Source: Chloroflexota bacterium (GTDB lineage: Bacteria > Chloroflexota > UBA11872 > VXNJ01). Taken from it: a stretch of 64,000 bases of DNA. Below are positions 1-64,000 of this stretch, one piece after another (position 1 is the first letter of the stretch; each line of letters opens with the position of its first letter). The notes beneath the pieces were generated by a model. It was not told the DNA's origin. It ran no database searches and was given only the letters and a program-made list of their open reading frames with translations. The stretch covers positions 2,853,908-2,917,907 of the forward strand of contig OZ244593.1 of the NCBI GenBank assembly GCA_965218195.1. Direction: 5' to 3'. A program made the position numbers and the translations under genes.

Positions 1-8190: not shown

Positions 8191-8237
8191 TCGCTGCCAG
8201 TAACTGCTACTCCCTCAGCCGTACGGTCGCCGTCTGA
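8168..8237 (+). other. Hybrid att junction (GNAT half | P' half)
   Basis: 8189-8237 aligns without gaps to the last 49 nt of both LSR genes (CATCGCTGCsAGT..GCTAC..CTC.GCCG...TCGCCG.CTGA). Confidence 0.8.
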
Positions 8238-8469
8238 GCGAGCCCCTGCTGACTTCTCGCCGCGTCCGGCTCCGAGGGCGAGCGCCTTCTCCCCCAGTTC
8301 CCCTAGCTAGATCCTTCACGGACGTAACTCCATCAGTCCGTGGAGTCGAGCAACGCGATCGCTCCCAGTGTTCTCCGCCAGTGCCCTCTTTGCGAATTAT
8401 GTCGAGCTGACAGACGACCGAAGCTCCGCGGTAAGGCCGGGTCCCATAGGCCCCAGGCGGGGCTCTTTC

Positions 8470-8935
8470 TAATGACTGTTTTCTATATAACGAAGCGTCG
8501 CTCCGCGTCCGGAGTCTCACTGCCGCCGACGCCCTCGCTGCCGCCCGGTTCGCACCTGTCGCGCCACGGGGCGAGTTATACAGCCTGGGCGAACATGGGT
8601 TGCTTGGCGACGACTCTGGCCACACAGGCGCAACGGGGCGCTTGGTCGCGAGTAGATAGAGCTTGGAATCTTGCTTCTACCGCTCGAATCGCACGCCGCT
8701 CGCGCGCCTCTCCCCTACGGCCGAATGGCGCTCGATTGGCCTCGCTCCCGCCTACCAACCCCTACCAATTCATTTTTGCCAGCAAAGGTAGTGTTTGCTA
8801 GCCGTTGCTGGGCCCCGGGGCGGCGCTTTTCGCTACCTGGACGGCTTCTCGCTGCCTCGTCAATCCCCTGCGCGACCTCAAGGCTCGCTTACAGCGTCAC
8901 CCCGCTTATATCGATACGCCGCCCGGACAAGCCGG
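8470..8935. repeat. Conserved non-coding block, copy 2
   Basis: CCTGTCGCGCCAC 8555-8567, 27-mer 8773-8799, minus-strand TATAAG 8905-8910. Confidence 0.85.
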
Positions 8936-9020
8936 CCACTCAAAGCACCGGATGGACCAACGCCGTCCGCTACCTTGACCAAGCCACCTTACTAGTCTAG
9001 CTTCACCGTAAGGAGAGCCC

Positions 9021-9263
9021 GTGATCGTCAAAATTACCTCCAAACGTCAGGTCACCTTCCCCGCCAAAGTCCTCGACGCACTCGGCGTCAAGCCCGGCGA
9101 TCATCTCGAAATCGAGAAGGGTCCCCACGGCTTCATCATCCGCCCCCGCCGCATCAACCCATCCCTGCTCGCGCCGCTGCGCGGCAAGCTACAGCCCACC
9201 CACACTCCCTTCGACCTCCATGCCTTCCGCGAGCAGCCCCATGACCCGGCGCTTCGGGATTGA
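9021..9263 (+). CDS. AbrB/MazE-family antitoxin
   Basis: KITSKRQVTFPAKVLDALGVKPGD swapped-hairpin motif; AAGGAG RBS. Confidence 0.88.
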   Translation: MIVKITSKRQVTFPAKVLDALGVKPGDHLEIEKGPHGFIIRPRRINPSLLAPLRGKLQPTHTPFDLHAFREQPHDPALRD

Positions 9264-9639
9264 TACCTCCATCCTCGTTCGCCTGCTAACCGGCGAACCC
9301 GCCTCCGACTTCGAGTACTGCGTCACTGAACTCACCGCACTGGTTGAGGATTCCGCTGCCGAGATCTTCGCCTCCAACCAGGTCATCGGCGAAGCCTACG
9401 TGGCCGTACAACATCACTACGGCGTAACCAAGGCGGATGCTCGCTCGGGCTTGATCGACGTTCTGCGCAGCGGGCTGGTCGCTCCACTCAATGGAACGAC
9501 CGTGATTGAAGCTCTGGAGGATTCTGGCGGTGCCGGCTTGCTCGACCGACTCATCGCCGACGACTATCGCCGAGCCGGTTTGGAGACTCTGACGCTGGAT
9601 CGCCAGATGTCGAGCCTGCCTCTAGTCCGCCGCCTCTAG
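9241..9639 (+). CDS. PIN domain (VapC-like) toxin
   Basis: GIDTSILVR, E, D-x-L-I, TLD acidic PIN residues; overlaps antitoxin. Confidence 0.88.
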   Translation: MTRRFGIDTSILVRLLTGEPASDFEYCVTELTALVEDSAAEIFASNQVIGEAYVAVQHHYGVTKADARSGLIDVLRSGLVAPLNGTTVIEALEDSGGAGLLDRLIADDYRRAGLETLTLDRQMSSLPLVRRL

Positions 9640-9811
9640 TTCGAGCGCCCATGCCGTCTCTCCGTCCTGGACTTCTGACAATTCTCGTGTGCCCGTCTTC
9701 AGGGGGCAGGTCAGGTTGGTAGGACGTGCTTTGAGAGTATTTCCGAGAGCGACCTGCGACCTGGGTGCATCACAACAGTGCTGCCGCTCTCCACTGTGTT
9801 AAAAGCGCGTC

Positions 9812-11071
9812 ATGATAAGGTTGGGCGGTCCTGCTCCACCGAAGGGTTGGCGGGTGCTGAACAGATTCTGGGTCATCGGTCTGCTGGCAATCGTTATAGC
9901 AATCGTCGCAGGACTCGCTTCGGTGCAGTCCGTGTCGGCGTGCGGTGGATTTTTCTGCACAAACACACCCGTTGACCAGAGTGCCGAACGCATCATCTTC
10001 ACCCAAAACAAGGACGGCACGGTGTCGGCCTACGTGCAGATTGAGTACACGGGATCGGCGCCGTTCTCCTGGATACTGCCGCTTCCGGACGCCATCGACG
10101 CGGAAGATGTCGAAGTGCCCGAGGATGCCATGGCAGCCTTCAGGGAGCTTGAGGCTGCAACCGACCCGGTGTTCGTCCCTCCTCCCGCGCCTCCATGTGT
10201 TCCCGTGCCTGTAGAAAAGGTAGTCGAGGCTGCTCCCGCACAGGTGGAAGTCTTCGCCAGCGGTGAGGTTGGACCCTATGGATTCGACGTGGTGGGATCG
10301 GAAGACCCCGAGGCGCTAGTGACGTGGCTAAGGGAGAACAGCTATCGGGTCACCGAGGAGATGGAGCCGCTGATCGACGTGTACGTTGAAGAGACCTTCG
10401 TTTTTCTCGCGATGAAACTACGCCCGGACAAGGGAGTGCAGGACATCGAGCCTGTCAAGGTGACCTATCCCTCAAGCGCCCCGATGATTCCGCTGCGGCT
10501 CACAGCCGTTGCGGCCAATCCGAACATGGCGGTCATGACGTGGATCTACGCCGACACGCAAGCCGCTCCTGCGAACTACGCCAGGATGGAAATAGCTGAT
10601 GAAGAGTTGGTCTTCTTTGACCGTTTCGGGAGCAATAACTATCGACGACTAATGGGTGAAAAAGCCAACGAGTATGGGGGGCAAGCCTTTATTACCGAGT
10701 ACGCCGCTCCGACGCGGGAGCTTGTTGTGACGCACCCCTTGTTACAAGACCTATCCAGACGGTACGCCTATCTCACGCGGCTGAACACGGTTATCTCTCC
10801 GCAAGAGATGACCGTTGACCCTATTTTCAAATACGACGCGCAGCTCGGGGACGTTTCCAACGTACGCGACGTTAGCGGGATTCAGGGCCTTTATGAGTGC
10901 GAACTTTCGGAGCGCCAAAGCTCTCTGAGCAGTGTCGCGACTACTGATTCAAGGGAAGGCACGCTGTCGGTCCCCTCGCTGGCCTTGGGAATAGCCATAG
11001 GTGGCGCCGTGGTTCTGGTTTTAGCAGTTCTCGTGTTCATGAATTCCGACGTATGGCGGCGGGGCAGGTAG
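9812..11071 (+). CDS. DUF2330-like exported protein with C-terminal TM helix
   Basis: Signal peptide, ACGGFFC..VDQSAERIIF, FSWILPLP, VGPY, PMIPLRLT. Confidence 0.75.
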   Translation: MIRLGGPAPPKGWRVLNRFWVIGLLAIVIAIVAGLASVQSVSACGGFFCTNTPVDQSAERIIFTQNKDGTVSAYVQIEYTGSAPFSWILPLPDAIDAEDVEVPEDAMAAFRELEAATDPVFVPPPAPPCVPVPVEKVVEAAPAQVEVFASGEVGPYGFDVVGSEDPEALVTWLRENSYRVTEEMEPLIDVYVEETFVFLAMKLRPDKGVQDIEPVKVTYPSSAPMIPLRLTAVAANPNMAVMTWIYADTQAAPANYARMEIADEELVFFDRFGSNNYRRLMGEKANEYGGQAFITEYAAPTRELVVTHPLLQDLSRRYAYLTRLNTVISPQEMTVDPIFKYDAQLGDVSNVRDVSGIQGLYECELSERQSSLSSVATTDSREGTLSVPSLALGIAIGGAVVLVLAVLVFMNSDVWRRGR

Positions 11072-11388
11072 TCACGCCAACCCTCGATTAGGCAATTTCT
11101 GGAAGTTGGCTAATTGCACATGGACGGCCGCGCCTGAACGAGTAGAGTACTTGCCGGATATGCGGGCATTTCTGCCAAATCGCTGAGCGGCGTCTCCCGC
11201 CTGACAAGTGGTTTACCGGTCTTCGTATCAATGTCCCAAGCCATCTTCGAAGAATTGTCAGGGGCGGCACCAGTTTCGTCGAGTTGAGCCTTCGTCCGGC
11301 GAGCCGCTGGAAATTTGCCGTCGTAGGAGAAACGAGCATCGAAGCGGCGTATCGAGAGTCTGGGGCCGGGGGCTGTGCGACCGCCGAA

Positions 11389-12807
11389 TTACGGAGCAGT
11401 CCAATCCAGTAGCTTCTGTTCGTCGTTCTGCATACCGGCCAAGCCCTCTTCCACGGAAAGCCCGCCGGTGAAGATCCTGCGCTCCCAGTCTTGTGACGCC
11501 TTGACCAACTGGCTCCAAGTCGCGTACGGGTCGGCGGGCAATGCCGTCGTGTAAGCGCGGGCGCGGAAGAGCGCCAGCCGGTTCGGCGGACCGCCCGCCA
11601 CGACCGGACCGAAGCGCAGCTTCCCCGAGCTTTCGCGCACGGGGGTGAGCGTGTTGGTCGCGGCCAGGATGTTTTGCGCTTCGACGCGCAAGTTGAATTT
11701 CAGCCACTCCCAGGTCTCCTCTTTGAACTCGGTGGCCGGGTTCATGACCATGCCGATGATGTTGGTTGTGCCTCCCTGCTTCCCCGTCTGCGGATGCGAC
11801 GGCATCTCCACTACGTCCCAGGCGAAAGCCTGGTTCTTGGCGTTGTCCGCCAGTCGCCAGCTTCCCTCCGGGACAATCGCCAGCCTCCTGTTGAGAAAGA
11901 GCTGGCCGGCGTTGGCCGTTGCCAAAACCGCCTGGCCGGCCGATGCGCCGTGCTTGAGACGGAAGTCCGCGAGATACTGGAAGGCGTTTCGACCCGCCGC
12001 TGAGTCAATTATCGCCTTGCGGTTCTCTTCGTCGATGAAGTCACCGCCGGCGGACCGCACCCAGTTAAGCCAACCGGTCTCAATGCCGTTGGTCGAGTGG
12101 AAACCGTATTGGGTAATCTCGTCGCCGTCCTTCTTTTTGAGTTTCAAGGCGACCTCCAGGAGATCGTCCCATGTCCATTCCTCTTCTATTTCCCTGAGCG
12201 GGGGAAGCCCCGCCTCGGTGACCATGTCCTCGTTGTAGGTCAGGGCTACGGTCGTATACATGTTCGGGAGTCCCCAGCGTTTGCCCCCGAAGGCGTAGTA
12301 ATCGACCGAAGGCTTCCATGCCGCATCAAGGTCGAGCGAAGGGAAATCCCGCTTGAAGAACTCCGTCACGTCCGCCAACGCTCCCTTGTTCGCCCAAGAC
12401 CGGAGGCTGACGCCATCCATCCACCACGAGTCCGGGGCTGTGCATCCCGCGATGGCGGCCCGCAGCTTCGTCCAATAATCGCTCGGAGCTTCGACATCCA
12501 CGTTGATGTACGGAGCCCATGCGCTCGCCAAGTCGGCGATTTCCCTCAGGGCCGGCAAGAGAGCCGGGTCCCAAAGCTGGAACCGCAGACTGATAATTGG
12601 CGTGTATATTGGCGTCCCAGCGGCCGCGATCACCACCACAGGTTCCTCGACTACCTGAGTTACGACTCTCTCGACCACCACTTCTTTTTCGACTATTTGC
12701 GTTTCTCGACAGCCGGTCAGAGCGGCCACCCCGACACCACCCACGAGCGCCCCTCGCAGTATTCGTCGCCTGGTGATTTGACTACCTGTTTGTCCAGGAT
12801 TCTCCAT
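11389..12807 (-). CDS. Sugar-type ABC substrate-binding lipoprotein (Tat signal), orphan
   Basis: TRRRILRG Tat motif, LTGC lipobox, WGLP..YNEDM, WTWDDLLE. Confidence 0.85.
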   Translation of the reverse strand: MENPGQTGSQITRRRILRGALVGGVGVAALTGCRETQIVEKEVVVERVVTQVVEEPVVVIAAAGTPIYTPIISLRFQLWDPALLPALREIADLASAWAPYINVDVEAPSDYWTKLRAAIAGCTAPDSWWMDGVSLRSWANKGALADVTEFFKRDFPSLDLDAAWKPSVDYYAFGGKRWGLPNMYTTVALTYNEDMVTEAGLPPLREIEEEWTWDDLLEVALKLKKKDGDEITQYGFHSTNGIETGWLNWVRSAGGDFIDEENRKAIIDSAAGRNAFQYLADFRLKHGASAGQAVLATANAGQLFLNRRLAIVPEGSWRLADNAKNQAFAWDVVEMPSHPQTGKQGGTTNIIGMVMNPATEFKEETWEWLKFNLRVEAQNILAATNTLTPVRESSGKLRFGPVVAGGPPNRLALFRARAYTTALPADPYATWSQLVKASQDWERRIFTGGLSVEEGLAGMQNDEQKLLDWTAP

Positions 12808-13028
12808 TCCCGTCCCCTTTGGCTTTCCAAGAGTTTCGTTCGCTCGACTGACATCCGCCCACACCGGCTGGAACGATCTCTTCTCATGCTCAATTCTCAC
12901 GTAGGAGGGCAACATGGTAATCCCCTACTGACTTGGCCCCTCCCTTGGCTCCGTTTCTAACATTCTGGACTTGACCCGTTTTGGCGGACATCCAAAATGT
13001 GGGGCGTTGCCCCGGAGAGGATGTCTAG

Positions 13029-13328
13029 ATGGAGAAGCGAGAGCAGCGAAAAAGGCGTTCGTTCACACTGGAGTTCAAGGCTGAAGTCGTAGAGCTATGC
13101 CAGGCAGGCGATCGGTCCATCGGCCAAGTCTGCCGAGACTTGGGCCTGACTGAGACGGCGGTCCGCAGATGGGTGATGCAGGCCGAGATCGACGCCGGTG
13201 AGCGCGAAGGGCTCGGCACCGAAGAGCGTGTGGAACTGGCCCGGCTGCGCAAGGAGAACCGCATTCTGCGGCAAGAGCGCGACATCCTGAAGCGCGCAAC
13301 GGCTTTCTTCGCCAAGGAGACCCGGTGA
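13029..13328 (+). CDS. IS3 transposase OrfA
   Basis: RRSFTLEFKAEVV HTH, ILKRATAFFAKE. Confidence 0.9.
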   Translation: MEKREQRKRRSFTLEFKAEVVELCQAGDRSIGQVCRDLGLTETAVRRWVMQAEIDAGEREGLGTEERVELARLRKENRILRQERDILKRATAFFAKETR

Positions 13329-14227
13329 ACGTGTACCCGTTCATCGAGGCGGAGAGGGTTGAGCGTAGCAATGCCCGCCGGGCGTGCGTGATGCTCGAGG
13401 TCTCCCGTGCCGCCTACTACGGCTGGGCCAGGCAGATCCCTTCGGCGCGCCAGTCCTCTGATGAAGCCCTACTCGCCAAGATCAAAGACATCCACACCGC
13501 CAGCCGCGGCACCTATGGATCCCCGCGGGTTCATGCTCAGCTGCGTAACGATGGCCAGGCGTGCGGGCGCAAGCGGGTGGCGCGGCGCATGCGTCATAAC
13601 AGCATCGTGGGGCGGTGCAAGCGACGGTTTAGGCGCACCACCATCGCCGATCCCGATGCGGCCACGACCGCCGTGGATCTGGTCAAGCGCAGCTTCGTCC
13701 CCGATGCCAACGAGATCGATCGGCTGTGGTGCTCCGACGTTACCTACATCCGCACCTGGGAAGGCTGGCTCTACCTGGCCACGGTGATCGACGTCGCCTC
13801 GCGGCGCGTCGTCGGCTGGGCCATGGCCGACCACATGCGTACAGAACTCGTCTGCGACGCTCTACGCATGGCCATCCAGCATCGCCGGCCCGCTCCCGGG
13901 CTGATATTGCATTCAGACCGCGGCTCGCAATACGCCTCGACCGTGTTCGGCGATCTGCTCGACGCCAACGGCATACGCCAGTCCCTGTCCCGGCCGGGTC
14001 AGTGCTGGGACAACGCCGTCGCCGAGAGCTTCTTCGCCACCCTCAAAACCGAGCTCGTTCATATGCACGCATGGCCAACCCGTGCCCAAGCCCGTAACGC
14101 GATATTCGAGTTCATGGAAGTCTTTTACAACCGCTTGAGGCTGCATTCAGCGCTTCGATACCTGTCCCCAGATGACTACCAACGGAGGCGCGCAAGACTC
14201 GACGCCAGGACCAAAGCAGCGGCATAG
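13325..14227 (+). CDS. IS3 transposase OrfB (DDE)
   Basis: YGSPRV, WCSDVTY, HSDRGSQY, DNAVAESFF; GTGA overlap with orfA. Confidence 0.93.
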   Translation: MNVYPFIEAERVERSNARRACVMLEVSRAAYYGWARQIPSARQSSDEALLAKIKDIHTASRGTYGSPRVHAQLRNDGQACGRKRVARRMRHNSIVGRCKRRFRRTTIADPDAATTAVDLVKRSFVPDANEIDRLWCSDVTYIRTWEGWLYLATVIDVASRRVVGWAMADHMRTELVCDALRMAIQHRRPAPGLILHSDRGSQYASTVFGDLLDANGIRQSLSRPGQCWDNAVAESFFATLKTELVHMHAWPTRAQARNAIFEFMEVFYNRLRLHSALRYLSPDDYQRRRARLDARTKAAA

Positions 14228-14491
14228 TGAATGTGTCCTGTCAAACCGGGTCAACCCCATTACTCTTGGACCGACCTTCGGATGTGCCGGTCGGTGCCTT
14301 TCACGCAGTCAGTGCAAGTAGGCTGTCTCACGCACCAACCGGTCGATCCGCTTCTCGTCCGACTGGAGCGACCGGACTCCGTTCACGTCGCAGAACCAGC
14401 TGTGCCCGGCGTTGCGGTCGATCAGTAAGCAAACTTAGGGTCGGACGCCCCTTGGCGCCTGCCGGTCGGTGGGACCGGCAGGCGCGGGCTG

Positions 14492-16405
14492 CTACGGGCT
14501 GTAGCCGGTGGGCGTGGCCGGGGGAGCCTGCGCTACGGCGGTTTCAACCATGCGCCCGAGGAGGAAGCTGAAGTCCTGGTAGGCGTCCAGCCCGCCGAGG
14601 TTGCTTCGGAGTGACCCCAGAAGCTCAGACAGCCTGGACAGGTCGCCCGAAGCGTCAACGTCCTCGCCTTCATAGCCGTCAGGCAGAACGCTGTACCGAT
14701 CAGCCGCAAGCGCGACGATCGCGCCAAGCCGCAGCAGAGGGTCCACATCTGACCTGAAGCCAGTGTCGATGCGACCGACTATCTCGGCCTGCTGACCTCG
14801 GGATTGTCCGGTGTCCGGCACCACCCAGCGCAGTTCAACCCGGCCCAGCTTGACGTCTCCGGTCCCGAACGCGCGTTCGTGCAGTTCGAGCTCATAGAAG
14901 ACGGTGGTCGCCGCGCCGGAGTGAATCTCGGCGAATTCCTTACGGTCCTGCGCAAAGCTCTCGTCGGAGGTGACCCGGTTCTCGTAGCCGATGATGCGCC
15001 AGTACCTCACGACGTCCGGGTCCCAGGTGACCTGCGCGCGGGTCTGGTCGGCGAACGGCGTGGACAGAACCAGCCAGTTCTCGCGGCTGAAGGTCGCCCG
15101 CGCCTGGTCGGTGTCGTCCAGGTAGCGGTACCAGCCGTTGCCGTACTGGGCAAGCTGCTCCAGCAAGACGTCGTTGTAGTTGCTGATGCCCACGCCGATC
15201 GTGATGAGGCGCAGCGGGTTGCTGGCATCCCGGTCGTAAGCCGACTCCAGGATCGCGAACGGGTTGGTGGCGTCGACGTTGGCGACGCCGTCCGACATCA
15301 GAACGATGTAGTTATAGGCGTCCGGACGTTCGACGCGCGCCTCGTTAGCCAGACGCACTCCGAGATCGAGACCGGCCTGGACGTTGGTGCTGCCGCGCGG
15401 CCGCAGCTGCTCGATGGAGCTGAGCACCGCCACGCGGTCAGCCCTTCCATGCGTGACGGTGAGCTCGTGGACCACGTCCTGGGTGAAGTGAACGACGGCA
15501 ATCCGGTCTTGCGATCGCAGGCTCCGTCTTATCGCCTCCGCCGCGGCCCGGGCGATCTCCACGCGATTTCCGTCGGCCATGGAGCCCGAGGCGTCCAGCA
15601 CCAGCGTGACGTTCAGCGGTCGGTCGTCGGCGACCCTGGCCGCCTGGAACCCGATTCGGGCCAGGTGCTTGTGGTCGTCCAGCGGATGCGCCAGCACGTC
15701 GGTCGAGATTGCGAACCCCCAATCGTCCGAGGGCGGATCGTATTGGTAGTTGAAGGCGTTTATCCACTCTTCGGCCCTCACCGAGTCAGGCTCGACGTCA
15801 TAGCCCTGACGCGCCCAGGCGAGCGCAAGCTGGTATGACGTGCGGTCGGTATCCAGGCTGAAGGTCGAGACGGCGTCTTCAGAGGTAGCAACGAGCGGCT
15901 GCCGCGGTTGATCCTGAAACGTGGTGGCGGGAGGACGGGCGGTGGGGGCGCTGCGAGCCGCCGGAGCCGGTGTCTGCGCTCTCTGCGTCGGCGCCCGGAC
16001 CGACTTCTCAACAGTTTGGGTTACGACCTTTTCGACCGCTACTTGCCTCTCGACCTCTACGACCCGAGTTGCGGCCTGCGTAGCCGGAGCTTCCACTACC
16101 TTCTCCACCGGGACTTCCTTTATGACCTCGACGATTTGGACCTCTCCGCCGCCGCGGGAGGTCAAAAAGACCGCCAAGACGGCCACTACAACCGCTCCTG
16201 ACGCGCTAACGGCCAAGGCGGGAGTCCATATCCGACCAATGGCGGCTATGATCTTCCGCCAGCCCCGCGACGCAGGTGGACCCTCGAGACGGCCTTCCAG
16301 CGACTCCCAAAGGTTCTCGGGCGCGCGAAGGTCGTCTGCCTCCGCCGCAAAGTGCCGCTTCAGAGCGCGTTCCATGTCTTGTTCTGACGAAAAGTTGTTA
16401 GCCAT
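14492..16405 (-). CDS. Membrane-anchored vWA (YfbK-like) protein, putative anti-sigma factor
   Basis: N-terminal cytoplasmic segment, TM helix, STFSLDTD..SY, LDASGSM MIDAS, MSDG, IIGYENR; overlaps ECF stop. Confidence 0.82.
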   Translation of the reverse strand: MANNFSSEQDMERALKRHFAAEADDLRAPENLWESLEGRLEGPPASRGWRKIIAAIGRIWTPALAVSASGAVVVAVLAVFLTSRGGGEVQIVEVIKEVPVEKVVEAPATQAATRVVEVERQVAVEKVVTQTVEKSVRAPTQRAQTPAPAARSAPTARPPATTFQDQPRQPLVATSEDAVSTFSLDTDRTSYQLALAWARQGYDVEPDSVRAEEWINAFNYQYDPPSDDWGFAISTDVLAHPLDDHKHLARIGFQAARVADDRPLNVTLVLDASGSMADGNRVEIARAAAEAIRRSLRSQDRIAVVHFTQDVVHELTVTHGRADRVAVLSSIEQLRPRGSTNVQAGLDLGVRLANEARVERPDAYNYIVLMSDGVANVDATNPFAILESAYDRDASNPLRLITIGVGISNYNDVLLEQLAQYGNGWYRYLDDTDQARATFSRENWLVLSTPFADQTRAQVTWDPDVVRYWRIIGYENRVTSDESFAQDRKEFAEIHSGAATTVFYELELHERAFGTGDVKLGRVELRWVVPDTGQSRGQQAEIVGRIDTGFRSDVDPLLRLGAIVALAADRYSVLPDGYEGEDVDASGDLSRLSELLGSLRSNLGGLDAYQDFSFLLGRMVETAVAQAPPATPTGYSP

Positions 16406-16952
16406 CGTCGTTATCCTCTCTCTCGTCATCCGTCGTTAGTTGATCTGTTAGCCGGCCCAGCGCCCGGTGCAGCCTGGACTTGACTGTCCCCAAAGGCACG
16501 CCGATTGTTTCGGCCAGCTCCGGGACCGTCAGATCGGCGAAGTAGCGCAGAACGATGACTTCCCGGTGATCCGGCGCGAGGCCGGCGAGGGCCCCTCTGA
16601 CCATCTGACGGTCTAGCTGCGCCTGCACGGCCTCGGCCGGATGAGGGAGGTCTTCGGGGCTGTCGTGGTCTTGAAGGCGTACCGTGGGAATCGCCCGCGT
16701 TCTGCGCAGCGACACGATCTTGTTCACCAGGATGCGCACAAGCCAGGGCTTGAACGGACGGCCCGGCCTAAAGCCCTGAATTCCTCGCCAGGCGGCCAGG
16801 AAGGCTTCCTGGACCTGCTCCTCGGCCAGCGCCGGATTCCTCATCATCAGGAGCGCCGTGCCGTACAGAACATCCTTGTACTCGTCTACCAGATGACGGA
16901 ATGCTTCACGCTCGCCGTCCTGGCAGCGCAGAATGGCTTGTTCATCGGTCAT
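16398..16952 (-). CDS. ECF RNA polymerase sigma factor
   Basis: AEEQVQEAFL..W, FKPWLVRILVN (region 2); REVIVLRY..IGVPLGTVKSRLHRA (region 4). Confidence 0.93.
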   Translation of the reverse strand: MTDEQAILRCQDGEREAFRHLVDEYKDVLYGTALLMMRNPALAEEQVQEAFLAAWRGIQGFRPGRPFKPWLVRILVNKIVSLRRTRAIPTVRLQDHDSPEDLPHPAEAVQAQLDRQMVRGALAGLAPDHREVIVLRYFADLTVPELAETIGVPLGTVKSRLHRALGRLTDQLTTDDEREDNDDG

Positions 16953-17000
16953 ATGCTGCCCTCACGGTCCGTGCTCCTTTCGGGGGACTCTACTAAGAAC

Positions 17001-17026
17001 TACGCTCGTTCGAGCCAAATCGTTCC
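17001..17026 (-). promoter_or_regulatory. ECF-type promoter GGAAC-N17-CGTA upstream of the ECF gene
   Basis: Minus strand GGAAC gatttggctcgaacgag CGTA; same motif at 27510-27535. Confidence 0.65.
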
Positions 17027-17155
17027 ATTTTCACAAGCACAATATCGAAAGTACCTGGGGAACGAATTAGAGGCAGACGGCATAATCTCTCACATAAGGG
17101 GAGCAGCGGACAGGAAGATGCGGATGCGGGGGATTGACCTGGGTAGCCGGCGATT

Positions 17156-17641
17156 TTGCTCAAACCCATTGGACGTTTCGGCGATGTATGGGCCACTTCA
17201 GTAGCGCTGAGTGAGATTGTGGCGCCGTGGATAAGCCGGATCATCTTGGCAGCAGCCCCCCTGGCGGTGGCGCTTCTTATGAGCACAGCCGTGTGCAACG
17301 AGGAGCCGGCTATTCACAACGGCGGCGGTTACGAAATCTGCGCGCTCGGACCAGACGGATGTTTCTGCTGGGTAAGCGCGGATCATGGCGACACGTCTCG
17401 TCCGGAAGACTAGTGGTGCGTACTGAACACCAACGGCAGAACTCACTACTACCGGTTGCACGAGGACGGGACTGTTCTCTGCTGGGACTCCGATGAAAAT
17501 GGCCAAGCGTCGCCGCCCGTCTGGTCATTTTCGTCTCCGGCCGTGCGGCCGTCGGTCTAGTGGGCTTTGGCGACGATACCGCTGGCGCTGGCTGGAGCGA
17601 TGATCGTAGGAGTAGTGGTGCCGTGGCGAGTGGGCGGCTGA
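17156..17641 (+). pseudogene. Decayed RCC1-like repeat gene with C-terminal membrane-anchor remnant
   Basis: GGYEICALGPDG..CW, LHEDGTVLCWDSDENGQASPP, and PSV*WALATIPLALAG matching the PSVWWALLALPLAA anchor of 61056-63719; internal stops. Confidence 0.6.
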
Positions 17642-17653
17642 TGTGCTGACGCA

Positions 17654-20452
17654 GTGAAATACATTAGGGGCTTGGTGCTAGGCAGGTTGGGGTTGCTGAC
17701 TGCGGTAGTGATGGCGACCCTGTTGGGGGCGGCCGCCCACGAGCGAACCGACGGTGATCCGACCAGTACCGCGAGACGGGGGTTGAGCGGTAGTGCTGTC
17801 CCGGAGTTCCGGCAGCCCTCAGCCAACGCCGCCGAGTCACGGCGAACTGCAGGCGCCGAGCCGCAGGTGACTCCTCAATCAGTGTTTGTCGGCCCGCCGT
17901 GTTATCCGACAATCGTTCTCGTACCTTACGCTTTGCTACCTTGGCTTTCTGACCAGTTTGTGCAATGGAGTCCTGACGGCGACCAAATCCTGTTCACCCA
18001 GAGAGCAAATTTGTACGCGGTGAGTGAGGACGGAGCGCGACGGACGCAAGTGGCAACGGGTTCGGTAGACATACCAGATGATTGGCGAGGGGTCATTGGC
18101 GGGATGATGGCGTTCGACATCTCCCCGGACGGGAAACAGGTGGCGTATTCCACCTGCGAGTACCCGAAGAGAGATATCGAACAAGCGATCAGGCAGTCTG
18201 GACGGAGTGGGGCTGTAGAGTTGCACAGCTATCAGATCGCTACTGCGAGCATCGACGGCAGGCAGCCGCAGCTGCTGACGAACTACCGCCGCTTCGACAA
18301 CTCTCCGTCCTGGTCGCCGGACGGAGAGCGTGTTGCATTTCTAGCGGGCGGCGATCCGCTCGAATGGCCAAATCGTGTCGCGCTGATGACGATGGCGGCC
18401 GACGGGACAGACCAGCGGGTCATTGTCGAACAGTTCGACTCACTGGCGATGCGGCCGCCGGCGTGGTCGCCTGACGGCACGCATCTCGCGTTTGCAGGAG
18501 ATGATGGCGAATCGGGGTTCTCAATCTACACGGTGAGGGCGGGCGGAGGCGACTTGCGACGGCTGACGGACACGCTGAGTGGGCCTGTGTGGTCGCCGGA
18601 CGGGTCACGGATAGCGTTCGCCAAAGCCGATGGCCGCGAAGTGGCTATCTACACGATCGCGGCGGACGGGACGGACGAGCGGAGGATAGCTCCCATTCCT
18701 GACGTCGTTTGGGATCCGGCTACGCGGCCAGCGGCGTATATCCGGACGCTGGCATGGTCGCCCGACGGATCGAAGATCCTGTTCACTGAGAACCGGGAGC
18801 TGGCGGGGCATAACTGCTCTCGTTCACCTACAACTGACGGGGTCTATGTGGTGGGGGCCGACGGAAGCGGGCTGGTAGGTCTGGGGATATCCGACCCGAA
18901 GGTCTATTCGTACGCGGCGGCCGCGTGGTCGCCGAACGGCACGCGTATCGCGGTGTTGGCAGATGGCGCACCAGCCTATTTCGGGGGAAACAGTTGCGAC
19001 TACACGGAAGCGGTCATCGAGGGGGACGCGCGCCCGCTGATCCTCTTCACAATGGCTGTGGACGGGGCGGACGTGGAGGTGCTGGCGCAAGCGGATGAGG
19101 ACGGGACGATGACAGGTACATGGACAAAATACCAAGAGGTGCCGGCGGATGTGGCGGCGTGCTCGGAGGGCACGGTAGTGGTAGAGCCGGAAGCGAATCC
19201 TGGGCTGGTGCGCGACTGCGAGGCGCTCATGGGGTTGCGGGATGTGCTGCTCTTGGGACCTGCAACGAACTCGTGGTCGGCTACGCCGATTGATAGGTGG
19301 AAGTGGATTACAGTCGAAGGCTCACCGGCGCGAGTGACGGGCTTGACGCTCAGGGGACTTGGGATAACCGGCACGATCTCGTCGCAGCTGGGTGAGCTTA
19401 CTGAATTGCGGGTACTGGACCTGTCGAATAACAGTTTGGGCGGAGCCATCCCGGCAGAGTTCGGCAGCCTGACGAAGCTGGAAAGGTTGGACCTTAGCCG
19501 CAATTATCTGTCCGGAAGGATCCCGGCTGCGTTAGGTCAGATGGCGCAGTTGAGGTGGCTGGACCTCAGTAGCAATTACTCCCTTGCAGGCTGGATACCG
19601 TGGCAGCTGGGGCAACTTGCCGAACTGCGGGTGCTGAACCTCAGCAGCACTGATCTGACGGCACGCATACCGCCAGAACTGGGTGCACTCGCGGAGCTTG
19701 AAATCTTGAACCTCAGCAAGCTTGAAAGCCAGCCCCTCACCGGGAGTGATGTGAATTGGGGGATTCCGGCCGAGCTGGGTGCACTCGCCAAACTGCAGGT
19801 GCTGGACCTCAGTTGGACTGTCCTGCGGGGAGACATTCCGCCAGAACTAGGTGCGCTCGCGGAGCTTGAGATCCTAAACCTCCGCCGGACTCTTGTGACT
19901 GGGGACATTCCGTCCGAGCTGGGCGGACTCGCCAAACTGCGGGAGTTGCACCTCAGCCTGAATGACCTGAGGGGAGACATTCCGTCAGAACTGGGTGCGC
20001 TCGCGGAGCTTGAGACCCTGGGCCTCAGCGGGAATGCGTTGACCGGTCAAATCCCGGCGGAGTTGGGGCAATTGAAGGCACTCAGGACTCTAGGTCTCTC
20101 CCACAATGACCTGACTGGGGAGATTCCTGCGGAGTTGGGGCAGCTGACCAGTCTGACAAAGTTGAATGTGAAGAAAAACCGGTTGACGGGGTGCCTACCG
20201 GTCGGATTGAGGGGGATCGAGTTCAACGATCTGGCCGAGCTTGAGTTGCCGGACTGTGCTGCGGCCGTCGAGCAGCAGGAGGGTGACCCGAGCTCTGCGC
20301 TGGCACCAGGTTTGAGCAGTAGGCCTGCGGCGGAGGTCCGACAGCGTCCGGCGGAGAGCGTGTCCGGCTGGTGGGCGCTTCTTACGCTGCCGCTGGCATT
20401 GGCTGTAGCGGTGATCGTTCGAGTCGTGCTGCGGGGAAGGACGCGAAGCTGA
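17654..20452 (+). CDS. TolB/PD40 beta-propeller + plant-type LRR protein with C-terminal TM anchor
   Basis: WSPDG repeats, Cys cap NPGLVRDCEAL, LxxLxLxxNxLxGxIPxELG repeats, WWALLTLPL + basic tail. Confidence 0.9.
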   Translation: MKYIRGLVLGRLGLLTAVVMATLLGAAAHERTDGDPTSTARRGLSGSAVPEFRQPSANAAESRRTAGAEPQVTPQSVFVGPPCYPTIVLVPYALLPWLSDQFVQWSPDGDQILFTQRANLYAVSEDGARRTQVATGSVDIPDDWRGVIGGMMAFDISPDGKQVAYSTCEYPKRDIEQAIRQSGRSGAVELHSYQIATASIDGRQPQLLTNYRRFDNSPSWSPDGERVAFLAGGDPLEWPNRVALMTMAADGTDQRVIVEQFDSLAMRPPAWSPDGTHLAFAGDDGESGFSIYTVRAGGGDLRRLTDTLSGPVWSPDGSRIAFAKADGREVAIYTIAADGTDERRIAPIPDVVWDPATRPAAYIRTLAWSPDGSKILFTENRELAGHNCSRSPTTDGVYVVGADGSGLVGLGISDPKVYSYAAAAWSPNGTRIAVLADGAPAYFGGNSCDYTEAVIEGDARPLILFTMAVDGADVEVLAQADEDGTMTGTWTKYQEVPADVAACSEGTVVVEPEANPGLVRDCEALMGLRDVLLLGPATNSWSATPIDRWKWITVEGSPARVTGLTLRGLGITGTISSQLGELTELRVLDLSNNSLGGAIPAEFGSLTKLERLDLSRNYLSGRIPAALGQMAQLRWLDLSSNYSLAGWIPWQLGQLAELRVLNLSSTDLTARIPPELGALAELEILNLSKLESQPLTGSDVNWGIPAELGALAKLQVLDLSWTVLRGDIPPELGALAELEILNLRRTLVTGDIPSELGGLAKLRELHLSLNDLRGDIPSELGALAELETLGLSGNALTGQIPAELGQLKALRTLGLSHNDLTGEIPAELGQLTSLTKLNVKKNRLTGCLPVGLRGIEFNDLAELELPDCAAAVEQQEGDPSSALAPGLSSRPAAEVRQRPAESVSGWWALLTLPLALAVAVIVRVVLRGRTRS

Positions 20453-20710
20453 CCTGTCGAGGTGAGTAAGGACGTGACGGGCTTGAAGCGAGACAGGTTT
20501 GGTCAGGGCGGCGACGGTTGCAGGCATCCAGTAGCCCTCCTCCGCCGCTATCAACTCATGGTGTAGGCATAGGTCCTGAGGCGGCGGGCAATCTCCGACC
20601 ACGACAGGCCTGATGTCGGTTGGCGACTGCGTGACGTTGGCCGTCCGCGGCGGGCGCGTCCCGAAGCGGACCTGGCGGCGCCGCCCGCATCGGTAGGGGT
20701 ATCCACTCTG

Positions 20711-21661
20711 TTACCGACTCGGGCTGTCGTCACGTGGCGGACGGCTTGGATGCGCGGGCGATTGGGCCTGTCGCAGGATCCATCGGCGGAATGCCTGGAC
20801 TTCGGGTTTGCGCCGCGAGCCCGCGGTGGTGATAAGGCAGCAGCGCTCGGGGGCGTCGGCCTGCTGGTCCAGCACGGGGACCAGCAGCCGGGTCGCGAGC
20901 TCGTCCGCTATCAGCGCCGGACGCCCGATGGCGACCCCGAGCCCCTGGACGGCAGCGTTGACCAGCATGCTGTACAGGCGGAAGCCCGAGGACCGCGAGA
21001 GGTCCGGTGCAGGCTGGTTCTGGCAGGCCGACCAGTACGCCCAGTCGGTGTCCCAGCCCAGGTCGTAGAGCAGGGGCCAGCCGTCCAGCTCGGCCGGGCC
21101 GCGGGGCTGCCCGCGCGCCGCCAGCAGGGCCGGGCTGCACACCGGCAGCAGCTGCTCCTCGTAGAGCGTCTCCTCGATCAGCGTGTCCGCGCGCCGCGTC
21201 ACCGGGCGCGGCGCCGCGGTCGCGCCGGTGTAGGCGATCCAGGCGTCGAAGTCGCGGCTGCCGGGGTCGACACCGCGGTGGTCGGTCTCCAGCTCGATGG
21301 CGATGCCGGGATGGGTCGTCTCGAGAGCCGCCAGCCTCGGCACCAGCCACTTCTCGGCGACCGCCTCCACCGAGATGATCCGGACGCGCCGCGGCTGGCG
21401 GCGGTGGCGCTCGGAGACGCCGTGGACTTCGGCCAGTATGTGCTGTATCTCCTTGAGGTGGGCCTGGCCCCGCGGGTTGAGCAGCACGCCCCTTTGCCTG
21501 CGTTCGAAGAGCGGGGCGTCGAGGTGCGCTTCGAGGGCGCGGACGTGGTAGGCGACGGCCGCCGCCGTGACACCCAGCTCGGCCGCGGCGCGCGCGAAGC
21601 TCTCATGGCGGGCCGCGGCCTCGAAGAAGCGCAGGCTCTCAAGCGGGGGCAGGCCCGACAA
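20711..21661 (-). CDS. LysR-family regulator (GcvA-like)
   Basis: LPPLESLRFFEAAARHESFARAAAELGVT HTH; PVCSP; GLGVAI. Confidence 0.9.
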   Translation of the reverse strand: MSGLPPLESLRFFEAAARHESFARAAAELGVTAAAVAYHVRALEAHLDAPLFERRQRGVLLNPRGQAHLKEIQHILAEVHGVSERHRRQPRRVRIISVEAVAEKWLVPRLAALETTHPGIAIELETDHRGVDPGSRDFDAWIAYTGATAAPRPVTRRADTLIEETLYEEQLLPVCSPALLAARGQPRGPAELDGWPLLYDLGWDTDWAYWSACQNQPAPDLSRSSGFRLYSMLVNAAVQGLGVAIGRPALIADELATRLLVPVLDQQADAPERCCLITTAGSRRKPEVQAFRRWILRQAQSPAHPSRPPRDDSPSR

Positions 21662-22214
21662 GGTCGCGAGTGTCCATACAGGGGCCGTCCGCGGGGGACG
21701 GCACTATGCCGAGGCGGATTATGGCATAGCACGCCGTGGGCCGAATGCAGCGCTTTGACCAAGTGAGCTTATGTCATTGACACACATCGCGCGCGTCCTG
21801 TTCGATTCCCTCTTGAGAACAAGAGGGGCATCGCGCCGGACGGCGGGGAGGCCCTCACTCACGGGGGAGGCGTTCTCATGACTCTCGACGACTCCATGCA
21901 CGCGCCGAGCCGCTCGGCCCACTCCGGCGCCCGTGACTAGCACGGACCTTCACCGCCCGGATTTTCCCTCTGCTCTAGCCACCTCGCCCCACCCGGCTCG
22001 TCCGGGCAGGTCCGATCCTCCGCCATCGCCGCTCTGTCGGAGCGCGCGGCTCACATCCTCGAAGTCCTCGAAGGACGCTCCCCCGGGGCGCTTGCCGCGG
22101 CCCGGCGTCGGACGCCTTTCAACAATGCACCGCGCCCTCCGCGCCGCTAGCGGCTGACGCCTGTGGACCGGACGGGCTGCGTCCCATACCCCCGCGCAAG
22201 CACGAGTAGGAGCC

Positions 22215-24770
22215 ATGATGACTCGCACCGCTAGACGACGATTCCCCATCCTGCTCGCCGCCATAGCGGCGCTGGCCCTACCGGTCGCCGTGTTGGCGGT
22301 GGTCCTGCACTTCGGGGCCAAGCCGGTCTCGGCGCAGACCACGCCTGAGGTGACCATCGCGGCGGACCGTCAGACGATCATCGCGGAGCTTGACCACATG
22401 GATTTCACGCTGACCCGCACGGTCGCCACGGAGGAGCTGGACGTCAACGTCGTGCTCACGCAGGACCGGGACTTTCTGGAGGGATCGGCGCTTTTGCAAA
22501 CCGTGACCTTCGGGGCAGGCCAGGACACCGCAGAGCTGAGGATGTTGGCGTGGGACGAATTTGCCGGCCACGAGGTCACGCAGAACGGCAGCATCACGGC
22601 GACCGTGCGGGACGGGACGGGCTACGTGGCGGGCACGCCCGCTACGGCGACCGTGGGCGTCCTGGTGGCCGATCCGGCCGTAACCGTGTGGCACGAGCAG
22701 CCCGAGTACAGGTTCGCCGAGGACGCCGCGCACGGCGACACCGTTGTCGCGATCGTCGCCAGGACGGCGGCCGGTGTGCCGGTGCCCGCTGCGAGCATCC
22801 ATATAGCCTTCAGCACCAAGGGAACCGGCCAACAAGGCCAGGCAACCAGCAATGTGGACTTCGATGGCCTGTCCGTGGGGGTCGAAATCGCCCCTTCGGA
22901 CTTCGAACCGGACGGCTCGGTGTTCACGGCCCGCAAGGAAGTGCGGTTGACGGTAATTGACGATCTGGAAATCGAGGGGGACGAGTACATCCAACTGAAA
23001 CTCGAAAAGGATCCCGGACTGTCGCCGGTGGTCGCGTTCCAGGCGTCATCGGAGGGCGCGGCGTGCGACCCGTGTCACGCGAGGGTCATCATCGTCGACA
23101 ACGACCAGCTCCGCATCCAGGGCATCTGCGACCGCACGGCGCGCGTCCGCGACCGCATCCTGGTGCGGCTGAAGTACGTGCACGGATTCAAGGGCGGCTG
23201 CGCCGAGGTGAACGAGACGCATCTGGCGAAGGTGAGGTTCCTCGGCCTGCGCCGCAACCCATCCACCGAGTCGGGGTTCACGCTCAGCCTGCGGCGGCAG
23301 GACTTCGAGGGGCTGTTGAACCTGGAGGAGTTGGACCTCGCGGACACCGGGCTGCGGTCGCTGCCGGCCGAGGTGTTCGGCGGGCTGACGAGCCTGCAGA
23401 CGCTGAACCTGAACAAGAACCGGCTGCGGTCGCTGCCGGCCGGGGTGTTCGCGGGCCTGCGGTCGCTCGCGACGCTGCGGCTGCAGCAGAACCCGTCGCT
23501 GCGGTCGCTGCCCTACGACGAGTTCGAGGCGCTGCCGGCGCTGACGGAGCTGCGGGTGGACCGGCAAGGCCGCAGGAAGCTCCAGGTGGCGGGCGGCGCG
23601 GGCGACGCGGTCCTGGAGGTCGCGGCGGGGGGCACGGCGACGTATCAGGTGCGCCTGATGGCGGCGTCCGACTCCACAACCGCGAACCCGGTGAGTATAG
23701 GGGTGAGCTCTTCTAACACGGCCGTGGCGACCGCGTCCCCGGCGACGCTGCGGTTCACCGGCGAGAACTGGTTCCGGAGTCAGACGGTGACGGTGGACGT
23801 CCGATCCTCCGCGTCCGGGACGGCGGCGCTGAGCCACGAGGCCTCGGGCACGACGATGGATTCGCAGAGCCAGGCGCAGTCGAACTACGACTTCGAGGAC
23901 TACCCGCTGCCGACGGTGACGGTGCGGGTGCCGGAGCCACGCAGCGAGCGCTCCCGCGGGGTGGACATCGGCACGCCCGCCGCGCTGACCACGACCCCGG
24001 TGGAGCGCAAGCAGGAGCAGCAGGAAGAAACGCAAGCACCTGCGGAGCGGTCCGTTGAGCGCCGGGGACAAACTAGCCCCCGGTTGGAGGCGCAAGCGCC
24101 CGCCAAGCCCACTGGCCTGATGGCGGCGGCGGCCTTCAACGGAGTGATCCTCGTCTGGGTCGATCCCGGCGACAACTCCATCACCGGCTACGTGGTCCTG
24201 CGGCGCAACCGCGATACCGATGCCGGCGGCCAGTTCACCACGCTGGTGGCGGACACGGGCACGGCGGCCACGAGCTATATCGATGACACGGTGCAGCCGG
24301 AGGCGCCCTACAGCTACCGGATCAGGGCGATCAACGCGGCCGGAACGAGCGAGCGCTCCCGCGCGGTGGACATCGACACGCTCGCCGCGCTGACCACGAC
24401 CCCGGTGGAGCGCAAGCAGGAGCAGCGGGAAGAAACGCAAGCATCTGCGAAGCCGCCCGCCAAGCCCACTCGCCTGATAGTGGCGGCGGCCTTCAACGGA
24501 GTGCTCCTCGGCTGGGACGACCCCGGCGACGATTCCATCAGCGGCTACGTGATACTCCGGCGCAACCGCGATACCGATGCCGAGGGCGAATTCCACATTC
24601 TCGTGGCGAACACCGGGACTGCGGCCACCACCTATACCGATGCCACGGTGCAGGCGGAGACGCCCTACAGCTACCGGATCAGGGCGATCAACGCGGCCGG
24701 AACGAGCGAGCGCTCCCGCGCGGTGGACATCGACACGCTCGCCGCTCCGTCCCTCGACGCTGGTGGATAA
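22215..24770 (+). CDS. Surface protein: Ig/Calx-beta-like + typical-class LRR + two fibronectin type III domains; 3' end probably clipped by IS remnant
   Basis: Signal peptide, GICDRT cap, LRSLPAGVFAGL LRRs, duplicated PAKPTGL..W..P..SITGY..YSYRIRAINAAG. Confidence 0.82.
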   Translation: MMTRTARRRFPILLAAIAALALPVAVLAVVLHFGAKPVSAQTTPEVTIAADRQTIIAELDHMDFTLTRTVATEELDVNVVLTQDRDFLEGSALLQTVTFGAGQDTAELRMLAWDEFAGHEVTQNGSITATVRDGTGYVAGTPATATVGVLVADPAVTVWHEQPEYRFAEDAAHGDTVVAIVARTAAGVPVPAASIHIAFSTKGTGQQGQATSNVDFDGLSVGVEIAPSDFEPDGSVFTARKEVRLTVIDDLEIEGDEYIQLKLEKDPGLSPVVAFQASSEGAACDPCHARVIIVDNDQLRIQGICDRTARVRDRILVRLKYVHGFKGGCAEVNETHLAKVRFLGLRRNPSTESGFTLSLRRQDFEGLLNLEELDLADTGLRSLPAEVFGGLTSLQTLNLNKNRLRSLPAGVFAGLRSLATLRLQQNPSLRSLPYDEFEALPALTELRVDRQGRRKLQVAGGAGDAVLEVAAGGTATYQVRLMAASDSTTANPVSIGVSSSNTAVATASPATLRFTGENWFRSQTVTVDVRSSASGTAALSHEASGTTMDSQSQAQSNYDFEDYPLPTVTVRVPEPRSERSRGVDIGTPAALTTTPVERKQEQQEETQAPAERSVERRGQTSPRLEAQAPAKPTGLMAAAAFNGVILVWVDPGDNSITGYVVLRRNRDTDAGGQFTTLVADTGTAATSYIDDTVQPEAPYSYRIRAINAAGTSERSRAVDIDTLAALTTTPVERKQEQREETQASAKPPAKPTRLIVAAAFNGVLLGWDDPGDDSISGYVILRRNRDTDAEGEFHILVANTGTAATTYTDATVQAETPYSYRIRAINAAGTSERSRAVDIDTLAAPSLDAGG

Positions 24771-25223
24771 CTTCAGTCGTGAGAGTCTGGCGATCCTGGT
24801 CGACGGGAGCCTGGGAGGCCATCGCGTGGTGGAGACATTGGCCCTGCTGGCGCTGCAAGGCAGGAAGCCTCAAACCATAGCCATGGACAACGGCCCCGAG
24901 TTCACCTCCAAGGCTCTGGACCAGTGGGCGTACCTCAACGGTGTGGAGTTGGACTTCAGCCGGCCGGGCAAGCCCACCGACAACGCGATGATCGAGGCCT
25001 TCAACGCCAGGCTGCGGGCGGAATGTCTGAACGAGAACTGGTTCCTGTCGTTGGCCGATGCTAGCGAGAAGATCGAAGCTTGGCGAAGGTACTACAATGC
25101 CGAGCGTCCCCACGGCGCGCTGGGCAACCTCGCCCCGAAGACCTTCGTTCTGAAGACCCCGGCAGTTGTTCGATGAACCGCGAAACTAACGTTGCGACTG
25201 GTACAAAGATGGGGGCAAGGCCA
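24753..25223 (+). mobile_element. IS3-family remnant (3' orfB + right IR)
   Basis: TLVDNFSRESL, DNGPEFTS, PGKPTDNAMIEAFN; ends GGGGGCAAGGCCA. Confidence 0.85.
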
Positions 25224-25227
25224 ATTG

Positions 25228-25510
25228 TGACCTGCCCCCCGAAACCTGGTCCAGGATAAATGTTAGGAACTGGGCCACAGGAGGGGGAACGGATGGCAAG
25301 GCGGAAGCATACGCCGGAGCAGGTGATCAAGAAGCTGCGGGAGGTCGAGGTGGCCATGGCTGAAGGCGGCACGGTGGCTCAAGCCAGTCGGAAGATAGGG
25401 GTGACGGAGCAGACCTTCTACCGCTGGCGGGCGGAGTACGGGGGGCTGTGGATCGACCAGGCGCGACGGCTCAAGCAGTTGGAGACGGAGAACGGCCGTT
25501 TGCGGCAAGG
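25228..25510 (+). mobile_element. IS3-family remnant (left IR + truncated orfA) related to 46072-47301
   Basis: TGACCTGCCCCCCGAAACCTGGTCCAGG; MARRKHTPEQVIKKL; similarity stops near ENGRLR. Confidence 0.85.
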
Positions 25511-25776
25511 AAGCGACTCGACGCTTGCGGCCTAGATAGCATGGGGAACGATATACGGGGAAACCGCGCCTGCTGTACCGAGCCTCCGGCGCCATCAGTC
25601 AGTGTAAATGGCGGGGCGTCACGCCCCGCCGTTAGGGCCGTTAGCCGGTACAAGGCTGTCTCTCCTGCTTCTATCACCTCACGGAATTAGCACAATCGAG
25701 AGTGGTTCGACCTGATCGAATACCTCTCCTCAATTCACCTGCTCTGCAACCGTAACTATATTCGTCGTTACCGCGG

Positions 25777-27405
25777 TTATCTCCTCATCCGGTGCCTGAC
25801 GAAGAAGCCGACGACCAGAACCGCGATCCAGACCGGGCTGAAGATGCCGATCCAGATTGCCGCTTGAGCCAGGACGGCGCCGACCGCGGACAGCGCCCGG
25901 ATAGCGGTCCGGCCGGTCTCGCCGGCGCTCCAGCCGCCGATCACCAGGCTCTCCTTTTCGGTGACGAAAACGCTTATTCTGTCTGAGGCCTCGATGTCGC
26001 CGGCGTCTGTCTTGCCGGTGACCGTAAGAGTCGCGGTGTAGGGGTCGGGGCGGTAGTTGGCGTACAGATGCGTCGTGGCCGCCGTCGTGACGCCCGTCGC
26101 GACGTCTCCTGTAACAGTCGCCGAGCCGTCGCCGAAGGTCCACGTGAATTTCAGGTCGGAAACGCCCTCGGGTCGGGTGAACGAGCCGGAGAACTCGGCC
26201 TCCTCACCCTCTTCGACGGTTTTCTCCGTGCCTGCGAACACGGTAATGACCGGAATCTCGCTGACGGTTACGACGACCGAGGCCTTGGCTTCGGCCACAC
26301 CGGAGTCGCCGGTGCCGGTGATCGTGATCTCGGCGAAGTACGGAGAGTTTTCGACGTCGTAATAGACGTGCGTCACAGGCGCAGTCACCCGGGTGTCTTC
26401 ATCGGCGGTGGGCGCCGTCCGGTCGCTGTAGAACGGCCCGGAGCCGTCGCCGAAGTCCCAGACGTATGAGAAGCGGTCGATGCCTTCGGGGGGTTTGAAG
26501 AGGGCGCGGAACCTGACGGGCTGACCGACCCCGGCGATCTGGTCGCCGCCCGCGTCTATCTCCATGGACTGCGGCTCCAGCACCAGGGCGACATTGATCA
26601 GCGAGAACGCGGAGGTCTGCTCGAGGAAGTTGATGCGCCCCTTGATGACCTCGATTTCTCCCTGGACTTGCGAGAGTGTCCGCTGAACGTCGAGCGCTTC
26701 CTCGACCGTGGCGGCGCGATCGAACAGCCGCAGGAGAGCGGTCTCGGTCGCCTCGAGGTTGCCAAGACGTGAGGTCAGGTCGACGTATTCGTCGGTAACG
26801 TCCCGGCTGCTGGCGTTCTCGGCCTGCACGTCTACGGCCATTCCTCTCAGGCGGGCGACGGCCTCGTCGAGGCGCTCGGCGGGCACGCGGATGGAGATAA
26901 ACCCCACGTGCCGCTCCGCGCGGCTGGTGGAGACGATCCAGCCACCCATCTCCCGGGCCATCGCGCCGACCTCGTCGACGGAGGTCGCCACGTCGACGAT
27001 CTCCAGCGTCATGTCGACGGTGTAGATGATGATGCGTTTCTGGATTGCAGACTGGACGACCTGCTGCTGAGTGTCGCCGATGTCCTGGAGGGCGCCCGTC
27101 CCGGCCGACTCCGACTCCAGTTGGACGGCCTGAGCCTGGGCCGGGGTAGGGGCCGCCATAACGACTTTTTCGACCACCCTTTCCCTTTCAACAAACACTT
27201 CCTGCACGACAACCTTTTCAACGGGCACTTCCCTGACGACCTCGACGACCTGCATCGCCGCGCTGTCGGAAGTCATCGCGGACTCGTCCCCGCCGCCCAG
27301 GCAGGCGGCAAGCGTCAGCGCGGCGGCGACGAGAAGCAGGGTAATCGCGTGTGCGCGCCAGGGCCGGAGCTTGTTCAAGATGACGTTTTTAGGGATGTTA
27401 GTCAT
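25777..27405 (-). CDS. DUF4349 + PKD domain lipoprotein with C-terminal TM
   Basis: LAAC lipobox, IRVPAE..DVTDEYVDL..RL, WDFGDG/WTFGDG PKD motifs. Confidence 0.82.
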   Translation of the reverse strand: MTNIPKNVILNKLRPWRAHAITLLLVAAALTLAACLGGGDESAMTSDSAAMQVVEVVREVPVEKVVVQEVFVERERVVEKVVMAAPTPAQAQAVQLESESAGTGALQDIGDTQQQVVQSAIQKRIIIYTVDMTLEIVDVATSVDEVGAMAREMGGWIVSTSRAERHVGFISIRVPAERLDEAVARLRGMAVDVQAENASSRDVTDEYVDLTSRLGNLEATETALLRLFDRAATVEEALDVQRTLSQVQGEIEVIKGRINFLEQTSAFSLINVALVLEPQSMEIDAGGDQIAGVGQPVRFRALFKPPEGIDRFSYVWDFGDGSGPFYSDRTAPTADEDTRVTAPVTHVYYDVENSPYFAEITITGTGDSGVAEAKASVVVTVSEIPVITVFAGTEKTVEEGEEAEFSGSFTRPEGVSDLKFTWTFGDGSATVTGDVATGVTTAATTHLYANYRPDPYTATLTVTGKTDAGDIEASDRISVFVTEKESLVIGGWSAGETGRTAIRALSAVGAVLAQAAIWIGIFSPVWIAVLVVGFFVRHRMRR

Positions 27406-27509
27406 GTGGGTTCTCCATCCGGGTTCGCCCCGGTTCTTCCTGCGGATAGTACATCTTCGCTGATTTTCGGCGGCGAGAGCCCGCCTGAAGTTGGGTCTCA
27501 ACTAGACAA

Positions 27510-27535
27510 TACGCGCGGCTGGACGAAAACGTTCC
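27510..27535 (-). promoter_or_regulatory. ECF-type promoter GGAAC-N17-CGTA upstream of DUF4349 gene
   Basis: Minus strand GGAAC gttttcgtccagccgcg CGTA. Confidence 0.65.
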
Positions 27536-27638
27536 ATGCAAAGACGTAATTTTGGAAGTCCGGGAGAGTGAAGCAGGGTCAGAGGCGTATTCTTGATGTC
27601 GATTTACTAATCAACTGAGATCGAAGGCGTGTTACGAC

Positions 27639-28839
27639 TGACCTTGCCCCCGAAAACGCCCTCGATTTTGAGTAGAGTCCGTTCAATGGGAGGAGACGGA
27701 CATGAGACGGAGCAGGTATCGCGAGGAACAGATCATCGGCATCCTCAAAGAGCACCAGGCGGGGTTGCCAGCCGCAGAGCTCTGCCGCAAGTACGGGGTC
27801 AGCGGCGCGACGTTTTACAAGTGGCGGTCCAAGTACGGCGGCATGGAGGTATCAGACGCCAGGAAGCTGAAGGGGCTGGAGGATGAGAACCGGCGCCTGA
27901 AGAAGCTGCTGGCGGAATCGATGCTGGATGTGGCGACGCTGCGCGAGCTACTTGCAAAAAACTTCTAACGCCCAGATTGCGGAGGAAGGCCGCGGCCTGG
28001 GCGATGACGGAGACTAGTCACTCGCAGCGCCGTGCCTGCGCTCTTGTCGGGATGGATCCGAAGACTTACCGCTATGAATCGAGGCGGCCGGACGACGCCG
28101 GCATCCGCAAGCGGTTGCGGGAATTGGCCGAGCAGCGCCGACGGTTCGGCTACCGCCGTCTGCACATCCTGCTGGCCAGGGAAGGCATCCGGCTCAATCA
28201 TAAAAAGCTCTATCGCAGCTATCGCGAGGAACGGCTCACGGTGCGCAAGCGAGGCGGGCGCAAGCGGGCGCTCGGCACGCGTGCCCCGCTGCTGCTCCCC
28301 TGGAACCGCAACCAGCGCTGGTCGCTCGATTTCGTCGCGGATGCATTGGCCGACGGCAGGCGGTTCCGCATCCTGGCGGTGGTGGACGACTTCAGCCGCG
28401 AGTGCCTCGCCCTCGTCGTCGACACATCGCTGTCTGGCGTCCGCGTGGCTCGGGAGCTGGACCGCATCGTCGAGCTGCGGGGCCGCCCCCGCATGCTGGT
28501 CAGCGACAACGGCACCGAGCTCACCTCAAACGCTATCCTGCGCTGGCAGCAGGAACGCGGCGTTGGCTGGCACTACATCGCACCGGGCAAGCCCGTGCAA
28601 AACGGCTTTGTCGAGAGCTTCAACGGCCGCCTGCGCGACGAGTGCCTCAACGAACATCTCTTCGCCGGCCTGGCCGAAGCGCGGCGGATCATCGCGGAAT
28701 GGAGGTACGACTACAACACAACACGCCCGCACACGAGCCTGGATGGGCTCACACCCAACGAGTTTGCAGCCCGCCCCAATTGGGGCCATAACCTGAAAAG
28801 ATTCTACTTATGAGTGAGGGTAAGTTGGGGGCAGGGTCA
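27639..28839 (+). mobile_element. IS3-family IS (IS407-like), 1201 bp, target duplication CGAC
   Basis: IRs TGACCTTGCCCCC / GGGGGCAGGGTCA; flanked by CGAC on both sides; near-identical copy at 43441. Confidence 0.95.
27702..28813 (+). CDS. IS3 transposase OrfA (27702-27968) / OrfB via -1 frameshift
   Basis: A AAA AAC slippery site at orfA end; FGYRRL, WSLDF, SDNGTE, VESFNG. Confidence 0.92.
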
Positions 28840-28911
28840 CGACATAGGCAAGCTCGGGGGCGAGTCCAGTAACGCATGTTTGTCGTCAATGGCGTGATTG
28901 GGGATGGAGAA

Positions 28912-29011
28912 TGGACTTGCCCCCATCTTGGTGCGAGTCGCAAGGTGAGTTTCGTGGTTCATCGATCAGCCGCCGGGGTCTTCAGAGCGAAGGTCTTCGG
29001 GGCGAGGTTCC
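28912..29011 (-). mobile_element. IS3 right-end fragment related to 24753-25223
   Basis: Reverse-complement similarity to 25125-25223. Confidence 0.7.
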
Positions 29012-29167
29012 CTACTGGGTCGTGGGGAGGTTCAGCAGACAGAATCGCCGCTGGCGCCAACTCAATGCGACTTGATGTCGATGTAGGTCTGCCTGGACTG
29101 CAGGATCAGCAGCGGGATAACGACACCCTATGTCTGCCTAGTGCAGATTAAGGGATGAGCACCACGT

Positions 29168-29716
29168 TCAACACGGGCCGCTACTTAGCTCCTCGAGTAG
29201 CTCGCGAGAATCTTCTAGACACGCAGCATCAAACCCCTCGTCGTCCGCCCATGCCAGCACCGACTCGAGGGCCGCCCGCATTCGATCGCTCTGAGAAGCA
29301 AAGACTTCTTCAGGCTCCGGAATCACCGACAGACCACTCCGGCCCGCCATTCCGCTACCGTGTTTCTCCAGCCAGCCCTTGCGTACCAGATGCGTTACAC
29401 ATTGATGGATTGTCGATCGCGACCGGCTCAGCGGTCGCGCGATCTCCGTAATTGTCGGTGACCGACCTTCAGTCTCAATGAAACCGCGTATGAAGTCGTA
29501 ACACCGCCTCTGAGCGGCTGTCAGCGGATCCCTGGACCTTCGATCGTCCCCAGCCAGAATCTCGTTGGCCGCCCTCGCCTTCCGCCTTGCCCAACTCCGG
29601 ACCACGCTATGCGCCGAATGCCGGCTCTTGTATCCGAGCCGTTCGGCTATCTCCTCGTAGGTATGACCCGCGATCCTCAGCTCGACCGCTTCGTCCTGTC
29701 TCGTCCGGTCGTCCAT
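29168..29716 (-). CDS. Double-HTH protein with LexA-type DNA-binding domain, no peptidase domain
   Basis: GHTYEEIAERLGY; LTAAQRRCYDFI...GRSPTITEIA...LVRKGWLE. Confidence 0.7.
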   Translation of the reverse strand: MDDRTRQDEAVELRIAGHTYEEIAERLGYKSRHSAHSVVRSWARRKARAANEILAGDDRRSRDPLTAAQRRCYDFIRGFIETEGRSPTITEIARPLSRSRSTIHQCVTHLVRKGWLEKHGSGMAGRSGLSVIPEPEEVFASQSDRMRAALESVLAWADDEGFDAACLEDSRELLEELSSGPC

Positions 29717-29805
29717 CAGTCTCCTGTATGCAGATTAGCCCCGGGCTGAGCAGATAATTCAACACAGCCTGGGAACATCAGCCCACTTCGTCTGCCGGTC
29801 GAGCC

Positions 29806-30330
29806 CTAGTTCCCGCCCGTCAGGGTGAAGACGAGGCCGTTCATGATGAGCACCGGGATGAATGCCAGCAGGATCACGAATACAGCCCGCATCGTTGACG
29901 TGTAGTCGAGGCTCTGCCGCACCGCAACCACCATGCCCGCGAACGTCCACACGAATGTCAGCAGAGAGATGACTATTCCAATCCCCGGTATGAAGCCGAC
30001 CACGTTCAGCAACCCCGGGGTTTGGGCGAATCCCGTGCCGCGCGCCAGCTGCCCCCAGTCGGCTTCGGTGTCTTCCGTCTTCAGTAGCGTCGCGCCGATC
30101 AGCCAGGTGAACAGCGCCCACAGGGCCCAGCTAGCGACACCACGGATGATGCCGGCGGCGAGGCCCCTCACGACGTCGACGCCGTCACCGCCTAGCATCT
30201 GGCCGACTACGCTGGCGATCGTGACGAGTATCACGACAATCAGCGCTTGTCCGGTGGCCCCGCGGTCCCTCTCGACTTCCTCGTAGGTGTCTACACTCAA
30301 GCGGGCGGCGCCCAGCATCCTGTCTATCAT
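29806..30330 (-). CDS. Yip1-like membrane protein
   Basis: YEEVE.D..ATGQALIVV, several TM helices, GFAQTPG, AVRQSLD. Confidence 0.7.
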   Translation of the reverse strand: MIDRMLGAARLSVDTYEEVERDRGATGQALIVVILVTIASVVGQMLGGDGVDVVRGLAAGIIRGVASWALWALFTWLIGATLLKTEDTEADWGQLARGTGFAQTPGLLNVVGFIPGIGIVISLLTFVWTFAGMVVAVRQSLDYTSTMRAVFVILLAFIPVLIMNGLVFTLTGGN

Positions 30331-30382
30331 TGAGTCTCTCCACTTCGGATTTCACCGAGCCGAGCACGACGGGCGCGGCTTA

Positions 30383-33300
30383 TCACACCACCATCGCAAT
30401 TTCGCCGCTTACGGCCTGCTGCCAGATATGTGTATAGACGTCGCTGGCAACCGCTTGCTTGTCCTCCACAGCAAATGGCGGTGTTGGCAGGCTGTCGAAG
30501 AGTTCATCGAGGATGAATACTTGCATTTCCGCCTTGGTCTGCTCCTTCTCCCAGAAGTGGTCGAGCTCTGCGAGTCGCGCCTTGATCGCCGCCAATAGGT
30601 CGCGGCTTGACTGTTTAACCCTTTCGCGCTCTGCTTTCCCCAAGTTGTCCTTCTTCAGAAGGTCGAATAGGGCGAGCTCGTCCTCGCTGAGTCCCTCCTC
30701 GACAGCGCGTTTCTGTTCGGCGTCCAGCTCGTCCACTAGCTCGATGAGCCGCCGGAAAGTCTCCTCGATGGTGACGCGGTCCTTGTCGCGGTTGTAGTCA
30801 GCGACGATCTCCTCGTATTTCTGCTGGTAGTCCATACGCGAGGGATTGCCGGCCAGCATCTGTGCCAGCTTCTGCTCGACGATCTCACGGATGTCCTGAA
30901 GCGCAGTCGCCTTGTGTCGGACCTTCTTAGCGAATTCTTCGCGCAGTTTTTCCATGTCGATCTGGCTGAGGTCTAAGGTCAGCTCCTCGGCCTGGTCGTC
31001 GCCCGGCGCCTGCGTGCGGATCGCCTCGTTGACGATCCGGTGCAACTCCTTCAGCAGCTCCGTCACGTCCGCAGTATCGCGCCTCTCGGTGAGCTTCTTG
31101 TAGATCGCCTCGACGTTGTCGTGACGCTCGGCATATGCGAACACCGACGGCTCCATCAGCAGCGCCTTGAAGCGCACGAACACCTGTCGAGCTAGGACCT
31201 CGAACCGGCGCTTGGCCTCGTCGCTGGCATAAACGGCCTCGACTGCGTCCTTCAGACCCTTGATGCGTGCGAACCCCATCGCGCCGATCAAAGCCGCGGG
31301 GTTGAAACCGAGGCCGCGTAGGTGCGCCTCAGTCGCCTCGATGGACTCTATCAGCGCCTGCACACGCTCCTCTATTGGCGCGACCACCTCCTCGCCGTCA
31401 GTGTCGTCATCGCCGAGGGCGTATTGCGCCAAGGCCTCCCGCAGGCTCTTTAGCACGCCGTTGTAGTCGACGATCAGCCCGAAATCCTTGCCGGGATAGA
31501 CGCGGTTGGCGCGCGCGATGGCCTGCATCAGGGTGTGCGCCTTCATCGGTTTGTCGATGTAGAGGGTCGACAGGCATTCCACGTCGAAGCCGGTCATCCA
31601 CATGGCACACACGATGGCCACACGGAAGGGATGGTCCGGATCCTTGAATGCAGTCTCGACATCCACCCGCTGGCCGTCGGCAGTGTCGAAGCCCTGCTTC
31701 ATCAGAGCGCGGTGGGGGATGATGTCGAAGCCCCAATTTGCGAAGTCTTTGACCTCGTTCTGGGCCTCGCTGATGATGATCTCGACGATAGTTTCGTTTA
31801 GCCATGCAGCCTGCGCCGCCAGCTCGTTGGCCTCCTCGGCAAGAGAGGCGCGGACAACCTCTTCAACTGACGCCTCCGACTCCGCGCGCTTCTCTTGTGC
31901 GGCCAGACGGACAGCCGCCGTCTTCTCCTCCCATCTCGGAACTATCAGTTGCAGCATCCGGGCACAGGTGATCTTGTCAATGCAGACCAACATCGACTTG
32001 CCGGATTGCCAGCGAGTTGCACAGTGTTCGACGAAGTCGGCCGCGATCTTCTCCAGCCGTTCGTCCGCAGTGATGACCTCGTAGTCCTGGCCCAGCAGCT
32101 TGTCGAGCAGCGCCTCCTGGTCGGGATCGAGCTCGGCCTCCTCTATCTTCGCCGCGATGCGGCGGTTCAGGTCGGTCCGGGCGACGCCCAGCTTCTCGCC
32201 GCGATTCTCGTAGACCAGCTTGACGGTGGAGCCGTCCTCCTCGGACCGCTTGAAATCGTAGCGCGAGATGTAGTCGCCGAAAATGCGTTTTGTAAGCTCG
32301 TCCTGCTTGAAAAGGGGCGTACCGGTGAAGCCAATGAAGGACGCGTTCGGCAGCGCGAGGCGCATGTTGCGCGCCAGCCGTCCTGCCTGGGTACGGTGTG
32401 CCTCGTCCGAAATGACAATGATGTCGTCGCGCTCGCTGTAAGGCTGCTCCGGGGCGATATCCTTGTTGAACTTATGGATGAGGCTGAAGACATACCGGTG
32501 GTTTTCCTTCAGCCGCTTCTCCAGATCGTCGCCTGACGCGGCGCGCGGAGTCTTCTTGTCGGCGATGCCGCAGCCGACGAAGGTCTTGTATATCTGGCTG
32601 TCGAGGTCGTTTCGGTCGGTCATCAGCAAGAAGGTGAAGTTGCCTTCCAGCTTCCGCCGCACCTTCTCGGCAAAGAACGCCATGGAATAGGACTTGCCGC
32701 TACCCTGGGTGTGCCAGAACACGCCGAGCCGGCCGAGGTCGGGATGAGCCCGCTCGATGATATCGACCGGTCCTTCGGGAATGAACGGTGACGCGACTTC
32801 CGACTGCCCCAGCACTGACTGCTTCGCGGTCGGAATTCGGGATTCAAGCGGAAGTTCGACGACGCGGTACCGGAGGCGCTGCTCCAGAGGGAACGTCAGC
32901 TTGAGTTCATCTTGCCCCTCCACCGACGCGACGGCCCGGTTGACGCCCAGAACCTGGTGGTTGCGAGCGATCACCTTGCGCGTGGCGCCCGGCTTGCTGT
33001 CGTCGAACAGGATGAAATTCTCGATAATGTCCAGTAGCCGCTCTTGCGCCAGCATGCCGTTCAGCAGCACTTCGGCTTCGAGACTGCCTTTGTCCGCCTC
33101 GTCGAGCCGCTTCCATTCGGAGAAATGCCCCCACTCGCTGGTGATCGAGCCGTAGCGGGCGCGGTCGCCGTTCGACACGATCAGTAAGGCATTGTGGTGG
33201 AAGGCGTGGGCGATGACGTTCTCGTCCATGTAGTCGGAGAGGTTGTTGTCGAAGCCCTCGCGGATGTTCTTGTGGACCGCCTTCAGCTCGATGAACACTA

Positions 33301-33796
33301 GCGGCAGGCCGTTGACGAAACAGACGAGGTCGGCGCGGCGGTTGTAGTTCGGCGTGCGGACACCGGTGAGCTTCAGCTCGCGCACGGCGAGGAAGCGATT
33401 GGAACCCGGCGTGTTGTCGAAGTCGATCACCCGGGCGCGGGCGGACTGCTGGCGCCCCTGGGCATCCTTGTACTGGACGCGAACGCCGGTTCGAATCAAT
33501 CTGTAGAAATCGCGGTTGTGCTGCACCGTCGAACGGCTGACATCGTAGATCGTCAGTTCCCGCAGTGCGTCTTCGACGGCGGAGGCCGGCAGATCGGGAT
33601 TCAGCCGTTCCAACGCGGCTCGTAGATCACGGGTCAGTACCGCCTCCTTGGCGTCGGACCGGCCGAGGGTGCCGTCCACGCCGAAGGACTCCTCGTTCCA
33701 GGCATAGACGCTCTCCCAGCCCAGCCCCTGCTCCAGGTGCTCGGCAAAGGTCGCCTGCACCAGCCGGTCTTCGCTGTTGACGGGCGTCACCGCCAC
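30383..33796 (-). CDS. hsdR: Type I restriction endonuclease subunit R
   Basis: RADLVCFVNGLPLVFIELK, WHTQGSGKS, DEAHR, GFTGTP, QAIARANR. Confidence 0.96.
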   Translation of the reverse strand: MAVTPVNSEDRLVQATFAEHLEQGLGWESVYAWNEESFGVDGTLGRSDAKEAVLTRDLRAALERLNPDLPASAVEDALRELTIYDVSRSTVQHNRDFYRLIRTGVRVQYKDAQGRQQSARARVIDFDNTPGSNRFLAVRELKLTGVRTPNYNRRADLVCFVNGLPLVFIELKAVHKNIREGFDNNLSDYMDENVIAHAFHHNALLIVSNGDRARYGSITSEWGHFSEWKRLDEADKGSLEAEVLLNGMLAQERLLDIIENFILFDDSKPGATRKVIARNHQVLGVNRAVASVEGQDELKLTFPLEQRLRYRVVELPLESRIPTAKQSVLGQSEVASPFIPEGPVDIIERAHPDLGRLGVFWHTQGSGKSYSMAFFAEKVRRKLEGNFTFLLMTDRNDLDSQIYKTFVGCGIADKKTPRAASGDDLEKRLKENHRYVFSLIHKFNKDIAPEQPYSERDDIIVISDEAHRTQAGRLARNMRLALPNASFIGFTGTPLFKQDELTKRIFGDYISRYDFKRSEEDGSTVKLVYENRGEKLGVARTDLNRRIAAKIEEAELDPDQEALLDKLLGQDYEVITADERLEKIAADFVEHCATRWQSGKSMLVCIDKITCARMLQLIVPRWEEKTAAVRLAAQEKRAESEASVEEVVRASLAEEANELAAQAAWLNETIVEIIISEAQNEVKDFANWGFDIIPHRALMKQGFDTADGQRVDVETAFKDPDHPFRVAIVCAMWMTGFDVECLSTLYIDKPMKAHTLMQAIARANRVYPGKDFGLIVDYNGVLKSLREALAQYALGDDDTDGEEVVAPIEERVQALIESIEATEAHLRGLGFNPAALIGAMGFARIKGLKDAVEAVYASDEAKRRFEVLARQVFVRFKALLMEPSVFAYAERHDNVEAIYKKLTERRDTADVTELLKELHRIVNEAIRTQAPGDDQAEELTLDLSQIDMEKLREEFAKKVRHKATALQDIREIVEQKLAQMLAGNPSRMDYQQKYEEIVADYNRDKDRVTIEETFRRLIELVDELDAEQKRAVEEGLSEDELALFDLLKKDNLGKAERERVKQSSRDLLAAIKARLAELDHFWEKEQTKAEMQVFILDELFDSLPTPPFAVEDKQAVASDVYTHIWQQAVSGEIAMVV

Positions 33797-33833
33797 ATCA
33801 CACGTCCCCTTCTGATGGTGTCTAGCGCGGCCA

Positions 33834-35081
33834 TCAGACCGCGATCGCCCCGTTCATCAGACGCGGAAGTAGTAGGTCGCGGGCCTGGGCGAGTTTCTGA
33901 TTCAACAAGGCGAGGCGGAAAACCTGTGCTACCTGCGCTTCGACATGTTCGTTGAACAGATTTCTCAGCGGTTCTGGAGGAAGCGAAAACCGCAGAGTCT
34001 TGAGTTTGTCTTGGCTAATGCCTGGCTGCGCCGTGTTCGAATTGAGATTGACGATTGATTGGCGTGTCTCAGGCTGAGACAGCCAAAAGTAGAGGTAGTT
34101 TTGGCCCACTTTCGCGGAAGCACGAAGGATGAAGACGTGCTCATTGACTGCGCATTGGAAATGTGGAAAGCCGTCTCCGAACATCGAACTCCGACCAATA
34201 TTTGCACCGTCCTTGTAGAGCAAGACGTCCCGGCTTTTGATTACACCACGGCGCATTTTCGCGAAGTACTCTTCGGGAACATATTTCTCCTTTGAGAAAT
34301 CGTACTGGCCCAGAGCAATTACATTCTCCGCGCCGATGGAGGGAATGCCTTCATTCTCCGATGCTCCGCCACGCGGACGCCCGCCAGATTCGAGCGCAAT
34401 CAATACTTGCTCCATCTTCACGCGCTCCCATCCCTCGGGCAGGCCGTTGGTTATCTTGACTTGCTCATGGCCGGGGAAGCGGAAGTGGACGAACCACTCG
34501 CGGTAGAGCAGCCGAGCTGCCTCCTCCAGCAACGCAATCCGCCGCCGGTTGTTCTCGATCAGGTCGTCGTAGGCGGATAGGATCTGCCCAAGTTTCCGTT
34601 GCGTTGGCACAGTTGGCAGCGAGCCAAGCTTGAGCCTACGAATATCTCGCATATTTACGTGGCGGGCGGTCGCGCCAGTTTCGCCAGCCAGCAATGCGCC
34701 CTGCTGCCGAGGAGCGAGCAAGTAGTAGCACAGGAATGCCGGATCGACTTTCTCGCAATCAGGGCGCAAATGGACAGTGCGCTGGCCTAGGCAGACCGTC
34801 TGACCTTCTCCAATGATCGCCACATTCCCTGCGGGTGCCTCTCGCGCCATGATTAGATCATCGGGCTCAGGAATAGCCCGCTTAGTCCATTCCGCGTAAA
34901 CGTCCTCAGAAACTCGATTGACCCCTTCTAGCGTCAGGCGGCCCCATCCGACATTGGGTGTACGAATTGATGGATAGCCGGTCGACTGCGTGGGTGCCGT
35001 TTTGTGTAGACAATCCACGATGAACTCACAAACTTCATCGAGCGTTGGGGTTTCCGCATGCTGAGTTCCAGTGACTTTCAC
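33834..35081 (-). CDS. hsdS: Type I RM specificity subunit S
   Basis: Two TRDs separated by ILSAYDDLIENNRRRIALLEE..LYREWF; C-terminal RDLLLPRLMNG. Confidence 0.93.
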   Translation of the reverse strand: MKVTGTQHAETPTLDEVCEFIVDCLHKTAPTQSTGYPSIRTPNVGWGRLTLEGVNRVSEDVYAEWTKRAIPEPDDLIMAREAPAGNVAIIGEGQTVCLGQRTVHLRPDCEKVDPAFLCYYLLAPRQQGALLAGETGATARHVNMRDIRRLKLGSLPTVPTQRKLGQILSAYDDLIENNRRRIALLEEAARLLYREWFVHFRFPGHEQVKITNGLPEGWERVKMEQVLIALESGGRPRGGASENEGIPSIGAENVIALGQYDFSKEKYVPEEYFAKMRRGVIKSRDVLLYKDGANIGRSSMFGDGFPHFQCAVNEHVFILRASAKVGQNYLYFWLSQPETRQSIVNLNSNTAQPGISQDKLKTLRFSLPPEPLRNLFNEHVEAQVAQVFRLALLNQKLAQARDLLLPRLMNGAIAV

Positions 35082-37192
35082 GCTCCCAACTCCTCGAAGT
35101 TCCGAGCGATCCGCGCCGCGAGCTGAGACGCTTCCTCGTTCAGCTCGTTGAGGTCGACGTGGATAGACCGCAGCGCCTCCTCGAAGTCGAAGTCCTCGTC
35201 TTCCTCCTCCGGCGCGACTCCTACGTAGCGGCCCGGCGTCAGACTCCAGTCGTGCGCCTCGATCTCTGTCCGGGCGACCAACTTCACCAGTCCCTCGACA
35301 TCGCGCAGTTTGGTATCGGGAAACCGCTCTTGCAGCCAGTCGGCCTGGCGCACGAAATACCGCGGGCGGCGCAGCACTTCGACGCCTGCGGTCCGCGCGT
35401 CCTCCAGCGCCCTGCGCGCCCTGTTGATGTCAGTGTTGGCCCAGAGTTCCGACTCGCGCGCGTGGAGCTCGTTCACCGCCATGTCGGCGGTCCTGCCAGC
35501 GAGCTTCGCCGCCAGATCGATCCGCTTGGTCAGGTCTTGACAGCGTTCGGCCACGTCGTGCATGCTCTCGCGCTCTGCGTGCAACGCGGCATTGTCCCGC
35601 GTCGCCCCGTTTCCGCTTTGCCCCCAGTCAGCCGCCCGTGCCGCAACCTCGGCCGCGAACGCCTCGATGCCGGCCGCCAGCGTAGCCTGAGTAGAGGTGA
35701 GTTCCTTCCATGTCTTCTCCAGCGGATCGGGATCGCGCCCCTCGTTGGCGAACGGCGCGGCCAGATCGATCAGCTCCCGAAGCGCCGCCTTGAAGTCCAA
35801 TAGCGGCTCGACAGCTGCTTGCCCCTCGGCAACGGCCCGCGCGAGATAGCTCTCGACCAGACTCAGGAACCGCTCGGACTGGCCCCGGTAGAGCCAGACG
35901 ACGGCGGCGATGTTCTTCTGCTGCTCGGTGCTGAAGTCGTAGATGGCGCGCGTAACTTTGCGGTGGATGTTGCGCGCATCGAGCATCAGGACGTGGTCGC
36001 GCCGGGCTTGATCCCTCTCTTTCGCCCGGTCGAAGAACCAGAGCTGGCAGGGGACGGTACGCGTATAGAAGAAGCTTCCGCGGATGTCGATCATCACGTC
36101 CACGGCGCCCGTCTCGACCAGCTTCCGGCGCACCTTGGCCTCCGCCCGCCCCGCGCTCGAGGCCTGCGAGGACATAACGACGCCGGCGCGTCCGTTCTCG
36201 TTCAGGTAGCTGTAGAAATACTGAAGCCACAGATAGTTGGCGTTGGAGACCTTGTTGGCTTTGTTCACGCCTGGCAGACCGAACGGCACGCGCCTGTCGC
36301 CCTTGACCTTCTCGGCGTCGACCTCGTCCACGTTGAAGGGCGGATTGGCCATGACGAAGTCGCACTTTCCGGCCAGCTCGTGCGGGTCCTTGTAGTAAGT
36401 GATCGCCTCGTTCCCGGCGCGGAGTCTCCCCTCCAGTCCGTGAACGGCGAGGTTGACTTGGGCCAGCTTCGCGGTCGTCTCGTTCTTCTCGTGGCCGTAG
36501 AACGTGACCCGCTGCATGGCGTCTTCGCCCTTGACCTCGATGAAATGGCCCGACTGCACGAACATGCCGCCCGAGCCGCAGGCGGGATCGAAAACGATGC
36601 CGTGATCTGGCTCGATAACGTTGACGATGGTCTGGACGATCGAGGGCGGCGTAAAGAACTCGCCGTTGTCGTGCGCTCCCTGCTTGGAAAACTCGACAAG
36701 GAAGTATTCGTAGATGCGGCCGAACACATCGCCCAAAGCCCCGCGCAGCGCCTCGGAATCGAAGGTCCGCATCATCTCTTCCAGGACGTCGTCCTCGAAG
36801 CGCTCGTAGTCCTTCGGCAACTGCCCAGCGAGCGGCGGAAAGTGGTCTTCCACGGAGTCCATGGCGGCGGTTACGGCTGAGCCGAGATTGCCATCCTTCG
36901 GCATCTGCAACAGCACGTCATAGCGCGCCGCCTCGGGCAGCATGAGGGCGCGGCGCCGGGTGAAATCCGCCTCAATCAGCGGGCGGTCCGGCATCTCTCC
37001 TGAGGCCTTGTCTTTGTCGATAGCCGCCAACGCCGCGTAGTAACGGTTCGTCGCATGTCGCAGGAAGATCAAGCCAAGGATAGGCATGAAATATTCGTTC
37101 GATGCGAGGTTCGAGTTGGCCCGCAGGTTATCCGCGACCTTCCAGAGATCCGCCTCGAACTTCTCGATGCCGGTCAGGTGGTCCGCGATCAA
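35078..37192 (-). CDS. hsdM: Type I RM N6-adenine methyltransferase subunit M
   Basis: LWKVADNLR, GEFFTP, DPACGSGG, NPPF, LTPGRYVG. Confidence 0.96.
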   Translation of the reverse strand: MIADHLTGIEKFEADLWKVADNLRANSNLASNEYFMPILGLIFLRHATNRYYAALAAIDKDKASGEMPDRPLIEADFTRRRALMLPEAARYDVLLQMPKDGNLGSAVTAAMDSVEDHFPPLAGQLPKDYERFEDDVLEEMMRTFDSEALRGALGDVFGRIYEYFLVEFSKQGAHDNGEFFTPPSIVQTIVNVIEPDHGIVFDPACGSGGMFVQSGHFIEVKGEDAMQRVTFYGHEKNETTAKLAQVNLAVHGLEGRLRAGNEAITYYKDPHELAGKCDFVMANPPFNVDEVDAEKVKGDRRVPFGLPGVNKANKVSNANYLWLQYFYSYLNENGRAGVVMSSQASSAGRAEAKVRRKLVETGAVDVMIDIRGSFFYTRTVPCQLWFFDRAKERDQARRDHVLMLDARNIHRKVTRAIYDFSTEQQKNIAAVVWLYRGQSERFLSLVESYLARAVAEGQAAVEPLLDFKAALRELIDLAAPFANEGRDPDPLEKTWKELTSTQATLAAGIEAFAAEVAARAADWGQSGNGATRDNAALHAERESMHDVAERCQDLTKRIDLAAKLAGRTADMAVNELHARESELWANTDINRARRALEDARTAGVEVLRRPRYFVRQADWLQERFPDTKLRDVEGLVKLVARTEIEAHDWSLTPGRYVGVAPEEEDEDFDFEEALRSIHVDLNELNEEASQLAARIARNFEELGA

Positions 37193-37239
37193 TGTCTTGA
37201 ATCCTCACTCAAACTGATGACCGCCCGGATGCATCCACA

Positions 37240-37578
37240 TGGCTTGCCCCAAGGCTTGTACCACCAGTCATGTTAAGCCCGCGAGCGTTGTGGACTTGCC
37301 CCCATCTTGGTACCAGTTGCAAGTTTAGTTTCGCGGTTCATCGAACAACCGCCGGGGTCTTCATGGCGAAGGTCTTCGGGGCCAGGTTCCCCAAGGCGCC
37401 GTGGGGACGCGCGGCATTGTAAGTACATACGCCAATCTTCTATCGTCTCTCTGGCATCGGCCAACGACAGGAACCAGTTCTCGTTCAGACATTCCGCCCG
37501 AAGCCTGGCGTTGAATGCCTCGATCATGGCATTGTCAGTGGGCTTGCCTGGCCGACTGAAGTCGAACTCCACACCATT
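37240..37578 (-). mobile_element. Two abutting IS3 remnants (37240-37286 right IR of the 46072 type; 37291-37578 3' orfB of the 24753 type)
   Basis: CCCCAAGGCTTGTACCACCA match to 46079ff; FSRPGKPTDNAMIEAFNARLR. Confidence 0.8.
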
Positions 37579-37737
37579 ATGGCTGTGGTCCGAGGCGTCC
37601 TCCCTCGCAGTGCCAGCCAGGGCAATGCCTTCACCACGCGACGAACTCCCAGGCTCCCGTCGACCAGCCCTCGGGAGGCAGGCCACTTTTGTACAACTGA
37701 CCGCCTGAAGGTTTCATTACCATAGGGCGCACGGTGG

Positions 37738-38544
37738 CTATGGCTCTCGCCTTACCAGCGACCGCCAAAAGTGCCGGGCGTTTTGAAGGTTCTCCCGGGT
37801 CATATCCGTCGGTGGAGACAGCACGAAGTTCGGCCCGCCAACATCCCATGAGAACCCAACCGGCTCGATCGTCGCATTGACGAGTTCGGTATATAGACGG
37901 AGGCGTTCAACCCGATTCCTCTCCCAATAGCAACGCATAAAAAGGTCGAAGTAGCCCGCGTCAGAAGTCTACCAATATCGAACGGCTTCTTTTTCGCCCC
38001 GCCACGGCAGGCCACGAAGGTTGAAGTAGTCGACCATTAGGTCGGAAAGCTGGTACAACATCCTCAGGTCCACTGCCCGCTCGTAAACTGGGTCCGGGGA
38101 ATCGGACATGCGTTGGGTCTGCGCAAGATTGTAGATCGCGTGGTTCGAGCGACTAACTGACTCCCCTTCCGTGAGTTTCGGACTCGATTCACTTCGCTTC
38201 AGCGCATCGCGTAGCAGCTTGAGACTTCCAGACCTGTCCAATGCGATTACGCCGGACGGGACCCAGTTGAAGAAACTTGCCCTGGAGTCTGACAGAGAGA
38301 TCGTGCCTAGCTCGGTTCTGACTAGCTCCTCGACCTGTTGTAGCGTCACCATAATCAGATCAATCAGAATGCCGCCGCAATAGACCGTGCCATTGGTAAT
38401 CGACAGATCACACTCATTTAGGACGATGAGCAGGTCTCGATCACTATGGGCATTGAGGGTTGCCTGTCCAGTCGAGCCCAGGAACAACAAGCCGTCCACG
38501 TTTCGGTTCTCTTTCAGGCGTTCGACCAGAGATTCGAAATCCAT
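37738..38544 (-). pseudogene. Nucleotidyltransferase-domain protein with in-frame TAG at 37969-37971
   Basis: LFLGST...SDRDLLIV motif; reading frame continues RYW*TSDAGYFDLFMRC to 37738. Confidence 0.65.
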
Positions 38545-38806
38545 TCCTCACCGCATACCAGGCTCGCACAGTATCAACGACCGGGCTTCTACTTCACCAT
38601 GCATCATCGCCAATACAACCGATGGGCGCTTCAGCCTACCAAGGACTGATATACCGCCACTTCTTCCCCACGTACTCACTATCTGTCGAGCACAATTGTG
38701 CGAGCTTCAGCCTGAGCGTCAGCACGACGGTTCTTGATTTTGGTCAGTTTGGCGGATCGGACCCGATGCCGAATGTACGCGGGCGGCAAGGATGCAGACG
38801 GCACCA

Positions 38807-38834
38807 TTCACACATAGGGCTTGATATATCTGCA
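38807..38834 (+). other. dif-like 11-6-11 site, copy 2
   Basis: TTCACACATAG-GGCTTG-ATATATCTGCA; marks the start of homology with the 798 copy. Confidence 0.5.
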
Positions 38835-38881
38835 AACCAGAGCAATCGTCATGCGGACCTTCTCCCGCAAAGGAGTTCACC

Positions 38882-39823
38882 GTGTCAACCGCTCAGGCCC
38901 TGCCGACCGTCTTCTCTGGCTCCAGCACCGGCTGGGAAGGCTCCCTCTATGCCTTCCTCGCCGAGAAGCAGCGCCGCTCCGGCTCCAACCGCACCCCGGA
39001 CTCCTACTACCGCACCCTCCGCCACTTCTTCGGCTCCCTCCAGAAGTCGCCCGATCAGGTCTCGCCTCAGGACGTCTTCAGCTTCGCCCATGGCATCGGC
39101 CTCTCTGGGCGTGAACCATCCCCCGTAACCGTCGGCGCCCGTCTCTCCTGCATCTCTTCCTTCTTCAAGTTCCTCATCCGCATGGATGTCCTCAATGCCA
39201 ACCCCTGTGACCGGGTGGATCGTCCCAAGCCTCGCCCCAGCTCCCCTAGCGGCCTCTCCGCTATCCAAGTGCAGCAACTCCTCCAGGTCATCCCCGATAC
39301 CGTCAAGGGCAGGCGCGACCTCGCCATCGTTCTCACTCTAGTCCTAACCGGCAGACGCCGATCCGAGGTCATCAACCTCACAGCCGGCGACATCTCCTTC
39401 GACGACTCTGCCGTGTTCTACCGCCACGTCGGCAAGGGCGGTGTGCGCGGTCGCCGTGAGCTTCCCCGTCCGGCCCTTGCCGCCATCGTTAGGTCACTCG
39501 CCGATGTCGGCAAGGACCTCTCCTCCATGCAGCCCTCCGAGTCGCTCTGGCAGGCCGGCGCAGGACCCACCGGCGTATCCAGCGCCACCTTCTACAACCG
39601 CTTCCGCACCTACCTTCGAAAGGCCGGTCTCCCTCTCTCCGGTCTCCATGTCCTACGCCACTCCGCCGCCAAGCTCCGCCGTGACCTCGGCGAGTCCGTA
39701 GAGTCCGTAAGCCAGTTCCTAGATCACAGCTCGCTCGCCGTCACGACCACCTACCTCCGCAGACTCGAGGGGCAGCGTGATACCGCCTGGCAGGGCGTCG
39801 CCAGTGTTATCGGCGTGAGCTAG
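38882..39823 (+). CDS. Tyrosine recombinase (XerC/XerD-like), paralog 2
   Basis: Same R-K-HxxR-H-Y residues; colinear with 872-1813. Confidence 0.93.
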   Translation: MSTAQALPTVFSGSSTGWEGSLYAFLAEKQRRSGSNRTPDSYYRTLRHFFGSLQKSPDQVSPQDVFSFAHGIGLSGREPSPVTVGARLSCISSFFKFLIRMDVLNANPCDRVDRPKPRPSSPSGLSAIQVQQLLQVIPDTVKGRRDLAIVLTLVLTGRRRSEVINLTAGDISFDDSAVFYRHVGKGGVRGRRELPRPALAAIVRSLADVGKDLSSMQPSESLWQAGAGPTGVSSATFYNRFRTYLRKAGLPLSGLHVLRHSAAKLRRDLGESVESVSQFLDHSSLAVTTTYLRRLEGQRDTAWQGVASVIGVS

Positions 39824-39998
39824 CTCGCCCCGCCTACGGCCATCCTTCGCCTCACAGGTCTAGTATCTGTCCCGGTGGCGCGGCAGCTCATACCCCTTCC
39901 ACAATGATGCGTGCATCACTGGCGCCCCGCCTTGACCTTCCCGCGCCTCCAGAGCGTTCATACATCCCGCTCCAACTCCCCTTCCGCTGGAGGTCGCC

Positions 39999-41609
39999 AT
40001 GCCCAACTCCATACTCTCCATCGCCACCTACGCCCGCGTCTCCTCCGATGAACAGCGTGACCGCCATACCGTCCGCAATCAACGCGCCGCCCTGTCCCGC
40101 CGTCTGTCTTCCGAGCCGGGTGTTGTCGTCTTCAAGCATTACGAGGATGACGGCGTCTCGGGCACCATCCCGCTCGAAGACCGGCCGGCTGGCGGCCCGC
40201 TTGTCCGTGATGCTCGCGCCGGTCGTTTCTCCCAGATCTGGGTAGTTCGTGCCGATCGCTTGGGTCGCGACGCCTTCGAGCTCCTCCGCATCTGGAGGGT
40301 GTTTGAGTCGATCGGGGTCGCGCTCCGCGCCACCGACGAGAACATCGACGATCCCTTCTACTTCGATATCCACGCCGTCATAGCCGCCAACGAGCGCCGC
40401 AAGTTCCTCGAACGTTCCGCCGAGGGCATGAACCGCGCCGCCAAAGAAGGCCGCTATACCGGCGGCATCGTCCCTCTCGGCTATACGGTCTCAGGGGATC
40501 GAGGTTTCCGCCGCCTCGTCCCGGACGACTCTCTCATGTGGGAAAACCTCTCCGCCGCCGACATCGTCAGGCGCATCTATGACCATCTCGCCCATGACGG
40601 CTGGAGCTGTAAGCGCATCGCAACCGAGTTCAACGACCTCGGCATACCCACCGCCTATCGCCGCGCCGGCCGCGGCGTCAGAGGCAAGCGCACCCGGGAA
40701 ACCTGGCACTCCGGCCATGTCCGCAACCTCGTCGTCAATCCCGTCTACAAGGGCGAACTCCAGTACGGTCGCAGGTCTTCCAAGCCCAACGGCCGCGAGG
40801 TCATCTCCGCTCCCGTGACTGCCCTCGTCTCCGAAGATACCTGGAACGCCGCTATCGCCACCCTCAAGCGCAACCGCATAGCGGCCAACAACTCCCGCCA
40901 CACCTACCTCCTCCGCTCGCTCATCCGCTGCGCCGTCTGCGGCCTCGCCTTCTGCGGTACCTGGGCCAGAAATAAGCCCCGCTACAGGTGCAACGGCGCC
41001 ATGGTCGAGCGCGGCCCCTTCCCCGGTAAGTGCATCGGCGCTTCCATCAAGGGTGATCTCCTTGAAACCACCGTCTGGTCCGATATCTGCCGCTTCCTCT
41101 CCGATCCAGGCCCCCTCATCGACGAACTCCTCGCTGAGTCCGACGACGCGCAGACGCGCGCCGCGGCCGAGGCTGAACGCAGCACTCTTATCGCAGCACG
41201 CGACGCCGCACGGGATCGCCGCTTTCGCGCCCTCGACATCTACACCCGTGGCAAGATCCCCGAGAGTGACTTCGACGCCATTACCGCCGAGGTGGATCGG
41301 GAGCTCAACAGGCTGGCTGAGCGGCTCGCCGCGCTCGAACCTCCGAAGGACGATCCGAGCGACGCCGTTGCTTCCGAGGACCTGCTATCCGAGATCCGAA
41401 ACCGGCTGGACGGCGGACTAACCCAGGCCGAGCGGCAGGAAATCGTTCAGCTGCTCGTGCGCCGGATCACCGTCCACACGACCCTGCCCAAGCAGGGCCG
41501 CAAACAGGTCCGCATCGTTATCGATTACCGGTTTCCTGGTGCAGCGACGACTGGCACGGTCATCGCTGCGAGTTCCAGCTACAATCTCCGCCGCGTTATC
41601 GCCGCCTGA
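39999..41609 (+). CDS. Large serine recombinase, paralog 2
   Basis: YARVSS, zinc ribbon; colinear with 1995-3602. Confidence 0.95.
   Translation: MPNSILSIATYARVSSDEQRDRHTVRNQRAALSRRLSSEPGVVVFKHYEDDGVSGTIPLEDRPAGGPLVRDARAGRFSQIWVVRADRLGRDAFELLRIWRVFESIGVALRATDENIDDPFYFDIHAVIAANERRKFLERSAEGMNRAAKEGRYTGGIVPLGYTVSGDRGFRRLVPDDSLMWENLSAADIVRRIYDHLAHDGWSCKRIATEFNDLGIPTAYRRAGRGVRGKRTRETWHSGHVRNLVVNPVYKGELQYGRRSSKPNGREVISAPVTALVSEDTWNAAIATLKRNRIAANNSRHTYLLRSLIRCAVCGLAFCGTWARNKPRYRCNGAMVERGPFPGKCIGASIKGDLLETTVWSDICRFLSDPGPLIDELLAESDDAQTRAAAEAERSTLIAARDAARDRRFRALDIYTRGKIPESDFDAITAEVDRELNRLAERLAALEPPKDDPSDAVASEDLLSEIRNRLDGGLTQAERQEIVQLLVRRITVHTTLPKQGRKQVRIVIDYRFPGAATTGTVIAASSSYNLRRVIAA
41540..41583 (+). 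other. Serine-integrase att junction (P of element B | P' of element D)
   Basis: TGCAG-N5-ACTGGCA-CGGT-CA-TCGC-TGCGAGT-N5-CTACA, centre CA 41561-41562. Confidence 0.8.
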
Positions 41610-41859
41610 CGCCCAAATCCCTCGCGCCCGACCTCTTCCAACTGAGACAACGCCCCCTCACGACTGCGCAGTTCTAGATCCCGCGGCCTGTGTGCTGGCG
41701 AGTAAACATCTCGAAACGTCGGGAAAGCGCTCCGCCCATCGGTTCCCGCACTTGCTTCCGATTGCCTGTTCGTACATTTAGTCGAGCCGGCTGGATACAG
41801 AAAGCCGAGCCGGGCGCCTCCGCCCCGCAGCTCTCGGGCAGTGTCTCTTACGAACACTT

Positions 41860-42335
41860 CTTTCTATATATAAGAGCATATAAGAGCGACTTCCCCGAGT
41901 CGCAATCGCCGGCGCAGATGCGCCACGAAAGCCGCCCACGTCGCCCCTGTCGCGCCACACGGCGCGAAACGAGGCCTTGGGCGAACATGGATTGCTTGGC
42001 CGCGAGTTCGGCCGACACGCGCGCCACGGGGCGTCGTTCTACGGGGCCTGGCGGTTGTGAAATTGAGTGCTAATTCTCGGACCCGACGCTGCTCGCGGGG
42101 CTCCGCCTATGGCCGAACCGCGCCCGATTGGCCTCGCTGTCGCCTCCGACCCCACTACCATCCACTACCAAACGTTTTTTGCCAGCAAAGGTAGTGTTTG
42201 CTGGTAGTTGCTGGTCTCTGGCACCGCGTTTTCGTTACCTGGAGGGCTTCTCCCGGCTCACGCCAACCCGGCGAACTCTTCGCAAATCTGCCTCCAGCGT
42301 CATCTCAATTATACCGTCGAGGCCAACGCGCCAAG
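41860..42335. repeat. Conserved non-coding block, copy 3
   Basis: CCTGTCGCGCCAC 41946-41958, 27-mer 42176-42202, minus-strand TATAAT 42308-42313. Confidence 0.85.
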
Positions 42336-42410
42336 CCTGCTACGCGGCCTCGGTCGCCGCCGAGGTCCTCACCGCTTGCGGAAGCCCGCAGGAGCCATCG
42401 CTGCCAACCC

Positions 42411-42914
42411 TCACGATTGCCACTCTTTTTCCATTAGCAACTCCCCGATGGTCTTTTCCAGCGCTTGCGCGATTGCGCTCAGCGTCTTGTGCTTGGGCGT
42501 CTGTTCGCCGCTCTCGATCCGCACCAGAGTGACCCGACCGATGTTAGCTGCGGTAGCCAGCGCCTGTTGAGTCATCCCGGCCGTCTCCCGCAACTGGCGA
42601 ATACGTTTGCCAAGTGTCTGCCTTCCCCGCATCGCGATCGCCTCGACTGTCGGACGGTACGTTGCGTCGCAGTAGTGACGGGCGAAGTCCCACGGAATCT
42701 CGATCTGCTCGCCTCCCATCGTTTCAAGGACCATTGCGTAGGGGTTCGGCAGTGAGAGGTTGGATACCGCAGTACGTTCCTTGATCTCGGGGATGTCGTC
42801 GAACGGTATGAGTCCCTTGCAGCCGTCCGCAAAGCTCATCTCGATCCCGTCCTCCAGCAGGCTCGCAACCATCATCATCCGGTTGGCATTCTTCACCAGT
42901 ACCGTGTCGACCAC
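42411..42914 (-). CDS. DUF2442-like domain + XRE HTH, putative antitoxin
   Basis: MSFADG N-terminal domain; LGKRIRQLRETAGMTQQALA..RIESGEQTP. Confidence 0.7.
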   Translation of the reverse strand: MVDTVLVKNANRMMMVASLLEDGIEMSFADGCKGLIPFDDIPEIKERTAVSNLSLPNPYAMVLETMGGEQIEIPWDFARHYCDATYRPTVEAIAMRGRQTLGKRIRQLRETAGMTQQALATAANIGRVTLVRIESGEQTPKHKTLSAIAQALEKTIGELLMEKEWQS

Positions 42915-42917
42915 TAG

Positions 42918-43154
42918 CTAGTCTCCATGAATCCTGTCCCACGTCCTTCGGATCTCTTCGGCGTATCTCGCATACGCATTCATGATGTCCCGAAAGTTGC
43001 CGGGAGGAGGCTTGTCCATGTAGGTTCCTCCGTTCAATTCGATCCGGCAGACGTCTTCGTTGCCCACCCAGACGTGCACGTGCGGAGGTTCGAAACTATT
43101 CTCCCGAGTGTTGACGACGAAGCGGAACTGACCTTCAACGGCGACGGTCGGCAT
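42918..43154 (-). CDS. DUF4160-like protein, putative toxin
   Basis: MPTV...GQFRF...E..FEPPHVHV...W, 78 aa. Confidence 0.75.
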   Translation of the reverse strand: MPTVAVEGQFRFVVNTRENSFEPPHVHVWVGNEDVCRIELNGGTYMDKPPPGNFRDIMNAYARYAEEIRRTWDRIHGD

Positions 43155-43440
43155 TTAAGTCCTTGGACCTGGAGACGCTGCCGCTATAGGCTCAGTGTAT
43201 CGTAGAACGACACATGCCGTGAGGGTGTTGATGGTTAGTGGACGCCCATGGCCAACGGTCGCTAAGCAGACATGGTGCGTGGTTGTCGAACTGCCGGTTG
43301 CGTCCGGCCGCTCAGGTGTCTAGACGACAGAGGGGCCACGACAGCACCTCGCAAGTTCGCAGGAACGCTACACGAATCTAGGAAGAGCAATGGCGCCGAA
43401 CGTTTTCGCCGAACACCGACACAGGTCGACTTCCAGGCCC

Positions 43441-44641
43441 TGACCTTGCCCCCGAAAATGCCCTCGATTTTGAGTAGAGTCCGTTCAATGGGAGGAGACG
43501 GACATGAGACGGAGCAGGTATCGCGAGGAACAGATCATCGGCATCCTCAAAGAGCACCAGGCGGGGTTGCCAGCCGCAGAGCTCTGCCGCAAGTACGGGG
43601 TCAGCGGCGCGACGTTTTACAAGTGGCGGTCCAAGTACGGCGGCATGGAGGTATCAGACGCCAGGAAGCTGAAGGGGCTGGAGGATGAGAACCGGCGCCT
43701 GAAGAAGCTGCTGGCGGAATCGATGCTGGATGTGGCGACGCTGCGCGAGCTACTTGCAAAAAACTTCTAACGCCCGGATTGCGGAGGAAGGCCGCGGCCT
43801 GGGCGATGACGGAGACTAGTCACTCGCAGCGCCGTGCCTGCGCTCTTGTCGGGATGGATCCGAAGACTTACCGCTATGAATCGAGGCGGCCGGACGACGC
43901 CGGCATCCGCAAGCGGTTGCGGGAATTGGCCGAGCAGCGCCGACGGTTCGGCTACCGCCGTCTGCACATCCTGCTGGCCAGGGAAGGCATCCGGCTCAAT
44001 CATAAAAAGCTCTATCGCAGCTATCGCGAGGAACGGCTCACGGTGCGCAAGCGAGGCGGGCGCAAGCGGGCGCTCGGCACGCGTGCCCCGCTGCTGCTCC
44101 CCTGGAACCGCAACCAGCGCTGGTCGCTCGATTTCGTCGCGGATGCATTGGCCGACGGCAGGCGGTTCCGCATCCTGGCGGTGGTGGACGACTTCAGCCG
44201 CGAGTGCCTCGCCCTCGTCGTCGACACATCGCTGTCTGGCGTCCGCGTGGCTCGGGAGCTGGACCGCATCGTCGAGCTGCGGGGCCGCCCCCGCATGCTG
44301 GTCAGCGACAACGGCACCGAGCTCACCTCAAACGCTATCCTGCGCTGGCAGCAGGAACGCGGCGTTGGCTGGCACTACATCGCACCGGGCAAGCCCGTGC
44401 AAAACGGCTTTGTCGAGAGCTTCAACGGCCGCCTGCGCGACGAGTGCCTCAACGAACATCTCTTCGCCGGCCTGGCCGAAGCGCGGCGGATCATCGCGGA
44501 ATGGAGGTACGACTACAACACAACACGCCCGCACACGAGCCTGGATGGGCTCACACCCAACGAGTTTGCAGCCCGCCCCAATTGGGGCCATAACCTGAAA
44601 AGATTCTACTTATGAGTGAGGGTAAGTTGGGGGCAGGGTCA
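43441..44641 (+). mobile_element. IS3-family IS (IS407-like), second copy, no matching target duplication
   Basis: Near-identical to 27639-28839 (identical ORF translations); flanks GCCC / CCTT. Confidence 0.95.
43504..44615 (+). CDS. IS3 transposase OrfA (43504-43770) / OrfB via -1 frameshift
   Basis: Identical translation to first copy. Confidence 0.92.
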
Positions 44642-44860
44642 CCTTGTTTGAGAGGCTTTTGGTACACGCGGTTAGCGTCGAAGCGTGGCGACCGTCACCT
44701 GCCGTCACAGTTTGTGAGGTCAGGGGCGGGCTCGTATCACGGGCGGACGGGATAGCCTCGGTTGACCACCGGCTTACGCGATCCAAAGCCCAGAGAGCTA
44801 TGGGGACCGATGACAGGCCAGGGACGGCCAGCGGCTCAAAACGGGCGGTCCTTTGAGAAG

Positions 44861-45526
44861 TCATACCAGACGGGCAATCAGGTCATCGCCGTCGTTGGCG
44901 ACGGAGTTGACGAGCGTCGAGACCTCGTAGGCCTCCATCGCAGCGTCGGGATACGGAGTCAGGACGCTGCGAAGCCGGCTGCGGTCTTCAATGCTCCTAT
45001 CGAGCCAGAAGCCCTCCATCTCCCTAGGCAGGATGACGGGCATCCGGTGATGGATGGGCATGAGCAGGTCGTTGGCCGAAGTCGTGATGATGGCACACGT
45101 CGGTATGCGGGTGCCCTCGGGGTCCTTCCACATCGACCATATACCCGCGAAGGCGAACGGTTCCCCCGACCGCAAGGCGATGCGCATGGGTCGCTTGCCG
45201 GATCCGGTGCGCTGCCACTCGTAGAAGCCGTCGGCGAGCACGAGGCAGCGCCTGCGTCTGAAGGAATCGCGGAACGAGCGCTTGTCGCCGACCGTCTCGG
45301 CCCTGGCGTTGATCATGCGGCTGCCGCTGGAGCGGTTCTTGGCCCAGAAAGGAATCAGCCCCCAGCGCATGAACCCGGCGCGTCGCGGCGCGGCGCCGAC
45401 AACGGTGAGGACGTTTTGCGTGGGAGCGACGTTGTAGGCAGATTCGAGCGTCAGTTGAGTGGCGTCAAACTGGAACCGCTCGCCAAGCACGGTCAGGTTT
45501 GAGATCAGGTTGTATCGTCCGCACAT
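44861..45526 (-). CDS. SOS response-associated peptidase (SRAP/YedK/HMCES family)
   Basis: MCGRY start, YNVAPTQ, WGLIP, INARAET, GFYEW, IHHRMPVIL. Confidence 0.93.
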   Translation of the reverse strand: MCGRYNLISNLTVLGERFQFDATQLTLESAYNVAPTQNVLTVVGAAPRRAGFMRWGLIPFWAKNRSSGSRMINARAETVGDKRSFRDSFRRRRCLVLADGFYEWQRTGSGKRPMRIALRSGEPFAFAGIWSMWKDPEGTRIPTCAIITTSANDLLMPIHHRMPVILPREMEGFWLDRSIEDRSRLRSVLTPYPDAAMEAYEVSTLVNSVANDGDDLIARLV

Positions 45527-45709
45527 TTCGATCCATGATGAACCCGTCGACTGCAGAGGCGCAATCCCCAACCGGCGGGAAACATCCAAGTGCGAGCGGG
45601 CATGACCGCGCACTGCCCTGCTGAGACCGCCACGCTCAAGGAGAGGTGCGGCCTCTTAACCGCTCCTACGTGCACGAGCCAGTGGTGCAGCTCACAGTAG
45701 AAGGGCTCC

Positions 45710-45916
45710 TCACTCGCTGCGAGAGCGACGTAGCAACCGTAGCAACCACCACAGGTTTCCGGCCAAGATCAGCCCCGCAGCCAACCAGAGCAGCGTCCCG
45801 AACACAGGATTCTGTGAGAGGCCAATCCCCAGTCCCAAGAAGAAGACCGCCACTGCCGCCAGGAACAGCAAAATGTGGGCCGATATTCGAATTATTACCC
45901 GGAGCACAGCGGCCAC
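45710..45916 (-). CDS. Small two-TM membrane protein
   Basis: Two hydrophobic stretches, basic C-terminus. Confidence 0.5.
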   Translation of the reverse strand: MAAVLRVIIRISAHILLFLAAVAVFFLGLGIGLSQNPVFGTLLWLAAGLILAGNLWWLLRLLRRSRSE

Positions 45917-46071
45917 CTTACAAGGACGTCCCGCAGAAGGGAACTAGTATGACGTTCATCGTATCACTGGCGTGGAGATGACTGGAGCATTGGCACGTAC
46001 CCACGGGAAAACGAAGCGACCGATCCCACGACTCCCGCAAACGACCTGGTCCCCGTCCTACCGCCAGCGCG

Positions 46072-47301
46072 TGACCTGCCCCCAAGGCTTGTACCACCAA
46101 TTATGTTAGTGCGACGAGCGCCGGGTCGGGCTCCACAGGCAGGCTAGCCGCCGGCGCCGGCGGCCTGTAGCCCAGCGAGCTGTGCGGCCGGATGCGGTTG
46201 TAGGTCTGCTTGTACTCTCCAGTCAGCACCTGTGCCTCCCGCAGCGTGTAGAAGATCTCCCGGTCCAAGAGCTCGTCACGCAGCTTGCCGTTGAAGCTCT
46301 CCACATAGCCGTTCTCCCAAGGTGAGCCGGGCTCGATGTAGAGGGTCTTGGCTCCCACCCGACCAAGCCAGGCTCTGACCGCCCTGGCCGTAAACTCCGG
46401 ACCGTTGTCCGAGCGGATGTGTTCGGGTACTCCCCTTCTCAGCATCAACCCGGCCAGCGTCTCGATAACGTCCACAGACTTGATGCTCCTCTCCGCCCTG
46501 ATCGCCAGGCACTCTCGCGTGTACTCGTCGATGACGGTCAGCAGCCGTACCGACCTGCCGTCATGCGTCCTCGTGAAAACGAAGTCGTAGGCCCACACGT
46601 GGTTGCGGCGCTGCGGTCGCAGACGTACGCACGACCCGTCGTTGAGCCACAGCCTTGACCGTTTCGGCTGTTTCCGCGGCACCTTCAGCCCCTCCTGCCT
46701 CCAGATCCGCTCCACTCGCTTGTGGTTGACCGCCCAACCGCGTCGCCTCAGCAGTGCTCCGATCCTCCGATACCCGTACCTGCCGTACTGGCTCGCCAGC
46801 TCCACGATCGCCGCGGTCAACTCCTGTTCGTAGGCCGCAGCCACAGGCTCGTAGCGCTGTGTCGATCGTGGTTGTCCCAGCGCCCTGCAGGCACGCCGCT
46901 CGGAAACGCCCAACGCCCCCCTGATCCGCTCTACGCACTGTCGGCGACGGGAGGCGCTCAGAAGTTTCCCTGCGCCGCCTCCTTCAGTATCTGCTTGTCC
47001 AGCGTCAGATCGGCTACCGCTCGCCGCAAACGGCCGTTCTCCGTCTCCAGCTGCTTGAGCCGTCGCGCCTGGTCGATCCGCAGCCCCCCGTACTCCGCCC
47101 GCCAGCGGTAGAAGGTCTGCTCCGTCACCCCTATCTTCCGACTGGCTTGGGCCACCGTGCTGCCCTCAGCCATGGCCACCTCGGCCTCCCGCAGCTTCTT
47201 GATCACCTGCTCCGGCGTATGCTTCCGCCTTGCCATCTGTTCCCCCTCCTTTGGCCCAGTTTCTAACATTTATCCTGGACCAGGTTTCGGGGGGCAGGTC
47301 A
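46072..47301 (-). mobile_element. IS3-family IS, target duplication CGCG
   Basis: IRs TGACCTGCCCCC at both ends; CGCG on both flanks. Confidence 0.93.
46101..47236 (-). CDS. IS3 transposase OrfA (46958-47236) / OrfB via -1 frameshift
   Basis: G GGA AAC slippery site; YGYRRI, WAYDF, SDNGPEF, ENGYVESFNG. Confidence 0.9.
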
Positions 47302-47362
47302 CGCGGGGCCGAGCGCACCATCAACTCATAGGGTCGCGCTAGCTCGTAGTCGGGACGATGGA

Positions 47363-47430
47363 GTCGAACGTTTTCCCGTCCTGATAGGCTTAGGCTCGGG
47401 CATTGCCAATTCAAAGAAAATGTATCCAAC
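47363..47430 (+). promoter_or_regulatory. Conserved upstream region shared by both RCC1-like genes
   Basis: GTCGAACGTTTT..CCTGATAGGCTTAGGCTCGGGCATTGCCAATTCAAAGA recurs on the minus strand at 57578-57645. Confidence 0.6.
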
Positions 47431-49779
47431 ATGCGTAGGCTGTTGTCCGCGGCGCTCGCCGTCGGACTCCTTTTCTTAGTGGCCGTCGGTATAGCCACCG
47501 CCCACGAGGACCACACCACCGACCAATGGCCGACGACATGCGTCGACCTCAACGACGTCGTCGAGACGCATCTCGGTAATCATGGCAACGTCGGCATCTA
47601 TCAGCGGACCTTCGGCGATCAGGCCGAAGCCGCCTGCCAGAACGACCACCGCAACGACGTGATAGCCGTGTTCGGCTGGGCAATAGCCGAGGAGGCCGGT
47701 GCACGTAGCTCTGACTTGGAGCTTGACTGGCCCACGACCTGCGTCGAGCTAAACGACATCGTGGAAGGTCACCTAGGCAATCAGGGCAACGTCGGCATCT
47801 ATCAGAACACCTTCGGCGATCAGGCCGAAGCCGCCTGCCAGAACGATCACCGCAACGACGTGCGATCGGTCTTTGCTTGGGCCATCGGAACGACCGACAC
47901 CGGTCCGCCGGCAGCTTCCGCCCACCGATTTATTGCAGTCAGCGCTGGCGCATATCACACGTGTGCGCTGCGCGAAGGCGGCGAGCCGGTGTGCTGGGGG
48001 GCTGAAGCGGCAAAGAGCGAGGAGCTATACATCCCAGACCGTCAGCTCGGTCAGGCGTCTCCGCCTGAAGGCGAGCGGCTCGTGGCGATAAGCAGTGGTA
48101 GCTACCACACATGTGGGCTGCGCCACGACGGGACCGCAGTGTGCTGGGGAGCCGAACTCAACGATCGGGCTGAAACGTATCGCCAGGTGGGATTCGGCCA
48201 GACATCCCCGCCGGATGGTGAGGTCTTTCAGTCGATCGGCAGTGGAGAGTATCACACCTGCGGACTGCGCGAAGGGGGAGAAACGGTGTGTTGGGGGGCC
48301 GGATCACCGGCGCGCGAGGGTGAAGCCAAGCCCTACTACGACCGGGGTCAGGCGTCGCCACCTGAGGGTAAACGCTTCGCGACGATCAGTAGCGGCGGCG
48401 AGCACACATGCGCGTTACGCAGCGACGGTGGACTCGTATGCTGGGGAAGCGATCCGTTCTGGGAAATCGATACGATGCCGGGCGGGACGGTTCCGCGGGT
48501 CATAGCGCTGGACAGCATCGGTGCGCATACTTGCGGCATTCTGGAAGATGGGAGAGCCTTTTGCTATGCGGCGGACCGATCGGATGAGGTCAACCCTGGA
48601 CAGTCTCCGCCGAGCGATGAGCGGTTCGTATCCATCAGCGTGGGTTACCGTCACGGATGCGGGATCCGGGAGGACCGGACGATTCGCTGTTGGGGTGATA
48701 ACCGGGCGTCACCTTGGGGCGAAGAGTTCTTGTCGGTGAGCGCAGGCGGGCGGCACACTTGCGCCTTGCGCTACGACCACACGATCAAGTGCTGGGGGGA
48801 CAACTTGTACGGCCAAACCATCCATCCTGGGCAGATGACAGCCAGGCGGGCGGACGCGCGGTTTGCGGCTATCAGTCCCGGCAGGGACCACACATGCGCG
48901 CTCTTGGAAGATGGCGAAGTCGTCTGCTGGATACGCCTGGGGATGTTCTCTTCACCGTTTCCGGGAGAGCGATTCGTAGCGATCAGCAGTGGGTTTGACC
49001 ACACTTGCGGGCTCCGCGAGGATGGCACAGTCAGGTGTCACGGGGACATTGCCTCTGACCATGGGCAGGCGTCGCCGCCCAAGGGCGAGCGGTTTAAAGC
49101 CATCAGCAGCGGGGCATATCACACCTGTGGGCTGCGCCAAGGGGGCGAAGCGGTGTGTTGGGGGACCAAGTTGCGGGTGCTCGAGGGTGAAGCGGGTTCA
49201 TACTTCGGCCGGGGACAGGCATCACCGCCTCAAGGCGAGCGTTTCGTGACGATCAGCAGCGGCGGATTTCACACATGCGCAGCGCGCGGAAATGGGAGCG
49301 TGGTCTGCTGGGGAACCGAGGATGAAAGCCAGACTCTCATTAGCTTCGAATACGGTCAATCCTCGCCGCCGGCGGGTGAAGTCTTCGATTCCATAACCAG
49401 TGGCAGATTCCATACGTGCGGGCTGCGCAAGGACGGTACCGCGACATGTTGGGGCCGTGATGAGGAGGGGCAATCGTCGCCGCCAGCGGGTGAAGTCTTC
49501 GATTCGATAAGCAGCGGCGCGTTCCACACGTGCGGACTGCGGAAGGACGGAACGGCTGTATGTTGGCGCCGGCCTGCCTTTGGACAAGTGTCGCCGCTAA
49601 GCCAGGAGCGTTTCGCGGCGATTAGCAGCGGGGGGTTGCAAACATGCGTTATTCGAGGCGACGGGACGGCGGTCTGCTGGGGCGATAGATACCTCGACAT
49701 GCTCGGCAGGTTCACGCTGTTCGATGCCTTGGAATTTGCAGGACCCGACCGCCGCGGGATCACAACAGCAGCCCGATGA
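47431..49779 (+). CDS. Secreted RCC1/BLIP-II-like repeat protein with duplicated N-terminal Cys/His domain
   Basis: Signal peptide; ISSGxxHTCGLRxDGxAVCWG..GQASPP repeats. Confidence 0.88.
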   Translation: MRRLLSAALAVGLLFLVAVGIATAHEDHTTDQWPTTCVDLNDVVETHLGNHGNVGIYQRTFGDQAEAACQNDHRNDVIAVFGWAIAEEAGARSSDLELDWPTTCVELNDIVEGHLGNQGNVGIYQNTFGDQAEAACQNDHRNDVRSVFAWAIGTTDTGPPAASAHRFIAVSAGAYHTCALREGGEPVCWGAEAAKSEELYIPDRQLGQASPPEGERLVAISSGSYHTCGLRHDGTAVCWGAELNDRAETYRQVGFGQTSPPDGEVFQSIGSGEYHTCGLREGGETVCWGAGSPAREGEAKPYYDRGQASPPEGKRFATISSGGEHTCALRSDGGLVCWGSDPFWEIDTMPGGTVPRVIALDSIGAHTCGILEDGRAFCYAADRSDEVNPGQSPPSDERFVSISVGYRHGCGIREDRTIRCWGDNRASPWGEEFLSVSAGGRHTCALRYDHTIKCWGDNLYGQTIHPGQMTARRADARFAAISPGRDHTCALLEDGEVVCWIRLGMFSSPFPGERFVAISSGFDHTCGLREDGTVRCHGDIASDHGQASPPKGERFKAISSGAYHTCGLRQGGEAVCWGTKLRVLEGEAGSYFGRGQASPPQGERFVTISSGGFHTCAARGNGSVVCWGTEDESQTLISFEYGQSSPPAGEVFDSITSGRFHTCGLRKDGTATCWGRDEEGQSSPPAGEVFDSISSGAFHTCGLRKDGTAVCWRRPAFGQVSPLSQERFAAISSGGLQTCVIRGDGTAVCWGDRYLDMLGRFTLFDALEFAGPDRRGITTAAR

Positions 49780-50310
49780 CGGGAACGCAGGCGAGCCTGT
49801 ACAGGGAGCCAAGATTGGACCGCCGATTGTCTTAATCCCGCCACCAGAACGTCGGTGGGGCGGCTTGGCAGTGGGAGCGGGCAGTCGGTAGCCGAAGAAC
49901 TGCGGGACTTGAATGGGCCGGGCGTCTGCGGGTTCAGCAATAGTCGTTGGCCCCTAAACTCCGGGCGATTATCGGCGCGCATCTCTTCCGGGCTGGGCGT
50001 GGCTTCTGTCAACTCGTAGGCGAGAGTTCTGTCCCGACCAGGTCTGGATCTGTGTAGCAATCGGCCGGGGCGTGCACTCCGTTCGGCTGATGCGCACGGT
50101 GACTCAGAGTTGTCCCGGCCTCGCCTTCAGTGGGTCATTCTTACACCGGCGATGACACTAACTGCGGAGTTCCAAATTGTCAGCGCAAAGTGATGGATTC
50201 CGCGACGGCAGCAGCTTACGTCAGGGCCGGTATCGAGGTTGGCGGTGCGCGTAACCGGACGCTACCAACCGCTACCTGAAGCACCTCCCTCACCCGGGTC
50301 TATCGGCCGG

Positions 50311-52557
50311 TCAGCACCCGGGTAAGCCCGTTAGATGGAAGTCGTTGTACGTGATTCTTAGGACTCGATTAGGTATGCATCCAGTAAACCGGTTGTGAGA
50401 GAGCATTAGGGACCCCAGGTTGCTCAACTCACCAAGCTCCCGCGGGATCTCACCCGTCAGTTGGTTGTGATCCAGACTCATCGCTATCAGTTTGGTCATC
50501 CCCGCCAACTCGGGCGGGATCTCACCGGTCAACCTATTCTCAGAGAGATACAAACCAGTGAGGTTTGACAACCGGCCCAGTGCCGGCGGTATCTCGCCCG
50601 ACAGTCGGTTATGCCCCAGACTCATCGTTATCAGTCTGAACAACCCCCCCAACTCGGGCGGTATCGCTCCGGTCAACCCATTCTCAGAGAGGAGCAAAGA
50701 AGTGAGGTTTGACAGCTGCCCCAGTGTCGGCGGTATCTCGCCCGACAGTCGGTTACGCTCCAGGCTCAGCGTCGTCAGATAGATCAACCGACCCAACTCG
50801 GCAGGGATCGCTCCCGTCAATTCGTTCTGATTGAGTATCAGGAACCTCAGCTGGCTCAACTGCCCCAACTCGGCAGGGATCGCTCCCGTCAGCTTGTTCT
50901 TGGAGAGCGATAGCGCCGTGAGTTTGGTCAACTGACCCAACTCTACGGGTATCTCCCCTTGCAGGTTGTTTTCGTCAAGCCAAAGAGCGCTCAGCGCGCC
51001 AAGCTGCCCCAACTCCCCGGGTATCGCTCCCGTCAGCTCGTTATTGTAGAGTGATAGCACCTTGAGTTGGGTCAACCGGCTCAGCTCCACCGGAATCTCC
51101 CCTGTCAGCCGATTGTCGTTCAGCGACAAGGAATCCAGGCTGCTCAACTGCCCCAATTCGGCCGGTATCTCACCTGTCAACCGGTTTTCCCATAGATTCA
51201 GCCGCTCCAGACTGTTCAACCGCGCCAATTCCGCCGGTAGCGCCCCCGTCACATCGTTGGCGCCGAGATTCAGTTCACGCAGGCGCGTCAATCGCGCCAA
51301 CTCCGTCGGTATCCGGCCCGTCAACTCATTTTGGGTCAGGTCCAACACCCTCAGTTCGGTCAACTTCCCCAACTCCGCCGGTATCTGGCCCCGTAAGCTA
51401 CGTGACGAGAGACGAAGCTCTATAACCCGCAACGGCGAGCCGCCGACTACGACCCCTTCCCACTCGCGTATGCTCCTGTCGACGGACCAGTTCAACCCCT
51501 CGGGGCCGGCCACTGCGTGCCGGACTTGCAATAACGTCTTGCAGTCCTCTACTAATGCGGCGTTCGCCCTTGGATTCGAAACCGCCCGGCCTGTGGCGCA
51601 TGCGGCGATGTCGGGCGCCTCAGCCTCGGTGTCAGGCTCCGATGGGGCAGGCACAGGGAGCTCGAACCGCGGCAGGCTCTCAGCGCCTGCTACTGTGACC
51701 GGCGCCTTGGCCGCATCCGGGATGATCACGTTGCTCAGACTCTTCACCTTGTCCGGCAGGTTCTGCAGGCTCACGTGCCCCAACGCCGTACCCGGCGCCT
51801 CCACGTTCCATATCTCGAACACCGCCCGCTGCGCCCGCAGCATCTGCAACCCCTGCGGGTTGCCCTCGACTTCACGTTCCTCGTACCTGATCGGCAGCCC
51901 GTATAAGTTCAGCCAGTCAGCCTCTGCCAGAAACACGGCCTTGATCTTCGGGTTCGCGTCCAGGATCGCCAGGTGAACTTCCTTCACCTCGTCGAAGCTC
52001 AGTCCCGACGTGTCAAGCACTTGATGCCCAGGTACGTTGGGCAGCCCCACTCCCGGATAGTCGTTGGCGAGTGCGTCGAGCGTGTTGAAGTAGTTCATGC
52101 GCCCATTGCCCGGGTCCCATTGGAGGATCACCTTTTGGAACGCCTGCAACGTGAACGGTCCATCGACCCAGCGCTGGCTGATCGGATAGCCGATCGCCTG
52201 GAGATCCCTTTGGCGCACGAAGTCCCACATTGGAACGCCGTCGGCGTTGGTCACCGCGAACCCGTCGTTGGGATCGAGCGTGTCGCCGCCGGTGATGGTG
52301 AACAGGCATCCATCGGGCAGCGGGATGCCTTGGTCAGGCGCACACTCGATGCCCTGCGCCGAGACGACGGTCGCGGACATGAGCAGGCCGATCATCGCCA
52401 AGACCAGCGCCCCACGCATGCCCCACGCCCCTCTCACGACCTGGGCTCCGGCGCATGGTCGATGATCTGGACGCTCTAGGCGCACCCAACTTCGGTTAAA
52501 GAGCCGAGCAGCTTGGGACACCGACAAAGGCTTCGACACCAGTTGATCGCTACTCAT
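50311..52557 (-). CDS. Secreted plant-type LRR protein with Chloroflexi-type N-terminal domain
   Basis: GYPISQRW..QAFQK, YGLPI; Cys cap; NxLTGEIPxELG repeats; start may be MRGALV. Confidence 0.9.
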   Translation of the reverse strand: MSSDQLVSKPLSVSQAARLFNRSWVRLERPDHRPCAGAQVVRGAWGMRGALVLAMIGLLMSATVVSAQGIECAPDQGIPLPDGCLFTITGGDTLDPNDGFAVTNADGVPMWDFVRQRDLQAIGYPISQRWVDGPFTLQAFQKVILQWDPGNGRMNYFNTLDALANDYPGVGLPNVPGHQVLDTSGLSFDEVKEVHLAILDANPKIKAVFLAEADWLNLYGLPIRYEEREVEGNPQGLQMLRAQRAVFEIWNVEAPGTALGHVSLQNLPDKVKSLSNVIIPDAAKAPVTVAGAESLPRFELPVPAPSEPDTEAEAPDIAACATGRAVSNPRANAALVEDCKTLLQVRHAVAGPEGLNWSVDRSIREWEGVVVGGSPLRVIELRLSSRSLRGQIPAELGKLTELRVLDLTQNELTGRIPTELARLTRLRELNLGANDVTGALPAELARLNSLERLNLWENRLTGEIPAELGQLSSLDSLSLNDNRLTGEIPVELSRLTQLKVLSLYNNELTGAIPGELGQLGALSALWLDENNLQGEIPVELGQLTKLTALSLSKNKLTGAIPAELGQLSQLRFLILNQNELTGAIPAELGRLIYLTTLSLERNRLSGEIPPTLGQLSNLTSLLLSENGLTGAIPPELGGLFRLITMSLGHNRLSGEIPPALGRLSNLTGLYLSENRLTGEIPPELAGMTKLIAMSLDHNQLTGEIPRELGELSNLGSLMLSHNRFTGCIPNRVLRITYNDFHLTGLPGC

Positions 52558-53175
52558 CGCCCAGCCCCCTTCCAGTCGCCCGCCTTGACGAAAAGATACG
52601 CAGCAATCGCCTGTTGGTCGCCCTGTCTACACTCTTTCGTTGCGAGCGCCAAGTTCGACTTCTGCTTAGCTCTAGGCCGATATACAGCTCGTCAACCGGG
52701 TGCCGCTTCTGGCCTGACGAAAGCCAAGCGAAACTCTCCCTCCGCCGAGATGTGGAGCAGAGTCCCCAAACACCCTACAGGAGCGATGTGACAACGAGCG
52801 TGCAATAGAAGCCAGTTGTCTCCGTAGGGCTGTGCATTCTAGTCGTCCAACTCCGATCACCGATGATGGCACCGGGCTTCCGCAGGGCTGCAGGCTATAC
52901 CCCAGACTACGTTTTACCGCTATGAGTTGATAGGAGCCGAAGGGAGCCGCTGGATTACTCCCACTGCCAGCGCCTGCGATGCCTCCTCGCTACTTGCTGG
53001 CGCGCCGGCCTGGTAGATGCAGCCCCCCGACGACGGCTGCCGCTACGACGAAGATCAGCGCAGTGGCCGGCCTGCCTCGGTCCAACCCGCTAACGTCGTG
53101 CGTCTCTTCACGATGTTAGCTGCACGGACGCTTGCGGCACCTGGGCTCGTCTCGCTCGCTACACATACCCCACGC

Positions 53176-55170
53176 TCACTCGCAGTCCGGTAGATCGAGC
53201 TCGTGCAGATCGTTCGACTCGATCTCCCTTAACTCCGCCGGTATGCAGCCCGTGAACCGGTTGGAGCCCAGGTCCAATACCTCGAGGTTGGCCAACTGGC
53301 CGAGCTGCCGCGGGATGCTTCCATGAAGCTTGTTGCCGCGAAGCACTAGCTCGGTAAGCTCGCTGAGATCCCCCAGCTCTGGCGGTATCCCGCCGCTGAG
53401 TTGGTTGGAGCTAAGGTCCAAACGCTGCAGGTTCTTCAAGCTGCTCAACTCGGATGGGATCTCACCAACCAGCCCGTTGTAGCTCAGATCCAAGTCCTCG
53501 AGTTGCGTCAGCTTGCTCAACTCCGCCGGGATTCGTCCCACCAAGCCCCGCCGGCGCAACGTCAGTTCCTGTACTCGCCTCGGCGACCCGCCCACGTACA
53601 CACCGGTCCACTCGGAGATTGGCAGGTGGCCGCTCCAGTCCAACCCTACGTTACCGACGACCATGTTTCGGATCAGCAGCAGCGTCTCGCAGTCCCCCAC
53701 CAGGCCGGGGTTCTGGTCCGGGTCTGGGACGGCTACGCCCGACACACACCCAGTGACGTCCAACTGGCCCGCCCGCCCGCTGAGGCTATACACCGCCAGA
53801 ATCCGCAGGTCGCCGCCGTCCGGCGCCATGCTGTATAGCGCGACGTCGCCGTCGCGATACTCCCGCTCCGTGTCCTCAGTGGGCCAAGTCACTCCGAGTC
53901 CGACCGCGATCCGCGTCCCATCCGGTGACCAGGCAGCCACGCTGCCACTCCCCAAATCGACCGGCGATTCGCCCACCGGCGTCCCGTCCAAGTCCACGAC
54001 GCAGACCCGCAATCCGCACGTGTACAGCAGCCGGTCGCCCCCCGGCGACCACTCCAGCGTCGTGATCCACTTTTTGATCCCCTCCTCGTATTTCTCGTTT
54101 TCGACGAGCACCCCGTGCTCCCCTTCGTACCTGGGCGCCCAGCGTGGATCTATCGGCACCTTCCGCGCGTCCGTCCCATCGGCCGCCATCGTGTACAGCG
54201 CGATTTCGTCTCCCTCTTCCGTGGCGAACGCTATCCGTGACCCGTCCGGCGACCAGGCCGGCCCGCTCGCTGCCGCCCCCAGGCCCCGTACGTCCGAGCC
54301 GTCCGCTCGCATGGTGTAGATGGCCAGCGTCCGCCCGTTGGGCACCTCTCCCACCACCGCCAGCCGTGTCTCGTCGGGCGACCATTGCGGCGGGTGCAGC
54401 ACAACCTTGCCGTCGATCTCGAATTCCCGCCGTTGTGAGCCGTCCGCTGCCATCGTGGCAAGGTACCTGCCCCACCCCTCCCGGCCACTGAGGCCGCCAG
54501 TGAGAAACGCGACCCGCTCACCGCCCGGCGACCACGACGGATAGTTATCAAACAGCCGGTTCGCCGTCAGCCGCCGTGGCTCCGTCCCATCTACATCCAC
54601 CACGGCAAGCTCGTACCCGTACCTGCTCACGTGACGAGGCGACCGTTTCCATTCTCGCTCCGACAGCCCATTCTTCTCATACGCGCACGTGGCATAGACA
54701 ATCTGGTCGCCCTTGGGGGTGACGTCAAAGGACGTCATCTCCCCTGCAGTCGAGGCGAAGCCGGACTCAACCGTCGTGGTTGCGTCCGCCACCATCCTCA
54801 CCCGCGACCCGTCCGCCTCCGCCGCGTACACAACCGGTCCCAGACTGAACAGGATTGTCGAACCGTCCCCCCGCCACCGCACCGCGTTGTCCCAGAACCA
54901 CCCGTCGAGCCAAGGGGACGGACCTAAATTACAGGCCGAGAAGTAGTGCCCGTTAATGGCTTCCACGGTTCGCGTCGGACTGGGCGCGACCTCGAGATCA
55001 TCCGCAACGTCCTGCGCTGCGGTTCCCGAGACCGCATGCCCAGCCGTCCGGTCCCCAGGGCCTTCCGCCTCCGACAAATCACACCCGCCTAAGCCCACCA
55101 TTGCCAGCACGGCTATAGCGGCCAGCCTATTGAGATAGGGCCGCCAGTTCACCGCCGGCATCCCCTTCAT
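53176..55170 (-). CDS. TolB/PD40 + LRR lipoprotein
   Basis: LGGC lipobox, WSPDG repeats, NPGLVGDCETL cap, about 5 LRRs, LDLPDC end. Confidence 0.9.
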   Translation of the reverse strand: MKGMPAVNWRPYLNRLAAIAVLAMVGLGGCDLSEAEGPGDRTAGHAVSGTAAQDVADDLEVAPSPTRTVEAINGHYFSACNLGPSPWLDGWFWDNAVRWRGDGSTILFSLGPVVYAAEADGSRVRMVADATTTVESGFASTAGEMTSFDVTPKGDQIVYATCAYEKNGLSEREWKRSPRHVSRYGYELAVVDVDGTEPRRLTANRLFDNYPSWSPGGERVAFLTGGLSGREGWGRYLATMAADGSQRREFEIDGKVVLHPPQWSPDETRLAVVGEVPNGRTLAIYTMRADGSDVRGLGAAASGPAWSPDGSRIAFATEEGDEIALYTMAADGTDARKVPIDPRWAPRYEGEHGVLVENEKYEEGIKKWITTLEWSPGGDRLLYTCGLRVCVVDLDGTPVGESPVDLGSGSVAAWSPDGTRIAVGLGVTWPTEDTEREYRDGDVALYSMAPDGGDLRILAVYSLSGRAGQLDVTGCVSGVAVPDPDQNPGLVGDCETLLLIRNMVVGNVGLDWSGHLPISEWTGVYVGGSPRRVQELTLRRRGLVGRIPAELSKLTQLEDLDLSYNGLVGEIPSELSSLKNLQRLDLSSNQLSGGIPPELGDLSELTELVLRGNKLHGSIPRQLGQLANLEVLDLGSNRFTGCIPAELREIESNDLHELDLPDCE

Positions 55171-55176
55171 CCCCTA

Positions 55177-55263
55177 TCAATCCATCGTCTGGTACAGAGC
55201 GTAGATCGCCATCATGTCAAAGGCGGTCGGTGAACAGATCTCAAAACCCTGAGGGATAGCCAT
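55177..55263 (-). pseudogene. C-terminal remnant of metzincin protease gene
   Basis: MAIPQGFEICSPTAFDMMAIYALYQTMD aligns with CSPQPFDVMAMYVLYQMS of 63719-64000. Confidence 0.7.
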
Positions 55264-55312
55264 ACCTCAAAGTCAAGCCGTGTTCCCCTCATCGGCCTCT
55301 GGCTGTCGTGGC

Positions 55313-57577
55313 TCAGCGGTCCGGTCCCACGAACTCCAGGGTTGCGGACGGCGGCAGCACGCCCCGGTCACCGCCCCAACACAGGGCCGTGCCGTCATCC
55401 CGGATGCCGCAGGTGTTATACGTTCCACTGCTTATCGTGGCGAATCGTTCACCCTCGGGCGGCGATGCTTGTCCGTAGCCACCGCTGATCCTCTCGTCGT
55501 CGAGTCCCCAACATATGGCGGCTCCGTCCGTTCGCAGCCCGCACGTGTGTGCATGTCCGCTGCTCAGCATCATGAAGCGTTCGCCCGCAGGCGGCGACGT
55601 TTGGCCAACTGCAATGACCAGACTTCCCGAGAGGTAACTCACCTCATCCGCGCCCCAGCACACGGCGGAGCCGTCTTTGCGCAGGCCGCAGGTGTGAAAC
55701 CCGCCGCTGCTTATCGATGTGAAGACTTCACCTCCGGGCGGCGATGACTGCCCGTATTCGAGCGGAGCAAAGCTGTCGCTACCATCGTCTTCGTCGGCGC
55801 CCCAGCAGACTGCACTTCCGTCTCGTCGAAGCCCGCACGTGTGGTACCGGCCGCTGCTCAACGATGTGAACCGTTCGCTCTCCGGGGGCGTGGCCTGACC
55901 GAACTCGTCGTCGCCCCAACACGAGGCGGTTCCGTTCACGTGCAGCCCGCACGTATGCTTCCCGCCGCTGCTCAGCGATGTGAACTGTTCGCCCGCGGGC
56001 ACAGACGCTTGGCCGAAGTCGTATTCAAGGTCTGCGATGCATATGACCGTACCGTCCTCCCTCAGCCCGCAAGTGTGGAAAGGGCCACTGCTGATGGACC
56101 CAAAACGCTCACCCGGAAACGGTGACGAGAACATTCCCGAGCGTATCCAGCAAGCGACTTCGCCGTTTTGCGAGAGCGCGCAGGTGTGCTCCAGACCGGC
56201 GCTAATTGCGGCAAACCGCATGTCGAGCCCCCTGCTGATCTTCTGCCCGGGCTCTGTTGACTGGCCGTAGTTGTTATTGCCCCAGCAGTCGATCGTGTGG
56301 TCGTAGCGGAGCGCACACGTGTGCCGCCCGCCAGCGCTGACGGACAGGAACTTCTCGCCCCAGGGCGATGAGGATAAATCGCCCCAACAGGCGATTGTGC
56401 GGTCCTCCTGGATCCCGCAGCCATGACGGCTGCTGGCGCTGATCGCCACGAACCGCCGAGCTGTCGGCGGAGATTGTCCGGGGTTGACCTCGTCCGACCT
56501 TCCTCCCCCCCAGCAAAACGCCGAACCATCCTCGCGGACGGCGCACGTATGTCCATCGCCACTGGAGACGGCGATCAGACGCAGTCCCTCCCGCGACGCC
56601 TGACGCTCGCCGTACGGCTCGTGCCCCCAGCACACGATCCGGCCATCCTGGCGCAACCCGCAAGTGTGACCGCTGCCGCCGCTGATGGTCGCAAACCGTT
56701 CGCCTTCAGGCGGCGATGCTTGGCCGTAGCTGTTGGCGCCCCAGCACACCGCGGTTCCATCCTCGCGCAATCCACACGTGTGCGCCCCCCCGCTGCTGAT
56801 GACCGCGAACCGCTCGCCTTCGGGCGGCGACGCCTGGCCAAAGTCGTTCTGCCCCCAGCACACCGCGGTTCCATCGTTGCGAAGTCCACACGTGTGTAGC
56901 GCCCCGCTGCTGATCGCCACGAGCCGCTCACCCTCGGGTGGCGACGCCTGGCCGTAGTTACGGTCCGGGCTGTATACACCCTGGCTCTTGGACGCGTCGG
57001 CGCCCCAGCACACCGGCTCGCCGCCCTCGCGCAGCGCACAGGTGTGGTATCCGCCGCTGCTGACCGCTACGAACCGGTGAGCGGAAGGTGCCGGCGGAGC
57101 GGCGTCGGTCGTCCCGATGGCCCATGCGAAGACCGAGCGCACGTCGTTGCGGTGGTCGTTCTGGCAGGCGGCTTCGGCCTCGTCGCCGAACGTGTTCTGA
57201 TAAATGGCGACGTTGCCCTGGTTGCCGAGATGGCCCTCGACGATGTCGTTCAACTCGACGCAGGTGGTGGGCCAGTCAAGCTCCAGGTCAGCGGCTTCCG
57301 TTTGCCCACCGGTCTCGGTCGCTATCGCCCAGCCGAACACGGCTATCACGTCGTCGCGGTGGTCGTTCTGACAGGCGGCCTCGGCCTGATCGCCGAAGGT
57401 GTTTTGATAGATGCCGACGTTGTGGGGGTTACCGAGATGCTCTTCGACGATGTCGTTGAGATCGACGCAAGTCATCGGCCACTGGTCGGTGCTGTGATCC
57501 TCATGGGCAGTCGCTATAGCCACAGCGATGACGGATGCGATCCCGGCAACTAGCGCCGCTGATAACAGCCTACGCAT
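55313..57577 (-). CDS. Secreted RCC1/BLIP-II-like repeat protein, paralog 2
   Basis: Same architecture as 47431-49779. Confidence 0.88.
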   Translation of the reverse strand: MRRLLSAALVAGIASVIAVAIATAHEDHSTDQWPMTCVDLNDIVEEHLGNPHNVGIYQNTFGDQAEAACQNDHRDDVIAVFGWAIATETGGQTEAADLELDWPTTCVELNDIVEGHLGNQGNVAIYQNTFGDEAEAACQNDHRNDVRSVFAWAIGTTDAAPPAPSAHRFVAVSSGGYHTCALREGGEPVCWGADASKSQGVYSPDRNYGQASPPEGERLVAISSGALHTCGLRNDGTAVCWGQNDFGQASPPEGERFAVISSGGAHTCGLREDGTAVCWGANSYGQASPPEGERFATISGGSGHTCGLRQDGRIVCWGHEPYGERQASREGLRLIAVSSGDGHTCAVREDGSAFCWGGGRSDEVNPGQSPPTARRFVAISASSRHGCGIQEDRTIACWGDLSSSPWGEKFLSVSAGGRHTCALRYDHTIDCWGNNNYGQSTEPGQKISRGLDMRFAAISAGLEHTCALSQNGEVACWIRSGMFSSPFPGERFGSISSGPFHTCGLREDGTVICIADLEYDFGQASVPAGEQFTSLSSGGKHTCGLHVNGTASCWGDDEFGQATPPESERFTSLSSGRYHTCGLRRDGSAVCWGADEDDGSDSFAPLEYGQSSPPGGEVFTSISSGGFHTCGLRKDGSAVCWGADEVSYLSGSLVIAVGQTSPPAGERFMMLSSGHAHTCGLRTDGAAICWGLDDERISGGYGQASPPEGERFATISSGTYNTCGIRDDGTALCWGGDRGVLPPSATLEFVGPDR

Positions 57578-57830
57578 GTAGGACGCCTTGTCTTTGAATT
57601 GGCAATGCCCGAGCCTAAGCCTATCAGGCCGGAAAAACGTTCGACCCTCTGGTCAAGAGAAGCTCTACTCTATCGCGCACCATTGGCTGGCTCGGCTGCC
57701 TGTCCCGCCGAATTGACCTGCTCTGACGGTACGTATCACGAGCAATTCAAGCGCTACGAGCATCGGTATACGCTCGCCGGGCAGGACGGTGGCTGGCAGC
57801 GCTGATGACGATGATGAGTGAAGGGATACC

Positions 57831-58697
57831 TCAGTCGCTCGACGCGCTTCCCGATCCGGGATCGACGCTGGCAGATGGTGGGTCGGTCACGGCCAGACCT
57901 TCGTCGCGGAGTCGCCTGCCTCCAACCACTAGAAGGCATACGGCGGTAGACATCCAAAACGTGTGAAACCCAATGACCAGGAGGCCCTGCAGTCCATCCT
58001 CCAGCCCCAACACGTTCGTCATGAAGCCCAATGTAGTGTCCGGGTTGCCGAGCCAGTAGTAGTACATCTCTACGAGAAGGAGACCGCGAACCCAGTCCGT
58101 AATTTCGAACCAGCCTAGGGTCAGGTCGAACAACATCCTCTCTGCCAGGGCATAGGCAATGCACAAAAGCGCGCCGGCCATCCTGGATCTCGTCAACAGG
58201 GTCAACAGTGCGCAGAGGAGCGCATAGGGTATTGCCAGTAGAAGAGCGCGCCCCAGGAGCTCGAGTAAGGCGATCCACGAGTGACTGGAAGCGCTGCCGG
58301 GTTCTCCCATGGGCGAGAGGGACGTCACAATCAGGGCACCCGGAAGGAGGGCCACGAAGGCTGCCACTGCAAATACCCCTAGCGCAAGAACTACAGCTAA
58401 TACGCGAGTCGAGAGCAGATTGGCAACGAAATATTGCCCCCACCCGGTTCTCTGGATGCAGCCCATGAGAACTATGGCCAAGATTGGCACGGATAAGGTA
58501 AGGCCATCCACAACGATCGAGAAGACGCTTGCCATGTGTCCGGCATTGAAGGCGTCGTCCCACGCAACGCCCAACCAGAAGTTAGCCTGTGTGAACAGCA
58601 GCAGAAGTCCAAAGGCAATCCAGGGCCAGGGCCGGCGCCGCATGACGATCCATTGGGAACGAACTAAGCGGGCAAGCGACGCCGGGTAACCAATCAT
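57831..58697 (-). CDS. Multi-pass membrane protein, ABC-2 permease-like
   Basis: About 6 hydrophobic segments, LLTRS..AG motif; no ATPase gene adjacent. Confidence 0.55.
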   Translation of the reverse strand: MIGYPASLARLVRSQWIVMRRRPWPWIAFGLLLLFTQANFWLGVAWDDAFNAGHMASVFSIVVDGLTLSVPILAIVLMGCIQRTGWGQYFVANLLSTRVLAVVLALGVFAVAAFVALLPGALIVTSLSPMGEPGSASSHSWIALLELLGRALLLAIPYALLCALLTLLTRSRMAGALLCIAYALAERMLFDLTLGWFEITDWVRGLLLVEMYYYWLGNPDTTLGFMTNVLGLEDGLQGLLVIGFHTFWMSTAVCLLVVGGRRLRDEGLAVTDPPSASVDPGSGSASSD

Positions 58698-58775
58698 TGG
58701 ACTAGCTGGCAGTGCCGCTGAATAGCCCGGGAGGTTCGCTGACCGAGTTCAGCGCCTTTCCGTGTCAACCATCCA

Positions 58776-61013
58776 TTAGCAATCCGGAAGCCCCAAGGCG
58801 CCGACATCAGTGTCGCTGACCTCTCTCAACCCCGCAGGTATGCAGCCCGTAAGCTGGTTCCCGCTGAGTTTCAACGTCTTCAGACTGGTCAAACGTCCGA
58901 ACTCTCTAGGAATCGGTCCTGTCAACTGGTTGTGGTTCAGATATAGCCATTCCAGGCTCGTCAAACGGCCCAGCTCGCCCGGTATCTCCCCTGTCAACCC
59001 GCTATAGGAGAGGTCCAGCCACCTGAGCTTCGTCAATTGACCCAACTCTGCCGGTATCTCCCCGCTCAGCCGATTGACGCTCAGGGTTAGTCCTTCCAGG
59101 CCGGCCAACCGCCCCAATTCGGCAGGTACCTCCCCACGCAACCGGTTGTATCCAAGCGACAGGTAGGCAAGCGTCTCAAGCTGGCCCAACTCCACTGGTA
59201 TCTCTCCCGTCAGCTTATTGTCATACAGGCCCAAACTCTTCACGCTTCTCAGCCGCCCCAACTCGGCCGGTATCTCCCCCTCCAGGTTGTTGCTCGAGAG
59301 CGTAAGATGGGTAACCGAGCTAAGCTGGCTCAACTCCGCCGGGATCGTCCCTGTCAACTGGTTGTTCTCGAGTTCCAGGCGCCTCAGCTTGCTCAACTGT
59401 CCCAACTCGGGCGGTATCTCCCCCGTCAACTCGTTATAGGCGAGAACAAGCTCGTCCAGGTCAGTCAGCCGCCCCAACTCCGCCGGTATCTCCCCCTCCA
59501 GGTTGTTGTCCCGAAGCGAAAAGCTCTTGAGGCTGCGCAACTCGCCCAGTTCTACCGGTATCTCGCCCGTCAGCTGATTGTTGTAGAGGTACAGAAGCCC
59601 CAGGTTACCCAACTGTCCCAACTCGCAAGGGATCGTACCCGTCAGTAAGTTATCTTCGAGTTGAAGCTGCCTGAGCTTGATCAACTGGCCCAATTCGGCC
59701 GGTATCGTCCCAGTCAATTGGTTATCGGAGAGCCTCAGGTACTTCAGCGCGCTCAACCGCCCCAATTCCCTCGGTATCTCTCCTTTTAGCTCGTTATAAG
59801 AGAGGTGCAGCCACACCAGGCCGGTCAGCCGCCCCAACTCCGGCGGGATCTGGCCCCGCAGGTTACTCGACCCAAGTCGAAGCTCCGTCACCCGTCGGGG
59901 CGATCCGCCCACCACGACCCCGTCCCACGCCCCGATGGCCCTGTGTCTACTCCAGTTCAATGTCGCCCCGCCTGCCAGCACATCCCGAATCTCCAGCAGC
60001 GTCTCGCGGTCTTCGGCTAACCCACTGTTCGCTCTCGGATCCGAAACCGCCCGGCCTGCGGCGCATGCGGCCATCTCGGGCGCCTCAGCTTCTGTTTCAG
60101 GCTCCGGAGGGACAGGCACGGGGAGTTCGAACCGCGGCAGGCTCTGTGCCGCTACGCTCGTGACCGGCGCCTTGGCCGCATCGGGAATGATCACGTTGAT
60201 CAGACTCTTCACCTTGTCCGGCAGGTTCTGCAGGCTCACCTGCCCCAACGCCGTACCAGGCGCCTCCACGTTCCATATCTCGAACACCGCCCGCTGCGCC
60301 CGCAGCATCTGCAACCCCTGCGGGTTGCCCTCGACTTCCCGTTCCTCGTACCTGATCGGCAGCCCGTACAAGTTCAGCCAGTCAGCCTCTGCCAGAAACA
60401 CGGCCTTGATCTTCGGGTTCGCGTCCAGGATCGCCAGGTGAACTTCCCTCACCTCCTCGAAGCTCAGACCCGCAGTGTCAAGCACTTGATGCCCAGGTAC
60501 GTTGGGCAGCCCCACTCCCGGATGGTCGTTGGCGAGCGCGTCGAGCGTGTTGTAGTAGTTCATGCGCCCATTGCCCGGATCCCACTGCAGTATCACCTTC
60601 TGGAACGCCTGCAACGTGAACGGCCCGTCGACCCAGCGCTGGCTGATGGGATAACCGACGGCTTGGAGGTTTCTGCCGCGCACGAAGTCCCACATTGAAA
60701 CGCCGTCGGCGTTGGTCACCGCAAACCCGTCATTGGGATCGAGCGTGTCGCCGCCGGTGATTGTGAACAGGCAGCCCTCGGGCAGTGGGATGCCTTGGTC
60801 AGGCGCACACTCGATGCCCTGCGCCGAGACGACGGTCGCAGACATGAGCAGGCCGATCATCGCCAAGACCAGCGCCCCACGCATGCCCCACGCCCCTCTC
60901 ACGACTGCCGAGCGACCTGGCCCGCCGCGATCTCCGTTCACGGCACCTGCACCAGGTCGATCACCATGACGCCCCAAGTCGACCCAGATTCGATTTAGCA
61001 ACTGGCGAGCCAT
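58776..61013 (-). CDS. Secreted plant-type LRR protein, paralog of 50311-52557
   Basis: Near-identical N-terminal half, different LRR array. Confidence 0.9.
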   Translation of the reverse strand: MARQLLNRIWVDLGRHGDRPGAGAVNGDRGGPGRSAVVRGAWGMRGALVLAMIGLLMSATVVSAQGIECAPDQGIPLPEGCLFTITGGDTLDPNDGFAVTNADGVSMWDFVRGRNLQAVGYPISQRWVDGPFTLQAFQKVILQWDPGNGRMNYYNTLDALANDHPGVGLPNVPGHQVLDTAGLSFEEVREVHLAILDANPKIKAVFLAEADWLNLYGLPIRYEEREVEGNPQGLQMLRAQRAVFEIWNVEAPGTALGQVSLQNLPDKVKSLINVIIPDAAKAPVTSVAAQSLPRFELPVPVPPEPETEAEAPEMAACAAGRAVSDPRANSGLAEDRETLLEIRDVLAGGATLNWSRHRAIGAWDGVVVGGSPRRVTELRLGSSNLRGQIPPELGRLTGLVWLHLSYNELKGEIPRELGRLSALKYLRLSDNQLTGTIPAELGQLIKLRQLQLEDNLLTGTIPCELGQLGNLGLLYLYNNQLTGEIPVELGELRSLKSFSLRDNNLEGEIPAELGRLTDLDELVLAYNELTGEIPPELGQLSKLRRLELENNQLTGTIPAELSQLSSVTHLTLSSNNLEGEIPAELGRLRSVKSLGLYDNKLTGEIPVELGQLETLAYLSLGYNRLRGEVPAELGRLAGLEGLTLSVNRLSGEIPAELGQLTKLRWLDLSYSGLTGEIPGELGRLTSLEWLYLNHNQLTGPIPREFGRLTSLKTLKLSGNQLTGCIPAGLREVSDTDVGALGLPDC

Positions 61014-61055
61014 ACTGCTCCAACTAGCATCGCCGTGCTCACTCGCCTCTTCATC

Positions 61056-63719
61056 TCATCTCGTCAGCGGCCCGGACCGCCTCCGGTTAGCCAGCCTTAC
61101 CACCACGACTGCCGTAGCCGCCAGCGGCAGCGCAAGCAGCGCCCACCAGACCGACGGCGTTACGGCTGAGGCAACTCCTTGAAGCCAGCCGCCAGATCCA
61201 TCGGACTGCTGGTCGCAATACGGAATTCGCAGGAACCAGAGATCATCGTTCCTGATACGTCTCAATGCCTCTGGAATGCAACCCGTTAGCTGGTTGCCGC
61301 GGAGGTGTAAGACCTTCATATTGGGTGGCCGACCAAGCTCCGCTGGGATCGTCCCTTCGAGCTGGTTGTCAGCGAGATCCAACTCCGTCAGATTGGACAG
61401 CCCCCCGAGTTCCGCTGGAACCACGCCTGTGAGTTGGTTATTACCGAGGTTGAGCGTCGTTAGGCTGGGCAGCCGACCGAGCTCTCCCGGAATCTCCCCG
61501 GTCAAGTCGTTGTTGTCCAAGCGCAGCACTCTCAAGTTGACCAACTTGCCGAGCTCCGTAGGAATCGCGCCTGATATTTTCGTGTAGTGCAGGTACAGTT
61601 TCTTCAGGCTGGCCAGCTCGCCCAGCTCTGTCGGAATCGCGCCTGTCAACTCGTTGCCATAGAGATAGATCTCTGTCAGGTTGGAAAGCCGACCAAGCTC
61701 CGCCGGAATCGCGCCCGTCAAACCGCGTCCGGAGCCGGAGGCGATCGCCAATACCTGTAGATTGGCGAGTTTCCCCAACTCCCGCGGAATAGAGCCGGAG
61801 ATGTCATTTACAGATAGGTTTAGGATCTCGAGGTTTACGAGCTTCCCCAACTCCCGCGGAATCGGCCCCCAGAAATAGTTGCGAGACAGGTCCAGGATCC
61901 GCAAGTTCTTCAGATTCCCCAACTCTGATGGGATGGGTCCAGACAACTTGCTACCAAACAGGTCCAGGATCTCCAGATGTGTCAGGTCCCCGATGACCCA
62001 CGGTAGCGTACGATCCGTTGAGAGGTGATCTCGCAACCCACCGCCAAGTGTCAGTCCGGTAACCCGCGGTGGAGTCCCTCCCACAGTCACGCCCCACCAC
62101 TCGTCAATGGGTACCCCGGTATTCCAGTTCAAGGCATCCTCACCGAGAAGGGCGTCACGCAGTTCGATCAGCGTCTCACAGTCCTGCACGAGGCCCGCGT
62201 TCTCTTCAGGATCTTCCACCATGTGCCCCTGAGAACATGCCTCCTCGGTCGTCACATCGGGGGCGACCGAGTTCTCTGCCACTAGGCCCGCACCACTCGC
62301 TCGCACGAGCACCCGGTCGTTCGTCCCGTCCGGCGCCATGGTGTAGAGCAGCGTTCCGTCCTGGTTGGGTCGCCCCACTCTACTGATCGCGATCTGGTCC
62401 CCATCTGGCGACCATGCAGCCACAACTCCATCCTTGAAGGTGACCGGCGATGTGCCCACCAGCGTCCCGTCCACTCCAACGACGCACACCCGCTCGCCGC
62501 ACGTGTGCAGGAACTGCGTCCCCGAAGGCGACCACGCCAGCGTCCCGACCCATGTCTGCGACGGATTGGACCCCGCGCTCCGGACCCTGATCGTGGTTAC
62601 TCGCCGCGCGTCTGTCCCATCCCTCGCGATGGTGTAGAGCGCCACCTCGTTCCCGTCAGGCCGGGCGAACGCTATCCGCTCCCCATCGGGGGACCACGAC
62701 GGCTCGCTCAAGGTCTCCGACAGCTGCTTCAGGTGAGAGCCCGTGGCGTCCACCGTGTAAACAGACGGCTGCATTTCAAACTCTCCGACATCCCCCACGA
62801 AGGCTAGGCTAAGCCCGTTCGGCGACCATTTCGGCGGATGGCTGACGGACAGGCTCTTAGGCCCTCCGACCCGACGTATGTCGGTCCCATCCCTCGCCAT
62901 CGTGTACAGCCGCGGCTGAATTGCTCCTGTCGGCTGTCCGCCCAATAGTGGATAGGCGGAGTTGTACTTCGAAATAAATGCGATCCGCTCGCCGTCCGGC
63001 GACCACTCCGGCGCGTTGCCCACGAAGAGACGTTCTCGCTCACCGCTCGCCACATCCAGTGCCACGATCTCGTACAGGTCCGTTGCCAGCGAGAATGCGA
63101 CCTCGCTGGCCCGATATCGGACTGAACCCGTAACGGGATAGTCACATTCCCGAACTCCAGAGTCCTCGCGTGAATACAGACATTCCGTGATCTCTGGATC
63201 TCTTCCGTCTGGCGAATGACGCCTGCACGCCGCGTAGGCGAGTTTCGTCCCGTCTGCCGATACGTCAACGTGTGTCGTCCGTATCGTGGTCAACCTCGAA
63301 GGCCCGACGAACACATTCTCCGATGCATTTACGACGCCCGTAAGCCGTGATCCGTCCGCGGCCACGTTGTAAACGGCCGTTGCGTAGGTGAACAGCACCT
63401 GATCGCCTTCGCCGGTCCACCGCACGGATGGCTGCGGACCGCTACCCTGGCCTCCTTTATAGGTGTAGACCTCGCAGGGGCCGCTAAGGGTTACCTCCTC
63501 GCCTGCCTCCTCGGCCGATGGTGGTTTACGCAACTGCGCCCAAGTGCCGGTCCCGGCGGCGCCTGTGTCTCCCTGTGACGCGGCGACCGGTTCTGGCCCG
63601 GTCGACGAACTCCCTGGTAAGCCAACCACGCCCGCTACCAATACGAGCGCGACCCACAACAAGGCGGTCCTTTTCCGCCGCCTCAGCACAGCCCTCTGCA
63701 ACAATCTCGTCTCCGCCAT
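61056..63719 (-). CDS. TolB/PD40 + LRR protein with C-terminal TM anchor
   Basis: WSPDG repeats, NAGLVQDCETL cap, LRRs, WWALLALPL + RRR tail. Confidence 0.9.
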   Translation of the reverse strand: MAETRLLQRAVLRRRKRTALLWVALVLVAGVVGLPGSSSTGPEPVAASQGDTGAAGTGTWAQLRKPPSAEEAGEEVTLSGPCEVYTYKGGQGSGPQPSVRWTGEGDQVLFTYATAVYNVAADGSRLTGVVNASENVFVGPSRLTTIRTTHVDVSADGTKLAYAACRRHSPDGRDPEITECLYSREDSGVRECDYPVTGSVRYRASEVAFSLATDLYEIVALDVASGERERLFVGNAPEWSPDGERIAFISKYNSAYPLLGGQPTGAIQPRLYTMARDGTDIRRVGGPKSLSVSHPPKWSPNGLSLAFVGDVGEFEMQPSVYTVDATGSHLKQLSETLSEPSWSPDGERIAFARPDGNEVALYTIARDGTDARRVTTIRVRSAGSNPSQTWVGTLAWSPSGTQFLHTCGERVCVVGVDGTLVGTSPVTFKDGVVAAWSPDGDQIAISRVGRPNQDGTLLYTMAPDGTNDRVLVRASGAGLVAENSVAPDVTTEEACSQGHMVEDPEENAGLVQDCETLIELRDALLGEDALNWNTGVPIDEWWGVTVGGTPPRVTGLTLGGGLRDHLSTDRTLPWVIGDLTHLEILDLFGSKLSGPIPSELGNLKNLRILDLSRNYFWGPIPRELGKLVNLEILNLSVNDISGSIPRELGKLANLQVLAIASGSGRGLTGAIPAELGRLSNLTEIYLYGNELTGAIPTELGELASLKKLYLHYTKISGAIPTELGKLVNLRVLRLDNNDLTGEIPGELGRLPSLTTLNLGNNQLTGVVPAELGGLSNLTELDLADNQLEGTIPAELGRPPNMKVLHLRGNQLTGCIPEALRRIRNDDLWFLRIPYCDQQSDGSGGWLQGVASAVTPSVWWALLALPLAATAVVVVRLANRRRSGPLTR

Positions 63720-64000
63720 CAGCTCATTTGGTACAAGACGTACATAGCCATCACGTCAAATGGCTGCGGGGAACAACCGAAAGCTGCATTGAGGTGGGCA
63801 GTCATGACCGAATCACCTATCGTCGGATGAGAGGAAGTGGGCCCCGTCCCAGCTTGGCGTATGCCTAGAGCATGTCCAACCTCATGGACCAGAACAGCAT
63901 ACGCATGATGGCTTTCGTCAAGGCACGTATTGAACCGCACATCGGCTCTGTCAACTCTCTCGTTGCCGCCGGGTATTTGCAGTGGATCGTTCTGCAATGC
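63719..64000 (-). CDS. C-terminus of metzincin-type zinc metalloprotease (enters from window edge)
   Basis: HEVGHALGI zinc motif, DSVM Met-turn; TGATG stop/start overlap with next gene. Confidence 0.8.
   Translation of the reverse strand, partial: ALQNDPLQIPGGNERVDRADVRFNTCLDESHHAYAVLVHEVGHALGIRQAGTGPTSSHPTIGDSVMTAHLNAAFGCSPQPFDVMAMYVLYQMS

Follow-up and report, generated by a model that had tools for sequence, protein, structure and literature searches.

Nine islands, each with a large serine recombinase (LSR) gene, stand in tandem in the comM gene of the source genome, forming an array of 407.5 kb in which all eight internal boundaries are joints between a P and a P' half-site (P-P'). Judging from the sequence comparisons set out below, we consider it probable that these islands were stacked by their own LSR at attP-type sites, with a partner that already carried a P half. 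The sequence establishes the anatomy of the array and its target, where the exchange took place, that the joint is chimeric, and that the arrangement recurs in relatives. The window, by which we mean the whole stretch of 64,000 nt analysed here, had been read in an initial annotation as tandem-stacked islands meeting at attP-type joints, which the array bears out; the three junctions named there (P-P' at 3554, GNAT-P' at 8189 and P-P' at 41561) all lie at these positions and are of these types. The joints and the island parts beside them are as follows.

797..3553, + strand: right-end module of island E3, with a tyrosine recombinase gene (812-1813) and the LSR gene (1995-3602)
3530..3579, + strand: attP-type joint J3, CA at 3554-3555, P of island E3 joined to P' of fragment C
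8166..8214, + strand: attL-type joint GNAT-P' of island B, CA at 8189-8190
41537..41609, + strand: attP-type joint J4, the flagged site, with P of island B, CA at 41561-41562 and P' of island E5
41561..64000, + strand: left 22 kb of island E5 (whole island 47.2 kb), with IS copies, an SRAP gene, and RCC1-repeat and LRR/PD40 proteins
41563..43280, + strand: P' arm of island E5; the beginning of island E6 matches it at 95.8% identity over 1.7 kb

The array runs from a joint of comM-3' with P' at genome position 2773355 to a joint of P with comM-5' at 3180881. Its islands measure 25-75 kb each and share one orientation, and their nine LSR genes lie on one strand, all nine free of internal stops. 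Joining the two flanks of the array restores the comM reading frame, the codons at the site being AAMNPCPCGY, and comM at these codons is the integration target of the island family. The same site is carried by an uninterrupted comM in the relative G003, and comM-P' or P-comM ends likewise occur in G002, G004 and G006. A GNAT gene had been taken as the setting of the insertion; with comM as the main target, the GNAT-P' joint instead records an insertion outside it. Island-to-island matches at 70% identity or more cover only about 10-20% of each island, and by this measure the array consists of different elements, not copies, although IS copies and other stretches are shared at 90% identity or more. 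Together, the nine islands make up 11% of the source genome, and in a congener about 22 islands make up about 25%. We found no description of comM arrays of LSR islands in Chloroflexota in open-access papers and preprints.

The attP of this family sits inside the 3' end of its own LSR gene: the codons up to the CA form the P arm, and the last 15 codons come from the P' arm. Accordingly placed is the flagged segment (41540-41609), which consists of P arm, CA centre and P' arm within the final 16 codons of the LSR gene at 39999-41609, the 15-codon tail beyond the CA being followed by the stop codon at 41607-41609. The LSR gene of island E3 likewise has its final 16 codons beyond J3, and the module around it matches Phage_integrase and Resolvase, Recombinase and Zn_ribbon_recom in Pfam. 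At 8189-8190 the same CA and P' sequence as at the 3554 joint is attached to a 5' fragment of a GNAT gene. Homology among the P' arms extends across some 650 nt (blastn, E as low as 1e-127), and in 12/12 P' arms of the genome the LSR frame continues for 15 codons to a stop at the identical place; their resemblance is not due to chance. The arm at 41563 had been described as closer to that at 3556 than to that at 8191, which holds over 650 nt (63.0% versus 57.5%), and its closest relative lies outside the window, at genome position 2942629 (96.3%). The segments 797-4328 and 38806-42358 form a single unbroken homologous block of 79% identity around both P-P' joints, and therefore P-P' is the intact attP of the element family and not a scar.

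The joint at 41561 shows where the exchange between two islands took place. Compared with its sister joint J5, J4 is 56, 70, 78, 73.5 and 73.4% identical over the 25, 50, 100, 200 and 400 nt to the left of the centre, and 100, 92, 94, 96.5 and 92.9% identical over the same distances to the right. The P side of J4 reaches 71-75% identity with all others, yet the adjoining P' arm shares 96% with that of another island; island B also carries the outlier among the nine LSRs, with 79% amino acid identity to the LSR of E3, compared with 85-90% for the others. Judged by these identities, the joint is chimeric, with the exchange located at the att centre. A similarity switch exactly at the centre fits exchange by a recombinase and is hard to reconcile with a RecA crossover. 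Homologous recombination had been offered as another route, in which RecA would act between modules of about 3.5 kb that the islands share and each P-P' would be an island's native attP. The module does form an unbroken homologous block across the joint, and the shared IS copies and stretches of at least 90% identity make homologous exchange among islands likely. Nonetheless, this origin of the joints is very improbable: the change from 56% to 100% identity (25 nt on each side) maps to a 9-nt centre without homology that RecA could use, the identity of the flanks of 41561 to other lineages is 71-75% on the left and, leaving aside the sister arm at 96%, 57-63% on the right, and the GNAT-P', comM-P' and P-comM joints all break at the same nucleotide.

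Independent assortment of P and P' arms, which also speaks against the RecA route, is seen in their distance matrices across joints, which are uncorrelated (Mantel r = -0.03, p = 0.55). Pairing the arms by element gives r = -0.02, or 0.165 when P' at 8191 is included, compared with -0.09 and -0.06 for shifted controls, none of these values being significant with 7-9 units; the value obtained by pairing P' at 8191 with P at 41561 is non-significant (r = 0.165, p = 0.135, n = 9). A pairing signal seen earlier with 7 elements (p = 0.03) was gone with 9 elements.

Could the array be an artefact, created when the assembler chained together the versions of a single island that several strains carry? 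An assembly of the metagenome type, as this one is, would allow for this. However, the module copies differ in 8-29% of their nucleotides and the joints are unique sequence, the island cargo is mostly unrelated, both array ends fit a single comM gene, and the same architecture recurs in four further assemblies, of which three have contigs at chromosome scale, so that we hold an artefact to be extremely improbable. Among public reads, 10 runs from 4 studies contain part of 40800-42400. Contigs of 4 public runs cover both sides of the joint within 39600-43300 at 95% or more, the pieces among those listed being 69-492 nt long and none reaching across 41561. Three rows with small shares bear the label 'sponge metagenome', from which we derive no habitat.

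In the source genome 8/9 LSR genes end in P-P', and in four other Chloroflexota genomes 31/36 do so, while 3/36 end in P-comM and 2/36 in something else; as far as sequence can tell, this departs from a strict attP x attB class, which would have only attL and attR flanks. Counts of a 20-nt joint pattern were 22 in G002, 5 each in G001 and G006, 1 in G004 and 0 in G003, compared with 0-1 for the reversed control. A scan of metagenome contigs with the LSR as query gave 155 pattern matches, with no relative among them.

Across 38 P-P' joints from five genomes the sites show dyad symmetry about the CA, with a mirror match of at least 0.92 at positions ±2, 5-10, 17, 18, 20 and 24. From this symmetry we infer that crossover would take place at the CA dinucleotide. 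In G004 only GCA at the centre is common to attP and attB, which agrees with a crossover of 2 bp, whereas the overlap region of a tyrosine recombinase would have to be longer. A tyrosine recombinase gene adjoins every LSR gene, a point against our reading.

The LSR has the features of the serine integrase family, namely a resolvase domain, a recombinase domain with zinc ribbon, a hairpin and a dyad-symmetric att site of about 50 bp (Pfam Resolvase E 1.6e-24, Recombinase E 4.6e-17, Zn_ribbon_recom E 2.1e-9). In an alignment of 92 LSR sequences R13 is invariant, and S15 and the zinc-ribbon cysteines C311, C314, C331 and C345 are nearly so. The coiled-coil motif enforces attP x attB selectivity in studied integrases. 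An LSR lacking this motif was considered and rejected, as the AF2 model contains a standard hairpin (helices 384-416 and 422-446, mean pLDDT 88.9), and relaxed pairing is thus not explained by loss of the motif. The closest solved structure is 9iu2, at an E-value of only 1.3e-8. Assignment to CcrC or CcrB was rejected (NCBIfam 61.3 and 53.6 bits, respectively, versus cut-offs of 900), as was assignment to the XisF-type developmental excision recombinases (NF041201, 111 bits versus a cut-off of 375).

How might such an enzyme build a stack? We infer the acting enzyme, the partner sites used and the order of events as follows. The LSR would cut and rejoin at the CA between the attP of an incoming island and a resident site with a P half, which may be either the P-comM end of the array or an internal P-P' joint, so that the pairing would be attP x attR and/or attP x attP, and not attP x attB. 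The further possibility that attP is used on both partners, making comM an open-ended, integron-like rack, is one that we put forward tentatively. If it holds, whole islands of 25-75 kb could enter or leave at any internal joint with no need for a directionality factor of their own, and the P and P' arms, hence the C-terminal tails of the LSR, would be reshuffled at every event.

Canonical serine integrases recombine attP with attB only. It is conceivable, though rather unlikely, that the array arose by canonical reactions alone, islands entering an empty comM singly by attP x attB, each in one chromosome copy or lineage, and then undergoing attR x attL recombination between two DNA molecules with the help of a directionality factor, which would yield a tandem pair and an empty site. 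The product of such a reaction in trans would be P of one island joined to P' of another with the exchange at the centre, as J4 shows; the coiled-coil motif is normal; and in the G003 assembly an uninterrupted comM is found alongside a comM-P' fragment, and filled and empty sites may coexist in the population. However, for each of the 8 joints here, and for at least 20 in G002, this path requires a cell that contained two chromosomes with different occupants. It would also lock the internal islands in without a canonical exit, yet 9/9 LSR genes are intact and under purifying selection (median dN/dS 0.24, 36 pairs). Nor was a candidate for the directionality factor found: the small ORFs of the P' arms and the ORF upstream of the tyrosine recombinase match no Pfam or NCBIfam family, except for an XRE-type HTH gene (42411-42914, - strand) inside the P' arm of island E5. 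Finally, a GNAT-P' joint without a P-GNAT partner is not given by this path alone. The premise of the initial annotation that canonical serine integrases refuse other pairings is too strong, since PMC3783163 reports attP x attP recombination by CcrAB and by the integrases LI and A118.

The stretch from 3554 to 41560 is a composite of island B and, to its left, a 4.6-kb remnant that comprises a P' arm, a HEPN gene and a captured chromosomal flank with ankyrin and GNAT genes.

3556..4328, + strand: P' arm of fragment C, beginning with a 15-codon LSR tail and containing a conserved 97-nt block (4101-4197)
4574..5218, + strand: HEPN-domain gene of fragment C (Pfam HEPN, E 1.2e-27)
5383..8188, + strand: captured copy of a chromosomal locus, with the end of the upstream gene (last ~90 nt), ankyrin-repeat genes and a GNAT 5' pseudogene
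5591-6344 and 6464-7777, + strand: ankyrin-repeat genes in the captured locus
7851-8188, + strand: GNAT 5' pseudogene with a 4-bp deletion (Pfam Acetyltransf_1, E 7.6e-11)
8191..41560, + strand: island B, 33.4 kb, with its P' arm (8191-8850) at the left and the LSR (39999-41609) at the right

Behind its P' arm, island B carries, in order, genes for a PIN protein, DUF2330, a solute-binding protein, IS copies, a VWA protein, an ECF sigma factor, an LRR/PD40 protein, LysR and an LRR-FN3 protein (Pfam), followed by type I restriction-modification genes (30383-37192), a tyrosine recombinase gene (38882-39823) and the LSR gene (39999-41609).

The GNAT gene had been regarded as carried by fragment C. 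Synteny in four genomes shows 5383-8188 to be a copied chromosomal locus instead of ordinary island cargo: it corresponds to a locus at 204 kb of the source genome and in three relatives, with the same gene order in G003 and G004. The GNAT pseudogene, which ends directly after the RRGVG motif, is 81% identical to an intact paralog at genome positions 204748-204200, and an 86-nt piece of the captured locus is 88% identical to 205421-205336. From each of three chromosomal copies the GNAT flank lies at a similar distance (77-81%), which suggests that the composite formed in another lineage. Neither a P-GNAT-3' joint nor the 3' half of the GNAT gene was found in the genome, the best other match having E = 0.75.

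In our proposal, island B would have entered a secondary site in the GNAT gene of the captured flank. The initial annotation had put forward a different order, in which the GNAT gene of C first received an island D, whose start is at 41563, and the attP of B then recombined with the left joint of D. This sequence of events reproduces both joints exactly (GNAT joined to P' of B at 8189, P of B joined to P' of D at 41561), and the two half-sites of B agree in type, from which P' at 41563 differs. It is nonetheless improbable. It predicts P of D joined to GNAT-3' at the right end of D, where the joint (genome position 2942629) is P-P', and with the GNAT 3' half absent from the genome it requires a further excision or deletion. 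Fewer steps are needed if B entered GNAT and the segment from the joint of its P with GNAT-3' to the next joint was then lost, or if the composite was excised and imported. Without a P-GNAT-3' joint, the order of D into GNAT and B into the attL of D is not recoverable, and it is not the shortest history.

The half-site types differ at position ±8, which is C:G in 33/38 joints and G:C in both G004 joints. Island B has this mirrored variant, its P arm (41561) carrying G at -8 and its P' arm (8191) the matching C at +8; the covariation concerns one position, and with the variant in 2/12 P' arms here a chance match for island B has a probability of roughly 1 in 6. P' at 41563 has G at +8, which makes J4 a chimeric G:G joint; G001 has one such joint too. 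A sister of island B was not found via its left arm in five related genomes, the best match being 81% over 330 nt. A place for its LSR in the clade of G004, whose arms both bear the mirrored variant, was rejected at 73-74% amino acid identity; its nearest relative is a G001 LSR (81%).

The comM island stack is a variant of known tandem LSR islands, such as the SCC elements and those of Dehalococcoides, and is notable for its scale. SCC and SCCmec are likewise islands mobilised by LSRs into one conserved gene, in tandem or nested stacks with internal att boundaries, as described in PMC13739063. Their target is rlmH with GA at the centre, in contrast to comM with CA, and their recombinase is a CcrA/CcrB pair, whereas here one LSR is accompanied by a tyrosine recombinase and attP lies inside the LSR gene. 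The arrays described here, which range from 9 to about 22 islands and from 0.4 to about 1 Mb, far exceed SCC composites in size. The ssrA islands of Dehalococcoides (DsiB), also from Chloroflexota, form a tandem series of non-duplicate elements downstream of a single-copy gene, and they share with the comM islands a serine integrase of about 540 aa in a conserved edge module; accretion has been proposed for them (PMC3146451). According to the same source they differ in their ssrA target, in boundaries formed by 20-bp direct repeats, all of them within 100 kb, and in a DsiB/DsiA module with a second, small serine recombinase. The comM islands have attP-type joints of about 50 bp in the LSR frame, a tyrosine recombinase partner and an extent of 407 kb, and are set apart on these features.

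The phage-type integrases of phiC31, Bxb1 and LI/A118 share with our LSR the resolvase domain, recombinase domain, zinc ribbon and coiled-coil hairpin, as well as a dyad-symmetric, dinucleotide-centred attP of about 50 bp. They are described as using attP x attB only and leaving attL and attR (PMC3783163; 10.1101/2025.05.02.651858), whereas most integrated copies here are bounded by P-P'. A magnesium-chelatase gene likewise serves as serine recombinase target for phage WO sr1WO (PMC9203015). Accretion of ICEs, IMEs and CIMEs, as presented in PMC3146451 and PMC13651849, similarly stacks unrelated elements at one att site, with possible co-mobilisation of composites; their tyrosine recombinases keep an identical core in attL and attR, in contrast to the 2-bp serine-recombinase crossover here.

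If the LSR does join attP-type sites, it would be an example from nature of a serine integrase whose pairing is relaxed although its coiled-coil motif is intact. Such pairing would test current models of how serine integrases choose their partners, and would be of interest for placing large DNA cargos one after another at a single site. The 8 + 31 natural joints, together with the attL, attR and attB sequences, provide a resource for half-site rules such as the ±8 variant. More generally, a single site-specific rack of exchangeable islands can account for between a tenth and a quarter of a small bacterial genome. The cargo of these islands includes restriction-modification, toxin-antitoxin-type and eukaryote-like repeat-protein genes.

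The site at window 41540-41609 comprises the left arm of an attP-type site (P, ...GCAGCGACGACTGGCACGGT), a CA centre at 41561-41562 and a right arm (P') that begins TCGCTGCGAGTTCCAGCTAC... and continues to the stop of the open reading frame 39999-41609, which encodes a large serine recombinase (LSR) with Resolvase, Recombinase and Zn_ribbon_recom domains in profile searches. A second LSR gene (1995-3602) has the same kind of end around a CA at 3554-3555, and a fragment of a GNAT acetyltransferase gene, broken off directly after its RRGVG motif, is joined at 8189-8190 to that CA and downstream sequence. The sequence at 3554, 8189 and 41561 confirms the three joints and their types (P/P', GNAT/P' and P/P', respectively) as first described in the initial annotation. 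Both LSR regions are spanned by a single continuous homologous block (797-4328 versus 38806-42358, 79% identity), containing an unnamed ORF, a tyrosine recombinase, the LSR and about 750 bp past the LSR; the copy at 8191-8850 aligns to the portion past the CA only. The tyrosine recombinase genes ahead of each LSR gene (812-1813 and 38882-39823) are XerC/D-like, and the unnamed ORFs preceding the LSR genes (88-954 and 38460-39128) gave no family match.

The window corresponds to genome positions 2853908-2917907 on one 3.59-Mb contig, and the genome carries nine copies of the module, all on the plus strand, at 2.80-3.18 Mb. At the last copy homology is lost exactly at the CA, after which follows the antisense of the 5' part of comM, a Mg-chelatase-like gene (ending ...AAMNPCPC). 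The 3' part of comM (CPCGY... onward) lies at 2772.9-2773.4 kb, with a diverged P' arm attached to it at the CA (genome 2773355), and putting both flanks together restores AAMNPCPCGY. The two comM flanks and nine modules thus delimit a 407.5-kb array, 11% of the genome, of nine islands (30.1, 28.4, 25.6, 38.0, 47.2, 54.1, 50.0, 74.5 and 59.6 kb for islands 1 to 9), with attL and attR in comM at the ends and eight P/P' joints in the interior. The window covers the end of island 3, island 4 in full (3554-41560) and 22 kb at the start of island 5. Each island is a distinct element and no copy of another; only about 10-20% of each cross-matches another at 70% identity or more, much of it a 1.2-kb IS. 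All nine LSR genes in the array are intact, and the LSR genes are under purifying selection (median dN/dS 0.24). This comM array, with its P/P' joints, supports the tandem and nested accretion proposed initially.

Mirror matches about the CA reach at least 0.92 at positions ±2, 5-10, 17, 18, 20 and 24 (38 P/P' joints, five genomes), a dyad symmetry like that of a serine-integrase attP some 50 bp long; P/P' is the attP of the island family and is located within the LSR gene. Every P' arm of the genome, 12 in number (eight at joints, then those of the comM/P' end, GNAT/P', the head-to-head joint 3155399 and the orphan site 3423680), extends the LSR frame by 15 codons to an identical stop position, with the consensus IAAS-x-S-Y-N-L-R-R-V/I-I/L-A-A/V. 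LSR residues 517-536 are encoded by window 41549-41609. The AF2 model shows disorder at residues 517-525, whose codons span the att centre, and a terminal beta-strand (residues 530-535) formed by the tail that P' encodes; integration into comM swaps this tail for MDSLPRLA. In the related Chloroflexota assembly G004, the attP (CCACCCG CA TCGCTGCC) and the attB deduced from its two ends have only GCA in common, consistent with a 2-bp crossover; a tyrosine-recombinase overlap would be longer. From this site anatomy we infer that the joints were made by the LSR rather than by the tyrosine recombinase beside it.

The LSR 39999-41609 is the outlier among the nine, with 79% amino-acid identity to the LSR of island 3 (others 85-90%). 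Over its last 600 nt it has 71-75% identity to every other copy; among those copies the identity is 81-92%. Next comes a P' arm with 96.3% identity to the one at genome 2942629. Compared with the 2942629 joint, identity over 25, 50, 100, 200 and 400 nt is 56, 70, 78, 73.5 and 73.4% to the left of the centre and 100, 92, 94, 96.5 and 92.9% to the right; the joint at 41561 is chimeric, with its break at the centre. Homologous crossover between related elements, initially offered as an alternative route, is a poor explanation for this joint, because the break has no usable RecA homology, falls on the same nucleotide as in GNAT/P', comM/P' and P/comM, and because P and P' similarities across joints are uncorrelated (Mantel r = -0.03, p = 0.55). 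Site-specific exchange at the att centre explains it well.

Position ±8 reads C:G (left:right) in 33 of the 38 joints, G:C in both G004 joints, C:A in one and G:G in two (window 41561 and one in assembly G001). The G on the P arm at 41561 finds its matching C on the P' arm at 8191. This match, at one position and with a variant present in 2 of the 12 P' arms of the genome, lends modest support to the suggestion that 8191-41560, island B of the initial annotation, is one island with its own half-site pair and that the P' at 41563 derives from another lineage; a Mantel test pairing P'(8191) with P(41561) fell short of significance (r = 0.165, p = 0.135). The closest relative of island B's LSR comes from G001 (81%), and its P arm likewise has G; the G004 LSRs are not close (73-74%).

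The window GNAT is a pseudogene with a 4-bp deletion, and is 81% identical to an intact GNAT at genome 204748-204200, 80.5% to that of assembly G003 and 77% to that of G004. At the fusion site, the intact genes read GGGCGG(G/T)C(A/G)TTGATGG, resembling the comM target around GGGCAT, which makes GNAT a plausible secondary insertion site of the island family. At window 5383-5468 there is an 88% match to the 3' end of the gene that precedes the chromosomal GNAT, and the intervening ankyrin genes follow the order found at the G003 and G004 chromosomal loci, so 5383-8188 is a captured chromosomal flank. It has about the same distance to each of three chromosomal copies and probably came from another lineage. 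The earlier description of the GNAT as carried by an element C is unsupported as stated. In assembly G002, the syntenic chromosomal ankyrin-GNAT locus (C1:1506000-1513000) keeps both flanks, 87% identical to genome 201-210 kb, and at about 1511000 lacks the GNAT 5' side, the 3' remnant starting about 10 nt from the position of the window's GNAT-P' fusion. This loss near the site is suggestive, and perhaps coincidence.

What was the order of events? The proposed sequence, in which D (the island starting at 41563) entered the GNAT and B then entered D's left joint, requires a further loss, since neither a GNAT 3' half nor a P/GNAT joint was found in the source genome. A shorter history would have B insert into the GNAT, followed by one exchange removing P(B)/GNAT-3' through the next joint, or by excision elsewhere of a composite reaching from an upstream left end to B's right end, which would then have been imported whole. 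The order first proposed is not supported as stated.

Among 30 related genomes searched at this level, the LSR family occurs in only four, with one distant match besides, and in the species collection it is confined to the same four Chloroflexota assemblies, where LSR genes end in P/P' (31/36), P/comM (3/36) or otherwise (2/36). An uninterrupted comM carrying the target site is present in G003, comM-3'/P' ends in G004 and G006, and P/comM-5' ends in G002, G004 and G006. G002 has 22 LSR loci, 26-64 kb apart, that start at 3.13 Mb, pass over the contig ends and reach 0.30 Mb, from which we infer a run of about 0.97 Mb, 25% of the genome, if the contig is circular and the run unbroken; the comM 3' end was not found in G002. 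Besides its uninterrupted comM (539-aa open frame), G003 has a comM-3'/P' fragment at a contig end, with the same unusual P' start as at the source genome's array end. No LSR gene was found in G003, which suggests an unassembled array or mixed strains.

How could such islands stack? The attP of an incoming island would recombine at the CA with a resident site already holding a P half, either the P/comM end or an internal P/P' joint; direct evidence covers the anatomy, the target, the break point, the chimeric joint, recurrence, the intactness of the LSR genes and purifying selection. Read outward from the CA, NCNNTGCG is common to the P, P' and comM-3' half-sites and the comM-5' half (TGGATTCATT) differs; P/comM thus retains the sole distinctive attB half and, as an idea and no result, may still be readable as a target. 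The coiled-coil hairpin of the LSR is normal in the AF2 model, so relaxed pairing would not stem from its loss. Serine integrases are described as acting on attP x attB only, and on attL x attR with a helper, but attP x attP is reported for LI integrase, A118 integrase and CcrAB (PMC3783163). The unusual site selectivity first proposed has partial precedent. Other sources describe tandem and nested LSR islands in SCC elements at rlmH (PMC13739063), tandem ssrA islands with a CcrB-like integrase in Dehalococcoides, also Chloroflexota (PMC3146451), a phage WO serine recombinase with a magnesium-chelatase gene as target (PMC9203015) and multi-targeting LSRs (PMC10083194). Accretion works alike in SCC, ssrA and comM islands; the comM islands stand out by having attP within the reading frame of the LSR and by forming arrays that hold 9 to about 22 of them. 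No description of comM arrays of LSR islands was found in the open-access library searched, and the features tested rejected membership in the Ccr, DsiB-type or XisF groups.

Outside the window, island 9 contains a head-to-head P' joint, rc(P')/CA/P', at genome 3155399 (3155380-3155420), and at 3423680 (3423660-3423700), on the minus strand, there is an orphan attP-like site that has no LSR gene and whose centre, TG, mirrors CA; 3147403-3155437 (8 kb) copies 3415798-3423718 at 90-97% identity. It seems that sites of this family also recombine in further combinations. Each P' arm has, some 550 nt from its start, a conserved 97-nt block (window 4101-4197, 8720-8816 and 42123-42219) that includes an inverted repeat (GCCAGCAAA...TTTGCTGG) and may be a regulatory site at the islands' left ends. 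The 1.2-kb IS, with an rve-type transposase, is present at window 27638-28840 and 43440-44642 (99.8% identical), with more copies of at least 99% identity in islands 2, 7, 8 and 9. In island 5, window 47431-63719 holds a cluster of large repeat proteins.

IS fragments and cargo genes in the window
24577-25176, IS fragment
37273-37686, IS fragment
46101-46913, IS fragment
30383-37192, minus strand, complete type I restriction-modification set, island B cargo (HsdR 1137 aa, HsdS 415 aa, HsdM 704 aa)
47431-49779, plus strand, and 55313-57577, minus strand, RCC1-repeat genes of island 5, 73-85% complementary inverted copies
50311-52557, 53176-55170, 58776-61013 and 61056-63719, LRR and PD40/LRR proteins of island 5
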